The notes under the pieces are model-generated. The model worked only from the letters and a program-made list of their open reading frames with translations, ran no database searches and had not been told where the DNA came from. Positions 1-64,000 of a stretch of 64,000 bases of DNA are shown one piece after another. How positions within the stretch are numbered: the stretch's first letter is position 1; each line of letters starts with the position of its first letter. This DNA comes from Scyliorhinus canicula. Taxonomy: Eukaryota. The stretch is from the NCBI RefSeq assembly GCF_902713615.1, contig NC_052154.1:92449030-92513029 (forward strand). The letters run 5' to 3'. The position numbers were made by a program, and so were the translations under genes.

Positions 1-20
1 TTGTCTTTCCGTCCGTTCAG

Positions 21-113
21 GGGGATATCCAAACGTTGGCGCCTTATGCCGGACGAGATGCGACTGACTCCCAGAAGGCCGCAATACGTAAAGAAAGGAC
101 AGCATATATGCAG
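21..113 (+). CDS. Penultimate cytoplasmic exon of an upstream IgSF inhibitory receptor (gene 1; 5' part lies outside the window)
   Basis: Acceptor ctttccgtccgttcAG at 19-20 and donor cag/GTaggc at 114. The 93-nt phase 0-0 exon is open (GDIQTLAPYAGRDATDSQKAAIRKERTAYMQ) and joins the ITIM/ITSM exon at 969 in frame. Confidence 0.7.
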
Positions 114-968
114 GTAGGCTTAAAGAGTCGATCAAAAGATGCTGAATAACAGTCATTAACAAATATAACGGTGTATTGAGAAACATCTCTTTAATACTGC
201 TTTGGTACTTTGGTCGGCTTTAAAACTAATCGGAATGGCAACTACAGCTCTGTTTGTCCTCGGGGTCGCTACGTGAGAATTGAGAACAATGTATACACTG
301 ACACTCTAGTGCAATCGTAAGGGTCGTCTGCATTGTCTAAAGTGCCGGCTTTCAGGTGATAAGTTTTCACAGCATCCCTACAGTGCAGAGAGAGGCCATT
401 TGGTCCATCGAGTCTGCACCCACCCTCTGAAACAACACCCTACCTAGACCCACTCCGCTACCTGCACGTTTTTAAACACTGAGGGGCAATTTTAGCATGG
501 CCAATCCATGTAACCTGCACACATTTGGACCCAGAAGAAATCTACGCAGACACGCAGAAAAAGTGAAAACTCATCACTGATAGTGACCAAGGCGAAATTG
601 AACCAGGGTCACTGTGCACCTGTGCCGCCCTGAGACCATATTTACCTGGTAAAGTGGATCTAATGCCACTTATTTGGGAGATGACCAAGGCTTATCTTCT
701 GTGGCCTGATCAGTGACTTGGTCGTTATCACTGAAACAAAACATTACCACCATCTTGCTGTTAGTGGAATTTTACTGTGAACATTTCCGCTGTCAGGCTT
801 GCCCCAGTGACTAGCTGCACCACAACAAGTACTTCATTGATTGTAAAACACGTCACGAGGTCGTGACATGCAAGGTTTTGTTTTTCCATTTCAATGACTG
901 AGTTTAACTTTAGAGTATAAACAAGTAAAATATGAAACTAATTATATTCCCAAACATTGATTTCACAG

Positions 969-1136
969 ACCAAACCAAGACGACCTGACAATGCGCTGAC
1001 CTACGCTGCTCTAGATATGTCAGGGTCAAAGAAATCAGCAAATCCTAATTATAAGCATACAAGCACGGAGTATGCTCAGCTAAGGATTGAAAAACAAAGA
1101 GCAGATGTTATCCACACGGAACCGAAAGCGACGTGA
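969..1136 (+). CDS. Terminal coding exon of gene 1 with ITIM (LTYAAL) and ITSM (TEYAQL)
   Basis: Acceptor tttcacAG at 967-968. Translates TKPRRPDNALTYAALDMSGSKKSANPNYKHTSTEYAQLRIEKQRADVIHTEPKAT*. Both tyrosine motifs match the consensus (L/V/I/S-x-Y-x-x-L and T-x-Y-x-x-L) in the ITIM-then-ITSM order seen in PD-1/Siglec/SIRP-type tails. Confidence 0.85.
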   Translation, partial: TKPRRPDNALTYAALDMSGSKKSANPNYKHTSTEYAQLRIEKQRADVIHTEPKAT

Positions 1137-1439
1137 TAATGGGGTCCAGTGCGGAACGCGCGTTTTATTTATGTTCATTGTTAATGGCCGAACTGCTGCA
1201 TAACATCGAAAATGACAAACTAATAACCAGTGTTCTGGGGTTGGGTGGTTTAATAATAGGCCACCGCTAACCACAAACATAGATTTAGAAGCTGTCGCTA
1301 TCCTTCACTTGATTTAAGATGCTGTAATGAAATGGATTGTAAAATCACAAGATCTGATCAAACAGGCGATCACCAGGCATCTATCTGATTGGTGTTTGCA
1401 TTTGTATTTGTTACTTGTTGTTTAAGCTTTCTGAAGTTT

Positions 1440-1600
1440 TTGAAGCTGGCTTTTAAAGCAGACCAAGGCAGGCCAGCTGCACGGTTCAATTCCCGCACCA
1501 GCCTCCCCGAACAGGCGCCGGAATGTGGCGACTAGGAGCTTTTCACAGTAACTTCATTCGAAGCCTACTTGTGACAATAAGCGATTTTCATTTCATTTCA
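1440..1600 (+). mobile_element. tRNA-derived SINE, family B (…ggcgccggaatgtggcgactaggggcttttcacagtaacttc… with an (ATTTC)n tail)
   Basis: Near-identical copies at 2209-2415 (+), 22169-22325 (-), 29265-29360 (+), 37626-37790 (-) and 54738-54885 (+), plus a split copy at 40424-40528/44754-44820. B-box GGTTCRATTCC present. Confidence 0.85.
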
Positions 1601-2208
1601 AATTTTCACTTCACCTTGGCCAGGGGTTGGATTTAGTGCTGTTTTTTAATTTGTCCTTGGGATGTGGGCATCACTGGCTGGGCCAGCATTTGATGCCCAA
1701 ACCTAATTGACCTTGAACTCAGTTGTTTGCTAGGTCATTTCAGTGTGTGTGTAGTGTCCAGGTGAGGTCGGCAGAATTCCTTCCCTGACCGACATTAGTG
1801 AACCAGATGGGTTTTTACAACAATCAGCAATGGTTTCATGGTCATCATTCGACTTCTATTTTCATATTTTTATTGAATTCCAGTATCACCATCTACCGTG
1901 CCGGGATTCGAACCCGACACCACAGGCCATTACCCTGGGTCTCTGGATTGCTCGTTCAGTGACAATACCACTGAGCCACCGTATTCTCATAAAACATCCT
2001 AAATCATGCCCTCGAACCATGAGAAACCAATAATTGGGTTACTTGATAATTGGCAGTAACAGTAATCCTTGGTGGCAGATACAACTTTACCTTGGACAGC
2101 GGTGCAAAACAGGCCACAGAGAATTGACACCATGTTGTGCTCCCCGCTCGATTTTCAATTATATTGACTTCTGGATTTAAGGATGGCATTGTGTTGAAAC
2201 AAAAATAC

Positions 2209-2415
2209 AGGGGCTGGTTTAGCTACAGGGGCTGGTTTAGCTCACCAGGCTAAATCGCTGGCTTTTAAAGCAGACCAAGCAGGCCAGCAGCACGGTTCGA
2301 TTCCCGTACCAGCCTCCCCGGACAGGCGCCGGAATGTGGCGACTAGGGGCTTTTCACAGTAACTTCATTGAAGCCTACTCGTGACAATAAGCGATTTTCA
2401 TTTCATTCATTTCAC
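2209..2415 (+). mobile_element. tRNA-derived SINE family B, complete, with duplicated 5' end
   Basis: caggggctggtttagct occurs twice in tandem. A-box-like TAGCTCACCAGG, B-box GGTTCGATTCC and an atttc tail are present. Confidence 0.85.
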
Positions 2416-2525
2416 ATGACCGCGAAATGCCATACTACACGCACCGCCATATTTCTATTCATCCATAATGTCGCAATATCCACGTATACATGTATAATAA
2501 TGTGTATCAAATTATGTATATTTTC

Positions 2526-2865
2526 GGGAGCACGGTAGCATAGTGGTTAGCATCAATGCTTCACAGCTCCAGGGTCCCAGGTTCGGTTCCTGGCTGGGTC
2601 ACTGTCTGTGCGGAGTCTGCACGTCCTCCCCGTGTGTGCGTGGGTTTCCTCCGGGTGCTCCGGTTTCCTCCCACAGTCCAAAGATGTGCGGGTGAGGTGG
2701 ATTGGCCATGCTAAATTGCCCGTAGTGTCCTAAAAAGTAAGGTTAAGGGGGGTTGTTGGGTTACGGGTATATGGTGGATATGTGAGTTTGAGTAGGGTGA
2801 TCATTGCTCGGCACAACATCGAGGGCCGAAGGGCCTGTTCTGTGCTGTACTGTTCTAAATTCTAA
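2526..2865 (+). mobile_element. HE1-like tRNA-derived SINE with CR1-derived 3' tail
   Basis: Head gggagcacggtagcatagtggttagc (A box), B-box-like ggttcggttcc, and tail aacatcgagggccgaagggcctgttctgtgctgtactgttc that matches the CR1 3' end at about 44700-44753. Confidence 0.85.
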
Positions 2866-3879
2866 ATATCAACAAGCAACAAATGAACCATAAAGAATAA
2901 ACCTAATAAAACAACAATTTATATTGCACTTTCTACAAGCTTAACTTCTCCAAAGTCACAATGAAGTGATTTTCAAGTGTGTCACTATTGTCAGCATTGG
3001 GACTGGCAATAACAAGATCCCACAAATGTGGGTTCAGATAGCTTTTCCAGTGATGTTCCTTCATGGGTAATTATTGGTCAGGACAAGAGAATATTGGGGC
3101 TCTCCTACAAACAGTGATGGTGCCATTGGATCATTGACCACGAGAAACCATATGGGGATTTGATTTAATACCTTCTCTGCACTGCATACATTTAACAGTG
3201 AATTTATCGGCTTCCAATATCTACAAAATATTGCTTCAAAATTCTTCATTCAGCTATTTTTGAAAAAATATACAATTTATCGGGGAACAAACTTTAAAAG
3301 TAAATACAGGAAGTGGTAGCATAACATCAATAATCACCACTGATATTTATAGAGCACGTTTAATGTAATGGAATGTATCAAGGCACTTCTCCAGAGCTTT
3401 ATAAGACAAGCAATAACAATGAGCCACATCTGGGGATGTTAGGCTGAATGTCCATTTTTTCCCCCAACAGATAATTTTGAAATGGTGTTTTAAAGGGGGG
3501 GGGGGGGGGGGAAAGAGCTGGACAGGAGCAGAGGTGGGGAATTCCATACCTTAGGCATAGATGCCAGTTATAACTGGGATTGCTCAAGATGCCAAAATTA
3601 GAGGATCACAGATAGCTTGGAGGCTTGTGGAAATCCAAACACGAGCACCTGAGGACAAAATAACATGAAACAAATAGAAAGCTTATCTTTTTTTCCCTGA
3701 AAATGTACTTTGCAAATCTAAGGTTTTTTACTCAGAAGATGCAACATTTCCTAAAAATGGGCAAAGGGCGCACAACTGTTAGGTGGATTGAAAATGTGCA
3801 TCGCTGATGGGATAGTGGGGTAACAATCCCAAATGGACTGATTGGTCTTTACTGGCACTTGGCCTTTTTTAACCTTGTT

Positions 3880-4232
3880 ATTATAGAACAAAGAACAGCA
3901 CAGCACAGAACAGGCCCTTCGGCCCTCAATGTTGTGCCGAGCCATGATCACCCTACTCAAACCCACGTATCCACCCTATACCCGTAACCCAACAACCCCC
4001 CCCCCCCTTAACCTTACTTTTTATTAGGACACTACGGGCAATTTAGCATGGCCAATCCACCTAACCCGCACATCTTTGGACTGTGGGAGGAAACCGGAGC
4101 ACCCGGAGGAAACCCACGCACACAGGGGGAGGACGTGCAGACTCCACACAGACAGTGACCCAGCCGGGAATCGAACCTGGGACCCTGGAGCTGTGAAGCA
4201 TTTATGCTAACCACCATGCTACCCTGCTGCCC
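3880..4232 (-). mobile_element. HE1-like SINE
   Basis: Reverse complement of the 2526-2865 family. Further copies or variants lie at about 4566-4785, 4914-5240, 6085-6360, 13830-14178, 47853-48197, 53020-53450, 56190-56490, 58085-58415, 60547-60895 and 61900-62240. Confidence 0.85.
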
Positions 4233-5339
4233 CTGGAGTATTATGTACTCATCTGTATCATAATTTCTAGTGTATCATTGTTATTCAAGTGTTAATGTCC
4301 AGAGAACAAAGATATATCATGGATTGTGTAACATGGATGCAGATTCTTTAGTTTTTTCTTTCATAATTAATATTATTAATGCCTTATATTATAAAACTAA
4401 TTGTAAGATTGTGTTCCAGTAAAATAAATGCCTATCATACATTCCTGATACATTTTACTATTGCAGTTATTGTAGGATCATATCTACAGATTATTTATCA
4501 ATTTAACATACAAACAATGCCTTGTTTATAGATATTTGAACATTTAAAATGGAAATACATGCCACAGGGCAGCATATTTGTGCAGTGATTAGCAGTGCCA
4601 CCTCACGGCACCGAGGTCCCAGGTTCAATCCCGGCTTTGGTTCATTGTCTGTGTGGAGTTTGCACATTCTTCCCGTGTTGCGTGGGTTTCGCCCCCATAA
4701 CCTAAAGATGTGCAGGGTAGGTGGATTGGCCATGCTAAATTGCCCCTTAATTGGAAAAAAGGGATACTCCAACTTTTTTTTTAAAGAAGAAATACATGCC
4801 ATTGAGCAACAAAACAAATCAGCAGTAAAAAGCCATCCATGGCTTAATCGGGAAGTTAAGGGTAGTATTGGAATTGTTTTATACTTTATAATGTTACACA
4901 GAGACCTGGCTCTACATAGAACATAGAATTTACAGTGCAGAAGGAGGCCATTCAGCCCATCGAGTTTTCACCGACCTACTTAAGTCCTCACTTCCATCCT
5001 ATCCCTGCAACCCAATAAATAACCTCTCCTAACCTTTTTGGTCACTAAGGGCAATTTATCACGGCCAATCCACCTAACCTGCACGTCTTTCGATGATGGG
5101 AGGAAACCGGAGCACCCAGAGGAAACCCACACAGACACAGGGAGAACGTGCAGACTCCGCACAGTGACCCTGCGGGGAATCGAACCTGGGACCCTGGCAC
5201 TGTGAAGCGACAGTGCTATCCACTTGTGCTACCGTGCTGCCCATATGTTGCAAAGAATAGCAGTAAATCTGAGGACTGTAAGTCTTTTGAAATCAGCAAA
5301 GAGGTTCAAAACGCTGATCTAGAAGTGAAAAAATAGAAT

Positions 5340-6850
5340 ATGAGAGCAAATCAGACAGGAATACAAAAGCAGGTTGGAAGCACTTTTCCCGATATACAAG
5401 GCACAAGAGGGATTCTAAGTTACACATTTTCGTTGGAAGTAGAGGAATGGGGAATCTGAAAATTGCAAAAATAGAGGGTAGGCATCACGGGTCAGCATGT
5501 GACCAGTGGTGTAGAACAGGGACCAGTGCTGGGGTCTCAACTCGTTACAATTCATATGCATGATCTAGATGAAGGGAGCACAAAGACAGAGAGGATAGAA
5601 AGTTGTGAAGAGGCCAGAAGGAATCTACAAAGAGATGTTAGTAGGTTAACTGAGAGGGCCAAGATCAGCCAAGTGGAGTAGAATGTAGGAAAACTTTGGC
5701 AGGACTACTAAAAAAGAAGCATATTACCAAATGGTAAGGTATTGCAGAACTCGGTGATGTAGAGGGATCTGCATGTCCCAGGGCATGAATTGCAAACGAT
5801 TAGTATGCAGTTGCAGCAAGTACTTGTGAGCAAATTAATCCAGAAAAATCACTCAACATTCTGGTATGCTTCAACGTCAAATGGTTTATTAAATTACTGG
5901 GAGCAGCGGGCAGGGACTATCATGCATCTGTCCACTGAATGTAACAAAATCAGAAACATTTATACAATTGCACAGCCTATGCAAAGAGACATTGACTGGA
6001 AGCAGTGCTGGGCCGAAAAATGGCAGATGGAGTTTAACCCTCATAAGTGCGAGGTGATTCTTTCTGGTAGAAAAAAGAGCAACCTACCCAAGGTCAACAC
6101 CTCCACCTTATCCCCATAACACAGTAACCCCACCCAACACTAAGGGCAACTTTGGACACTAAGGGCAATTTATCATGGCCAATCCACCTAACCTGCACAT
6201 CTTTGGACCGTGGGAGGAAACCGGAGCACCCAGAGGAAACCCACACACATGGGGAGGATGTGCAGACTCCGCACAGACAGTGACCCAAGCCGGAATCGAA
6301 CCTGGGACCCTGGAGCTGTGAAGCAATTGTGCTATCCACAAGGCTACCGTGCTGCCCATGTGAAAGCATTGGAAAGGGTGCAAAGCAGATTTACCAGGAT
6401 GCTGCCTGGTTTGGAGGATAGGTCTTATGAGGAAAGGTTGAGGAAGCTAGGGCTTTTCTCTTTGGAGCGGAGGAGGATGAAAGGTGACGTAATAGAGGTT
6501 TATAAGATGACGAAGGGGATAGATAGAGTGGACATCATAGACTATTTCCTCGGGTGGATGTAGCTGTTACAAGTGGGCATAACTGTCAGATTCAGGGTGG
6601 GAGATATAGGAGAGATGTCCGAGGTAGGTTCTTTATTCAGAGAGTGGTTAGGGTGTGGGATGGACTGCCTGATGTGATAGTGGAGTCAGACACATTAGGA
6701 ACATTCAAGCGGTTATTGGATATGCACATGGAGCACACCAGAATGACAGGGAGTGGGATAGCTTGATCTTGGTTTCGGACAATGCTCGGAACAACATCGA
6801 GGGCTGAAGGGCCTGTTCTGTGCTGTACTGTTCTCTGTTCTATCTTCTAT
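5340..6850 (+). mobile_element. Degenerate CR1 RT 3' fragments interrupted by a SINE
   Basis: Remnants WAEKWQMEFNPHKCEVI and ALERVQSRFTRMLPGL…LFSLERRR, followed by a CR1 3' tail (gggcctgttctgtgctgtactgttc). Confidence 0.75.
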
Positions 6851-7061
6851 GTTTGCTATACACAATCCCATAACAAGTATTGGTTGGTAGGTAACACGGC
6901 CTGCTTAATGGAAGATGGAATCCTCCTTTCTCAGCTGTCCTTGGGTTTCCTGGATGCACATTGACTGTTTTATTCATTTAGAGGATGTAGGCATCGCTTG
7001 TGAGGCCATCGTTTAATGCCCATCCCTAGTTGCCATTCAGAATGTGGTGGTGAGTTGTCTT

Positions 7062-10000
7062 ACAAAGAACAAAGATCAAAGAAAAATTACAGCACAGGAA
7101 CAGGCCCTTCGGCCCTCCAAGCCTGCGCCGATCCAGATCCTCTATCTAAAACTGTTGCCTATTTTCTAAGGATATATATCCCTCTGCTCCCTGCCCATTC
7201 ATGTATCTGTCTAGATACATCTTAAATGACGCTATCATGCCAGCCTCTACCACCTCTGCAATGCGTTCCAGACACCCACCACCCTCTGCTTAAAGAACTT
7301 TCCACGCATATCTCCCTTAAACTTTTCCCCTCTCACCTTGAACTCGTGACCCCCAGTAATTGAGTCGCCCACTCTGGGAAAAAGCTTCTTGATATCCACC
7401 CTGTCTATACCTCTCATGATTTTGTAGACCTCAATGAGATCCCCCCTCAACCCCTGTATTTCTAATGAAAATAATCCTAATCTACTCAATTTGTCTTCAT
7501 AGCTAGCGCCCTCCATACCAGGCAACATCCTGGTGAACCTCCTTTGCACCTTATCCAAAGCATCCACATCCTTTTAGTAATGTGGCGACCAGAACTGTAC
7601 GCCGTATTCCAAATGTGGTGACCAGAACTGAACACAGCATTCCAAATGTGGCCAAACCAAAGTCTTATACATCTGTAACATGACTTGCCAACTCGTGTAC
7701 TCAGTACCTCTTCCGATGAAGGAAAGCATGCAGTATGCCTTCTTGACCACTCTATTGACCTGCAGCCACCTTCAGGGTACAATGGACCTGAACACCCAGA
7801 TCTCTCTGTACATCAATTTTCCCCAGGGCTTTTTGATTTACCATACAGTTCACTCTTGAATTGGATCTTCCAAAATGCATTACCTCGGATTGAACTCCAT
7901 CTGCCATTTCTCCGCACAATTCTCCAATCTACCTATATTCTGCTGTATTCTCTGACAGTCCCCTTCACTATCTGCAACTCCACCAATCTTAGTGTCATCT
8001 GCAAACTTGCTAATTAGACCACCTATACCTTCCTCCAGATTATTTATGTATATCTCACACAACAGTGGTCCCAACAGAGATCCCTGTGGAACACCACAGG
8101 TCACAGTTCACTATTTTGAGTAACTCCCTTCCACTACTACTCTCTGTCTCCTGTTGCCCAGCCAGTTCTTTATCCATCTAGCTACCTGGACCCCGCGAGA
8201 CTTCACTTTCTCCATCAGTCTACCATGGGAAACCTTATCAAATGCCTTACTGAAGTCCATGTATATGACATCTACATCCCTTCCCTCATCAATCAACTTT
8301 GTCACTTTCTCAAAGAATTCTATGAAGTTGATAAGACATAACCTTTGCTGCACAAAACCATGTTGCCTATCACTGATAAGCCCATTTTCTGCCAAATGGG
8401 AATAGATCCTATCCCTCAGTATCTTCTCCAGTAGCTTCCCTACCACTGACATCAGGCTCTCCAGTATATAATTACCTAGATTATCCCTGCTACCCTTCTT
8501 AAACAAGGGGACAACATTAGCAATTCTCCAGTCCTCCGGTACATCACCCGTGTTCAAGGATGCTGCAAAGATGTCTGTTAAGGCCCCAGCTATTTCCTCT
8601 CTCATTTCCCTCAGTAACCTGGGATAGATCCCATCCGGACCTGGGGACTTGTCCACCTTAATGCCTTTTAGAATACCTAACACATCCTCCCTCCTTATGC
8701 CGACTTGACCGAGAGTAATCAAACATCTATCCTTAACCTCAACATCCATCATGTCCCTATCCTAGGTAAATACCGATGCAAAGTACTCGTTAAGAATCTC
8801 ACCCATTTTCTCTGACTCCACACATAACTTTCCTCCTTTGTCCTTGAGTGGGCCAACCCTTTCTCTAGTTACCCTCTTGCTCCTTATATATGAATAACAG
8901 GCTTTGGGATTTTCCTTAACCCTGGTTGCTAAAGATATTTCATGACCCCTTTTAGCCCTCTTGATTCCTCGTTTCAGATTGGTCCGACTGAAACTTCAAC
9001 CACCTGGCCGGGCTCATTCCCCAACATGAGGTCCAGTATGGCCCTTCCCGAGTTGGACTTTTACATCCTGCTCTATAAAACCCTCCTGGATGCTCCTTAC
9101 AAATTCTGCTCCATCTAGACCTCTGACACTAAGTGTATCCCAGTCAATGTTGGGAAAATTAAAATCTATCACCACCACCCTGTTGCTTCTACACCTTTCC
9201 ATAATCGGTTTCCATATTTGTACCTCTATCTCATGCTCACTTTTGGGATGTCTGTAGTACAACCCCAACATTGTTACCACACCCTTCCTATTTCTGAGCT
9301 CTGCCCAAATCACTTCACTGCTCGAGACCTCCATAGCACCCTCCTTCAGCTCAGCTGTGATATCCTCTCTCACCAGTAATGCAACTCATTCACCCCTTTT
9401 ACCTCCCTCTCTATCCCGCCTGAAGCATCGATATCCTGTGATATTTAGTTGCCAATCATGCCCTTCCCTCAACCAAGTCTCAGTAATAGCAATAACATCA
9501 TACTCCCAGGTACTAATCCAAACCCTAAGATCATCTATCCTACCTACTACACATTTAGCATTAAACCAAATGCACCTCAGACCACCAGTCCCTTTGCGTT
9601 CATCATCTGCTCCCTGTCTACTCTTCCCCTTAGTTACACTGATTTCATGACTTCATAGTTCTTTACAGGCTTTAGTTACTGCCTCCTTACTGTCCACTAA
9701 CCGCCTCATTTAGTTCCCATCACCCTGCCACATTAGTGTAAACCTCCCCAACAGCGTTATCAAAAGCACCCCCAAGGACATTGGTTCCAGTCCAGCCCAG
9801 GTGTAGTCCCTCCAATTTGTAGTCATCCCATCTCCCCCAGAACCGGTCCCAATGTCCCAAAAATCTGAACCCCTCCCTCCTGCACCATCTCTCAGGTCAC
9901 GAATTCATCCTGCCTATTCTTTCATTTCTACTCTGACTACCACGTGGCACTGGTAGCAATCCTGAGATTACTATCACTGAGGTCCGACTTTGTAACTTAG

Positions 10001-11139
10001 CTCCTAACTCCCTAAATTCTGCTTGTAGGACCTCATCCCGTTTTTTACAGATAGCATTGGTGCCTATATGCACCACGACAACTGGCTGTTCTCCCTCCCC
10101 CTTCAGAATGTTCTGCAGCCGATCTGAGACATCCCCGACCCGTGCACCTGGGAGGCAACATACCATTGGGGAGTCTCGTTTTCAAACACAGAACCACCTA
10201 GCTACCCCCCTTACAATTGAATCGCCTATGACTATAGCCCTGCCACTCCTTTTCCCGCCCTTCTGTACAGCAGAGCCAGCCACGGTGCCATGAGCATGGC
10301 TACTGCTGCCTTCCCCTGGTGAGCCATCTCCCCCAACAGTATCCAAAATGGTATCCCTGTTTTGGAGGGAGATGACCGTATGGGGACACCTGTACTGCCT
10401 TCCTGCTTTTTCTCTGCCTTTTAGTCACCCATTCCCTTTTTCCCTCAGCAATCCTAATCTGTGGTGTGACCAAGTCGCTAAATGTGCTATCCACAGCCTC
10501 CTCAGAATCATGGATGCTCCAAAGTGAGTCCATCCGCAGCTCCAGAGCCACCATGCAGTCTAACAAGAGCTGCAGCTGGACACACTTCCCGCACGTGAAT
10601 GCGCCAGGCACATCAGCCACGTCCCTGAGCTCCCACATTGAGCAAGAGGAGCATAACACTGGTCTGAGATCTCCTGCCATTTTTAATCTTAAAGTTAACT
10701 TAATCCAACTATAATACCAAATAATAGATAAATGAAAAAGGGAAAAAAAGAAAAATTGTTACCAATCACACGTTAAAAAAATAGAAATAGAAAACCTAAA
10801 CTTATCAACACGCCTCAGGGAAAACAAAAACTACTTACCAGTCACCAGCCAATCACTTACCTGCTGGCGGTGACATCACGGTTCAACTTCTTTCTACTTT
10901 AACCTGCTCTCGAGTCTCCCTCTTGATCTTTACTCGGCTGGGATCCTTACATTGATTGTGTTTTTTTTTGGTTAGAGGAGGAGGTAGGGAGGGAAACACT
11001 GAAGAAGTGTTTGGTGTTTCACTGTCACTTGACAACAGCTCCTCCACAAACCACCTTCTGGATACAGTGACCGCAATGCAATGATGCAAATTTTCCCCGC
11101 AACAGCCAATCAGCGGCTCCACTCTGCTGCCCTCTGCTG
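7062..11139 (-). mobile_element. Full-length but degenerate CR1 LINE (ORF1 zinc finger + esterase; ORF2 APE + RT)
   Basis: Minus-strand fragments CSSCSMW…CGKC (ORF1), VHIGTN (SGNH esterase), LYYRHP…DFNFPNIDW (APE), and DFSKAFDKV, GVPQGSLLGP, FADD (RT). The 5' end cagcagagggcagcag matches the intact copy at 40529. The 3' tail is (TTCTTTG)n. Many stops, frameshifts and internal deletions. Confidence 0.9.
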
Positions 11140-11666
11140 TATGCTCGCCTTCACTTGAAAACGGAGGGTGTCTTGCTCAGGTACAACTTCTGGACAGAGT
11201 GACTGCAATGCATTGATGCACCTGGGCAATTTTCTGCATTGCCGGTTAGATGCCAGTGCTGCAGCTGTATTGGTACAGCTTGGCTAGTGTTCATAGATCA
11301 TAGAACGATACAGCGCAGTACAGGCCCTTCGGCCCACGATGTTGCACCAACATGGGAAGTCAAAAACTAACGGCCATCTAACCTACACTCTGCCATTATA
11401 ATCCATATGCTTATCCAATAAACTTTTAAATGCCCTCAATGTTGGCGAGTGCACTACTGTTGCAGGTAGGGCATTCCACGGCCTCACCACTCTTTGCGTA
11501 AAAAACCTACCTCTGACCTCTGTCCTCTATCTATTACCCCTCAATTTAAGACTATGTCCCCTCGTGCTAGCCACCTCCATCCGCGGGAGAAGGCTCTCAC
11601 TGTCCACCCTATCTAACCCTTTGATCATTTTGTATGCCTCTAGGGGCAGCACGGTAGCATGGTGGT

Positions 11667-12322
11667 CAGGGTCGGCTCAAGGCACCGGCAACTCGGGCTG
11701 TTGCCCGGGGCGCCATGTGCTAGGGGGCGCCAGACTCGGGTCCCGCGCATGCGCAGTTGGGCCGGCGCCAACCAGCGCATGCGCGGTGGCCGCACTCCCC
11801 CAGTGTGGCCGCGCTCCCCCAGGGCCGCCCCCCCCCCCCCCCCGCTCGGTCCGCTCGCCCGCTCCCCCCCCCGCCTCGGGTCCGCCCGCCCCGCCCCCTC
11901 CCTCGGGTCCGCCCGCCCCGCCCCCTCCCTCGGGTCCGCCCGCCCCGCCCCCTCCCTCGGGTCCGCCCGCCCCGCCCCCTCCCTCGGGTCCGCCCGCCCC
12001 GCCCCCTCCCTCGGGTCCGCCCACCCCGCCCCCTCCCTCGGGTCCGCCCCCCCCCTCGGCCCCCCCCCTCTCGCCCCCCCCCTCGGCCCCCCCCTCGGCC
12101 CCCCCTCGCCCCCCCCCCCTCGGCCCCCCCCCCCCTCGCCCCCCCCCTCGCCCCCCCCCCCTCGGCCCCCCCCCTCGGCCCCCCCCCCTCGGCCCCCCCC
12201 CCCTCGGACCCCCCCCCCGGCCCCGCGGCCCCCCTCGGCCCCGCCCCCCTCTCGGCCCCCCCCCCCCAAGGGCGCCGAAGTTCAGCTTGCCCGGGGCGCC
12301 AGCAACCCTAGGGCCGGCGCTG
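11667..12322. mobile_element. hAT-type non-autonomous DNA transposon (MITE), 656 bp
   Basis: Perfect 8-bp TSD ATGGTGGT at 11659-11666 and 12323-12330. Imperfect TIRs CAGGGTCGGCTCAAGGC / CAGCGCCGGCCCTAGGG match at 12/17. Subterminal TTGCCCGGGGCGCC at 11701 and 12287. An 8-bp TSD is characteristic of hAT elements. Confidence 0.85.
11874..12267. repeat. GC-rich minisatellite inside the MITE
   Basis: About 6.5 copies of the 27-bp unit CCTCGGGTCCGCCCGCCCCGCCCCCTC, followed by a looser (CCCTCGGCCCCC)n array. Confidence 0.9.
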
Positions 12323-13434
12323 ATGGTGGTTAGCATAAATGCTTCACAGCTCCAGAGTCCCAGGTTCGATTCCCGGCTGGGTCACTGCCTGTGTGGAGTC
12401 TGAATGTCCTCCCCGTGTGTGCGTGGGTTTCCTCCGGGTGCTCCGGTTTCCTCCCACAGTCCAAAGATGTGCAGGTTAGGTGGATTGGCCATGATAAATT
12501 GCCCTTAGTGTCCTAAAAAATAAGGTTAATGGAGGGGGTTGTTGGGTTAATGGTATGGGGTAGATACATGGGTTTGAGTAGGGTGATCATTGCTCGGCAC
12601 AACATCGAGGGCTGAAGGGCCTGTTCTGTGCTGTACTGTTCTATGTTCTATGTTCTATTAAGTCACCTCTTAACCTTCTTCTCTCTAACGAAAACAACCT
12701 CAAGTCCATCAGACTTTCCTCATAAGATTTTCCCTCCATACCAGGCAACATCCTTGTAAATCTCCTGTGCACCCGTTCCAAAGCTTCCACGTCCTTCCTA
12801 TAATGAGGTGACCAGAACTGTACGCAATACTCCAAATGCGGCCGTACCAGAGATTTGTATAGCTGCAACATGACCTCATGGCTCCGGAACTCAATCCCTC
12901 TACCAATAAAGGCCAACACACCATAGGCCTTCTTGACAACCCTATCAACCTGGGTGGCAACTTTCAGGGATCTTTGTAAATGGACACCGAGATCCCTCTG
13001 CACATCCACACTACGAACAATTTTACCATTAGCCAAATAGTCTGCATTCCTGTTATTCTTTCCAAAGTGAATCACCTCACACTTCTCTACATTAAACTCC
13101 ATTTGCCACCTCTCAGCCCAGCTCTGCAGCTTATCTATGTCCCTCTGTAACCTGCAACATCCTTCCACACTGTCTACAACTCCAGCGACTTTAGTGTCGT
13201 CTGCAAATTTACTCACCCAACCTTCTGTGCCCTCCTCTAGGTCATTTATAAAAATGACAAACAGCAACGGCCCCAGAACAGATCCTTGTGGTACGCCACT
13301 CGTAACTGAACTCCATTCTGAACATTTGCCATCAACCACCACCCTCTGTCTTCTTTCAACTAGCCAATTTCTGATCCACACCTCTAAATCACCCTCAATC
13401 CCCAGCCTCCGTATTTTCTGCAATAGCCGACCAT

Positions 13435-15200
13435 TGAGGCAAATTCTCGAGCACAAGTCATCAGTACTATTGCCAGGATATTTTCAGAGCCCATAGGCTT
13501 TGCAGTATCCAGTGAAGTGAATCATATTGGCTGAAGACTGACGTCTGTGTTTCTGGGAATCTCTGTAGGAGACGAAGATGAATCATCCACTCGACACCTC
13601 TGTCTGAAGATTGTTACGAGTGCCTCAGCTTTGTCTTTTGCACATACGTGCCTCCATCATTGAGGATGGGGATATTTGTGGAGCCTCCTCCTCCAGTGAG
13701 TTGTTTAATTGTCCACCACCATTCATGGCTGGATGTGGCAGGACTACTTCGATCTGATTAGTTTGTTGTGGAATTGATTAGCCGTGTCTATTAGTTGCTG
13801 TTTATGTATTTGACACACACATCGTCATGGAACATGGACATGGAATACATGGAACAGTACAGGCCCTTCGGCCCTCGATGTTGTGCCGAGCCATGATCAC
13901 CCTACTCAAACCCACGTATCCACCCTATACCCGTAACCCAACAACCCCCCCCTCCAAACCTTACATTTTTTAGGACACGACGGGCAATTTAGCATGGCCA
14001 ATCCACCTAACCCGCACATCTTTGGACTGTGGGAGGAAACCGGAGCACCCAGAGGAAACCCACGCACACACGGGGAGGACGTGCAGACTCCACACAGACA
14101 GTGACCCAGCCGGGAATCGAACCTGGGACCCTGGAGCTGTGAAGCATTTATGCTAACCACGATGCTACCGTTCTGCCCTGTGTTATAGCTACACCAGGTC
14201 GACACCTCAGTATCGTTTTGCCTGATGTTGCTCCTGGCATGCTATCCTGCACTCTTCATTGAACCAGGGTTGATCCCCTGGGTTGGTGGTAATGGTAGAG
14301 TGGGGAATATGCCAGGCCAAGTGCAGATTGTAGTTGAACACAATTCTGCTGCTGATGATGACTCACAGCGCTTCACTGATGCCCAGTCTTGAGTTGCTAG
14401 ATCTGTTTGTAGTCCATTCATTTATCATGCTGGTAGTGCCACACAACATGTGCAGATGGGACATTGTGTCCACAATGACTGTGCGGTGGTGACTTCTACC
14501 AATACAGTCATGGACAGGTGCATCTGCAGCAGCCAGATTGGTGAGGACGAGGCCAAGTATGTTTTTCCCTCTTGTTGGTTCCCTAACCACCTGCTGCCGT
14601 TCCAGTGTAGCAGCTATGTACGATAGACCCGGCCAGCTCGGTAATGGTAGTACTACTGAGCCACTCTTGGTGATGAACCCTGAAGTCCCCCACCCAGGGC
14701 ATATTCTGTCCTCTTGCCACCCTCAGTGCTTCCTGTAAGTGGTGTTCAACATGGAGGAGTACTGATTCATCAGCTGATGACCAGTATGTGGTAATCAGAA
14801 GGAGATTTCCTTGTCCATGTTTAACCTGAAGCCATGACACTTCACGGTGTCCAGAGTCGATGTTGAGGACTCCCAGAGTAACTCCCTCCAGAGTGTATAC
14901 CACTGCGCTGCCACGTCTGCTTGTCTGTCCTGCCGGTGAGACAGAACATACACAGGCATGGCGATAGTGGAGTCTGGGACATTGTCCGTAAAGTATAGTT
15001 CTGTGCGTATGGCTTTGTCAGGCTGTTGTTTAAGATGTCTGTGAGACAGCTCTCCCAGCTTTGGCACAAGCCCCCAGATGTTAGTGAGGAGATCTTTGCA
15101 GGGTCATCAGTGCTGGGTTTTCAGTTGTTGTTTCCGGTGCCTGGCTCAATGCTTGTGTACCATCCAGTTTCATTCCTCTTTTGTGTTTTTGTAGCCATTG
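13435..15200 (-). mobile_element. Degenerate non-LTR retrotransposon, APE-endonuclease region of a second LINE family, interrupted by a SINE
   Basis: Minus-strand translation EVSWLQVKHGQGNLLLITTY…VGDFRVHHQEW…VREPTRGKNILGLVLTN…GRSHHRTV retains the APE motifs GDFN, LDL and SDH in decayed form. Confidence 0.75.
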
Positions 15201-16823
15201 CCTATAACTGAGTCAGTTGCTAGGCCATTTTACAATAATAATTTTTATTATGATCACGAGACGTCTTACATTAACAATGCAATAAAGTTACTATGAAATC
15301 CCCTCGTCGCCACACTCCAGCACCTGTTCGGGTACACAGACTGAGAATTCAGAATGTCCAATTCACCGAACATACACATATTTCCAGACTTGTGGGAGGA
15401 AACTGGAACACCCGGAATCCCACACAGACACAGGGAGAATGTGCAGTCTCTGCACAGACAGTGACCCAAGCCAGGAATCAAACTTCGGACCCTGGGGTTG
15501 TGAAGCAACAGTGATAACTACTGTGCTACCGTGCCGCCCATTCAGAGGGCATTTTAGAGCGAACCACATTGCTGTGGGTCTGGAATCACATGAAGGCCAG
15601 ACCAGGTAAGGATGGCAGATTTCCTTCCATCAAGTACATTAGTGAACCAGATGGGTTTTTACAACAATCAACAATGGTTTCATGGTCATCATAAGAATTT
15701 TACTTCCAGATTTTTTTTTAGTTTAAATTTCATCACCTGCTGTGACGGGAGACAAAGCCGCGTCCCCAGATCATTATCTGGGCCTCTGGATTACTAGTCC
15801 AGAGACAATAACACTATGCCACCGCCTCTCCGGTGGCGGCCTAATCTTTCTGCATCCCTGAGCTGCTACAAGTAGTATTCCTCAGAGGCAGCTGCTGATC
15901 ATGGATGTCGCGTTGAATAATCCATTCCCACGTATGTGTTTGGGAACTAACAAGATTTCACAAATAGTCAAGTCCGCTAGCCATAAAAGCCCATGATGCC
16001 TCACAAACTGCATGTGTCTCATTGAAAATAGTTTTAGGATTACATAGGATTGTTAGTGTGTATTATGATATGTGCCTTAGTATATGTGCATGTGTAATCA
16101 GTGTGTGTCTCGAGATTGTGCATGGATAAGCATTCAATGCGCAATTTTGGTTGCAGGTGCCTCTGTGCTGGGCTTCAAGCCTACAAACTTCACAATGCTA
16201 ATAGATTGTCACCGTTTATTGTGAGGGGAATTGAATACAAGATTAGGGAGGAATGCTTCCGTTATGCAGAGCACTCATGAGGCCACATTTAAAGTAACGT
16301 ATGTAGTGGTGGTAAGGTGCAAATGCGTTGAAAGCACTCCAAAGAAGTTTTACGAGGTTAACACCTGGAATATGTGACTTGTCTTCTGAGGAAAGACTTG
16401 ATAGACTTGTATCCACTGGACTTCAGAAGAGTAATATGTGACTTGATTAAAACGTGGATGTTTCCTCTTGTGGGAGAATCTAGAATTAGGGTAACTGTTT
16501 TAAAATAAGGGGTGGCGCATGTAGAACAAATATAAGGAAGGACATCTTTCGAGGCGTGTGAAACTGTACAATTTGCTTCCTCAATTATATGTTCAAGCCA
16601 TGTCTTTGAATATCTTTAAGGCATAGGTAGATGGATTCTTGACAAAAGTTATCAGGGGACTGTAAGAATGTTGAGTTGAAGTTAAACTGCAGTCATGACG
16701 GAGCTCGCAGCCTTCTGCAGTTTCTAATTCCGATATTTTCATGTTTGTATTGAGCAAATATTTTGTTTTCTCCATTCAGGTTGAAGACACAAGTTGCATA
16801 TCAAAAATAGAAGGTAGAATGCT

Positions 16824-18773
16824 TAAGAACATAAGAACATAAGAACTAGGAGCAGGAGTAGGCCATCTGGCCACTCGAGCCTGCTCCTCCATTCAATGAG
16901 ATCATGGATGATCTTTTGTGGACTCAGCTCCACTTTCCGGCCTGAACACCATAACCCTTAATCCCTTTATTCTTCAAGAAACTATCTATCTTTACCTTAA
17001 AAACATTTAATGAAGGAACCTCAACTGCTTCACTAGGCAAGAAATTCCATAGATTCACAACCTTTGGGTGAAGAAGTTCCTCCTAAACTCAGTCTTAAAT
17101 CTACTTCCCTTATTTTGAGGCTATGTCCCCTAGTTCTGCTTTCACCCGCCAGTGGAAACAACCTGCCCGCATCTATCCTATCTATTCCCTTCATAATTTT
17201 AAATGTTTCTATAAGATCCCCCCTCATCCTTCTAAATTCCAATGAGTACAGTCCCAGTCTACTCAACGTCTCCTCATAATCCAACCCCTTCAGCTCTGGG
17301 ATTAACCTAGTGAATTTCCTCTGCACACCCTCCAGTGCCAGTCTGTCCTTTCTCAAGTAAGGAGACCAAAACTGAACACAATACTCCAGGTGTGGCCTCA
17401 CTAACACCTTATACAATTGCAACATTACCTCCCTAGTCTTAAACTCCATCCCTCTAGCAATGAAGGACAAAATTCCATTTGCCTTCTTAATCACCTGTTG
17501 CACCTGTAAACCAACTTTCTGTGACTCATGCAATAGCACACCCAGGTCTCTCTGCACAGCAGCATGTTTTAATATTTTATCATTTAAATAATAATCCCTT
17601 TTGCTGTTATTCCTACCAAAATGGATAACCTCACATTTGTCAACACTGTATTCCATCTGCCAGACCCTAGCCCATTCACTTAACCTATCCAAATTCCTCT
17701 GCAGACTTCCAGTATCCTCTGCACTTTTCGCTTTACCACTCATCTTGGTGTGATCTGCAAACTTGGACACATTGCCCTTGGTCCCCAACTCCAAATCATC
17801 TATGTAAATTGTGAACAATTGTGGGCCCAACACGGACCCCTGAGAGACACCACTAGCTACTGATTGCCAACCAGAGAAACACCCATTAATCCCCACTCTT
17901 TGCTTTCTATTAATTAACCAATCCTCTATCCATGCTACTACTTTACCCTTAATGCCATGCATCTTTATCTTATGCAGCAACCTTTTGTGTGGCACCTTGT
18001 CAAAGGCTTTCTGGAAATCCAGATATACCACAACCATTGGCTCCCCATTATCTACTGCACTGGTAATGTCCTCAAAAAATTCCACTAAATTAGTTAGGCA
18101 TGACCTGCCCTTTATGAACCCATGCTGCATCTGCCCAATGGGACAATTTCTATCCAGATGCCTCGCTATTTCTTCCTTGATGATCGATTCCAGCATCTTC
18201 CCTAATACCGAGGTTAAGCTCACTGGCCTATAATTTCCTGCTCTCTGCCTACCTCCTTTTTTAAACAGTGGTGTCACGTTTGCTAATTTCCAATCCACCG
18301 GGACCACCCCAGAGTCTAATGAATTTTGGTAAATCATCATTAGTGCATCTGCAATTTCGCTAGCCATCTCTTTTAGCACTCTGGGATGCATTCCATCAGT
18401 GCCAGGAGACTTGTCTACCTTTAGCCCCATTAGCTTGCCCATCACTACCTCCTTAGTGATAAAAATCCACTCAAGGTCCTCACCTGCCATAGCCTCATTT
18501 CTATCAGTCACTGGCATGTTATTTGTGTCTTCCACTGTGAAGACCGACCCAAAAAACCTGTTCAGTTCCTCAGCCATTTCCTCATCTCCCATTATTAAAA
18601 CTCCCTTCTCATCCTCTAAAGGACCAATATTTACCTTCGCCACTCTTTTTTGTTTTAGATATTTGTAAAAACTTTTACTGTCTGTTTTTATATTCTGAGC
18701 AAGTTTACTCTCATACTCTATCTTACTCTTCTTTATAGCTTTTTTAGTAGCTTTCTGTTGCCCCCTAGAGATT
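16824..18773 (-). mobile_element. 5'-truncated CR1 (RT + 3' UTR)
   Basis: RT ORF with YRPVSLT, QHGF, DFQKAFDKV and QGSVLGP, and FADH in place of FADD. Frameshift near the C-terminus; (TTCTTATG)n tail. Same subfamily as 33725-36890 and 63268-64000. Confidence 0.92.
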
Positions 18774-21700
18774 ACGTGCGAAAACCATGAGGAAGTTAAT
18801 GTTATCGATAACAGCACAGAGTCAGGACCATGGAAATTGTAAAGGATTAAAATCTGGCCAATCCTCCACATCGTAAAGTTTTAAAATACACAGCTGTAGA
18901 AATGGTGGGTGCATTGGCCTTGTGTTCTCAAATGTCTCTGGATTTTGGAATGGTACCAGTAGATTGGATGTCAGCAAATGTGCCAATGCTATTCGACAAA
19001 AGAGACAGAAAGAGAAAGAATAGGAAAGTAGAGTCCAGATTCCAGTGAACACCCTGCTTGGCTCTGACTATTGTAGTAGGCCTTGTCTCTCGAACGAGGA
19101 TTTAGTTTGAAGGTGTGGTATCGCCAATTCCAGGCGACTTAGATAGATCGCCAGAAACCAGGGAAACATCTTAATGTATTTCCTGACCTAATGTAGAATG
19201 TATAAGGAGAGTAAGCAAGAAAATCGATTGCGATTTTAAAAAAGTAAACCAATGCGGAGGCCACTGGTGAAGTACACTGAGGTCCAAGAAGTACTGGGAA
19301 CTATTAGGACGAGAGAAAAAACAAACCTGATTTATATATCGCCTGTCAACATTTCAGTCTTTTCCCTGCCCACAGCACACAAACACACACACATTCTGGT
19401 AGTAAAGTACTTAGGAAATATTATTAATGAAGTGTAGATATTACTTTGCCCAAGTCGAACAAATCATATCATCTTCCTTCAATGAGTCTGACTGGGAAGA
19501 CTGTACTTATCTAGTTCCGTTGTATTACATAATCTTGGCCAGAATATGGCCATATATTAGCATCTATTTCCTTTCTTTGGTGCCCACCCCCCCCCCCCCC
19601 CCCCCCCAACGAATCTTTACTTGACCTTCAATGCTGATGAATATGTGACCCGTCAGCAAAGCCAGTTTTAGCGTGCCAATGCACTACCCTGTATATCTTT
19701 GAGTTGTGGGGGTGAGACCCACGCAGACACGAAGAGAATGTGCAAACACCACGCTGGATCAACAACTTAACCAGTGGTTTGTGATTAATGAGAATACTAA
19801 TATCATCACTCTCAAATGCTTGCAGAGTAGACTCGAATAAATGGCAATAGGCGGATTTCTCTGCAGGAGCAGAAAGGTTAAATGATGCATCCCTTGCTGC
19901 TTGCTTGCGTTATATACGACATAATCTGACCTTTTACCAAAACTTGGATGTGGTTTCTGATTTACAGATAACTGCCACCCAACATTTATTCTATTATTGC
20001 CGTAGACCTGTACATGGGGTCGCAGTTGTCTGCACACTCTGGCATCAACCACTGAACTCATTGCAACATAATGGAAACATTTCATGTCGCGAGCAATTGT
20101 GACCACTTTTCAACACGGATTTAATAACTGATTCACACATCGGGAGCGGATTCATTCCGTCTGCCTTCAAATGAATTAGTTTAGTAGCTGCAGCCGTTCA
20201 CCACAATCGTTTTATCTACTCGGTGGCAGAGTTCCATTCCCGTGAAGGGGAAGGAATTTGGAGGAGGTATCTGTCGTTATTTCAGTTTAGGGATGTCACT
20301 AAATTTCACATGCTCTATACATTACAGTACACGATCATTTTTACTTTGTATAATCGCACAAAACAGGTGATAGAATATCGGAAACCGATTTAGAGCTCCC
20401 CAAGTTCCCGTTTCCATTGCATAAATCAGCAATGATGCCTTGCTGTGCGGTTCTATATGTCACTGACTTAATCTTAAATATTGGCGAAGGGGGCTTGATC
20501 AAGACGTTTGCAAATTATACAAAAATATATTCGTGTGATTGATAGTGCAGATGAAAAGTCTAAATTGCCGGGAGATTTCAATGAACTGGCCAGCGAGCCA
20601 GGAGAGTGGTAAATTGAATATAAATTGAATCGCAACAGAATACACAGTAAATGAAAGCTTACTGAGAAGTATGAAGAGGGACAAAATAAACTTTTAGGCA
20701 GTTGTCCATAGATATCTGAGAATAACAGAACATTTAGGTAGATTGACCATGGAGGCCGGTAAAATACTTCTCTGAATGCATTGGTACACACGGGCAGGGA
20801 AGTTATGTGTGTCCTGTATGACACATTAGTTCTCCTCAGTAAGAGTACTGCATACAGTTCTGCTCACCACATTGTAGGAAAGATCTAATCACATTGGAGA
20901 TATTGTACAGAAGATTCACGAAGATGATGCTCGGAGTGTCGTATTTTAGTCACGGGAAAACATTGAATACGGTGAGATCGTGTTGATTTGAGCATGGAAT
21001 GGCCAGGGGGTGGGAGGAAGTGAAGGAAGGTTTGTTTGATGTGCACAAAATTTTGAGGCGCCGAGATAGAATGTAGAGGAAGGATTTATTTCTCTTGGCG
21101 AAACAGACCATCCTGATTTGGAACTACATCGTCCAGCCTTCATAATCGCTGTGCCAAAACCTGGAATTCCCTTCCTGCAGACCTGTGGGTGTACCAAAAC
21201 TGGATGTAATGCAGCGGGTCAAGAATGTGGATCACCACCACTTTCTCCAGGAAAATTAAGTAGGAGCAATACATTCTGGCCTTACCATGGGTCTCACATC
21301 CCAAGAAAGAATGAAGAAAAAGTCAAGGGCATGCAATTATTAGAATTGGCAAAGGGGCTTGAGGGCTTTGGGGGAGTTGCTGAAGCCTGAAATTCACTGC
21401 CTCAAATACTGGCAGCGCAGAACCATAATTTCCTTAAAACATAAAATGTGGATATGCACTTCAGGTGCTGGAACCCTCAGAGCTACAGAACAAGAGATGC
21501 CAGTGGGAGTAGGCTGCAGAGCTCTTTTGGCCTTGCTAAAATAGAGTGGGCAGCATCATGATCAGGAAATGCTGTATATTAAATTAAAAGACGTTCAAGT
21601 CAATCGGTAATCAGCTGGCCCCTGTGTTTGGAGTGCGAGGTATGAGAAGGGAGGAGATAACAGGAAAAACTGTCTAATTCCTGTCGAGAAAATAAAGGAG

Positions 21701-22602
21701 TCCTAACAGAAAGCAGGATGTAGGAAAGTGGGAGTCAGTGGAATAATAGGTATCTATCTATCCATTATAGGTAGCTGTGGGAATCAGTGGAACTTTAGCA
21801 GATTATTATTTACAGCCTAACCCCAGTACTCATTGAGTGCTATATGAAACCTGAAGAGAAACAAAATGGATCAACATCAGAGTTGATTGGACAGGGGGAT
21901 ATCCATCGCACCGTCAGGGAATCTCACACAAAGCCGATAATCCATCCCCGATTAACCTCTACACCGGAATATCTCCGATTGCCATTTCGCAGGATTGTTC
22001 ATGCGAACTCATCCTGCAAAATTAACTCCAATGGCCGGGGAGAGGGAAGGTGGGAGGCGTGGGATGGGTTTGCAAAGTGCGTTGGGGGGGGGGGGGGCAT
22101 GGATGTCATATTTGGATTTAACTCAATTATTTTCTCAAGACGTGGACCTCCTCTTATTAACAATGAAAAATGAAAATGAAAATCGCTTATTGTCACGAGT
22201 AGGCTTCAATGAAGTTACTGTGAAAAGCCCCGAGTCGCCACATTTGGCGCCTGTCGGAGAGGCTGCTGGCCTGCTTGGTCTGCTTTAAAAGCCAGCGATT
22301 TAGCCCAGTGAGCTAAACTAGCCCCTGCGATCCCGCATTCTGTTCAAAGGTTCCCGCCTCATTCCAGCAACGTGCTGTCACACTGTCGCTTTCCTAATGC
22401 TGTCAATGAGGTCAATCCCACATTCCGGCCAATAAGAAACTACTTAAACTTCGATTGACGGGTGCTGTCCAGGTCTCATTCATAACTCGTCCCTTGAAAT
22501 AGGTTGCGACATTTGAGGGAACAGCTCACCACGTCATCTATCAAATCGGACTGTCAATAAAATATTTGCAAATTATCAGAGGCACATCAGATCATTTGCG
22601 CT

Positions 22603-22648
22603 ATGTTTGGATGTCAATACATATGGGCCCTGGGAATTATTTACGAAG
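22603..22648 (+). CDS. Gene 2 exon 1: signal-peptide (leader) exon
   Basis: ATG at 22603, translating MFGCQYIWALGIIYE, then a phase-1 donor G/GTactt at 22649. It joins the V exon to give MFGCQYIWALGIIYEVVSA. A homologous leader lies at 53682. Confidence 0.85.
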
Positions 22649-22726
22649 GTACTTTCCGCAACAAACAACAAGGTCTTTCCCCTTCAGTTTCTTCCGCTCA
22701 GTCTACCAATCTTTCATCCACCCATC

Positions 22727-22800
22727 GACCTACCTACCTACCTCCCTCCCTCCCTACCTACCTCCCTACCTACCTGTCCAGCTCTCTCTCTCTCACTCTG
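22727..22800. repeat. (CCTA/CCCT)n plus (CT)n microsatellite in the leader intron
   Basis: ctacctacctacctccctccctccctacctacc…ctctctctctc. Confidence 0.85.
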
Positions 22801-22861
22801 TCTGCCGTTACAGTATAATTTAAAGTATAAATATGGTAACTACATGTTTAATATGTTACAG

Positions 22862-23173
22862 TTGTTTCTGCCTCAGTGTCGCAAACTCCTGAAAGCACCA
22901 TTCTGATGGCAGGTTCAGACATGACGTTCCATTGTACAGCGAGCCCAGTCCTGATTCACTCACACGTGGATGTTTATTGGTGGAAACTTGGCAACCAAGC
23001 CTCATTACAACCAGATTCTGACGGCAGAAAACGGTTCTTTCCTTTTACAAATGGAGCGACTTCATTCCAGATCCTGAATGTCCGTGTCCCCGACTCCGGA
23101 TTCTATTACTGCGGAGTGCGAGACTCAGGTAACGAGATCCTGAATGGAACCGGATCGAAACTTGTTGTGCACG
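22862..23173 (+). CDS. Gene 2 exon 2: V-set Ig domain with germline-joined J-like strand
   Basis: Acceptor ttacAG at 22860-61 and donor G/GTaagc at 23174; 312 nt, phase 1-1. Motifs MTFHC, VYWW, FQILNVRVPDSGFYYC and a J-like G-x-G motif NGTGSKLVV all sit in one exon. No RSS seen. Confidence 0.93.
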
Positions 23174-23439
23174 GTAAGCGAGTTGCCGCCTCTGTTATTG
23201 TGGGTGGTTGTATGGAGTATCATGGGTTGCTTTGATTATTGAGTGAATTGATTGCTGATGTTGATTGGGGGAAGAGGATGAGAGAGCATTATTTAAAGTC
23301 AGATCTAAAACCATGTCACAATTCTTTGTTTTCTATTCATCAACATTCTGTGTTAATTAGTGCAGGGTAACACAAAGAGGACTTGCGCAATACATGGGAG
23401 CAAAAGGGACCTTAATTGTCAACGTTCTGTGATTTGTAA

Positions 23440-23822
23440 TTCAAAGAACAAAGAAAGGTATAGCACCGGAAGAAGCCCTTGGGCCCTCCAAGCCTGCTCC
23501 GACCATGTTGCCCGTCTGACATAAACTTTCCTGCATATCCGCGGTCGGTATCCCACTATTCCCATCATATTCATGTCTTTGTCAAGACGCCCCTTAAATG
23601 TCACTGTGGTACGTGCTTCCACCACCTCCCCGGCAGTGAGTTCCAGGCATCCACTACTCTCTGTGTAACAAAACTTCCCTCGCACATCTCCTCTTAACTT
23701 TGTCCCTCACATCATAAACCTATGTCCCCTAGTAATTGACTCTTCCACCAGGGGAAAAAGTTTCTGACTATCCAATCTGTCCATACCCCTCATAACATTG
23801 TAGGCTTCTTTCAGGTCCCTCT
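23440..23822 (-). mobile_element. CR1 3'-end fragment
   Basis: Reverse-complement RT C-terminus (MRGKFCYTESSGCLE…) and an (AAAGAAC)n tail. Similar fragments lie at 48465-49075 and 61630-61830. Confidence 0.8.
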
Positions 23823-24091
23823 AAACCTCTCCAAAGCCTCCAATTCCTTCTGGCAGTGTGAAGATGTCAAAATGTTCAAATATTCAATTTCAAAAGCCTC
23901 AGTTCTGATTTTCCTTCGTGCCGCCTTCAAAGATTACGATAATCGGGTTAGAGACGCGGTTCTGACTGTGGAATCCGCCCGTTCCATATCGATTGTAATT
24001 GATTAGATGGCTGGTTTATAATAAAATACTGATACTGGCTACTAGGAGGCGCTGCTCCCTCTCCTGGAGAGAGCTTCATACCTAATTGAAA

Positions 24092-24260
24092 TGATGTGGA
24101 GATGCAGGCGTTGGACTGGGGTGAACACAGTAAGTCTTACAACACCAGGTTAAAGTCCAACATGTTTGTTTCAAACACTAGCTTTCGGAGCACTGCTCCT
24201 TCCTCAGGTGAATCCTCTTCATTCATCTGGGGAAGGAGCAGCGCTCCGTAAGTTGGTACC
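24092..24260 (+). repeat. Interspersed repeat, class not assigned
   Basis: gatgtggagatgcaggcgttggactggggtgaacacagtaagtcttacaacaccagg…; a partial reverse-complement copy lies at about 55570-55620. Confidence 0.55.
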
Positions 24261-24772
24261 TAATTGAAAGAAGACAAGAGGAGCATATGGAATCTCTGTG
24301 TATTTGAATAAATTCCAGGCAGCTGGAAATTCAATCCCGAGGAGCATTTTGATCCTTGTTGGAAATTAGATTTGATAATCACCCGGGGTTACTCAACATT
24401 ACGTCGAAACCAACCTATGGAATTTATAGCTCTGTTCAGTGAACTGAGGTCAGACCAAATCTAAAGTTAATTTTGCTGCCAGCTATAATGGAAACAAAGA
24501 AACTGTGACTGTTTATTCAGCCATCACCACTTCTCAGCCCCACGGTTGATCTCTTCAAACGCCATTTGCTGCCAAATCCTTTGAATCAAATTTGCTGCAA
24601 GTTGTCCTTCTTCCTCTTTTAAGATTTTAGACACAATCTTGCGCATTCGAATTTCCGTGGGGCCACTTCTCTGGGCGGTAATAATGTAAATCTTTGCTGC
24701 AGACAAGAAACCTTAACTTAATGCGTTTGAATTAATATTATCTAGATTAATTGTCTTTATTAACCTTTACCT

Positions 24773-27494
24773 GAGGGGGTTATTGAGAGGAGTTATAGGG
24801 AGGTAGTCACACATCAGGTAAAAGAAGAAGGTAGATGGGTTACCATCAGGGGAACGAGAGGGAACCGGCAGGCAGTGCAGGGATCCCCTGTGGTCGTTCC
24901 CCTCAATAACAAGTATACCGTTTTGGATACTGTTGGGGGGGGGGGAACGACTTACCTGGGGTAAACAATGGGGCACAGGTCTCTGGCACAGAGTCTGTCC
25001 CTGTTGCTCAGAAGGGAAGGGAGAAGAGGAACAGAGCACTTGTCATTGGGTACTCCATAGTTAGAGGAATAGACTGGAGGTTCTGTGGGAACGAAAGAGA
25101 CTCACGGTTGGTGTGTTGCCTCCCAGGTGCCAGGGTTCGTGATGTCTCTGATCATGTTTTTGGGATCCTTAAGGGGGAGGGGGAACAGCCCCAAGTCGTG
25201 GTCTAAATAGGTACCAATGACATAGGTAGGAAGAGAGATGGGGATTTGAGACAGAAATTCAGGGAGCTAGGGTGGAAGCTGAGAGCTAGAACAAACAGAG
25301 TTGTTATCTTTGGGTTGTTAGCCGTGCCACGTGCTAGCGAAGTGAGAAGTAAGGAGAGTGAGGAGTTGACCACGTGGCTACAGGGATGGTGCAGGAGGGA
25401 GGGTTTTGGTTTCCTGGATAATTGGGGCTCATTCTGGGGTAGGTGGGACCTCTACAAACAGGATGGTCTTCACCTGAACCAGAGGGGTACCAATATCCTG
25501 GCGGGGAGATTTGCTAGTGCTCTTCGGGGGGGGGGGGGGGGGGGGGGTTTTAAACTAATTCTGCAGGGGGATGGGAACCTAAATTGTAGTCCCAGTGTCC
25601 AGGATGTTGAGAGTAGTGAGCTCAGGGATAGGGTTAAAAGTTCGAAAGAGGGCACCGGCAAGCAAGATGCTGGTTTGAAGTGTGTCTACTTCAACGCCAG
25701 GAGCATCCGGAATAAGGTGGGTGAGCTTGCAGCATGGGTTGGTACCTGGGATCTCGATGTTGTGGCGATTTGGAGACATGGGTAGGGCAGGGACAGGAAT
25801 GGTTGTTGCAGGTTCCAGGATTTAGATGTTTCTGTAAGAACAGAGAAGATGGAAAAAGTGGTGGGGGGGGGGGGGGGTGTGGCATTGTTAATCAAGGAAA
25901 GTATTACAGCGGCAGAAAGGACGTTTGAGGACTTGTCTACTGAGGTAGTATGGGCCGAGGTTAGGAACAGGAGAGGAGAGAGGTCAGTGTGTTGGGAGTT
26001 GTCTATAGACCTCCGAATAGTTACAGAGATGTAGAGGATAGGATAGCAAAGATGATTCTCGACAGGAGCGAGAGTAACAGAGTAGTTGTTATGGGGGACT
26101 AGAACTTTCCAAATATTGACTGGAAATACTATAGTTCGAGTACTATAGATGGGTCAGTTTTTGTGCGGTGTGTGCAGGAGGGTTTTCTGACACAGTATGT
26201 AGACAGGCCAACAAGGGCGATGCCCCATTGGATTTGGTACTGGGTAATGAACCCGGCCAGGTGTTAGATTTAGATGTAGGTGAGCACTTTGGTGATAGTC
26301 ATCACAATTCGGTTATGTTTACTTTAGCGATGGGCAGGGATAGGTATATACCACAAGGCAAGCATTATAGCTGGGGGAAAGGCAACTATTCGGCAAGATT
26401 TAGGATGTATAGTATGGGGAAGGAAACTGCAGGGGATGGGTACAATCGAAATGTGGAGATTTTTCAAGGAACAGCTACTGCGTGTCCTTGATAAGTATGT
26501 ACCTGTCAGGCAGGGAGGAAGTTGTCGAGCAAGGGAACCGTGGTTTACTAAGGAAGTTGAAGCGCTTGTCAAGAGGAAGAAGAAGGCTTATGTTAGGACG
26601 AGACATGAAGGCTCAGTTAGGGCACTTGAGAATTACAAGTTAGCCAGGAAGGACCTAAAGGGAGAGTTAAGAAGAGCGAGGAAAGGACACGAAAAGTCAT
26701 TGGCGGATAGGATCAAGGAAAACCCTAAGGCTTTCTATAGGTATATCAGGAACAAAAGAATGACTGGAGTAAGATTAGGGCCCATCAAGGATAGTAGTGG
26801 AAAGTTGTGTGTGGAATCAGAGGAGATAGGGGAAGCGTTAAATGGATATTTTTCTTCAGTGTTTACACTGAAGAAAGACAATGTTGTCGAGGAGAATATT
26901 TAGGTACAGTCGACCAGGCTAGATGGGATTGAGGTTCACAAGGAGGAGGTGTTAGCAATTTTGGAAAATGTAAAAATAGATAAATCCCCTGGGCCAGATG
27001 GGATTTATCCTAGGATTCTTTGGGAAGCCAGGAGGAGATTGCAGAGCCTTTGTCCTTGATCTTTATGTCGTCTTTGTCGACAGGAATAGTGCCGGAAGAC
27101 TGGAGGATAGCAAATGTTGCCCCCTTGTTCAAGAAGGGGAGTAGAGACAACCCTGGTAATTAAAGACCTGTGAGCCTTACTTCGGTTGTGGGTAAAATGT
27201 TGGAAAAGGTTACAAGAGATAGGGTTTATAATCACCTTGAAAAGAACAAGTTGATTAGCGATACTGAACACGGTTTTGTGAAGGGTAGGTCATGCCTCAT
27301 AAACCTTATTGAGTTTTTTGAGAAGTTGACGAAACAGGTGGATGAGGGTAAAGCGGTTGATGTGGTGTATATATGGATTTCAGTAAGGCGTTTGATAAGG
27401 TTCCCCACGGTAGGCTATTGCAGAAAATAAGGAAGTATGGAATTGAAGGTGATTTAGCGGTTTGGATCAGTAATTGGCTAGCTGAAAGAAGATG
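24773..27494 (+). mobile_element. Degenerate CR1 (ORF1 esterase + ORF2 APE/part of RT), truncated at both ends, in the V-C1 intron
   Basis: Colinear with about 41020-43710 of the intact element (DGLHLN, CVYFNARS, LDLVLG, SLTSVVGK). Carries stops, frameshifts and expanded G runs; no 3' tail. Confidence 0.92.
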
Positions 27495-27805
27495 TATGAG
27501 AGCTAAACAAGCCTAAATGACTTGGCCCAATTACTTTATGTTGTCAATGTACTTAATTATGTTCTTAATTTTTCATATATTTGGCTAATATTTATAGTGA
27601 GAATTTTATTTTGAATAGTTATGCAGTCCAAGGGCGTATTAAAATCAGTGTGGCATTCAAAAACCAGATCAACACATTTTGTCAGTCATGTAGTTTTGTG
27701 CTTGCGACGAAGCATCACTTGACTATATGTAAGTAGACTGGGCTTCCAACGAGAGTGAGGTAGTGAAGTCCAGTCAATTAGTGTTTTCATTTCCTTGCTC
27801 CACAG

Positions 27806-27880
27806 CTTCCCGACCACCAGTGAAACTGATCCTCAAAGTGTCCCAACCTCATCTACTCTAACAATTGTGTGTCAGAAGGG
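27806..27880 (+). pseudogene. Decayed duplicate C1 exon (5' part only)
   Basis: Acceptor region gtgttttcatttccttgctccacAG/cttcc resembles gtgttttcattttcctgttccacAG/cttct at 28815. Translates ASRPPVKLILKVS-(frameshift)-STLTIVC versus ASPEPIRLIPKVS…SALSLVC. An old antisense CR1 fragment follows (about 27885-28110). Confidence 0.7.
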
Positions 27881-28814
27881 TAACAATCCTCGCTTCTGTA
27901 GTCTCTCATTCTTAGTATGATTCTGGTAATCCCTCTGAACCCTCTTCAAACCCTATCTTTTTTCCAAAGCAAGAAGTGCAGAATTGGACAAAATGTTCTA
28001 ACTGATACCTAACCAGCGATTCACAAAGGCTCACCCTAATGTTGTTCTTTTTCTACACAATGCCTACATTCAGAAAGTCAATATGTTTTGATACCTCAGA
28101 ATGCATGGTAGCCTAAACATATATATTATTTGCATGTTAAATCTGTTGGAATCATGTCGCTTTGAATTAAGCGAATAAGTAAGAAACTGTTGTAACTGCA
28201 ATATTAATACACTAACTACTGGAAGGTGTAATTTATCGGGATGGAAGAAGCTATGGCTGATTATTCAGCTGCTTCAACCATTCTGCTCCTCGGAAAAATA
28301 TCTCAACTCTCACTTCCTGACTATTCTTTTGTCTCTCTTTAGAGTTATTTTTTTCTATCCGGGTAATCAAACTATCGCTCGTGTGGATGCCCCCCCCCCC
28401 CACCCCACCATGCTACCACACACACTCCAACTGATCTATGTTATAGATCATAAAGTGAATAATATAAATTAACATCACCTGAATGCATTTTGTGTTTTTA
28501 TTTAAAGGTACTGAACTGACTATGAAGACTCTGGATTCAGTGTAAATATAACTCCCGCAGAAAGTGGTGCGGCCTGATTGTCAAGCCTCACTGAAATAGT
28601 TTCTCCTATCACTGCATATGTGCTTTGTGAATCACCCTCATATTATTTTATTGTATCATTGATTTGGCACATCGCAAATTCTATCAGACATTTAGGTCCC
28701 TGCCTGTCGTACGATTCTGGTGGTTACATCCAACCAACCAGGAAGACTTGATCTCAGCTGAGACTAAGGTAGTGAAGTGCAGACAATCAGTGTTTTCATT
28801 TTCCTGTTCCACAG

Positions 28815-29123
28815 CTTCTCCAGAACCCATAAGGCTGATCCCCAAAGTGTCCCCAATCAACACATCTGCTCTGTCACTTGTGTGTGAAGCGGCCGAGTTC
28901 TATCCAGAGTCTCTCACCTTCACCTGGTATAAAAACGACAGCAACATTGTGACTGGGATCAGCACCATTCAGAAGGTGAATTCAGAGGGAACGTACGAAG
29001 CTTCCAGCATCTTGAAAACGACAGGGCCAGCCGAGAGCGGAATTGTGTATACCTGTGTGGTGTTTCACCTCACACTGCAGGACCCAGCCGTGGCTGTTTA
29101 CTATGACTCCATTTCCAACTCAG
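28815..29123 (+). CDS. Gene 2 exon 3: C1-set Ig domain
   Basis: Acceptor ttccacAG and donor G/GTtaga at 29124; 309 nt, phase 1-1. C1 motifs LVC…EFYP…TFTW, GTYEASSIL and YTCVVFH. Confidence 0.93.
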
Positions 29124-29869
29124 GTTAGATGCTGACGTTTGTACAGATATTGTGAATCACTGTTTACTATGTATTCACTTTAATTTATTTCAATCCTCTG
29201 AAATTTATTTGCAGGTTGATTCTACTTGGGTGTTTCAAAATTGGATAAAAGAAGTAAAAGCCTCGTAGCAGCCTCCTCGAACAGGCGCCGGAATGTGGCG
29301 ACTAGGGGCTTTTCACAGTAACTTCATTTGAAGCCTACTTGTGACAATAAGCGATTTTTGGGAAAAATTCCTCATCGAGTAACAGGGCGATCTCAGAAAA
29401 TATAATCCATTAGTTTGCACGTCATTTAACACATAAAAGGGAACCAATGGAATGTCTTTTGCCTCATGTAGTTCAAATGTCATCGTTACGGCAGGCTGCC
29501 GACATAGATCCTGCTTAGATACTTTCCGAGACCCTAAACTCATGCGGCTGCAGTTTATGCCTGGCTGCAAAGCTCCTGACTGCTGTGTCAATAAAAATGC
29601 AAGTGATATATTTTTATTCCTGCAATGTAACAATAATTGTAATCAAATGAATGTGAAAACAGAATCGATAACAATCCGAAATTACGCAAGTTAAAAGCTT
29701 CATTCTTCGTCTCTGTTATTGAAACACTGAAGATGTAAACCATGCAACAAATGTTGTTGAACAGATTGGTTTCAAAACACTGTATTTTAAGGAAAAATGA
29801 TCATTCGTATTGTTAGCAACAGTAGTATTATCTTCGCTATTTTCATTCTCAGTATTATCATGTTTACAG

Positions 29870-29983
29870 ACCATGAGCCCACGCCCATTTATCTGCAAAT
29901 TTCTGGATACACAGGAGCTGCATTGATATTTCTAACACTCGGTGCTTTCATTTTGATGAGTTATAAACTCAGTAAGTGTAACG
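29870..29983 (+). CDS. Gene 2 exon 4: stalk + transmembrane exon
   Basis: Acceptor tttacAG and donor G/GTaagg at 29984; phase 1-1. Translates DHEPTPIYLQISGYTGAALIFLTLGAFILMSYKLSKCN: an uncharged hydrophobic stretch followed by KLSK. Confidence 0.85.
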
Positions 29984-31585
29984 GTAAGGAACCAGCTATG
30001 TGGCTTCCCTTTGATACATTTGTAAAAACTGAAGCGGGAACTCAGCAGAGCACATAACTCGCCCATACTGTGTTAGCCTCAGCAGAATTGTAACAGCCGA
30101 GTCTTTTTTGAAAGTTTTCCCTGCCTGGTTGATACTCTGAAAGGAAAAAGCTAAAAATAGAAATGTCTTCGTTAATAACTCCAATCTCATTGGGAAGGCG
30201 TCAGGTCAAGCCACGTTGAAAAACCTGCTCCGCTGGTATTATGACAGCAATGTCAAATTCCACCCTTACCCACGAGACAATCCACAACATTGTAAAACAA
30301 TTAACAACATTCTAAATAAAAAAAGTAAATTGATAGAATTAATTCTTAGAAGAAGAATAGAATCCCAAACATGCATTCAGTCCATCGTGCCTGCAACAAC
30401 CCTCCAAAAGAGTACCCTACCAAGGCCACAAGTCCGCACCTACCCTTTGGACACTAAGGGACAGTTCAGCATTTGGAATGTGAGACCAAACCCTGAGGAA
30501 ACCCACGCAAACACGGAGAGAGCGTGCAAACTCCACACAGTCACCCAAGGTCGGAATTGAACCCGGGTCTCAGGCCCTCTACAGCAGCAGTGTTAACCAT
30601 TGTGCCACCATGGCGCTCTATAACCCATTGTCAATTGATCCTTTAAAAACAATTTAGAAGCACAACCCGTAATGCATTTTAGCCAAAACAAGAACCAGTT
30701 CTACATTAAGCCAAATCGTATCTGTGTACCAGGTTTTATTGAAATATGTTTATTAGTTTCTGAGCTGTGTTATTTTAAAACCATACCGACAGACTAACCA
30801 TCAAATAGAAAAATTCAGTCCGCCGCCAACAGTGACAGGAAGTAGTGAAGAAAGAAATATTACTGTGAGGAAAGAAGGAAATATTGAATATGATCCAGAA
30901 ATAGAAATGAGTTGATATCTAAGCTGTTCCAATTGCAACCACAATCTGAAATAAATAAATTATCAAACAGTTAATCAAACGAGCATAAAGTAATGATTAA
31001 GGAGTACAGATTTTTTTTTAAAGTTTTAGTTTGTGTTTTGAAGTTTGGAATGATTTGCATCCTTGCGGGTCTAATGCATTTCAGGATATATGAGGTTTCC
31101 CCTACCCTGTTATCCTCAAGGCGCCACTGATTGAGAATCAGTCAGATCTGCCTCCTCACCTTCACGTAATATCCAGATGAATTTTTCATTTCACTTCGGG
31201 AGGAAATTATAGAAATGAAAAGGGGCTACGAGACTTCGAAGAAGTGGTGTAATTCTCTACTACAGTTCAAAAAGATGGTAAAAACAAAATAACACAAACC
31301 TCCAATAAATGCATTTAAATTATATGCAGGACCTGGTAATTTTGTACGTGCATTGTTGCTGAATGTTTATATGGACGAGTGGTCATCGCGCAACGTAAAC
31401 AAACCCCTGTCTGTCCCTGTATCGGCTTTAAACATTCCAAGTCAAGTACAGGGTCCAGTGGATGTTAACGTACTTCCATCCATAATGTCCCATCAAACAC
31501 TTCAGCAAGGAGTTTAGGTAGAAATTGAATCTCCCATTACATCGACGGGTCATGTACTCCCAGGACAGGGTTAGATTCTGGATGG

Positions 31586-32242
31586 TGTTAGGATGTCGGA
31601 CCAGACCCCAATTTTTATTAGGAAACCTGCCGAGAAACCCCGACAATTTTTCAATTTGTAAACTATAAGAAAAGGACACTTCACCCCCAGGAGTGAATCC
31701 ACTAACAGATAGGAACTTTTTGTATTAAAGCAAACTATATAACTAACACAGAATTAACTCGATTCATATCCATGAGGAAAACAGCTTTTCAATTAACAGT
31801 TAAACAGTTCTTAAAAATATAAAGAAAGGTCTTTGACTTACTTTCACATCTACTTCTAGGATTTATATTAATCAAACTCCACATTCAGGACAAATGCCAT
31901 TCATTAATAAAATTAACACTTCGTGGTTTTACAAGTTTATTCACAAAGTCCTTGGAGCGAAGGTTTCAGAAGTCAGTGTGAGAGGCAAAACTAATTTCCT
32001 CAAAATCCAGATCAGAACTCTAAAAATGAAACAAAAAATATACATATGGCAGGGCTGAAAAGGAAACGAAGAAACGGACGCAGCCCCTCCCATGAGTGAC
32101 ATCATAGCGTGCATGGCTGTTTACCCCTTCATCACTGTTTAGCAGACATTTAATCTGGATAGTTTAACCTACATTATTTGAATTAAATCACGGCAACAGA
32201 CACATAGTACAATCCATATTTAAAAATCCAACATCCATCACA
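31586..32242 (-). mobile_element. Probable solo LTR (about 657 bp)
   Basis: On the minus strand it starts TGTGATGG and ends …ggggtctggtccgacatcctAACA, with an AATAAA near the 3' end. No clear TSD. Confidence 0.6.
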
Positions 32243-33525
32243 ATATCGGAGGGTTTTCTATATACTGATATGCAAAGGTAAGTCACAGAGAAAGGCTCCA
32301 GAGACAGGACAAACAAGCCAACACTCTTAGTGGAGTCTGTCAATAGACCATGTGATTTCTCCACAGCCTCCCTCTAACTAAGCAGTACAATCCCGGAAAT
32401 AGCATTTCCATCAGTACTGATTATTAATTCATTTTACATTTGATCATGTAAATCCAAACACAACTATTTAGATTAAGATTCACCAGGAAATAAGCATTGG
32501 TTCCAAAGAACAGCAACTTGCATTAATGTACAATATCATAATATGCTCATAGTCAAAGTCCCAAGTCACCTCAAAGGGGAGATCTCAAACACAACTGGCC
32601 ATGGAGCTATATGGCTTGACGAAGGAGCGATGGCAAAAGCCTGGCCAAAGATATAAGTGTTGACGAACATCTTGAAGGCGAACAACTGGTTGATTTGAGG
32701 AAGCGATCCCAGAGTTTAGAGCTGAGGCAACTGGATGCTCCGCTGCCGATGATAAAGCGAGGTTGAAGGGGGCAAAATTAGAGGAGTAGAAGTACCAGAG
32801 GTGTTTAGAGATGGAGTCGCTTAAAATAGATAGGGAGGGACAAAGCCATGGAGACATTTCGAAAAGGAGGATAATCTAGGCATTGATTCACCGTGAATGA
32901 TCATACGGCAGTGCGGATAGAGGTGGAACTAAAGTTGTCATGAGTTGAGAGATGGAAATAATGGATTGCCACAAATGTACTGAGGGTAGAATGTGGGAGC
33001 ACAAAGTCAACGTAGCGTCTAGTTCTTCTGGTCTCAATATTGATTAAACATATCTGCATCATTTAGAACTGTGCCCGAAACACTCACTAGGCGAAATGTT
33101 CTGCAGCTAGGCATTTCTCCCGCATTAGGGCTATCTCCCGCTCGTGTCAGAGCAGAGGCATTGTGAAAACATTCTGAAGCCGCCGCGTATTCACTACCCA
33201 GTTAAGGACAAGAGTTGGAACAGAAATGTACCTGACCCAATGAGAGGGCAGGCGGGAGAGCAAGCTAGCAGTATCACTGTGAGAAGCGAATTCTGAAGAG
33301 GCAGAAGGTGAGTGAGAGGGCACGTAAAAATGTGAATAATTTCAAAAGGCTACAGAATGCCACATAACAAAAAGGGCCAGGGCTGGAAGACCGGGAGGAT
33401 ATTTCCCCCTGTGAGAAGAATGCAGTTGGTCAATGTAATTTCGAAAAAAAGTACATTGTTTTTCATTTTGCTGCATGCTTCACCCTACTGGAGCTAATTT
33501 TAGTTTGTTTTTTTCGAATTCACAG

Positions 33526-33645
33526 CCTGAAAATAGACGGCAAGATGGCGTATGCTGTCAGCAAAGGAAAACAAACATATATTCCGGTGGAAAAGGGAAA
33601 CAACGAGCAATGTTGTTACGCAGACTAGATAAACGTATTAGATAG
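33526..33645 (+). other. Candidate terminal cytoplasmic exon of gene 2 (frame unresolved)
   Basis: Strong acceptor gctaat…tttgtttttttcgaattcacAG. Phase 0 reads PENRRQDGVCC…RIR* (stop 33643-45). Phase 2 reads LKIDGKMAYAV…TYIPV…CCYAD* (stop 33626-28). No canonical ITIM in either frame. Confidence 0.3.
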
Positions 33646-33666
33646 AATATTTAAGTGAATCGTGCT

Positions 33667-36600
33667 TGTGGTGAATATATTCACCTAGTGCATGAGCTAT
33701 CTGTATGATACTGTAACCTATTCTAGAGCTGTTGGGGAGGGTTTAAACTAATGTGGCAGGGGGATGGGAACCAATGCTGGAAGTTGGAAGGTAGTAAAAC
33801 AGGGACAGAAACAAAAGGAAGTAAGGGGAAAAGTGCAAGGCAGAGAAGACATAGTCAGAAATCCATAAGGTCGACAGTACAAGGTACAGTGACTGAGGGG
33901 AGCACAGTGAATAGGCCCAGTAATAACAAAAGGAATAAAACTGGAGATGTTAAGATTCAAAACAGAGGTAAAAAAAACAACATAAGTGTACTTTACCTGA
34001 ATGCTCGTAGTATTCGGAATAAAGTAAATGAGTTGGCGGCACAAATCATCGTAAATGACTATGATTTAGTGGCCATTACTGAAACATGGTTAAAGGATGG
34101 TCACGACTGGGAGTTAAATATCCGAGGGTATCAAACTATTCGGAAGGACAGAGTGGATGGTAAGGGAGGTGGTGTTGCTCTGTTATTTAAGGATGACATC
34201 CGGGCAATAGTAAGGGATGACATTGGTGCTATGGAGGATAAGGTTGAATCCATTTGGGTGGAAATCAGGAATAGTGAGGCGAAAAAGTCACTGATAGGAG
34301 TAGTCTATCGGCCACCAAATAGTAACGACATGGTGGGGCAGGCAATAAACAAAGAAATAACTGATGCATGTAGAAATGGTACAGCAGTAATCATGGGGGA
34401 TTTTAATCTACATGTCGATTGGTTTAACCAGGTCGGTCAAGGCAACCGTGAGGAGGAGTTTATAGAATGTATCCGCGATAGTTTCCTAGAACAGTATGTA
34501 ATGGAACCTATGAGGGAACAAGCGGTCCTAGATCTTGTCCTGTGTAATGAGACAGGATTGATTCATGATCTCATAGTTAGGGATCCTCTCGGAAGGAGCG
34601 ATCACAATATGGTGGAATTTAAAATACAGATGGAGGGTGAGAAAGTAAAATCAAATACTAGTGTTTTGTGTTTAAAAAAAGGAGATTACAAGGGGATGAG
34701 AGAAGAACTAGCTAAGGTAGACTGGGAGCTAAGACTTTATGGTGGAACAGTTGAGGAACAGTGGAGAACCTTCCAAGCAATTTTTCACAATGCTCAGCAA
34801 AGGTTTATACCAACAAAAAGGAAGGACGGAAGAAAGAGGGAAAATCGACCGTGGATACTAAGGAAATAAGGGAGAGTATCAAATTGAAGGAAAAAGCATA
34901 TAAAGTGGCAAAGATTGCTGGGAGATTAGAGGACTGGGAAATCTTTAGGGGGCAACAGAAAGCTACTAAAAAAGCTATAAAGAAGAGTAAGATAGAGTAT
35001 GAGAGTAAACTTGCTCAGAATATAAAACCAGACAGTAAAAGTTTTTACAAATATATAAGACAAAAAAGAGTGGCTAAGGTAAATATTGGTCCTTTAGAGG
35101 ATGAGAAGGGAGTTTTAATAATGGGAAATGAGGAAATGGCTGAGGCACTGAACAGGTTTTTTGGGTCGGTCTTCACAGTGGAAGACACAAATAACATGCC
35201 AGCGACTGATAGAAATGAGGCTATGACAGGTGAGGACCTTGAGAGGATTGTTATCACTAAGGAGGGAGTGATGGGCAAGTTAATGGGGCTAAAGGTAGAC
35301 AAGTCTCCTGGCCCTGATGGAATGTATCCCAGAGTGCTAAAAGAGATGGCTAGGGAAATTGCAGATGCACTAGTGATAATTTACCGAAATTCACTAGACT
35401 CTGGGGTGGTCCCGGTGGATTGGAAATTAGCAAACGTGACGCCACTGTTTAAAAAAGGAGGTAGGCAGAAAGCAGGGAATTATAGGCCAGTGAGTTTAAC
35501 TTCGGTAATAGGGAAGATGCTGGAATCTATCATCAAGGAAGAAATTGCGAGGCATCTGGATAGAAATTGTCCCATTGGGTAGACGCAGCATGGGTTCGTA
35601 AAAGGCAGGTCATGCCTAACTAATTTAGTGGAATATTTTGAGGACATTACCAGTGCAGTAGATAACGGGGAGCCTATGGATGTGGTATATCTGGATTTCC
35701 AGAAAGCCTTTGACAAGGTGCCACACAAAAGGTTGCTGCATAAGATAAAGATGCATGGCATTAAGGGTAAAGTAGTAGCATGGATAGAGGATTGGTTAAT
35801 TAATAGAAAGCAAAGAGTTGGGATAAATGGATGTTTCTCTGGTTGGCAATCAGTGGCTAGTGGTGTCCCTCAGCGATCCGTGTTGGGCCCACAATTGTTC
35901 ACAATTTACATTGATGATTTGGAGTTGGGGACCAAGGGCAATGTGTCCAAGTTTGCAGATGACACTAAGATGAGTGGTAAAGCGAAAAGTGCAGAGGATA
36001 CTGGAAGTCTGCAGAGGAATTTGGATAGGTTAAGTGAATGGGCTAGGGTCTGGCAGATGGAATACAATGTTGACAAATGTGAGGTTATCCATTTTGGTAG
36101 GAATAACAGCAAACGGGATTATTATTTAAACAATAAAATATTAAAGCATGCCGCTGTTCAGAGAGACTTGGGTGTGCTAGTGCATGAGTCACAGAAGGTT
36201 GGTTTACAAGTGCAACAGGTGATTAAGAAGGCAAATGGAATTTTGTCCTTCATTGCTAGAGGGATGGAGTTTAAGACTAGGGAGGTTATGTTGCAATTGT
36301 ATAAGGTGTTAGTGAGGCCACACCTGGAGTATTGTGTTCAGTTTTGGTCTCCTTATCTGAGAAAGGACGTACTGGCACTGGAGGGTGTGCAGAGGAGATT
36401 CACTAGGTTAATCCCAGAGCTGAAGGGGTTGGATTATGAGGAGAGGTTGAGTAGACTGGGACTGTACTCGTTGGAACTTAGAAGGATGAGGGGGGATCTA
36501 ATAGAAACATTTAAAATTATGAAGGGAATAGATAGGATAGATGTGGGCAGGTTGTTTCCACTGGCGGGTGACAGCAGAACTAGGGGGCATAGCCTCAAAA

Positions 36601-37130
36601 TAAGGGGAAGTAGATTTAGGACTGAGTTTAGGAGGAACTTCTTCACCCAAAGGGTTGTGAATCTATGGAATTCCTTGCCCAGTGAAGCAGTTGGGGCTCT
36701 TTCATTACATGTTTTTAAGGTAAAGATAGATAGTTTTTTGAAGAATAAAGGGATTAAGGGTTATGGTGTTCGGGCTGGAAAGTGGAGCTGAGTCCACAAA
36801 AGATCAGCCATGATCTAATTGAATGGCGGAGCAGGCTCGAGGGGCCAGATGGCCTACTCCTGCTCCTTTTTCTTATATTCTTATATTCTTATGACCTGGA
36901 AGTGTATTCTTATAGTCTTATGACCTGGAAGTGGTTATAAGAGCTACTTCCAAGTCCTGTACTGTAACGGGGGCTCCGCCTCTGGCTCCCCCCTCACCAG
37001 GGCCATATATAGACTGGCCACTAGTGGGTGGCACTCATCTGTACACCCAACTCTGGCTAGGCAATTCATGATTAATAAAGCCTAATGTTCACTCGCTCTC
37101 TCAGTTTCTTGGTGAATTGACGGTACATCA
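33667..37130 (+). mobile_element. Solo LTR (about 300 bp) interrupted by a 3.2-kb CR1
   Basis: Starts TGTGGTGAAT at 33667 and resumes at about 36890 with a TATA-like catatatag, AATAAA at 37074-79 and the end …gacggtacatCA at 37130. Flanks gtgct/atgct form a 5-bp TSD with one mismatch. Confidence 0.7.
33725..36890 (+). mobile_element. CR1 with near-complete ORF2 (APE+RT), 5'-truncated at the ORF1/ORF2 junction
   Basis: ORF2 from ATG 33751 to the stop at 36791 has one frameshift (about 34860) and one TAG (35580-82). APE motifs LNARS, ITETW, YRPP, GDFN, SDH; RT motifs QHGF, DFQKAFD, FADD. (TATTCTT)n tail. Confidence 0.95.
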
Positions 37131-38205
37131 ATGCTCAAGTTAAAAGAAAAACTGTGAAAAAGCCACAATTGTGTCAGGCTATCAAGTGAACCTAGTTTCC
37201 TCTTTCAAATGCTGATTTCTCCAGTTTCTTGCTCTTTAATTGCAATGATTCCCGTATGGGTAACATCACATATTGCACCTGTTTTCGTGACGTGCTATCT
37301 AGGGCGATAAAAATTAACGTTTATAGTACAAAGAAAGGAGGCACAAAGGCTTCATTTTGTTGTTCTCCAGTTAACGGCAAAGTTGATTTTTTGCTTCTTG
37401 CTAGTTGAATTTAATTTCCTTATCAGTGAATTATTTAGAGTAGCAGAGAAACATATAATAATACAGCGTGGAAGAAGTCATTCGGTTCAGAGTGTGCACA
37501 GTTAGTCACATACTTTCTCATCAGGAACAACAGTCGGACCCCTCAAGCATGCTCCATCATTTAATAGGATCATGGCTGATCCGACATGCTTGCTTTCCAC
37601 TTAACTGCCCTTTCCCCGTAACTCATGAAAATGAAAATCGCTTATTGTCACGAGTAGGCTTCAAATGAAGTTACTGTGAAAAGCCACTAGTCGCCACATT
37701 CGGGAGGCTGTTACGGGAATTGAACTGTGCTGCTGGCTTGCTTGGTCTGCTTTCAAAGCCAGCGATTTAGCCCTGTGCTAAACAGCCCCTGGCTCCCTTA
37801 CTGATCAAAATATATCTACCTCAGTCTTAAATGTACTGAAGGACTCTTCCTCCACAGCTCTCTGCGGCAAGGAGTTCCAAAGACTCGTTACTGTTTCAGT
37901 TCTTTTCTGTTTCAATATTGAAAACCAATACTTATCTTTTTCACCAACCTATCAATTCGTTGACTGGGGTGATTAGTGGCAAGTAGCCTTCACGTTGAAA
38001 AATGACCAAGCTTGATCATCTCCAGGAAGGAAGTATCCCAATACCTACCATTATCGTGCACTGACATGACTATCGCTGAATCCCCAACACAACTCTAAGG
38101 CAGGCATTACTGAATCAATAACTATTGGACAGCAATTAACATCTCAATGATTTGAAAGGTTGTTATTTTACAAAAATTGTTGAAAATTGGATTCCTGCGC
38201 CTGCT

Positions 38206-39252
38206 ACACCTGCTAGGTGCAGCCTGCTGGTGCTGCAAACATTGTCCATTTTATCCTATATGATTTGCGTTCCTCCATTTTGTATTCAACTTTGGTAAAG
38301 CATTTGAAGTAGTCACTGAGACTTCTAATGATCAGGGAGACTTGTTAATAATTCAGCTTAAAATATGTTGCAAAATCCAAATGTACTTCAGCTCTGAATC
38401 AGCTGGATGGACAGGAATACTCAGATTAATTTCCTTGAAGGAGTCAATAACACCAGTATCGAGGCCATGATCATTCAAAACCAAATCCATTGGGCCGTCC
38501 ATATGATTTGGAAATCTGAGTCCTGACTGCCAAAACAAATCTTATTCACCCAGCTCAAGGAAGGATGCCGATCAAGAGGAGGACAAAGGAAGCTCTTCAA
38601 AGACACCTTTTAGGTTTACCTCAAGAAATAAAACATAGACGTCATGCCTGGTAGAGCTTTGCTCAGAGGTGACCAACTTGGAGGAACCTCCTGATTGAAG
38701 GTCACAATTCTTTAAGAACATTCGAAAGCAAGAGGAGTTCCAGAAAAGGAGCCTGAGAAAGGATTGTCCATGACTTAGCATCCAAGGACCAATGCCATCT
38801 TTTGAAAACCCTGCCAAGTGAGTGATTGAAGATAGGGCACTAGGTTAAGGCTCATCAGCCACATAAGGACCCACGGAACCCGTGACCTGTAACACTGCGT
38901 ATCTTAGGTAGACAATCATACCCGTGAGCGACTGATAACCACATTCTATCCATTACAGTTCCTTTAATGGAATTAACATCCTCGTGACAAACCAAAGTTC
39001 TAAAAAAAACTCATTCACCTTCTGTGACTACGCCCACGTTTTATACAGTAAATTACACATTTAATGAAATTAACAGCCTCATGACAAATGAAACTTTTAA
39101 AAGTGTCTTCCTTTCATATTATTTGCATTTTTAACATTTTAAACAATATGCATGAATAATATAAAACTCTAACCTATCAAAAAATAATGTGTCCGACAGA
39201 ACCCCAACATTGCAGAAGGAGGCCATTCGGCCCATTGAGTCTGCACTGAGCC
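38206..39252 (+). repeat. Direct duplication of about 1.05 kb, copy A (copy B is 51973-53021)
   Basis: Colinear and roughly 95-97% identical by eye. Contains the RTE remnant, an AT-rich spacer and the start of a SINE. Confidence 0.9.
38290..38880 (+). mobile_element. RTE-clade LINE 3' fragment (degenerate)
   Basis: Translates SIEAMIIQNQIHWAVHMI…LPKQILFTQLKEGCRSRGGQRKLFKDT…RLRLISHIRTH, a typical RTE ORF C-terminus. A second copy lies at about 52050-52650. Confidence 0.75.
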
Positions 39253-40853
39253 TCTCTATTGGGTTCCGAAGACATTCGATAACGGAGTCCTGTTGTCCAA
39301 AGTGGCTAAGCCTATGCCAAATCTAGTTTGGGCTACAGATACCGCAGGAGAATTTTTATCCCTAAACTAATCTTGGAATAAGGCGAATATCAGGAGACAG
39401 CTCCTTGAGGCAGAAAAACTCGGAGCAGGAGTCGGCCATTCGACCCCTCGGGATTGCCTAGCTATTTATTATTGAAACCATTTGTGGAACGAACTGCATG
39501 GAAGAGTGGCGGAGGCAGTTTCGATGGTGGTTTTCAAAAGAGAGTTAGATTATTACCCAAAACGGAAAATCAGTTCCAGGCGAAAGGCCTGGGAGTGGCG
39601 CTGAAACAATGAGGTTTCAATTCCTAAAACGCTTTTCACGGTCCATTAGAGCAATGAAGTAATGTTTCAAGTTCTGAGTGACTAGCACTTGCAGAGAGCT
39701 GACACAGACATGACGGGCCGAAGGTCTCCTTCAGCGCTGTAACCATTCTGTGATTCTAAATATTATTGAATCATAAATAGGCTGGGGACAAGAAGGGAAG
39801 ACAATGGATTAGTGGTGATTTCACTGGGCTAGTAATACAGACATGCTCTGGGGACGTCGGTTCAATCCCATCAGGGCAACTGGTAGAATTTCAATTAAAT
39901 GAATTAATCTGGGAATAAACAGTTTGCCACATCTGAGTCACTAATGTGAAGGAAACCTTCCATCCTTACCTGGCCTGACATACATTTGTCTCCAGATCCA
40001 CAGCAATGTGGTTGATTCTTGCCTCCTGAAATGGTGTGATAATGTGATGGGCAACAATGCACACATCCCGTGAAATAATAAATTAAAAACTGAAAACATA
40101 GTTCAGCATTCTTTATTTTGATCCATTAATAGATAGCTTAAGTTTAAACTTTCACAAAGGGTCATCTGGACTCGAAACATTAGCTCTTTTCTCTGCCTTG
40201 AGATGCTGCCAGACCTGCTGAGATTTTCCAGCATTTTCTGTTTGGTTTAAGTTTAAACGCACTAAAGTAGCAACAGTTGATAAAACTGTTCCAGGCATTA
40301 ATCTTCTAGAATGGAACAATGTACTGCTTTATATGTACATACGGATTTCAGTTAAATCCTGTAGATCCTGACATTCCCTCCCCCCCCCCCCCCCCGACCA
40401 CCCGCCCTCTTACATATTGTAAAGCTGGTTTAGCTCAGTGGGCTAGACAACTGGTTTGTAGGCCAGCAGCGGGGTTTCAATTCCCGTACCAACACTGTGT
40501 ACCCAAACAGGCGCCGGAATGCTGCGACCAGCAGAGGGCAGCAGAGCAGAGCTACTGATCAGCTGTTCTGGGGAAATTTGCATACGTGCAGTGCGGTCAG
40601 CCTAAGTTGAAGGTGGTTTGTGGAGGGGCTGTTGGCAAGTGACAGTTAAACCCGAAACACTTTCCCACCCTACCTCCTCCTCTAACCAACCCCCCCACCC
40701 CACGGTGGTTGGGAAGCGGGAGCAGGGGCCTGTCGTGAAGGTGAGTGAGTGCCTTTAAGTTTGCTTACCTTTCAGCGGGATCAGGGTTTGAGGTAATATC
40801 AGGTAAGCTCTTCCTTTCTTTTTCTTTTTCTTGTTTTTTTTAATCTAGAGGGG

Positions 40854-41780
40854 ATGTCAGGGAAGGCAGTACAATGCTCCTCCTGCAGAATGTTTGAGGT
40901 GAGGGACGCCGTCAGTGTCCCTGCTGATTTCATCTGTGGGAAGTGCACCCAACTCCAGCTCCTCAAAAACCGTGTTAGGGACCTGGAGCTTGAGCTGGAT
41001 GAACTTCGGATCATTCGGGAGGCAGAGGGGGTCATAGATAGGAGCTTCAGGGAAGTAGTTACACCAAAGACTGGAGATAGATGGGTAACTGTAAGAGGGA
41101 CTGGGAAGAAGCAGTCAGTGCAGGGACCCCCTGCGGTCGTTCCCCTGAGTAACAAGTATACCGTTTTGGATACTTGTGGGGGGGACGACTTACCAGGGGT
41201 AAGCCATGGGGTACGGGCCTCTGGCACGGAGTCTGTCCCTGTTGCTCAGAAGGGAAGGGGGGAAAGGAGTAGAACATTAGTAATTGGGGACTCAATAGTC
41301 AGGGGCACAGATAGGAGATTTTGTGGGAGCGAGAGAGACTCACGTTTGGTATGTTGCCTCCCAGGTGCAAGGGTACGTGATGTCTCGGATCGTGTTTTCC
41401 GGGTCCTTAAGGGGGAGGGGGAGCAGCCCCAAGTCGTAGTCCACATTGGCACTAACGACATAGGTAGGAAAGGGGACAAGGATGTCAGGCAGGCCTTTAG
41501 GGAGCTAGGATGGAAGCTCAGAGCGAGAACAAACAGAGTTGTTATCTCTGGGTTGTTGCCCGTGCCACGTGATAGTGAGATGAGGAATAGGGAGAGACAG
41601 CAATTAAACACGTGGCTACAGGGATGGTGCAGGCGGGAGGGATTCAGATTTCTGGATAACTGGGGCTCTTTCTGGGGAAGGTGGGACCTCTATAGACAGG
41701 ATGGTCTACATCTGAACCTGAGGGGCACCAATATCCTGGGGGGGAGATTTGTTAGTACTCTTTGGGGGGGTTTAAACTAA
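40854..41780 (+). CDS. CR1 ORF1p: zinc finger, coiled coil/leucine zipper and SGNH esterase
   Basis: 308 aa, open. CSSC…CGKC, LQLLKNRVRDLELELDEL, GDS, GTND and DGLH (SGNH blocks intact). Confidence 0.93.
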   Translation: MSGKAVQCSSCRMFEVRDAVSVPADFICGKCTQLQLLKNRVRDLELELDELRIIREAEGVIDRSFREVVTPKTGDRWVTVRGTGKKQSVQGPPAVVPLSNKYTVLDTCGGDDLPGVSHGVRASGTESVPVAQKGRGERSRTLVIGDSIVRGTDRRFCGSERDSRLVCCLPGARVRDVSDRVFRVLKGEGEQPQVVVHIGTNDIGRKGDKDVRQAFRELGWKLRARTNRVVISGLLPVPRDSEMRNRERQQLNTWLQGWCRREGFRFLDNWGSFWGRWDLYRQDGLHLNLRGTNILGGRFVSTLWGGLN

Positions 41781-44665
41781 TTCAGCAGGGGCATGGGAAC
41801 CTGGATTGTAGTTTTGGGGTGCGAGAGATTGAGAGTAGAGAGGTCAGGAGCACAGTTTTGACTTCGCAGGAGGGCGGCAGTGTTCAGGTCTGTGGTTTGA
41901 AGTGTGTCTATTTCAATGCCAGGAGTATACGAAATAAGGTAGGGGAACTGGCAGCATGGGTAGGTACCTGGGACTTCGATGTTGTGGCCATTTCAGAGAC
42001 ATGGATAGAGCAGGGACAGGAATGGTTGTTGCAGGTTCCGGGGTTTAGGTGCTTTAGTAAGGTCAGAGAAGGGGGCAAAAGAGGGGGAGGTGTGGCGCTG
42101 CTAGTCAAGGACAGTATTACGGTGGTAGAAAGGATGCAAGATGGGGACTCTTCTTCCGAGGTAGTATGGGCTGAGGTTAGAAACAGGAAAGGAGAGGTCA
42201 CCCTGTTGGGAGTTTTCTATAGGCCACCTAATAGTTCTAGAGATGTAGAGGAAAGGATGGCGAAGATGATTCTGGAAAAGAGCGAAAGTAACAGGGTAGT
42301 TGTTATGGGAGACTTTAACTTTCCTAATATTGACTGGAAAAGATATAGTTCGAGTACATTGGATGGGTCGTTCTTTGTACAATGTGTGCAGGAGGGTTTT
42401 CTGACACAATATGTTGACAGGCCAACAAGAGGTGAGGCCACTTTGGATTTGGTTTTGGGTAATGAACCAGGCCAGGTGTTAGATCTGGAGGTAGGTGAAC
42501 ACTTTGGAGACAGTGACCACAATTCGGTGACCTTTACGTTAGTGATGGAAAGGGATAAGTATACCCCGCAGAGCAAGAGTTATAGCTGGGGGAAGGGCAA
42601 TTATGATGCCATTAGACATGACTTAGGATGTGTTGGTTGGAGAAGTAGGCTGCAAGGGTTGGGCACACTGGATATGTGGAGCTTGTTCAAGGAACAGCTA
42701 TTGCATGTTCTTGATAAGTACGTACCAGTCAGGCAGGGAGGAAGGGGTCGAGCGAGGGAACCGTGGTTTACCAAAGAAGTGGAATCTCTTGTTAAGAGGA
42801 AGAAGGAGGCCTATGTGAAGATGAGGCGTGAAGTTTCAGTTGGGGCGCTTGATAGTTACAAGGAAGCGAGGAAGGATCTAAAGAGAGAGCTGAGACGAGC
42901 AAGGAGGGGACATGAGAAGTCTTTGGCAGGTAGGATCAAGGAAAACCCAAAAGCTTTCTATAGGTATGTCAGGAATAAAAGAATGACTAGGGTAAGAGTA
43001 GGGCCAGTCAAGGACAGTGGTGGGAAGTTGTGTGTGGAGGCTGAGGAGATAAGCGAGATACTAAATGAATACTTTTCGTCAGTATTCACTCAAGAAAAAG
43101 ATAATATTGTGGAGGAGAATGCTGAGACCCAGGCTATTAGAATAGATGGCATTGAGGTGCGTAGGGAAGAAGTGTTGGCAATTCTGGACAAGGTGAAAAT
43201 AGATAAGTCCCCGGGGCCGGATGGGATTTATCCTAGGATTCTCTGGGAAGCCAGGGAAGAGATTGCTGAGCCTTTGGCTTTGATTTTTAGGTCATCATTA
43301 GCTACAGGAATAGTGCCAGAGGACTGGAGGATAGCAAATGTGGTCCCTTTGTTCAAGAAGGGGAGTAGAGATAACCCCGGTAACTATAGGCCGGTGAGCC
43401 TAACGTCTGTGGTGGGTAAAGTCTTGGAGAGGATTATAAAAGATACGATTTATAATCATCTAGATAGGAATAATATGATTAGGGATAGTCAGCATGGTTT
43501 TGTGAAGGGTAGGTCATGCCTCACAAACCTTATCGAGTTCTTTGAGAAGGTGACTGAACAGGTAGACGAGGGTAGAGCAGTTGATGTGGTGTATATGGAT
43601 TTCAGTAAAGCGTTTGATAAGGTTCCCCACGGTCGGCTATTGCAGAAAATACGGAGGCTGGGGATTGAGGGTGATTTAGAGATGTGGATCAGAAATTGGC
43701 TAGTTGAAAGAAGACAGAGAGTGGTAGTTGATGGGAAATGTTCAGAATGGAGTTCAGTTACGAGTGGCGTACCACAAGGATCTGTTCTGGGGCCGTTGCT
43801 GTTTGTCATTTTTATAAATGACCTAGAGGAGGGCGCAGAAGGATGGGTGAGTAAATTTGCAGACGACACTAAAGTCGGTGGAGTTGTAGACAGTGCGGAA
43901 GGATGTTGCAGGTTACAGAGGGACATAGATAAGCTGCAGAGCTGGGCTGAGAGGTGGCAAATGGAGTTTAATGTGGAGAAGTGTGAGGTGATTCACTTTG
44001 GAAAGAATAACAGGAATGCGGAATATTTGGCTAATGGTAAAATTCTTGGTAGTGTGGATGAGCAGAGGGATCTCGGTGTCCATGTACATAGATCCCTGAA
44101 AGTTGCCACCCAGGTTGATAGGGTTGTGAAGAAGGCCTATGGTGTGTTGGCCTTTATTGGTAGAGGGATTGAGTTCCGGAGCCATGAGGTCATGATGCAG
44201 CTGTACCAAACTCTGGTACGGCCGCATTTGGAGTATTGCGTACAGTTCTGGTCGCCTCATTATAGGAAGGACGTGGAAGCTTTGGAACGGGTGCAGAGGA
44301 GATTTACCAGGATGTTGCCTGGTATGGAGGGAAAATCTTATGAGGAAAGGCTGATGGACTTGAGGTTGTTTTCGTTAGAGAGAAGAAGGTTAAGAGGTGA
44401 CTTAATAGAGGCATACAAAATGATCAGAGGGTTAGATAGGGTGGACAGCGAGAGCCTTCTCCCGCGGATGGAGGTGGCTAGCACGAGGGGACATAGCCTT
44501 AAATTGAGGGGTAATAGATATAGGACAGAGGTCAGAGGTGGGTTTTTTACGCAAAGAGTGGTGAGGCCGTGGAATGCCCTACCTGCAACAGTAGTGAACT
44601 CGCCAACATTGAGGGCATTTAAAAATTTATTGGATAAGCATATGGATGATAAGGGCATAGTGTAG
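41762..44665 (+). CDS. CR1 ORF2p: APE endonuclease + reverse transcriptase (no in-frame ATG before the APE domain)
   Basis: 967 open codons. APE motifs FNARS, ISETW, YRPP, GDFN, SDH; RT motifs YRPVSLT, QHGF, DFSKAFDKV, GVPQGSVLGP, FADD. Lies in the -1 frame and overlaps the end of ORF1. Confidence 0.93.
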   Translation: MGGFKLIQQGHGNLDCSFGVREIESREVRSTVLTSQEGGSVQVCGLKCVYFNARSIRNKVGELAAWVGTWDFDVVAISETWIEQGQEWLLQVPGFRCFSKVREGGKRGGGVALLVKDSITVVERMQDGDSSSEVVWAEVRNRKGEVTLLGVFYRPPNSSRDVEERMAKMILEKSESNRVVVMGDFNFPNIDWKRYSSSTLDGSFFVQCVQEGFLTQYVDRPTRGEATLDLVLGNEPGQVLDLEVGEHFGDSDHNSVTFTLVMERDKYTPQSKSYSWGKGNYDAIRHDLGCVGWRSRLQGLGTLDMWSLFKEQLLHVLDKYVPVRQGGRGRAREPWFTKEVESLVKRKKEAYVKMRREVSVGALDSYKEARKDLKRELRRARRGHEKSLAGRIKENPKAFYRYVRNKRMTRVRVGPVKDSGGKLCVEAEEISEILNEYFSSVFTQEKDNIVEENAETQAIRIDGIEVRREEVLAILDKVKIDKSPGPDGIYPRILWEAREEIAEPLALIFRSSLATGIVPEDWRIANVVPLFKKGSRDNPGNYRPVSLTSVVGKVLERIIKDTIYNHLDRNNMIRDSQHGFVKGRSCLTNLIEFFEKVTEQVDEGRAVDVVYMDFSKAFDKVPHGRLLQKIRRLGIEGDLEMWIRNWLVERRQRVVVDGKCSEWSSVTSGVPQGSVLGPLLFVIFINDLEEGAEGWVSKFADDTKVGGVVDSAEGCCRLQRDIDKLQSWAERWQMEFNVEKCEVIHFGKNNRNAEYLANGKILGSVDEQRDLGVHVHRSLKVATQVDRVVKKAYGVLAFIGRGIEFRSHEVMMQLYQTLVRPHLEYCVQFWSPHYRKDVEALERVQRRFTRMLPGMEGKSYEERLMDLRLFSLERRRLRGDLIEAYKMIRGLDRVDSESLLPRMEVASTRGHSLKLRGNRYRTEVRGGFFTQRVVRPWNALPATVVNSPTLRAFKNLLDKHMDDKGIV

Positions 44666-45526
44666 GTTAGATGGCCTTTAGTTTTTTTTTCCATGTCGGT
44701 GCAACATCGAGGGCCGAAGGGCCTGTACTGCGCTGTATCGTTCTATGTTCTATGACTGGGGCCTTTTCACAGTAACTTCATTGCAATGTTAGTGTAAGCC
44801 TACTTGTGACAATAAAAGGTTATATTATATTATATTAATTTCTGCGTCTCCAGCCACCGAGTCTTCCCCATAGGGAAACGACTTCTCGTAAATTAAAAAA
44901 AAGTCCCTAAAAAAAAATGAAAGGGGGCAAAATAAAAAAAAATTCAAAAAGGGATTCAAGGCTTCCAGTTAGTTAATATAGAAAAAATAAGCTGACTGTA
45001 AATTAATGGTTCAAAGTCCAAGGGCCATTGCGAATTGAACAGTATACCCTGGGTTTTACAATGTTAAAGTTACCCAAGATTGTTTAATTTTACAAATTGC
45101 AGCACATAATATTTGAATTATGATTTTGATCACTACAGCTCCAGCGGTAGATTGGAATTACTGAAAGGTTGGAAAATAGAGAGGAATTTTACAACGCCTT
45201 GATCTCCGGGCGGAGTCGGTCAGTCGGCTGAAGTTTTCACTGCCCGCCTTTTCCCCTTCAATCAGGACAATTCATCCAATGATAGAAAGGGCCCCAAGAT
45301 TTTCCAATCGTATCCATGCTGCGTGCAAGGCCCGGCAGATAGCTGAACATTTTGTCCCCCGTTTCCAACACTGGTTGGATACCACACAACTCCCTAAAAT
45401 GGGAAAATCAAGACCATCCTCCACTCCACAGTGCATCTACGTCAAAGCAGTTTTCCCAACTAATGAATTATTTCAAAGTTTTGATCTTCGTTCGGAATAA
45501 TAGCAAGAGGGTTAATTCATCGCCGA

Positions 45527-45565
45527 ATATATATATATACATACACGCATACATATATATATATG
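45527..45565. repeat. (TA)n/(CA)n microsatellite
   Basis: atatatatatatacatacacgcatacatatatatatat. Confidence 0.8.
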
Positions 45566-46049
45566 CATTAGCAAAGCAGTGATAGTGCACAATACCGCAC
45601 TTAGAGCCTGAGGCTCAGGTTGCTCAACACTCGTGTTATGAGATGAGGTGCTGCCGAGTGTGAGACACCTGGGGATTGTGAAATAAAATTATGCTTGAAA
45701 GCCACAATCAGCTTTAGTACAATGTAAACTGAACCTTTGCTTGTTCCACACAGCAGGTAGCATGTTGCGACATTTTTCCATGACGCTGTGCCAATAAATT
45801 AACTGTAACTGAAACTCATCAGCTAACTGACTCCGTGGAACGCGAGTTCACATCGAACAACGACAGATAAAAAATTTGAATTCAGTTTTTTGTAAAAACT
45901 GTATACAAAAAGCTGGTTTCAATAAAAGTGACAACAAGACTGGGGGGGTTTAATGAGGTTAAAATGTAACTGCTTCCATGAATCTCTTTGTGGAAGTGAA
46001 TTTATCCACACGGCCAATACCTGTCTCTTACCCTACTGGTCGACTGTCA

Positions 46050-47830
46050 CTGACCGGAAGACCAAAGGGTCGATAGGGAGACCTGGCAGATGTACATTAA
46101 ACTGTTGACCTCCAAGAACATTAAGGGACTCAAAATGCACCGCAAACGTTGGGAAACAATGTAAATCCCCCTTTTAGTCTCTCACACATTGATGGGAACC
46201 GTCAGGGAGAACATCAAGGGATGTTTCTTCCGCAAAGGGCGAGAGCGATATCCCGACTATTGAACAGCAGGTAAAACCTGCACCGGCTGGAATCGGACCA
46301 GGAAGCCTCCCTCTTTGTCTCGGATAACATTCCGGTTGAGAGTCTGCTTCATGGAGCAGGATGTGGTGTGTTCACATTTCTTCTTCCAAAAGGTACACAG
46401 GGAACTCTCTGTGATCAGCACCCTGAAGGAAGAAGACGGCTCGGTGACATAATCGAAGTCAGACATTTTGAAGGTCAGGAAATACTTTTATTCCAGATGA
46501 TAAGACATGAACACGACATAAAGTGGGAGAGCCTGGACAAATCTCTAACTCTGGATGAGTTGAATAAGGGCATTGAGACCTTCGAGAGGGGTAGAAATCC
46601 CGGAAGCGATAACTCACCTCTTGAGTTGTTTTCAGCTCTGTGGGTCTGGATTGGTCCAGACCCGCTGGAAGTACAGGTGAGATGCTTCTGGGGGGAAGCA
46701 TGCCAGAATCTATGAGGATCAACCATTATCTGCAAGCAGAGAGGGAGAAAGAGAACAAATTCGAAATTGGCTGTGGACTCTCTATTTGTTGTGGACTGTA
46801 AAATTCTGTCCAAAGTCATCGCTAATCTGTTCGATTCTAGTCCGCAGTCGGTGATCCACCCACACCGGACTTGTGCTGGACCCGGAAGGAAGATCTCTGA
46901 TAACCTCAGGCTACTCCATACCTATGTCTGGGGCGGGGTGGACATCTTCCTCACCAGCCTCGATCAGGAGGAGGTGTTTGACAGAATATCGCCCATTTAG
47001 CAAATAGATGTGCTCTCTAAATTGGTGATTGGGAAGCGAATCCACCATTGTATCCAACTGCTCCAAACAAACATCCGTAGCGCAGTTTCCATCTCTCTCT
47101 TATCCAGTTTGGGTGTTGCATAGATTTACGTGGCGCAGGTCTGGCCCATTCCTCACTCATGGGCTGTAATGGTTACCCAGCCATCTTCTGCTTTACCTGG
47201 AGATCGAAAAAGACCAAGTCCACAGGGTCAAGATGTATCCACCTTTAGATGATATGGGAAAACATGCCCAACATCACTCTAATTTAGTTGGCCACCACTG
47301 CGTGTGGCTGCATCTAGCTCTGCATAGACCCTAGTTATGCATACATCGAGTGTCACTAGGTGCCGAAGTACTATCTGATCCCAGTCATGTGATGGATTGG
47401 TCTGGCCAAGATGCTGAGGAACACGCCAAGTCGCTGGTCCATGCTGTACCACGTGCTCCTCGTGGAAATGTTTATGCAAGTCCATCAAGCAGTGGTCTGC
47501 ACAAAGCATTCTTGAGGCCCTGCAGGGAATGGGGTGGTGAATCGTGTTGGATGGTTCCCTGAGGAGAATGTCAAAGTTATGTGGCAGAATGCCTCATCAC
47601 CAAAACTTTCAAACAGGCACAAGACCTATCATGGCTTGTGGTGAGAACGACCCATCCTATCAGGTCCTTTGGAGACATCCAAGTTTTCATCCTGTCTGTA
47701 TGTTGTTCTAGAGGTGGCCATGGTGGGGAAGAGACAGTTGACCACCTCCTTGTGAAATGTGTCTTTGCAAATAAGGTCTGGAGGGAGACGAGGTATTATT
47801 TTCTTAAGGTTCACCCTGAACCATTCTGTC
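46050..47830 (+). mobile_element. Degenerate L1/Tx1-clade LINE (RT + C-terminal CCHC)
   Basis: LDKSLTLDELNKGI…RNPGSDNSPLELFSALWVWIGP, DCKILSKVIAN and C…GEETVDHLLVKCVFANKVW. Confidence 0.75.
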
Positions 47831-49079
47831 AGGCCGTACTCTGGGCTGATGATATAGAATTTACAGTGCAGAAGGAGGCCATTCGGCCCATCGAGTCTGC
47901 ACCGGCTCCTGGAAAGAGCACCCTACCCAAGGTTAACACATCCACCCTATCCCCATAACCCAGTAACCCCACCCAACACTAAGGGCAATTTTGGACACTA
48001 AGGGCAATTTATCATGGCCAATCCACCTAACCTGCACATCTTTGGACTGTGGGAGGAAACCGGAGCACCCGGAGGAAACCCACGCAGACACGGGGAGGAA
48101 GTGCAGACTCCGCACAGACAGTGACCCAAGCCGGAATCGAACCTGGGACCCTGGAGCTGTGAAGCGATTGTGCTATCCACAATGCTACCATGCTGCTCTA
48201 CAACTGTTCCCAAAGAGGCACACTCTGACAATCATCAATTGTGGATGGTCATCCTCAAATTGATGAAAGACGCTCTTTGCTCTACCTGAGGTCTGTTGGT
48301 CCAGGAGTTTGCCCAGCGACAGTGAAGGAACGATGATATATTTCCAAGTAAAGATGGAGAGCGACTTACAGAGTAGCCTTCAGCTGGTGATGTTCCCATG
48401 CATCTGCTGCCCCAGTCTGTCTAAGTAGTACTGGTCTAGGTTTGGAAGGCGCTGAACAAAGGTCAAAGAACAAAGAACATTACAGCACAGGAACAGGCCC
48501 TTCGGCCCTCCAAGCCTGTGCTGACCATGCTGCCCGTTGAAACTAAAATCTTCTACATTTCCTGGGCCCGTATCCCTCTATTCCCATCCTATTCATGTAT
48601 CTGTCAAGATGCCCCTTAAATGTCACTATTGTCCCTGCTTCCACCACCTCCTCTGGCAGCGGGTTCCAGGCACCCACTACTCTCTGTGGAAAAAACGTAA
48701 AAACGTCCCTCGTACATCTCCTCTAAACAATGCCCCTCACACCTTAAACCTATGCCCCCTATCTACCCTTGGAAAAAGCCTCTGACTATCCACTCTGTCT
48801 ATGCCCCTCATAATTTTGTAAACCTCTATCAGGTCACCCCAAAACCTCTGTCATTCCAGTGAGAACAAACCGAGTTTATTCAACCGCTCCTCATATCTAA
48901 TGCCCTACATACCAGGCAACATCCTGGTAAATCTCTGATGCACCCTCTCTATAGCCTCCACATCCTTCTGGTAGGGTGGCGACCAGAATTGAACACTATA
49001 CTTCAAGTGTGGCCTGACTAAGGTTCTATACAGCTGTAACATGACTTCCCAATTCTTATACTCAATTCTCATGCTGCTT

Positions 49080-49860
49080 AGGGAACCTATATATCGGACA
49101 GGAAGGGATTGTGTGTTTGTGGAGCTGGTAGCAATCAAGTGGGTTGTTGAGTCGGAGATTGTGGCAACGCATTTGAGTTTTCTTTGGAGCTGCACTCATC
49201 CAGACAAGTGAAGAGTATTCCATAGGAGTCTTGACTAGTTCCTTTTAGATGATGGACATGTTTTGAGGAATCAGGAGTTGAGTTACTCGCCACAAGATTC
49301 CATATTCTGGTGGCTACAGTATTTGTATGGCTAGTGTGGTTCAGTTTCTCATCAGTGGTAAACCCCAGGATGTTGGTTGTGGGGGATTCAGAAATGGCAA
49401 TGCCATTAGCTGTCAAGGGCCGAATAGTTGAATCAACTTTTGTTGGAGATGTACATTGTGTTGGCACGTGTGGCGCGTGAATATTTTTTGCCACTTGTCA
49501 GCCCAAGTCTGGATATTGTCCCCATCTTGCTGCTTTTCGACATGGGCTGGTTTAGTATCTGTGGAGTCTGGAATGACACCGAACATTGTGAACAAGTGAA
49601 CAAGTCCACTTCTGACCTTATAATCGAAGGAGCTAAAGGTTGGATGTAGGACATTAGCCTGAAGTGGTCCTGCAGTGATGTCCTGGAGCTGAGATGATTG
49701 ACCTCCAATCACCAGAGCCATCATCCTTTGTGTCAGGCATGACTCTATCCAGCGGAGGGCTTTCCTCCAGATTTCCATTGACTCCACCTTTGCTAGGTGG
49801 CTTGCTGCCATACTCGATTAAATATTGCCTTGTTGCCAAGGGCAATCACCTTCACCTCAA
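49080..49860 (-). mobile_element. Degenerate LINE RT fragment
   Basis: KALRWIESCLTQRMMALVIGGQSSQLQDITAG… and NIQTWADKWQ (decayed RT core). Confidence 0.65.
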
Positions 49861-51133
49861 ACTGTGGGAAGAAATCGAAGCACCCAGAAGAATGGCAGTG
49901 GCACTGTGGTTAATGTGCCAGGTACCCGGGTTCAATTCCAGCCTTGGGTGACTGTGTAGACTTTGTACATTCTACACATGTCTGTGTGGATTTTCTCTGG
50001 GTCTCTCGTTTCCTCCCAGAGTCCAAAGATCTATAGGTTAGGTGGATTGGCAATGCTAAGTTGCCACTTAGTGTCCAGGGATGTACTCGTTCGGTTTCAG
50101 GGATGGGGTGGGGTAGTGGACCCAGTTAGGATATTCTTTCAGAGTTTCTGTGCAGACTTCATGGGTTGAATGGCCTCGTTCTGCACTGTAGTAATTATAT
50201 GGTTCTTTCCCATGGTTCTAGAAAACCCATGCAGGCACGGGGAGAATGTATAAATACCACACAGTCATCCAAGGTCCTAACTGAGCACGTGTCCCTGGTA
50301 TTGTGAGGCAGAAGTGCTAACTAGTGTGTCACCATGTTAATTATGTTTCTGCCTTGTTTACATCAATTACCTTATTCAATGTGCTGGACTCTTAACTTCC
50401 CCTCAAGGGAAATTAGGGTTGGGCAATAAAATCTAGCACAGACAGTGATGCCCACATCCCATAAATGAAGGTAAATATATATATAATTATCTAAATTAAA
50501 TGTGCTCTGATGTTTCAATAAGACATTTGTAGAAGCTTGTAAAGTTTAATGTAAAATATTTATTATTGAAAATTATTTTATAAATACAAAACCTTGAAAC
50601 CAGTCAACACTTAACTTACGGTTTAATATTATCAGCTGAACAATGGCAAAAACAACTGCTTCACCCTTGACAAATTTGTTGCAAAAAAATATATTTTCTC
50701 ACTTAAACATAATAGTCCTGTCCATTTGTGAAGAGGAGGAGGGTAAGGGGGGGAGTGGAGGGAAGGGGGCAGGGAAGGGAGCGAAGAGGATGGAGGGAGG
50801 GAAGATGGGGGGGAAGGACAGGGTTTTGACAATTGTTAATTGACAAGTTCAACGACCAAATTCAGCAGTTGCTGAAGTGTAATACCCTGGCATACATCTC
50901 CTCTGACATGATTTTGGGATGTTATTTGACAGTAAATTGTAGACAATACCTGCCAGGTATATAGTTCACATTAGCTTACAGGAGACTTGCATCATCTAAG
51001 GCTTTAAACTTTGGTAAAGCATTTGAAGTAGTCACTGAGACTTCTAAGGATCAGGGAGACTTGTTATTAACTCAGCTTAAAATATGTTGCAAAATCCAAA
51101 TGTACTTCAGCTCTGAATCAGCTGGAAGGACAG

Positions 51134-51974
51134 TGTTGGTCGTTCTGGGTGAGTGTGCTTAACACTCAATTTGGCTCTGTTTCTTTACTTAGTTCTAGAG
51201 TCGCCAGGTGTCGTTAAGACACCGTCACAAGTTCAAGGTGAAGTTCAAAGCAATAAAACCAATTAGTAAGTCCAAACAACTGAGTTTATTATAATACAAT
51301 TATAATAACTACCCATGCACACGCTAAAAGTATTAAACTTATTCCTACCGCTAAATAAACTAATACTTATCTCGAAGGAACTGCTGGGTCAGGGAACAAG
51401 GCCTCTTGCTCTGCTCTGGTCTGCAGACTTCAGGTTGGTAAAAGTTAAAAGGGGTCAGGAGTGTCTATCTCTGGTAGCGATCGTTGTGAGACACTTACTT
51501 GCTGGTGGCTGCTGTCCGAACCCTCTCCTCTCTCTCGTTCAAGGTCTTCTTGGCAAAAGCTGGTCGAGGTGCTGGTCCACGGAGGAGTGCTCGTCAAAGA
51601 GAGAGGAGGGCTGGACGAGAAGACTGAACCAGGTGTGGGACCTGTCTTTTATAGGTCCCAGGGATCCGCGCCCCTTTGGGCGGACTCCCTTACCTGCTTG
51701 GAATCGATTGGGTCTCTTCCCAATCAATATGTTTGAATACCCCCAATACTGAGGCTCTCCTCAGCTACTGGGCGGGCCTTCAGGCTCTTTGTTTTCGAAT
51801 CTTGCTGGTGCCTGAGTGTCTGGTATCCTTTACAATGTTGCAGTTGCTTCCCCAATTGTGTCCATTGTCTCTGGAATCGTTCCATTAACATGCTAATTAT
51901 CCAGGTGATTGCCTCATTAGTATGCGGAACGTTCGTTTCGGTGCTGTCTGCTTTCTTAGCAGACAGAATCCACA
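51134..51974 (-). mobile_element. Solo LTR (841 bp)
   Basis: On the minus strand it runs TGTGGATTC…ACCAACA, with TATAAAA (plus-strand 51647-53) and AATAAA (plus-strand 51285-90) in the expected order. No TSD. Confidence 0.8.
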
Positions 51975-53021
51975 CCTGCTAGGTGCAGCCAGCTGGCGCC
52001 GCAAACATTGTCCATTTTATCCTATATGCTTTGCGTTCCTCCATTTTGTATTCAACTTTGGCATAAAGCATTTGAAGTAGTCACTGAGACTTCTAAGGAT
52101 CAGGGAGACTTGTTAATAATTCAGCTTAAAATATGTTGCAAAATCCAAATGTACTTCAGCTCTGAATCAGCTGGAAGGACAGGAATACTCAGATTAATGT
52201 CCTTGAAGGAGTCAATAACACCAGTATCGAGGCCATGATCATCCAAAACCAAATCCATTGGGCCTTCCATATGATTCGGATATCTGAGTCCTGACTGCCA
52301 AAACAAATCTTATTCACCCAGCTCAAGGAAGGATGCCGATCAAGAGGAGGACAAAGGAAGCTCTTCAAAGACACCTTTTAGGCTTACCTCAAGAAATAAA
52401 ACATAGACGTCATGCCTGGCAGAGCTTTGCTCAGAGGTGACCTACTTGGAGGAACCTCCTGATTGAAGGTCACAATTCTTTAAGAACATTCGAAAGCAAG
52501 AGGAGTTCCAGAAAAGGAGCCTGAGAAAGGATTGTCCATGACTTAGCATCCAAGGACCAATGCCATCTTTTGAAAACCCTGCCAAGTGAGTGATTGAAGA
52601 TGGGGCACTAGGTTCAGTCTCATCAGCCACATAAGGACCCACGGAACCCGTGACCTGTAACACTGCGTATCTTAGGTAGACAATCATACCCGTGAGCAAC
52701 TGATAACCACATTCTATCCATTACAGTTCCTTTAATGGAATTAACATCCTCGTGACAAACCAAAGTTCTAAAAAAAAACTCATTCACCTTCTGTGACTAC
52801 GCCCACGTTTTATACAGTAAATTACCCATTTAATGAAATTAACAGCCTCATGACAAATGAAACTTTAAAAAATGTCTTCCTTTCATGTTATTTGCATTTT
52901 AAACATTTTAAACAATATACATGAATAATATAAAACTCTAACCTATCAAAAAATAATGTGTCCGACAGGACCCCAACATTGCAGAAGGAGGCCATTCCGC
53001 CCATTGAGTCTGCACTGAGCC
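51973..53021 (+). repeat. Direct duplication of about 1.05 kb, copy B (includes the RTE remnant)
   Basis: Matches 38206-39252. A further 127-bp partial copy lies at 51007-51133. Confidence 0.9.
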
Positions 53022-53681
53022 TCTGACAGTGCACCCTGCCTTGGTCCGTTCCCCCAGCCACGTTATCCTATCTCTGTAACCTAACATGTCCATCTCTAGA
53101 TACTAAGTGACAATTTAGCATGGCCAATCCATCTAACCTCACATCTTTTGACTGTGGAGGAAACTGCAGCACCCAGAGGAAACCCAGGCAGACACGGGGA
53201 GAACGTGCAAATTCCACATGGACAATGCCAGAATTAAACCTTGTTTCCTGGCGCTGTGAGGCAGCAGTGATAACCACGTTACCACCGTGAAGGTGGGCGG
53301 CACTGTAGCACAGTGGTTAGCACTGTTGTTTCACAGCGCCAGGGACGGGGTAAGATTCCCTCCTTGGGTCACTGTCTGTGCGGAGTCTGCACGTTCTCCC
53401 AGTGTGTGGGTTTCCTCCGGGTGCTCTGGTTTCCTCCCACAAGTCCCAAAGAAGTGTCTTGGAGGTAAAGGCCAAGCAATGGCCCTTGGCTTCAATGTGA
53501 AATGACTGTCCTGAAGCGCTTCCCTGACATTGAGGCGCGCACCCAGCATCATGGTTTTTCGGATAATGTTTTAAGCAAACAACACCGCAACACATCGTAC
53601 ATTAGATCGAATTATCGACAAACGAATACCTCTAAACTATCAGAGCCTTCTAAACTACTGGCCGATCAACAGCCATGCGCA

Positions 53682-54175
53682 ATGTTTGTGTGCTAGTGCA
53701 GATGGGCTTTGGGGATTTTTTACGAAGGTATTTTTCATTCCAGTTGGCCGACCTCTAGTGTTCATTTTGTTTCTTCGAAGCAGTGATTTCGCGTGATTGT
53801 CTGTCTGTCCATCTGTCTGCGGTTGAAGTATAATTCAATTGTATGTGGTAACTACATGTTTAATATGTTACAGTTGTTTCTGCCTCAGTGTCGCAAACTC
53901 CTGAAAGCACCATTCTGATGGCAGGTTCAGACATGACGTTCCATTGTACAGCGAGCCCAGTCCTGATTCACTCACACGTGGATGTTTATTGGTGGAAACT
54001 TGGCAACCAAGCCTCATTACAACCAGATTCTGACGGCAGAAAACGGTTCTTTCCTTTTACAAATGGAGCGACTTCATTCCAGATCCTGAATGTCCGTGTC
54101 CCCGACTCCGGATTCTATTACTGCGGAGTGCGAGACTCAGGTAACAGGATTCTGAATGGAACCGAATTGTGCACG
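53682..54175 (+). pseudogene. Leader + V exon pseudogene, paralogous to gene 2
   Basis: Leader 53682-53727 has an in-frame TAG at codon 5. V exon 53874-54175 is 302 nt versus 312 nt in gene 2, with a 10-nt deletion that removes the J-like GTGSKL. No convincing C1 or TM exon downstream in the window. Confidence 0.88.
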
Positions 54176-55619
54176 GTAAACGAATTTGGACTGAGTTGCG
54201 GCCTCTGCCATTTTGAGATGACCAATTTACAAATAAAAAAGCGAGGTGGAGAAGGCACCTCATGAGGCATATTTTCCAATGTTGTTAATAGTGAATCTCG
54301 TGTACATTGATTTTAGATATTTATACTGTGGTGTAGCTAAAGTGCTTTGAGATTAAAAATATTGAATGACGTGCAAACTAGCATGAATTGATTTGGTCAT
54401 TAGTAATTTTATCCATGGCATTGCTGTATTTAAGATAATTAGGGCCTATTATTTTCAAATCAGAATTGTTGTTATATCACAATTTGCTTGACCGGCTGTT
54501 TCTGTGAGGTTTCAGCCACAAACAATTCGTTTCTGTCCTTGCTTCCACCTATCTCGGATTATTTACCCTCTTCATAATCGAGAGCAAGAGAATAACATTT
54601 CCAATGTACTTTCCCTGCTGGAAAGCAAATAAGAGCGGCCTCTCTGAATGTCTGAGCGGCGCTCCAGTTCTTCAAGTTAGTTATACGTTTCTACGCCACC
54701 GCCAGTGATCTGTCGCCTGACTGGAGTCCAGTTGGGGACTGGTTTAGCACAGTGGGCTAAACAGCTGATTTGAAATGCACAACGACGCTAGCAGCGCGGA
54801 TTCAATTCCCGAACCCCGGAATGTGGCGACTAGGGATTTTCACAGTAACTTCATTGGAGCCTACAGGTGCCAATAAGCGATTATTATTAATTTACTTGTA
54901 CACAGTCTGCAAAGTGTATCCTTACCAATATATTGGAGAAACTCATGAGTTGTCCATTTTTGTGGCCAGTCACTGAAGGTTATATGTTGCTACTACAACC
55001 TGGATTTTGGCTTCAGATTCCTCCTCTGCCCTGGAGCCCAGGACTATTTACTGTTCATACATATTAATACATATTAATAATAACACACATCTTTTTTCTG
55101 ATAAAGTCAGACTACCCAATTACCTTTTTTTCCAATTAAGGGGCAATTTAGCGAGGCTAATGGTCACACTCAAAGGAAAGACTGGGTGATCTGGCAAAAC
55201 CAAACAGCGAGGTTATACTGCTGGAGGATGTAACAATTTTACTGCATTGTTCACTGTCCCTGTTACGTTTGTTTAAAACACACAGTAGTTTTGTATCTGA
55301 AAATGGAAAATGTAATACAGTACCATACTCCGAGTTCTATGTTCGCCGTTCCCATGTTCCTATCTAATGGCAGATAACTACGTTTTAACGATTGCAGTTT
55401 CAACAGCTTCCACGGAATGATAAAGTGCTGAAATGGAAACACAGGCAGCTGGCGTTGCGGCTCCTTCGTTGAACATACTTGTAGAATGTTGCAGCTGCCC
55501 AGACACCTGCCCTGCAGCAGCTCACTGGTTGGGTTGAACAGAAGATCCGACGTTGGGGCGCTGGAATCATGGAGCAGACTTCTTACTGTGTTCACCCCAG
55601 TCCATCTCCACATCATCAT

Positions 55620-58600
55620 CATTGGGGATAGTATCTCGGTGACCAGGATCTAGAATGCCAAACGTTGTGTTGCCTGCATGGTGCTCAGGTTGAGGATCTG
55701 GGCTGAAGAGGAATTTTGTTTTTTATAATCTTTATTGTCAGAAGTAAACTTACATTAACATTGCAATGAAATTACTGTGAAAAGTCCATACCAACCACAT
55801 TCTGGTGCATGTTCGGATACACGGAGGGAGAATTCCGAATACCCAAATTACCTAACAGCATGTCTTTCGGCACTTGTCGGAGGAAACTGGATCATGTGGA
55901 GGAAACCATGCAGACACGGAGAAAACATGCAGACTCCACACAGACAGTGACTGAAGCCGGCAATCGAACCTGGGACCCTGGCGCTGTGAAGCAACAGTGC
56001 TATCATGCCACCCTTCGAGTGGGAGGGTAAAGATCTAATTGTCATGGTCCACGTAGGTACCAATGATATAGGTAGAATAAGGACAGAGTTTCTGCTAAGG
56101 GAGTATGAACAGCTAAGAGCTAAATTAAAAAGCAGAAGCAAGAAGGTAATGATCTCTGGATTACTACCTGCGCCCCAAGCTGTAAATTCTATTATGGGCA
56201 GCATAGCAGCACAAGTGGATAGCACTGTAGTTTCACAGTGCCAGGGTCCCAGGTTCGATTCCCCACTGGGTCACTGTGCAGAGTCTGCACGTTCTGCCCG
56301 TGTCTGCGTGGGTTTTCTCCGGGTGCTCCAGTTTCCTCCCACAGTCCAAAGACATGTGGGTTAGGTGGATTGGCCAAGATAAATTGCCCTTAGTGACCAA
56401 AAAGGTTAGGAGGGGTTATTGGGTTATGGAGATCGGGTGGAAGTGAGTTGAGTGCAGACTCAATGGGCTGCACGGTATGTTCTATGTTCTAATTGGCATG
56501 GGGTCAATAAGATTAAGGAGATAAATGAGTGGCTCAAGGATTAATGTGGGAGAAATAGGTTTGAATTCATGGGACATTGGCATCAGTACTGGGGAAGAGG
56601 GGACCTTTACCGAAGGGACAGTTTTCATCTGAATCATGCTGGAACCAGAGTCCTGGTGAATCACATAACCAGGATTGTAGAGGGCAGCATTGTGGGGCAG
56701 TGAGTTAGCCCTGCAGCCTGACTGCACCGAGGTCCCAGGTTCGATCCCCACTCTGAGTCACTGTCCGTGTGGAGTTTGCACATTCTCCCTATGTTTGCGT
56801 GGGTTTCACCCTTACAACCCAAAGATGTGCAGGCTAGGTGGATTGGCCATGCTAAGTTGCCCCTTATTTGGAAAAAAATGAATTGGGTACTCTAAATTTT
56901 TTTTTTTTAAACTAGGACTGTAGGTAGGGCTTCAAATTTAATAAAAGAACAGAGCGTATAGATGGTGGCAGAAATCTAACCTCAGGCAGAGCAAAAACAT
57001 GGTCAAATATGAGAAGGGGGAGGTCAATGCAGGACTGAGGATGTTGTACCTAAATGCATGATGTATATGAAACAAGGTAAATAAGTATGTCGCACACATT
57101 GAAATTGGCAGGTATGATGCTGTGGGCTTCACAGAGAGGTGTGTACAAGATGATCAGGGATGGGATCTAATTATCCAAGGATGTGTCCTATTGAAAGACA
57201 GGAAGATGGGCAGAAGGGGTGAGTTTGCATTGTTCATAAGGAATTAAATGACATTGACAGAAAGATGCGACATAGGATCGGAAGCAGAGAATCTGTATGG
57301 GTAGAGTTGAGGAATTGCAAACAAAAAAAGACCCCGGTGGGAGCATACAAAGGAGCGAGGATTAGTGGTAAACCAGAGGATTTTCAAACCTTTAAAACCA
57401 ATCAGAGGACAACTAAGAAATATGAGTGCAAACTGGCGAGTAACACAAAAGAAGATAGCAAGAGATTATTTTCAATATATCACAGTAAGAGAAACACAAG
57501 AATGGACATTGGATCACTGGAAAATGAGCCCGCAGAAGTAGCAAGAGTAAACTTTGCATCCATCTGCACGATGGAAGACACCAGTGGAATATCAGACCTT
57601 CAGGAGAATCAGGGGCAGAGGTGAGTTTAGTCGCCATCACTAAAGAGAAGGTATGGGAAAACTGAAATGTCTGAAGGTGGATATATCTTAAAGTGGATAT
57701 ATCTCAAGGTGGATATATCTCCTGGACCAGATGAACTACACCCCAGGGATCTGAAGGAGATAGCTGATGATATTGTGAAGGCTTTGATGGTGATCTTTCA
57801 GGAATCAGTGGAGGCAGAGAAGATCCCAGAGGGCTGGAAAATGGTGAATGTAACACCCCAGTTTAAGGTGGGATGGAGGTAGAAGATGGGAAATTATAGG
57901 TTGGTTAGCCTGACTTCGGACATGGGTAAGATTTTAGAGTCCATTATTAAAGATGTGATTGCAGAGTACTTGGAAGTTCATAATCAAAGAGGACTGAATC
58001 AGCAGGGCTTCGTCAAGGACGACAATCAGTTAGAGTTCTTTGAGGACGTAACGAGGAGGTTAGACAAAGGAGAACTAGTGGACATAGAACATAGAACAGT
58101 ACAGCACAGAACAGGCCCTTCGGCCCTCGATGTTGTGCCGAGCAATGATCACCCTACTTAAACCCACGTAACCCGTATACCCGTAACCCAACAATCCCCC
58201 CATTAACCTTACACTATGGGCAATTTTAGCATGGCCAATCCACCTAACCCGCACATCTTTGGACTGTGGGAGGAAACCGGAGCACCCGGAGGAAACCCAC
58301 GCACACAACGGGAGGACGTGCAGACTCCACACAGACAGTGACCCAGCCGGGAACCGAACCTGGGACCCTGGAGCTGTGAAGCATTGATGCTAACCACCAT
58401 GCTACCGTGAGGCCCCCTTGCTACCGTGAGGCCCCCTAACTACCGTGAGGCCCCCATGATCTATTTAGATTTCCAGAAGCCGTTTGACAAGTTGCCATAT
58501 AGGAGAGCTTTAAATAAGTTAAGAGTCCATGGTGTTAAGGGGAAGATATTGGCATGGACAGAGGATTGGCTGACTGGCAGAAGGCAGAGAGTTAGGATAA

Positions 58601-59910
58601 AAGGGTCCATTTCAGGATGGCATCCGGTGACTAGTCGTGTGCCTCAGGGATCTGTGCTGGGACCACAACCTTTTACAGTATTTATTGGTCTCTGGACAGC
58701 ATGGTGGCACTGTGGTGGCACTGCTGCCTGACAGCTTCCGGGCCCGGGGTTCAATTCCAGCCTTGGGTGAATGTCTGCGTGGAATATGAACTTTTTCCAC
58801 GTGTTTGCGTGGGTTTCTTACGGGTGCTCCAGTTTCCTCCCACAGACCAAAGATATGCAGGTTAGGTGGATTGGCCATGCTAAATTGTCACTTAATGTCC
58901 GAAAGCTTAGGTGGCATTCCAGTGATTGGGTGGAGGCGTGGGTTTAAGTAGGGTGTTCTTTCCAAAGTGTGATGCACACTTGATGGGCAGAACGGCCTCC
59001 TCCTGCACTTTAAATCCATTGATTTGTGAATATACATTAAAGATCTGGAAGAAGAAACCAAGGGCACTGTTGCTAAGTTTGCAGATGATACAAAGACATG
59101 TAGAGGGGCAGGAAGAACGGGGACTGCAGGATGACTTGGACATGCCATGAGAGTGTGAAAAGAAGTGGTAGATAGAATAAAATCTGGAAAAGTGCGAGGT
59201 TATGCACTTTTTTCTATTTTCTAAATGAGGAAGTGCTTAGGAAATCAGAAGCACAAAGGGACTTGGGAGCCCTTGTTCACAATTCTCTTAATGTTAATGT
59301 GCAGGTTCAGTCGGCAGTTAGGAAGGCAAATGCAATATTAGCATTCATGTCAAAAGGACTAGAGTACAAGACCAGGGAAGTACCTCTGAAGCTGTATATT
59401 GCTCTGGTCAAACACCATTTGGAGCATTGTGAGCAGTTGCAGGCCCCGTATCTAAGGAAGGATGTTTTGGCATTGTAAAGGATCCAGAGGAGGCTCACAA
59501 GAACAACCCCTGGAATGAAGAGCTTCTCATATGAGGAGGGGTTGAGAACTTTGGATCTGTACTCATTGGAGTTGCGAAGGATGAGGGGGAATCTTATTGA
59601 AACTTACAGGGTACTGAGAGGCCGAGAAATAGTGTGCGTGAAGAGGATGTTCCCACTTGTAAGAAAAATTACATAGTACTGAGATGAGGAGGAATTTCTT
59701 CACACAGAGGGTGGTGAATTTGTGGACCTCTTTGCCGCAGAAGGCTGTGGAGGACAAATCATTGAGTTTCTTTAAGACAGAGATAGATAGGTTCTTGATT
59801 AATAAGAGGATCAGGGGTTATGGGGAGAAGGCAGGAGAATGGGCTGAGAAATATATCAGCCACGATTGATTGGCGGAGCAGACATATTGGGGCAAATTGA
59901 CTAATTCTGC
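55620..59910 (+). mobile_element. Old, heavily mutated CR1 (ORF1 esterase, APE and RT remnants) with several SINE insertions
   Basis: VHVGTNDIG, ESVWVELRN, SPGPDELHPR, NYRLVSLT, DFQKPFDKLP, PQGSVLGP and a CR1 3' UTR. Confidence 0.8.
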
Positions 59911-62539
59911 TCCTCTGTCTTATGATATTATAGCAATAAAATAAAGTGTTCCTGCGATTAAATTAAAGGCTAATTAATTGTTATTGCCACTGTGAATGTA
60001 GTCCTGGCTGTGCTGCAAGGTCTCAGTCTTCACCCACGCTGTATTGCCGCGGATCTTGGTGACAATCTCTATATCGAAATGGAGCTCTTCACGCACTGGC
60101 TTTGGGCCACGTGAATTTTGATTGCTATGTGTAAGAGCGTTTCCAAGGCCTGAGTATTCAGCCAGCCTTTACATGGGATTCCTCCCTCTTTGTTGGGGCT
60201 TAGCTTAATAAACAGAGTGGACAGAAAACAACCTTGGATAAGACGACTTTTTTATCCTAAGCTTGGTTTCGTGTCCATGAGAGATGGACCTGGATAATGC
60301 CAAGATCGATCTGCTGAACACTGATAAAAACACATCAGTTGTACAATTTCCAAAAATCAATAGCCCACCCAGTTGAACTCGATCCAAACCCTGAAGCTGT
60401 CATGTTCAAACTATCCAATAAAATTATGAGCAACCCATGATTTAACCTCATCCTGTCATCTGTCATTTACCAAGGTCTGTGTCCATTTTAAGTTGTTTTT
60501 CCCATTCTAATATCGCTGTCAGATCCTGTCCACCCATTGTCCAGTTCGGGGCAGCACGGTAGCCTTGTGGTTAGCACAATCGCTTCATAGCTCCAGGGTC
60601 CCAGGTTCGATTCCGGCTTGGGTCACTATCTGTGCGGAGTCTGCACATCCTCCCCGTGTGTGCGTGGGTTTCCTCCGGGTGCTCCGGTTTCCTCCCACAG
60701 TCCAAAGATGTGCGGGTTAGGTGGATTGGCCATGCTAAATTGCCCTTAGTGTCCAAAATTGCCCTTAGTGTTGGGTGGGGTTACTGGGTAATGGGGATAG
60801 GGTGGAGGTGTTGACCTTGGGTAGGGTGCTCTTTCCAAGAGCCGGTGCAGACTCGATGGGCCGAATGGCCTCCTTCTGCACTGTAAATTCTATGGGACAG
60901 GATTTCCAAACTGGCTTCCTCTTAACTTCATGGATTGTTTCAGAGGATATTGGGGGCCACTGATAAAACCTGTTTACTCAGTCCACTATGTAAACTGCTG
61001 ACCACATATCTCGTGTGTCTCAGAAACATGGCAAGTTTGCTCACCTAAATCCCAACATGCATTGTGCCCACTGCTTGTAGCCAGAACCTACATGATTATC
61101 ACTGCTATGTTCTAAAATACAGGTTTAATGGATAGTAATGATTACTGGTTATACGTTCTATAATTAATCTCAATCCTTATTAAACAAACTTATGTAAAAC
61201 TACTCTACTGGCATCCTACCTATTCAGTTCAAAGAGGTCTCTTCGCAGGACACCACTTCCATCATGTTCTGAATAATTTGGTGGATAGGGCTTCCTTCTG
61301 CGGCCTGTCATTGTCCTTCCATTGCTCCTCTCCCTCTCTCTTTCAGCAGCTGGTGCTGCTCTACCTGGTCTCATTTCCAGCGGGTGCTGCTCTGCCTATT
61401 GATCTCAAACTTTACCCTACTATCACAATAAGTCATAGCAATCTACAGCACTGAAAAGGCCCTTCAGCCCATCGTGTCAGCACCGGTCAAACATCTCGTT
61501 ATTCTAATTCCATTTTCCAGCACTTGGCCCAACACAAGTGCATCTGAGGATCTCTACCTCCACCATCCTTTCAGGCACTGAGTTCTAGACTCTACCACCC
61601 TCTGTGTGAAAATGTTTTTCCTCATATCCAAAGAACAAAGAACAAATCAAAGTACAGCACAAGAACAGGCCCTTTGGCCCTCCAAGTCTGTGCCGACCCT
61701 GCTGCCCGTCTAAACTAAAATCTTCCAGACTTCCTGGGTCCATATCCCTCTATTCCCATCCTATTCATGTATTTGTCAAGATGCGCCTTAAATGTCACTA
61801 TCCCCTCTAAACTTCCTACCCCTTACCTTAAATCTATGCCCTACTGACCAGTGATCCTTCCACCAACGGGAAATGCCCCTTCCTGTCTACTTTCTATATA
61901 TAGAACATAGAACATAGAACAGTACAGCACAGAACAGGCCCTTCGGCCCTCGATGTTGTGCCGAGCAATGATCACCCTACTTAAACCCACGTAACCCGTA
62001 TACCCGTAACCCAACAATCCCCCCATTAACCTTACACTACGGGCAATTTAGCATGGCCAATCCACCTAACCCGCACATCTTTGGACTGTGGGAGGAAACC
62101 GGAGCACCCGGAGGAAACCCACGCACACACGGGGAGGACGTGCAGACTCCACACAGACAGTGACCCAGCCGGGAATCGAACCTGGGACCCTGGAGCTGTG
62201 AAGCATTGATGCTAACCACCATGCTACCGTGAGGCCCCCCTGAGAATATCCCTCAGAATTTCATACATCTCTATCATGTCCCCCCTGAGTCTCCTCTGGA
62301 CCAAGGAAAACAACCCAGATGATCAAATCTCATTGTTTATTCCCTTGTCCTGTTTGTCCCGCCCAAGTGCATCATCTCATACTAATCTGGATTTAATTGA
62401 ATCTGCCACTCATCTTTCACCATTTGCTCATTTGACCAGCCTGTCTATATCCTCCTGTAATCTAAGGCCGTCCTCACTATTTACCACCCACCAATTTTTG
62501 GATAATCCACAAAATTTCTGATCATACCTCCCACACTCA

Positions 62540-62940
62540 TGTCTAAATAATTTATATAAACCACAAATAGAATGGCCCCAATACTAATGTTGGTCAGAAA
62601 TGATCTCCCCTTAACAAAAACCATGCTGACTATTCTTGATTAATCCATGCCTCTCAAAACTCAGCTTAATTCTGTCTCTCAGAATTGCTTTCAATAGTTT
62701 CCCCACCACTAAGGTTAGGCTGATTGGCCAGTATTTTACTAGTTTATCCCTTCCTTCATTCATGAATAATTGTACCACAATTGCTATCCTCAAATCCTCC
62801 AGCACCTCTCCTGTGGCCAGATAGGAATAGAAAATTATTGCCAGTGCCACTGTTATTTCCTCCCTTGAGTGACTCAGCAGCCTGCCACGCATTTTATCTG
62901 GCACAGGAGGTTGATCTACTTTTAAGCCTGCCAGAGCACT
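62540..62940 (-). mobile_element. CR1 RT fragment
   Basis: EVLEDLRIAIVVQLF…YWPISLTLVVGKLL…SQHGF. Confidence 0.75.
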
Positions 62941-63267
62941 CAGAACCTCCTCTCTGTCTATGTTAATTTCTTTGATTTGATCACAGTCCTTCTCCCGGAG
63001 TTATATACCCACATTATTTATCTTCTGGCTCCACAAAATTACCACTGTGGTCCTTAATGGTATCTACTCTTTCCCACATTATCCAGTTTCCCTTAATGAA
63101 TTTCTAAAATAACAAGATTTTTCTATATTTTACCTGCCAGTCCCCTTTCATGCCCTTTTTTGCTCTTCTAATTTCCTTTTTAAGTTCCCTCTTAGGCATT
63201 CTGTATGTCTCTATTGATCACATTTTTATCCTACCGTCAGTCTAACTCTGCTCCCATTATTGATTTC

Positions 63268-64000
63268 ATAAGAACATAAGAACTTGGAGCAGGAGTAGGC
63301 CATCTGGCCCCTCGAACCTGCTCCGCCATTCAATTAGATCATGGCTGATCTTTTGTGGACTCAGCTCCACTTTCCGGCCCGAACACCATAACCCTTAATC
63401 CCTTTATTCTTCAAAAAACTATCTATCTTTACCTTGAAAACATGTAATGAAGGAGCCTCAACTGCTTCACTGGGCAAGGAATTCCATAGATTCACAACCC
63501 TTTGGGTGAAGAAGTTTCTCCTAAACTCAGTCCTAAATCTACTTCCCCTTATTTTGAGGCTATGCCCCCGAGTTCTGCTGTCACCCGCCAGTGGAAACAA
63601 CCTGCCCGCATCTATCCTATCTATTCCCTTCATAATTTTAAATGTTTCTATAAGATCCCCCCTCATCCTTCTAAATTCCAACGAGTACAGTCCCAGGCTA
63701 CTCAACCTCTCCTCATAATCCAACCCCTTCAGCTCTGGGATTAACCTAGTGAATCTCCTCTGCACACCCTCCAGCGTCAGTACGTCCTTTCTCAAGTAAG
63801 GAGACCAAAACTGAACACAATACTCCAGGTGTGGCCGCACTAACACCTTATACAATTGCAACATAACCTCCCTAGTCTTAAACTCCATCCCTCTAGCAAT
63901 GAAGGACAAAATTCCATTTGCCTTCTTAATCACCTGTTGCACTTGTAAACCAACCTTCTGTGACTCATGCATTAGCACACCCAAGTCTCTCTGAACAGCG
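63268..64000 (-). mobile_element. CR1 RT 3' part, running off the window
   Basis: A 207-aa ORF almost identical to the C-terminus encoded at 36170-36791, with a (TTCTTATG)n tail. Confidence 0.92.

Follow-up and report, generated by a model that had tools for sequence, protein, structure and literature searches.

The catshark (Scyliorhinus canicula) gene described here is a real, intact, non-rearranging, spliced and expressed V-C1-TM gene. It represents an old and conserved elasmobranch branch of a large family of V-C1 receptors of sharks, rays and chimaeras. The best explanation, and one that is probably right, is that of an intact member of this branch which has lost its tail exons and which would serve as a non-signalling partner of its inhibitory relatives in binding, adhesion or as a decoy. 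The gene does not amount to a novel type of antigen receptor, and it is known in databases under inconsistent names. The window analysed is the whole 64,000-nucleotide stretch of DNA that surrounds it; coordinates are those of the window, and all features are on the forward strand (+) unless marked otherwise.

Exon 1 (22603..22648, 46 nt) supplies the start codon and the signal peptide MFGCQYIWALGIIYE and ends in phase 1. It is defined by its sequence and GT donor, and the encoded N-terminus is that of the RefSeq product P0154. Exon 2 (22862..23173, 312 nt, phase 1 to phase 1) encodes the V-set domain (Pfam V-set E 3.4e-8). It runs unbroken into a J-like G strand, NGTGSKLVVH, which is followed directly by the splice donor. 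Exon 3 (28815..29123, 309 nt) encodes the C1-set domain, with the motifs FYPE..TFTWYKN and YTCVVFH (Pfam C1-set E 7e-12), and is matched by contigs in X1, X2 and X4; X1 and X2 are transcript runs of two independent studies. Exon 4 (29870..29983, 114 nt), whose joints are present in X1 and X2, encodes the stalk, a TM helix without a charged residue and the juxtamembrane sequence KLSKCN. Exons 1–4 have AG acceptors and GT donors, and leader, VJ, C1 and TM are all joined in phase 1. An initial annotation, made from the letters alone, had placed these four exons correctly, as sequence, Pfam and contigs agree. The hallmark of rearranging Ig and TCR genes, separate V and J segments with RSS, is absent, V and J being contiguous in one exon. 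A heptamer/nonamer scan of 22000-30500 found no RSS at the V/J boundary, as had been claimed. The interval's only RSS-like matches, at 29314 (+) and 22222 (-), each fall within a copy of an abundant repeat.

Gene structure, splicing and expression are established directly. That this germline-joined VJ-C1-TM gene is transcribed is borne out by contigs from both studies, which contain spliced joins. The X1 contig fuses the final 30 nt of the V exon to 28815; X1 and X2 contigs join 29123 to 29870 (GT..AG) and leave the TM exon at donor 29983. The genome holds no second copy of the C1 exon (the next best match is 46% identical), so a processed retrocopy cannot account for the spliced contigs. The gene extends past 29983, and its stop codon is provided by a last exon (33526..33721), to which X1 and X2 contigs align over 33525-33721. 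This exon completes the codon G|CC (Ala) and carries TGA at 33528-33530, the remainder being 3' UTR. An alternative donor of the TM exon, at 29972, is used by RefSeq isoform X2. Transcripts contain an extra 14-15 nt (ACCAGAGAAGGGAC/T) that is missing from the reference; even with mismatches allowed, a search of the intron, the window and 20 kb of flanking DNA on either side did not recover this segment. The predicted tail depends on the source: RNA contigs give ...KCN-DQRRD-A, as against ...KCNA or ...KLT in reference-based models. P0154 equals our model up to ...SYKL and has the C-terminus ...SYKLT. In the reference haplotype the 3' UTR also includes a fragment of a CR1-type LINE (33722..36921), a repeat copy with a (ATTCTTAT)n tail and with boundaries that are not GT-AG. 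Transcripts skip it and resume at ~36922; their end after 33721, GACCTGGAAGTGGT, matches 36922 onward. Raw-read run X12 showed no coverage over the exons.

The product is probably a type I membrane glycoprotein, and its cytoplasmic tail is nearly absent. Its layout is a signal peptide, one V, one C1, a short stalk, an uncharged TM helix and a cytoplasmic tail of ~7-12 residues. The absence of tail motifs is a direct observation: the 7-12 residues include no ITIM, ITSM or ITAM and no Tyr. The reference TM segment is free of K, R, D and E. An AF2 model (pLDDT 87) consists of V, C1 and a TM helix, the helix lying at residues 229-256. One allele, in run X2, carries T237R inside the membrane span, and for this allele pairing with an adaptor could be possible. 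The FGxG J motif has its Phe replaced by Asn, within an N-G-T glycosylation sequon. Homodimer prediction from two copies of the ectodomain (residues 17-222) returned a score of 0.00, which is the tool's code for no verdict.

Family membership and orthology are likewise directly established. At least 30 related C1 exons lie on the same chromosome (contig C9), in two clusters; the multigene family that had been proposed from an ITIM/ITSM neighbour upstream and a V pseudogene downstream is therefore real. The gene is located in the second cluster (91.76-92.48 Mb), with a family neighbour 11-13 kb upstream of the window. Its immediate upstream neighbour is a member with a long ITIM/ITSM tail, other paralogues also have ITIM/ITSM pairs, and C1 identity to paralogues is 33-47%. 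In the C1 tree, 18 family C1 domains form one clade (support 97/99), apart from SIRP and Ig C1 domains. Exon plan and chromosomal clustering are those of the chondrichthyan V-C1 'SIRP-like' family, exemplified by Callorhinchus XP_007902824 and the neighbouring catshark gene, with which the catshark gene has the motifs YWWK.G, DSG.YYC, NGTGS.L.V, FYPE..T.TWYK and YTC.VSH in common. The family signature, taken as the invariant and near-invariant columns of a 37-sequence alignment (A4), comprises WW after strand C, DSG.Y.C, the G-x-G J strand, FYP and YTC.V.H; all of these residues occur in P0154. The catshark gene is without an ITIM/ITSM tail and without the TM-edge Cys that most members have, and it belongs to an elasmobranch-wide orthologue group of its own. 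This group (7 rows, 6 species) has support of 100/99 and a species-like topology, and all its members are short-tailed. Intact orthologues are present in Mustelus, Heterodontus, Heptranchias, Pristis and Leucoraja, that is, in sharks and batoids; identity across orthologues is 58-75% in the C1 domain and 46-78% in the V domain. The orthologues are themselves uncharacterised, and spliced transcripts exist, so the initial annotation was overturned neither by one-to-one orthology to a well-characterised gene nor by a want of splicing. A profile search with the V-C1 family returned only cartilaginous-fish members, a result of little weight as a word filter limits the reach of the search. Used as a query under the same limit, a long ITIM tail of the family matched only its own cluster and one other Callorhinchus member, and no SIRP tail outside cartilaginous fish.

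It is conceivable that a former inhibitory receptor, having lost its tail, is drifting towards a pseudogene and is transcribed without function. The tail exons have indeed been lost: a search for ITIM-exon relics between 29984 and 53000 found none, and the same search readily finds the tail exons of the neighbour (E 1.7e-21). The reference haplotype has the LINE fragment in its 3' UTR and lacks the 14-15 nt present in transcripts, and alleles differ by an in-frame deletion of two codons that removes a glycosylation sequon. Relics of duplication also surround the gene. A duplicated C1-exon acceptor with the first ~85 nt of the exon lies in intron 2 (27760..27890), as revealed by alignment to 28740-28900; it is frameshifted and unused, and contigs skip it. 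A leader and V pseudogene of the same gene (53682..54175) has TAG at leader codon 5 and has lost 10 bp of its J strand. Its 300-bp tract 53846-54145 is identical to 22834-23133, and the next 20 kb downstream contain no C1 or TM exon. Such decay is nevertheless highly improbable. The reference and two further individuals all carry an intact reading frame, the depth of the X1 contig is 159, and the short-tailed orthologues remain intact in both sharks and batoids, with 67 invariant positions that include all Ig hallmark residues.

RefSeq already models the catshark gene, as P0154, under the erroneous name "H-2 class II ... beta chain-like". Models of its orthologues, in six other species, bear inconsistent automatic names that include Ig lambda-like and NCR3LG1-like. 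The V-C1 family is mostly auto-labelled SIRP-like, and Callorhinchus XP_007902824, an uncharacterised RefSeq model, bears the name 'tyrosine-protein phosphatase non-receptor type substrate 1-like'. The gene as such is thus not poorly known, as had been supposed; it is wrongly and inconsistently named. A description of the chondrichthyan V-C1 family was not found in the literature searched. The present analysis corrects the misleading class II name and defines a conserved tail-less orthologue group within a large and apparently unstudied V(J)-C1 receptor family of cartilaginous fish. Such V(J)-C1 families bear on the origin of paired inhibitory and non-signalling receptors and on the question of which V-C1 genes stood beside the first antigen receptors.

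Judged by sequence and fold comparisons, the V-C1 family fits no named family cleanly, in keeping with the initial annotation, which had assigned it to none. Whether compared by sequence, by profile or by fold, SIRP, B7-H6/B7, Ig light chain and UrIg2 come out level, at 20-26% identity. A C1 phylogeny was among the checks initially proposed. Built with SIRP and Ig C1 domains, and with B7-H6, TCR and MHC sequences left out, it has the family fall together with SIRP on one side of a branch (92/76) that separates them from the Ig C domains. AU tests on this tree make no decision between the two groupings (family+SIRP p 0.50, family+Ig p 0.31; neither rejected).

A second explanation is that of a B7-H6/B7-type ligand in place of a receptor: a short-tailed V-C membrane protein displayed to an NKp30-like VJ receptor on another cell. 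An unbiased fold search gives B7-H6 (4zso) as its best two-domain match (Z 15.0, 24% identity, 192 residues aligned; SIRP-gamma has Z 13.5 and 22%), and the Swiss-Prot fold list is headed by PD-L1, NCR3LG1 and CD276. The profile search yields 82 bits for CD276, a score that is the sum of two stretches, 70-77 bits for Ig lambda and 69 bits for SIRP-alpha. Among Atlas clusters, SIRP-beta-like ranks second and NCR3LG1 third, and the NCBI name of the Heptranchias and Pristis orthologues is NCR3LG1-like. B7-H6 (NCR3LG1) and other B7/butyrophilin proteins have the same V-C-TM plan in phase-1 exons. Short tails free of signalling motifs are common in B7 proteins, and the catshark product has such a tail. 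However, the fold scores of 4zso are tied with those of PD-L2, light chains and SIRP-gamma, and none of these scores stands apart from those of Ig light chain and SIRP. The paralogues, moreover, bear the paired ITIM/ITSM tails typical of inhibitory receptors, and a complete J-like G-x-G strand is present in the V domain. A ligand of this type is accordingly unlikely, though it is the most probable of the alternatives to a non-signalling partner of inhibitory receptors. NKp30 (NCR3) itself differs in plan: it has a single VJ without C1, a basic TM residue and linkage to the MHC, whereas the catshark gene has a C1 exon, an uncharged reference TM and a location off the MHC contig.

The initial annotation had also raised kinship with the pre-RAG receptor. 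In its full form, this would make the V-C1 family, especially the tail-less branch, neither a SIRP nor a B7 relative. The family would then have survived independently from the non-rearranging VJ-C1 stock ancestral to rearranging receptors; it would be a relic like UrIg and UrIg2, as close to Ig/TCR chains as UrIg, and its chromosome would be a paralogue of the MHC/antigen-receptor region that has escaped recognition. The non-rearranging UrIg and UrIg2 of sharks also have a germline-joined VJ exon and C1-type constant domain(s), and the single VJ exon followed in phase 1 by a C1 exon is consistent with such an origin. Both the C1 domain and the family profile have UrIg2 (9dmx) as their top PDB match, the best single-domain V matches are TCR-alpha, light-chain V and IgNAR V, and the family+Ig clade survives the AU test. 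The UrIg2 score, however, sums over three C domains, of which the best single one gives 28.5 bits, and identity in the fold alignment is 21%. The solved UrIg2 fragment (9dmx) is V-C1-C2-C3, and homodimers have been reported (PMC12227049). UrIg2 thus has VJ and then three C domains, whereas the catshark gene has one C1 and then TM, a plan that is also that of SIRP and B7. The locus also differs from that of UrIg, which is MHC-linked; UrIg2 shows linkage to the IgH/TCR-alpha-delta complex (PMC12227049). The gene does not lie on the MHC contig: class I exons of the MHC sit on C13, and the sole class I match on C9 is broken and 15 Mb from the gene. A Pfam search of the genome for MHC class II beta found nothing and is uninformative, because control genomes were blank as well. 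The free tree places the family apart from Ig C domains, and the Asn in place of the J-motif Phe would argue against Ig-like V-V pairing. Kinship with the pre-RAG receptor therefore receives no positive evidence, and we regard survival of an ancestral VJ-C1 lineage as very improbable. Present evidence gives the catshark gene no special status as an antigen-receptor ancestor.

The comparison with SIRP returns to the explanation we prefer. In tetrapod and lungfish SIRP-alpha, -beta and -gamma, too, the V domain contains a J-like G-x-G strand and precedes C1-set domains, and the shark V-C1 family resembles SIRP in that it comprises both inhibitory and short-tailed members. The V-C1 arrangement predicted for the catshark product can be superposed on rat SIRP-alpha (3.8 A over 220 residues), but identity to SIRP is only 22-23%. 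The SIRP ectodomain is V-C1-C1, whereas a lone C1 exon lies between V and TM in the catshark gene and transcripts join V-C1-TM directly. The cytoplasmic ITIMs of SIRP-alpha and the basic TM residue of SIRP-beta for DAP12 are both absent from the catshark reference product. SIRP-gamma has a short tail and no TM charge, and it is this form that the product resembles. True homology with tetrapod SIRPs is one possible reading of these likenesses. In the preferred explanation, the inhibitory-type tail exons of the family would have been lost in the branch of the catshark gene; the V domain would bind a ligand from a cell surface or a pathogen, the C1 domain would serve as a spacer, and the protein, having no tyrosine motifs, would not signal through its own tail. 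The proposed binding or decoy role is drawn from this inability to signal. By analogy with SIRP-gamma and its relation to SIRP-alpha, the most likely role is that of a non-signalling binding or decoy receptor beside inhibitory relatives. The gene is well suited to a search for ligands, such as CD47-like or NKp30-like partners.

Two further database sequences were considered in this context. The skate member P0015 (V-C1-C1) was rejected as an instance of the SIRP d2-d3 arrangement; its two C1 copies are near-identical and look like a recent internal duplication. Caretta P0107 ("SIRP-alpha isoform X2"), whose C1 domains come out in the tree as sister to the V-C1 family, does not resemble a canonical SIRP; it begins with C1 and has its TM in the middle, and it was discounted as SIRP evidence.

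The catshark gene is a V–C1 immune-type receptor of a chondrichthyan family that is already annotated but unstudied. Splicing of the proposed exons (22400–30200 read) yields a single open frame. This runs through a leader exon (22603–22648, 46 nt), a V exon (22862–23173, 312 nt; Pfam V-set, E 3.4e-8), a C1 exon (28815–29123, 309 nt; Pfam C1-set, E 7e-12) and a TM exon (29870–29983, 114 nt). Every exon is flanked by AG and GT splice signals, and all joins are in phase 1. Two RNA runs from different studies each contain one assembled transcript contig over the gene: in X1 it is 968 nt long at depth 159, in X2 1548 nt at depth 27. Both contigs place the final 30 nt of the V exon immediately 5′ of 28815, join 29123 to 29870 over a GT..AG intron, exit the TM exon at the 29983 donor chosen in the initial annotation, and go on into 33525/33526–33721. 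The C1 exon is single-copy in the genome, where its next best match is 46% identical; the contigs therefore represent spliced RNA, and a retrocopy as their source is ruled out. The phase 1 exon plan that had been read from the DNA is thus borne out by frame, domains and splice joins. No coverage of the gene's exons was found in the raw-read RNA run X12.

The V exon ends in ...YYCGVRDSGNEILNGTGSKLVVH, so that a J-like G-x-G strand lies within it and extends directly up to the donor site. When 22000–30500 was scanned for heptamer/spacer/nonamer signals, no RSS was found at the V/J boundary, and the non-rearranging arrangement originally proposed holds. Two RSS-like matches of identical sequence occur in the scanned interval, at 29314 (+) and 22222 (−). 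The first, CACAGTA-23-ACAATAAGC, lies inside 29191–29387, where summed RNA depth exceeds 200,000; this enormous depth marks an abundant, SINE-like repeat. The minus-strand motif at about 22222 has a spacer of 22 and is probably in another copy of the same repeat. The motif in the repeat is probably a coincidence, and could mislead RSS scans of shark genomes. Within intron 2, 27760–27890 is a degenerate copy of the C1-exon acceptor region and the first ~85 nt of the exon, to the first Cys. It carries a 4-nt gap, loses similarity beyond that Cys, is not used by the transcripts, and is a relic of partial tandem duplication.

The 3′ end exists in several versions. In the last exon, codon G|CC is followed directly by TGA at 33528–33530. 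In both contigs, 14 letters (ACCAGAGAAGGGAC in X1, ...T in X2) separate 29983 from 33526. No match to them was found in the intron, anywhere in the window or within 20 kb of it on either side, and they may represent a micro-exon that the reference haplotype lacks. If the segment is a phase-preserving 15-nt micro-exon, the protein would end ...SKCN-DQRRD-A, with DQRRD added to the tail; without it, the end is ...SKCNA. The RefSeq product P0154 (isoform X2, 257 aa) follows the gene model as far as ...SYKL, then T, consistent with splicing from an alternative donor at 29972 to 33526. The cytoplasmic tail is about 7–12 residues long and lacks tyrosine in all these versions. Beyond 33721, the letters of both transcript contigs, which come from two samples other than the reference, match about 36922. 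The skipped 3.2 kb (33722–36921) has no GT–AG ends and holds a repeat copy with a (ATTCTTAT)n end; it is a CR1-type LINE fragment that the reference haplotype carries in its 3′ UTR. Since transcripts pass directly from 33721 to ~36922, the LINE is probably an insertion polymorphism. Provisional allelic differences, resting on a single contig per run, fall at 28851–28889 and 29898–29912. Relative to the reference, X1 carries S132F and A145T and lacks S137–A138 through an in-frame deletion that destroys the N135 sequon; X2 has A145T and T237R, an arginine inside the membrane span.

Searches for a signalling tail were made by tblastn of the window and flanks with the tails of family members. These readily recovered the TM and ITIM/ITSM exons of the upstream neighbour, with the best match (E 1.7e-21) at 966–1133; nothing significant was found in 29984–53000. 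The reference TM, IYLQISGYTGAALIFLTLGAFILMSY, has zero charged residues. AlphaFold2 places the TM helix at residues 229–256, and models V and C1 with high confidence (mean pLDDT 87). Three N-glycosylation sequons are present (N110, N135 and N160). Asn-110, within an N-G-T sequon, takes the place of the J-motif Phe. This is the consensus state of the family and is seen in six out of eight sequences in one alignment. A glycan at N110 would occupy the V-pairing site of Ig and TCR, which would argue against Ig-like V–V dimers.

The short tail is shared with an orthologue group. The best match of the C1 search was P0006 (Heterodontus, 266 aa; 75% identical in C1), and a search from P0006 returned the catshark protein with relatives in Mustelus, Heptranchias, Pristis and Leucoraja. 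A maximum-likelihood tree built from 37 ectodomains of the family unites seven proteins of six species in one clade (100/99), within which Scyliorhinus + Mustelus and Pristis + Leucoraja follow the species tree; Callorhinchus proteins are placed outside this clade. Orthologues are 46–78% identical to the catshark protein in V and 58–75% in C1, and all group members have short tails without tyrosine motifs. The group is an old, conserved, short-tailed branch, not a recent casualty. The signal peptide, V and C1 domains, uncharged TM, tiny tyrosine-free tail and three sequons, together with the adjoining inhibitory paralogues and the conservation across elasmobranchs, point to a surface glycoprotein that would bind some ligand via its V domain, without signalling by its own tail. 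The closest functional analogy is SIRP-gamma beside SIRP-alpha, with the catshark protein standing likewise beside its inhibitory paralogues.

The 4.22-Gb source genome, in which the window is C9:92449030–92513029, was searched with the C1 exon. At least 30 other exons on the same contig match, at no more than 47% identity, with clusters at 80.45–81.33 Mb and 91.76–92.48 Mb. The V exon of the upstream neighbour lies at −13306 (38% identity) and its C1 exon at −11656 (44%), and the neighbour's tail ends with LTYAAL and TEYAQL (996–1082). A C1-domain search of 1.84 billion representative proteins returned many V–C1 proteins from sharks, rays and Callorhinchus. Repeated xTYAxL and TEYAxL motifs occupy the long tails of many of them; some have a TM that ends in D-H, and others are short-tailed. 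The D-H type, which ends in ...IIIVDH or ...IIFDH, has an acidic residue on its inner edge and is short-tailed; it is seen at other loci or in other species in P0159, P0032, P0029, P0092 and P0103, and may supply activating or adaptor-coupled counterparts to the ITIM forms. The multigene family suggested by the ITIM/ITSM neighbour and a V pseudogene is real, as is the structure assigned to the gene; its novelty was overstated, the family being already annotated in RefSeq. The gene model itself is public as P0154 under a wrong name, and automatic names are mostly SIRP-type, such as 'SIRP-beta-1-like'. The family is systematically mis-annotated. P0001, a 1105-aa Carcharodon 'titin-like' model with 10 C1 matches, and the similarly fusion-like RefSeq models P0003, P0004 and P0005 look like read-through fusions of tandem V–C1 genes, misleadingly named. 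The pseudogene is a leader and V relic (53682–54175, against 22603–23173) whose leader is stopped by TAG at codon 5 and whose J strand has lost 10 bp; the next 20 kb contain no C1 or TM exon. It shares with the live gene an identical 300-bp tract (22834–23133 = 53846–54145) with strongly diverged flanks (81% mean column identity over both stretches), which looks like recent gene conversion, in one direction or the other.

The candidate named families are separated by none of the comparisons. Against PDB sequences, C1 finds UrIg2 first, by a score that adds up three domains, the best of which alone gives 28.5 bits, then IgM, IgA and SIRP-alpha/gamma. The top rows for V are multi-domain proteins with summed weak stretches (polymeric Ig receptor, DCC, Robo); among single-stretch matches, TCR-alpha, light-chain V and IgNAR V score best. 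The orthologue-group profile gives UrIg2 98 bits, CD276 82 bits (two stretches), Ig lambda 70–77 and SIRP-alpha 69. The main rival reading of the protein's role is that of a B7-like ligand. An unbiased structural search gives B7-H6 (24% identity) and PD-L2 Z 15.0 each, beside UrIg2 Z 14.1 (21%), SIRP-gamma Z 13.5 (22%) and light chains at 25–26% identity. Foldseek separates PD-L1, NCR3LG1, CD276, butyrophilins, lambda chain, SIRP-alpha and TAPBPL by no more than about three orders of E-value, with identities of 15–23%, and in the Atlas SIRP-beta-like, NCR3LG1, kappa-like and tapasin-related clusters all score 0.94–0.96. The C1 phylogeny against SIRP and Ig proposed in the initial annotation compared 18 family members with lungfish SIRP-like proteins (which look like true SIRPs), IgM, IgNAR, teleost IgH, lambda C and others. 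Family members form one clade (97/99), which lies on the SIRP C1 side of a moderately supported branch (92/76). AU tests, like the tree run without B7-H6, TCR or MHC sequences, reject neither family + SIRP (delta lnL 0.02, p 0.50) nor family + Ig (delta lnL 1.6, p 0.31). 'SIRP-like' is a reasonable working label, short of demonstrated orthology.

The kinship with an antigen-receptor ancestor first suggested for this gene was overstated. Its V–C1 plan is as initially described, and is common to SIRP and B7-type proteins. UrIg (PMC12227049) and NKp30 (PMC10751288) are reported to be MHC-linked, whereas the catshark gene is not: MHC class I exons lie on another contig, C13, and its own contig has one broken class I match only, 15 Mb off. 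That match (G000:C9:107511373–107511878) is alpha1/alpha2-like, with internal stops. The catshark ectodomain has one C1, whereas UrIg2 has three C domains. Elsewhere in the genome, about 45 near-identical C1 exons, 33–35% identical to the catshark C1, form one 2-Mb array (G000:C4:125.5–127.5 Mb) that is probably an Ig or TCR constant-region cluster.

Follow-up and report, generated by a model that had tools for sequence, protein, structure and literature searches.

In the immunoglobulin loci of chicken and rabbit, arrays of many diverse pseudo-V donors stand beside a rearranged V(D)J acceptor, and sequence is copied from the former to the latter in somatic events in B cells. Several germline systems lie closer to the case described here. 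Non-allelic gene conversion has been reviewed (PMC3924818), and between human duplicates it leaves tracts with a mean length of ~250 bp (10.1101/135152). In SIGLEC11/SIGLEC16(P), the V-set ligand-binding exon has been converted repeatedly, and independently in several primates, the human donor being the non-functional SIGLEC16P (PMC5701461). In sharks, gene conversion has already been described for the constant-domain exons of UrIg2 (PMC12227049).

The locus we describe lies in the small-spotted catshark Scyliorhinus canicula, within a stretch of 64,000 nucleotides that was analysed as a whole (“the window”), and consists of a functional gene, “A,” and a decayed relative, pseudogene “B” (Table 1). 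Like the human conversions, it has a tract of a few hundred bp homogenised between linked paralogs with diverged flanks, crossing an intron–exon border and similar in length (300 bp, compared with ~250 bp). It differs in that the host is a cartilaginous fish and the gene a V-C1-TM receptor gene, and in that the polarity of the event is one that we infer.

Table 1. Positions, within the 64-kb window, of the features of gene A, pseudogene B and the SINE-like family.
Feature	Position	Strand	Remarks
Gene A, leader exon	22603..22648	+	46 nt, intact; matches the N-terminus of P0156
Gene A, V exon (V-set domain)	22862..23173	+	Germline-joined J-like strand GTGSKLVV; phase-1 donor; Pfam V-set E 3.4e-8
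Gene A, C1-set exon	28815..29123	+	Identical to P0156; matched in the PDB by C1 domains of Ig, SIRP and MHC class II
Gene A, transmembrane exon	29870..29971	+	P0156 ends ...ILMSYKLT
Putative conversion tract, copy in functional gene A	22834..23133	+	Last 28 nt of intron 1 and first 272 nt of V exon
Putative conversion tract, copy in pseudogene B	53846..54145	+	Exact identity with 22834-23133; X5 and X1 contigs
Pseudogene B, leader remnant	53682..53727	+	11/46 nt unlike A; TAG at 53694-53696 = leader codon 5
Pseudogene B, V exon remnant	53874..54175	+	302 nt; 10 nt lost between 54166 and 54167, with a frameshift in the J-like strand
SINE-like copies (among others)	2526-2872, 3883-4233, 12323-12658, 13854-14178, 58082-58417, 61905-62239

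Our comparison bore out what the initial annotation had reported of the tract and its surroundings, namely a mismatch-free match, differing leaders, diverged introns, a disrupted end in the pseudogene, and borders that take in the acceptor and most of the V domain. In an exact comparison the two copies, both on the + strand and offset by 31012, are identical at 300/300 positions, and a mismatch borders either edge, so that the block cannot be extended by even one base on either side. Its left edge lies 28 nt upstream of the splice acceptor; its right edge lies 40 nt short of the donor, within the CDR3-equivalent loop and ahead of the J-like strand. By pairwise alignment the leaders differ at 11/46 positions, the number counted before, and the first introns, 213 nt in A and 146 nt in B, are largely unalignable. 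Directly 3' of the tract, B shows six substitutions over 41 aligned nt in addition to the 10-nt deletion in the J-like strand.

Colinear homology between A and B is confined to 22520–22655 and 22785–23184 (A coordinates). Self-BLAST returns ~370–400 nt of colinear similarity around the tract (22783–23152 against 53800–54164) and a weak 64% match in the promoter and leader region. Compared without gaps, the two loci are 70% identical over the promoter and leader, 74% over the 49 nt 5' of the tract, and 85% over the 51 nt 3' of it.

The gene A model, with a V exon of 312 nt, is identical to P0156, a 257-aa NCBI protein of S. canicula that carries the automatic name “H-2 class II ... E-D beta chain-like.” Its protein family was retrieved with the full-length horn-shark relative P0004 as query, while a search with the V exon alone found no homologous protein of 57–180 aa, a range outside which the longer relatives fall. 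Orthologs occur in Mustelus, Heterodontus, Heptranchias, Pristis, Leucoraja, and Callorhinchus. The automatic names of these relatives vary (Ig lambda-like, NCR3LG1-like and, in Callorhinchus, SIRP-alpha-like), and the V-C1-TM family, whose public names conflict across species, is in want of a proper one. Gene A has the features of a SIRP-like V-C1 receptor: an ectodomain of V-set and C1-set domains, a transmembrane segment, and orthologs across chondrichthyans. The RefSeq model has a very short tail, and a search downstream of the transmembrane exon for tail exons bearing an ITIM or ITSM gave none that was convincing. We found no specific published description of this V-C1-TM receptor.

Next to both V exons an RSS heptamer was sought and none was found; together with the J-like strand fused in the germline and the splice donor behind it, this makes gene A a non-rearranging gene. 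The best matches of the C1 exon among solved structures are shark UrIg2, immunoglobulin heavy-chain constant domains, SIRP alpha and gamma, and MHC class II beta. Membership of gene A in UrIg2 was considered and rejected, since the similarity is confined to the C1-set domain and the architecture differs. The two systems have in common a within-species homogenisation of Ig-superfamily exons in elasmobranchs, and among solved structures UrIg2 is the best match for the C1 domain of gene A; conversion in UrIg2, however, runs among tandem exons inside one functional gene, and gene A, being V-C1-TM, is not UrIg2.

Pseudogene B retains only a leader and a V exon. The second glycine of its G-x-G motif has become glutamate, and neither a C1 nor a transmembrane exon follows through position 64000, ~10 kb downstream. 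Outside the tract it combines private defects with ancestral-like residues that are also found in other sharks (V3, C6, and an R in the CDR3 loop), and this combination marks it as what appears from its sequence to be an old duplicate. Words specific to the B leader or intron are listed for 0/20 probable RNA runs of the species, and in several such runs the word content approximates the share that the tract takes up in a 1.2-kb stretch of B. The tract is thus expressed from A, and B looks silent, short of proof.

Repeats are frequent around both loci. A pair of inverted repeats of 1.95 kb (16824–18773 and 34940–36891, 95.4% identity) brackets gene A, with further related pieces at 36152–36884 and 63267–64000; these are probably members of a transposable element family, and the pair could promote inversion of the segment that holds gene A. 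A direct repeat of 1,053 bp (38206–39255 and 51972–53024, 97.2% identity) is not colinear with the A/B homology, and 0.7 kb lie between the end of its second copy and pseudogene B downstream of it. Two CR1-type LINE copies (24868–27492 and 41111–43714) are 81% identical, the first of them making up nearly half of the intron between the V and C1 exons of gene A. A SINE-like family of ~330 bp is scattered over the window in more than 10 copies with 85–98% identity.

The contrast between the tract and its flanks is stark: 0/300 positions differ within it, compared with 59/223 in the aligned flanks. On condition that the observed mismatches are spread randomly over the aligned sites, the probability of a clean run of 300 nt is ~6e-23 with all 59 flank mismatches placed over 523 aligned sites, and ~9e-12 with the near flanks only (18 mismatches over 387 sites). 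With flanks that are only 70–85% identical, these values exclude chance. Purifying selection is likewise ruled out as the source of the identity, which spans 28 intron nucleotides and all synonymous sites and has as one partner a pseudogene with a stop codon and a frameshift.

On these grounds, and because short-read contigs (below) tie the tract to the unique flank of B, the proposal in the initial annotation of a recent non-allelic gene conversion is well supported; the process is a known one and the instance is new. We consider it likely that the tract is the mark of a germline non-allelic (interlocus) conversion that took place recently between two linked paralogs, 31 kb apart and in the same orientation. 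When a DNA break was repaired, one copy would have served as template for the resynthesis of ~300 nt of the other, wiping out every difference between 22834/53846 and 23133/54145, with functional gene A most likely the donor and pseudogene B the copy rewritten. Such exchange has probably occurred more than once, which would keep both V bodies alike enough to pair anew.

The same product could have arisen by another recombination route, either a double unequal crossover or a small templated insertion, whose outcome in the sequence cannot be distinguished from a conversion tract. Each locus, however, has kept its flanks and its spacing, the tract edges show no junction of a duplication or deletion, and a pair of crossovers within 300 nt is much less probable than a single conversion. 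Target-site duplications and filler DNA were not seen at the tract edges. We regard this route as very improbable.

Whether the two identical copies exist in real DNA was addressed with Logan contigs, which are assembled de novo from short reads and free of any reference. Contigs of four runs were aligned to 53400–54600, i.e., to the B locus, while the A copy is backed by RNA-type contigs, word shares, and the RefSeq model. Two of the runs, X5 and X1, are samples of the catshark. In X5, a contig of 466 nt runs from 53670 (B-specific intron) through the whole tract, joining 176 nt of B-specific sequence to it with 0 substitutions, and in X1 a contig of 763 nt spans 53408–54164 with no indel inside the tract; as Logan contigs pop bubbles and drop minor variants, a single difference between A and B inside the tract could be hidden in either sample. 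The X5 contig stops exactly at 54145, the right edge of the tract, as expected of a de Bruijn graph at the point where two genomic continuations diverge. Since both contigs were assembled without a reference, the join between B flank and tract is not a product of polishing. Both loci are thus represented, B by the link from its flank to the tract in X5 and X1, and A by a spliced contig of an ortholog (see below) and by the share of words in RNA runs.

These contigs bear directly on the reading in which the V exons truly differ and one has been overwritten in silico by reads of the other. An exact repeat of 300 nt in a repeat-rich region would be prone to this, and the local assembly is imperfect, since the reference departs by ~10 nt from X1 and X5 within the B intron, where the depth dips. 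Against it stand the X5 join, free of substitutions over the full tract, the X1 link without an indel, and the X5 contig end, which behaves as if two continuations exist in the genome; moreover, polishing cross-talk cannot turn a divergence of 15–30% into 0% with edges as sharp as these. Such an artefact is, in our estimate, quite unlikely.

Two further features of B emerged from the contigs. In a TGTC-rich, low-complexity part of its intron (bin 53769–53809), X1 and X5 are ~10 nt shorter than the reference, either because the length is polymorphic or because the assembly has a small error here; in X5 this 10-nt difference, outside the tract, is the sole one in length. In X1, the alignment of both B-anchored contigs breaks off exactly where the deletion lies (54164/54167), with 29 and 13 letters left over. 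The break fits a B allele without the 10-nt deletion (29 + 13 − 12 = 30 = k − 1), so the frameshift may be polymorphic. A chimera of the B left flank and the A right flank was tried as an explanation of the X1 contig and rejected: it needs G>A or T>C at 54147 and 54151, and neither is among the kinds of change in X1. Finally, long contigs of another locus in X1, X5, and X17 match 54080–54129 alone, the 50 nt that encode the conserved ...DSGxYYC... motif, at ~82% and on the opposite strand; their most likely source is a more distantly related V-domain paralog at another genomic site.

The initial annotation had also held that the direction of the event cannot be read from two copies. This is correct for the two copies alone, which are symmetric, and no longer holds once orthologous proteins, an expressed ortholog, and the B ortholog of another species are considered, as a most likely direction, from A to B, can then be derived. 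When catshark A is compared with Mustelus, Heterodontus, and Heptranchias, the ratio of V to C1 identity is 0.85–1.00, and other species pairs fall in the same range; the V segment encoded by the tract thus resembles its orthologs as much as is usual relative to the unconverted C1 domain. In a related species (organism B), a spliced contig covers 53872–54164 with six differences. On both sides it continues with sequence unlike pseudogene B, A-type afterwards, and since these continuations do not fit the pseudogene, the contig represents the mRNA of an A ortholog with nearly the same V exon. The tract has an intact frame and is a normal member of its family, while a V body that came from a pseudogene with flanks 15–30% diverged should look decayed, which favours A to B.

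The reverse germline conversion would have pseudogene B giving its V body to gene A and acting as a reservoir able to reshape the ligand-binding domain of A. Besides the symmetry of the two copies, it can point to SIGLEC11/16 in primates as a precedent for conversion of a V-set exon from pseudogene to gene (PMC5701461), and to B itself, which by keeping some ancestral-like states outside the tract has different sequence to offer there. The intact reading frame of a tract set between long-drifting flanks, a stop codon, and a frameshift speaks against it, as do the normal similarity of the tract to its orthologs and the expression of a nearly identical V exon in a related species. An intact donor B would, in addition, have needed an earlier refresh by A, which again amounts to a flow from A to B. 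We therefore think transfer from B to A unlikely.

Recurrence of the A-to-B transfer is suggested by a further species (organism C), in which a contig of 1066 nt is colinear with both flanks of B. Relative to the catshark, it differs at 37/392 left-flank sites (9.4%) and at only 3/163 sites (1.8%) over 53846–54008, and it becomes indel-rich from 54028; the comparison is with the B ortholog, and the count of differences beyond 54008 is derived from totals. Three differences are far too few where 9.4% is expected, so in this species too the B copy seems to have been overwritten from a conserved source, over a stretch whose right end lies at a different point. From these sequence comparisons the tract was most likely copied from A to B, and repeatedly.

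With regard to timing, positions 22965 and 53977 have C in both reference copies, at a synonymous site of a His codon, and T in X1, organism B, and organism C. As both copies carry this C, and the site is still variable in the species, the reference haplotype underwent its latest event after the change arose. From 0 differences in 300 nt, the conversion is at most about 1/10–1/5 as old as the split from organism C.

The nearest biological analogue of an A/B conversion would be SIGLEC11/SIGLEC16(P). In both cases the N-terminal V-set exon of an immune-type receptor is concerned together with a neighbouring, possibly non-functional copy, and in both, conversion concerns more than one species, here apparently the catshark and organism C. 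The primate genes differ in being paired inhibitory and activating receptors, with a pseudogene as the donor in human, whereas B is devoid of downstream exons and is most likely the acceptor. In particular, two expressed receptors with a shared ligand-binding domain and different signalling parts are not what we find, as B has no C1, transmembrane, or tail exon within 10 kb downstream, carries a stop codon and a frameshift, and is represented by its specific words in none of the RNA runs listed.

By contrast, the suggestion in the initial annotation that the pseudogene serves as a reservoir of V sequence, analogous to pseudo-V templated diversification, is not supported. A tblastn search of the 64 kb for an array of diverse pseudo-V donors finds only A and B, so the window has a single pseudo-V, and over the tract this has no sequence that differs from A. 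Nor is there a rearranging V gene as acceptor: the V and J-like parts of gene A are joined in the germline without an RSS heptamer, and the donor behind them leads to the C1 exon. As in chicken and rabbit, a V pseudogene whose leader does not work lies close to a functional gene that bears a V exon, and sequence is copied between the two; unlike there, the pseudo-V is single and matches A over the tract, the gene does not rearrange, and the event belongs to the germline.

Somatic diversification of the chicken or rabbit type, in which B would template conversion of A in immune cells, accordingly has only the layout in its favour, a V pseudogene near a V-bearing receptor gene on the same strand. 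A lone pseudo-V that is no array and that offers no diversity over the tract would be a poor template, and A does not rearrange; furthermore, the identity is present in germline assemblies and whole-genome contigs, and the expressed ortholog contig looks germline-like. We give this explanation next to no credence.

A further form of exchange deserves mention. Conversion between A and B might be ongoing and polymorphic in catshark populations, with tracts of varied extent, and B might sometimes return its divergent variants of the CDR3 loop and leader to A. The C found at 22965 and 53977 in the reference only, and the X1 B allele that departs from the reference at the site of the 10-nt deletion, are hints in this direction, and we hold the idea to be unlikely. 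If it is true, a dead copy would add allelic diversity to the ligand-binding V domain of a conserved, non-rearranging VJ-C1 receptor.

Gene conversion of the kind favoured here, recent, germline, and most likely from A into B, is an ordinary process, and a new diversity-generating route is not revealed by it. The locus offers a clean and well-bounded natural tract, of ~300 bp, of what is probably non-allelic conversion in an elasmobranch, and hints that two species underwent such events independently. It suggests that the V exons of shark V-C1 receptors trade sequence with dead neighbours. Owing to such exchange, trees, dating, and dN/dS of the family that are based on the V exon can mislead, and the mapping of short reads to either copy is ambiguous.

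Follow-up and report, generated by a model that had tools for sequence, protein, structure and literature searches.

Among the repeats of the chicken genome, CR1 ranks first in abundance (PMC11835228), and in the consulted parts of two reviews the translation of ORF2 in LINEs is called an open question (PMC3894237, PMC2881922). The vertebrate esterase-type CR1 elements (subgroup 7, ORF1 type IVB) share with the element analysed here a Cys motif and an SGNH esterase in ORF1, an APE endonuclease and reverse transcriptase (RT) in ORF2, and their vertebrate range; the portion of their description at hand is silent on ORF2 translation and has no occurrence of the word 'frameshift' (PMC4120745). SART1 and L1 are bicistronic LINE mRNAs like CR1, and the overlapping stop-start UAAUG recurs in three related CR1 subfamilies; according to the reviews, as far as consulted, their ORF2 depends on ORF1 translation and a separate ORF2p is made. 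For the APE-type non-LTR elements TRE5-A and TRE3-A of Dictyostelium, the figure legend of a review states that a −1 frameshift is needed for ORF2 (PMC5911963), and frameshifting in a non-LTR element has thus already been stated before; unlike CR1, these elements have an unrelated ORF1 and belong to another clade and another host. No report of frameshifting in CR1 was found in the literature searched, and primary CR1 papers or Repbase entries may hold an earlier remark on the overlap.

At the junction of the two reading frames the likeness is to viral signals. As in the coronavirus IBV type, CR1 has a heptamer in slip register, a polymerase in the −1 frame and a predicted control of the ratio of structural to enzymatic product (PMC5009743, PMC7618472, both consulted in part), and its heptamer, U_UUA_AAC, is listed among the most shift-prone on mammalian ribosomes (PMC5009743). 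Unlike that type, CR1 is without a stem-loop at the usual spacer of 5-9 nt, its 0-frame stop is immediate and the host is a non-LTR element. The protein-stimulated −2/−1 frameshift of PRRSV nsp2 resembles CR1 in having no obvious structure and a short conserved low-complexity motif past a 10-nt spacer, 9-11 nt being the efficient range in the sections consulted (PMC4937337). Unlike PRRSV, CR1 uses another heptamer, and its motif, a candidate stimulator, is G-rich rather than C-rich.

The element, its reading frames and its copies

The window, i.e. the whole stretch of 64,000 nucleotides of Scyliorhinus canicula DNA that was analysed, contains the following element, reading frames and additional CR1 junctions:

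40527..44754, + strand: full-length young CR1 LINE of subfamily A, ending in two TTCTATG units (3' end read from the sequence)
40854..41780, + strand: ORF1, 308 aa, with an N-terminal Cys motif, an SGNH/GDSL esterase and the C-terminus ...WGGLN*
41894..44665, + strand: ORF2, APE endonuclease and RT, first in-frame ATG at 42134
25549..25569, + strand: junction of a subfamily A2 copy, with heptamer, TAATT and GGGG
33742..33762, + strand: junction of a 5'-truncated subfamily B copy, with heptamer, TAATG and GGGG
9720..9742, − strand: decayed junction of an old subfamily E copy, TTTACAC TAATG
56931..56940, + strand: decayed junction of an old subfamily D copy, TTCAAAT, the fifth in the window and missed by the sequence-only reading that preceded this analysis

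Most of 29 other subfamily A copies (97.8-99.6% identity) have their 5' boundary at the equivalent of 40524-40540, and no target-site duplication of at least 7 nt was found around the element at 40527..44754. ORF2 carries APE and RT, the 3' tail consists of short tandem repeats and dispersed copies are 5'-truncated, as expected of CR1. The element is probably a CR1 LINE with an esterase ORF1 of subgroup 7, type IVB, an assignment made through ORF1 likeness. The esterase matches PF13472 (E 7e-15), C11, C28, C31 and the Leu repeats are conserved in the manner of a zinc finger and leucine zipper, and ORF1 resembles shark, frog and bird-type proteins, including the duck-labelled P0109 and P0110. 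ORF2, read in the −1 frame, is open between 41756 and 44665, and its first ATG, codon 122 counted from the heptamer, lies inside the endonuclease, in agreement with the sequence-only reading. Numbered along the stop-to-stop frame, the Pfam APE match begins at residue 52, upstream of this ATG, and AUG initiation in subfamily A would cost about 75 residues of the match.

CR1 is very abundant in this genome (49,077 first-look candidates). No relative was found in the viral contigs and genome contigs searched. Five ORF1 C-terminal matches, three of them with a readable junction, came from 55 unselected 10-kb stretches, and 22 of 30 metagenome loci had no usable junction, mostly because the sequence stops short of it. 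Searches for fused proteins and for ORF2 N-terminal proteins returned three matches each, none informative about the junction. Another candidate for the fifth junction of the window, TTTAAACTAG at 56906, turned out to be the T tail of an insert joined to ORF1 sequence; the real one is at 56931.

Layout and conservation of the junction

The intact copy has the following arrangement:

41753..41755, + strand: last −1 frame stop (TAG) upstream of the heptamer, the 5' limit for a frame change in this copy
41771..41777, + strand: slippery heptamer U_UUA_AAC (TTTAAAC), in ORF1 register
41778..41780, + strand: ORF1 stop, abutting the heptamer, its TA shared with the −1 frame Leu codon CTA
41777..41893, + strand: variable linker from heptamer to endonuclease, without stops in the −1 frame
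41788..41797, + strand: G-rich motif (GGGG, 3 nt, GGG), 10 nt past the heptamer, a candidate structure-free stimulator
41793..41795, + strand: first AUG 3' of the ORF1 stop, with G at −3 and +4

The sequence-only reading had described much of this correctly. TTTAAAC lies in ORF1 register (GGT TTA AAC TAA), i.e. as an X_XXY_YYZ heptamer in the 0 frame, the arrangement of a canonical −1 signal. Further occurrences of TTTAAACTAA lie at 25549 and 33742, and TAATG in the 33.7 and 9.7 kb copies stands against TAATT in the intact copy, to which the 25.5 kb copy can be added. The overlapping G_GGT_TTA (41768-41774) is likewise present in the intact copy; its relevance is not supported, as no more than three of the 13 lineage representatives have it. 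By the simultaneous-slippage rule, GGLK rather than the proposed GGFK would result from a tandem slip at G_GGU_UUA; for U_UUA_AAC the expected trans-frame peptide is ...GGLN-LIQQG.

The 13 lineage representatives comprise six subfamilies of the S. canicula genome and seven bird-type loci; they are more intact copies by choice, and old subfamilies show decay. T TTA AAC TA is invariant in all 13, and the stop that it enters is TAA in six and TAG in seven. All three wobble sites within the heptamer are invariant, as opposed to 0 of 23 upstream (p 4e-4, nominal since the lineages are related by descent), which bears out the earlier proposal that the heptamer is kept across subfamilies. The codon just 5' of the heptamer encodes six different amino acids, ending in T every time; an invariant Leu 20 codons upstream is spelled with four different codons, and across the invariant-residue columns of ORF1 and APE in eight lineages a single codon is kept in 1 of 19. 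LN forms the C-terminus in 53 of 56 ORF1 homologues, which come from sharks, rays and frogs and from bird-type sequences (counting those that end 22-30 aa beyond a DGLH-like motif), preceded by 11 different residues, a T-ending codon being possible for 52 of the 53. On these comparisons, the heptamer is conserved as nucleotides, beyond protein constraint.

Exact heptamers occur in 30/30 loci of subfamily A, 9/12 of D and 11/15 of E, and the subfamilies with UAAUG retain it in 47/48 and 11/15 located copies. The TTTACAC noted at 9.7 kb is present (TTTACACTAA, 9742-9733, − strand) and represents the decay of one old copy, TTTAAAC being found in 11/15 loci of its subfamily. The suggestion that subfamilies differ in decoding strategy is therefore not borne out: UAAUG subfamilies keep the heptamer, and TTTACAC is decay.

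The −1 frame opens merely 3 nt 5' of the heptamer in 3/13 lineages, where a frame change is thus limited to 13 nt, and 3-6 nt 5' of it in 6/13. Downstream, the linker spans 33-80 codons; over the eight representatives measured it has 0 stops in the −1 frame, while the other two frames contain 27 and 34. The pattern of heptamer, stop, 7 nt and GGGG has three matches, every one a junction (expected 0.00). By itself the junction 10-mer is weak, with 16 matches at up to one mismatch against 6.28 expected and four exact matches, one of which (15718) is outside any CR1 junction.

The G-rich motif and RNA folding

Counted from the heptamer, G is present at +11, +14 and +19 in 15/15 representatives and at +20 in 14/15, and 13/15 have GGGG at +11..+14. 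This exact tract is found in 29/30, 47/48, 39/40, 14/15, 12/12 and 7/8 copies, and in 1/12 copies of old subfamily D. CR1 thus shares with protein-stimulated frameshifting a conserved unstructured motif whose spacer is constant at about 10 nt. The downstream hairpin for which the sequence-only reading proposed a folding check did not emerge: 29 folds gave z-scores of −1.7 to +1.6, none significant, a consensus fold of seven sequences contained 0 consensus pairs, and there was no significant or shared nested fold 5-9 nt past the heptamer. A pseudoknot requires a shared stem, and the absence of a shared nested fold speaks against one, as far as nested folding goes. RNA structure 3' of the stop, of the type described for SART1, was not found either.

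Two other structural candidates were discarded. The best duplexes between the G motif and a long-range partner lie at differing positions in seven elements, and the folds of an upstream hairpin are unlike between lineages (compared without a shuffle control). A G-quadruplex appears in the minimum-energy fold of 7/15 representatives, the intact copy not among them, a count without a background control. The natural use of a G-quadruplex as frameshift stimulator was unknown as of a 2016 review, in the part consulted (PMC5009743). It is possible, though we hold it doubtful, that esterase-type CR1 elements from sharks to birds make a Gag-Pol-like fusion through a structure-free signal (U_UUA_AAC, stop, 10-nt spacer and G-tract) that has a G-tract-binding protein or a G-quadruplex as its switch. 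As a stimulator, a structure-free G-rich motif would be new; if real, it would be a natural class of its own, conserved across jawed vertebrates, and ORF2p would be incorporated directly into the ORF1p particle.

Routes to ORF2

The same heptamer, stop and G-rich motif in shark-type and bird-type CR1 make it likely that the enzyme is made through a ribosomal slip, and we put the probability that programmed −1 frameshifting at U_UUA_AAC yields an ORF1-ORF2 fusion of 1,270 residues at roughly 0.7. Most ribosomes would terminate at the ORF1 stop and release ORF1p, while a minority would slip back one base at the heptamer and read on into ORF2, giving the order esterase-linker-endonuclease-reverse transcriptase. 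The tRNA-Leu and tRNA-Asn would re-pair on UUU AAA, with CUA as the next codon and ...GGLN-LIQQG as the peptide, and a low slip rate would set the ratio of ORF1p to ORF2p. Most speculatively, a pause might arise from the adjacent stop together with the G-rich motif beyond its 10-nt spacer, the motif either carrying a bound protein or forming a G-quadruplex. Fusion by programmed −1 frameshifting, as the sequence-only reading envisaged it, has gained strong comparative support from the nucleotide invariance, the 13-nt window, the open linker and the lack of a usable AUG in subfamily A, where the −1 frame is open into APE; the idea of subfamily-specific decoding found no support.

The main rival is termination-reinitiation, in which ribosomes terminate at the ORF1 stop, resume in the −1 frame 1-2 codons from it, on an AUG or a near-cognate codon, and make a separate ORF2p, be it through UAAUG, UAGnnAUG or AUU/GUG, the heptamer and G motif then serving termination or ribosome retention. 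Coupling of this kind is used by the studied LINEs L1 and SART1 (PMC2881922, consulted in part); in SART1 it is by UAAUG, and L1 withstands a change of its ORF2 AUG to sense codons, according to the sections consulted (PMC3894237, PMC1965478). An in-frame AUG lies at the stop or 2 nt past it in 6/13 lineages and inside the linker in two more (codons 49 and 23); with 8/13 lineages thus carrying one before APE, only subfamilies A and A2 clearly need a non-AUG route. UAAUG itself occurs in 3/13 representatives, from related subfamilies, and is absent from 10/13; the intact copy, with TAATT, does not have this overlap, and its first AUG past the stop, at 41793, is in the ORF1 frame and therefore out of frame with ORF2. 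A, A2, C, L109 and L129 have ATT, GTG or TTG as codon 4 or 5, and an open linker is predicted equally well by a restart. The identity and position of the start codon are, however, variable (codon 4 or 5; AAT/AGT, GGT/TCG and GAT/TGG in D, L113 and L114), a TURBS-like UGGGA upstream is missing from 7/7 bird-type loci, and the invariance of an exact X_XXY_YYZ heptamer in slip register is left unexplained; a tether of 33-80 codons ahead of APE would also suit a fusion better. We consider reinitiation unlikely; it could also operate alongside frameshifting in the AUG-bearing families.

Less probable again is that the junction is conserved for some other purpose as RNA or DNA (assembly of the RNP, binding of ORF1p or localisation), with ORF2 reached independently of it, for example by internal entry. 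In favour, the conserved island is both short and single-stranded, alignments of reads from other subfamilies are confined to 41762-41803, and basic peptides of esterase ORF1ps have been proposed to bind specific RNA elements (PMC3905857, consulted in part); against it, the frame, the register and the TA after the heptamer match a slip site exactly, and the −1 frame opens just 3-6 nt upstream in 6/13 lineages. Two further explanations seem very improbable. Protein constraint on the Leu-Asn of ORF1 and a Gly-x-Gly of ORF2, combined with shared ancestry and a G-rich strand bias, would leave no signal at all, and LN is indeed conserved at the protein level in lineages of common descent with a sense-strand GC skew of up to +0.43. 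This reading is largely refuted by the wobble comparison: synonymous positions are fixed even though the residue ahead of LN is free to vary, codons change in 18/19 other invariant-residue columns, and GGG makes up only 80/248 downstream Gly codons. Equally improbable is a spliced or polymerase-slipped transcript that brings ORF2 into frame. Genomic copies are prone to indels in the G and T runs of the junction, but raw reads had no recurrent insertion at 41764-41780 (2% threshold) and no ORF1-to-ORF2 splice was among the 15 joints listed, with 18 further joints beyond those. Poly(A) reads span the junction.

If CR1 frameshifts, the retroviral solution is also that of a major vertebrate LINE clade, a tether joins ORF2p to ORF1p and the annotated starts of ORF2 are wrong; for a direct test, a cassette of 30 nt is enough. 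Against frameshifting one may set the lack of a conventional stimulator, the in-frame AUGs of many lineages and the decay in old subfamilies. A pre-fused active subfamily, which would demonstrate a working fusion, was not found among the copies; the five fused copies examined come from four separate mutation events, L181 and L182 being one duplicated locus with 100% identity over 6,938 nt including the flanks.

The ORF1/ORF2 junction and its copies

The features of the window that bear on the analysis, together with one unrelated call, are:

40527–44754, full-length young LINE
40854–41780, ORF1 with an SGNH esterase
−1 frame relative to ORF1, ORF2 with domains for an endonuclease (APE) and a reverse transcriptase (RT)
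2229–2318, ARAGORN call of a tRNA-Phe (anticodon AAA), which is probably spurious or due to a tRNA-derived repeat

The element is filed as a CR1 with an esterase ORF1 on its domain layout and homologues rather than on an RT tree; the closest named relatives of ORF1 found by homologue search come from sharks and rays. The family is very abundant: in a 4.2 Gb genome, a first-look search for the ORF1 end gave 49,077 candidates. Re-reading of the sequence bears out all that the sequence-only reading had stated about the junction, including an ORF2 devoid of ATG until well inside the APE domain: the earliest in-frame ATG comes at codon 122 (42134), some 75 residues past the start of the APE match. 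The first AUG downstream of the ORF1 stop lies in the ORF1 frame.

The junction is a family trait rather than a single-copy error. Tabulated over copies, as had been proposed, the heptamer U_UUA_AAC (41771–41777) is exact in most located junctions of every group, the window's own copies included: 30/30 in subfamily A (that of the intact copy), 47/48 in B (50 loci), 40/40 in C (two loci counted twice), 10/12 in A2, 11/15 in E, 9/12 in D (15 loci) and 8/8 at metagenome loci (30 loci). The subfamily letters A–F are labels coined here. A junction was located by a match within 2–3 substitutions, so heavily decayed junctions enter as not located. No junction sequence was contained in the queries used for A and D or in the linker query for B; for B and C, queries with the whole ORF1 took in the junction's last two residues, and for A2 and E the DNA queries spanned the junction.

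Individual copies show further peculiarities. In A2 the G run preceding the heptamer has grown to 20 or more G (window 25520–25548; loci L241–L252), and the query favoured such copies. A T-tailed, SINE-like insert lies within the final codons of ORF1 in an old CR1 copy at about 56690–56908; TTTAAACTAG at 56906 was rejected as a junction, being a chance word made by the insert's T tail and ORF1 sequence. The subfamily D linker (L144, L146) holds a second TTTAAACTAG-like word, whose translation in L146's ORF2 frame is D-F-K-L-V, and one contig carries a junction duplicated over 33 nt.

Conservation at the heptamer

Because copies within one subfamily tell little, 13 lineage representatives were compared, namely six subfamilies of this genome and seven bird-type metagenome loci, a term that denotes likeness to duck-labelled proteins and does not name the host. 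T TTA AAC TA is identical in all 13, and the codon preceding TTA ends in T every time while encoding six amino acids. Of 23 wobble positions further upstream, by contrast, not one is invariant. Four different codons encode the invariant Leu of the DGLHL motif, and one of 19 invariant residues of ORF1 and APE keeps a single codon across eight lineages. The lineages are related, so that the p-values (4e-4 and 1.5e-4) are nominal, and the representatives were chosen as intact copies. At the protein level, 56 of 108 ORF1 homologues end 22–30 residues past the motif, and 53 of these, ray- and frog-labelled proteins among them, terminate in LN. The residue before LN has 11 identities and lacks a T-ending codon in 1/53, as against 19% at neighbouring positions. 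On comparative grounds, there is a real, deeply conserved recoding-like signal at the junction.

The distant, mostly bony-fish-labelled esterase ORF1s P0091–P0107 have no LN end; 10/17 end in Thr-Asp, pointing to a putative different conserved junction in that group. CR1 proteins P0007, P0076 and P0114 are labelled Pseudomonas aeruginosa, Protopolystoma xenopodis and Carnobacterium maltaromaticum, likely through vertebrate host contamination of public records.

Entry into ORF2

The linker from heptamer to APE (33–80 codons) is free of −1 frame stops in 8/8 measurable representatives, the other two frames holding 27 and 34. In three lineages the −1 frame is shut 3 nt upstream of the heptamer, and in another three it is shut 6 nt upstream. 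With the linker open and the frame closed just upstream in several lineages, ORF2 entry is most simply placed at the junction, which fits frameshifting and reinitiation equally. Programmed −1 frameshifting into an ORF1–ORF2 fusion is the best explanation and a probable one (at roughly 0.7), favoured by which bases are invariant and in what register, by the absence of an AUG ahead of APE in subfamily A and by the variation of start-codon candidates. The main rival, termination–reinitiation yielding a separate ORF2 protein, is rated as rather unlikely and draws its support from an AUG in frame with ORF2 that lies at the stop in six of the 13 lineages and inside the linker in two others. Both may operate side by side in AUG-bearing families. 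The further suggestion that subfamilies differ in decoding strategy is unsupported, because families with the TAATG stop-start overlap retain the heptamer; they are close relatives, and their AUG corresponds to an Ile/Met exchange at codon 4 of the −1 frame. Five single-frame copies of 1,306–1,330 residues go back to four distinct events, indels or stop losses at the junction, and two of the copies are one duplicated locus; such natural fusions neither support nor contradict a working fusion protein.

Folding, the check proposed for a downstream stimulatory hairpin, detected no conserved nested structure (z-scores −1.7 to +1.6 in 29 folds; no consensus pairs in seven sequences), and no long-range partner common to the elements was found. 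A G-rich motif begins 11 nt past the heptamer (10-nt spacer), with G at +11, +14 and +19 in 15/15 representatives and at +20 in 14/15. Positions +11, +14 and +20 are −1 frame wobble positions, and of 248 Gly codons downstream 80 are GGG. In D, an old subfamily, the motif region is rich in G, yet an exact GGGG occurs in only 1/12 copies. PMC4937337 describes a protein-stimulated PRRSV signal with the same spacer length and likewise without structure, and PMC5009743 the stimulation of frameshifting by G-quadruplexes in synthetic constructs; both parallels are analogies rather than tests.

Frameshifting is not a new idea for non-LTR elements, as a review's figure legend states it for Dictyostelium TRE5-A and TRE3-A (PMC5911963) and it has been suggested for Paramecium LINEs. 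No description for CR1 turned up among the literature listings searched, nor in the portions covered of PMC5009743 (where 'chicken repeat' is absent from the text covered), PMC11835228, PMC2881922, PMC10275272, PMC4937337, PMC7618472, PMC4120745, PMC5405496, PMC5408684, PMC3905857, PMC5911963, PMC5006619, PMC1965478, PMC4255032 and PMC3894237, a search that did not reach the primary CR1, SART1 and L1 papers.

Transcripts and the 5' end

One poly(A) single-cell run placed 40,238 reads on the element, at depths of 133–249 in one orientation and 18–35 in the other over two junction bins. Since any copy may be their source, the reads demonstrate transcription of the family, rather than translation. 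No ORF1–ORF2 splice joint occurs among the 15 listed of 33 joints, and no variable place in 41768–41781 among the 40 listed of 89. At 80% likeness depth doubles across 41762–41803, because reads of other subfamilies match solely there.

The 88-nt unit at the 5' end (40527–40615) is single here, and other elements of subfamily A carry as many as four copies of it in tandem; RNA reads have back-joints of 86–89 nt, the pattern being that of a monomer-type 5' promoter array. Within the 5' UTR (40741–40848), donor-like GTGAGT (40741) and GTAAG (40803), along with a pyrimidine tract and, 5 nt upstream of the ORF1 ATG, an AG, may delimit a candidate intron, read mapping skipping 40806–40846 as repeat.
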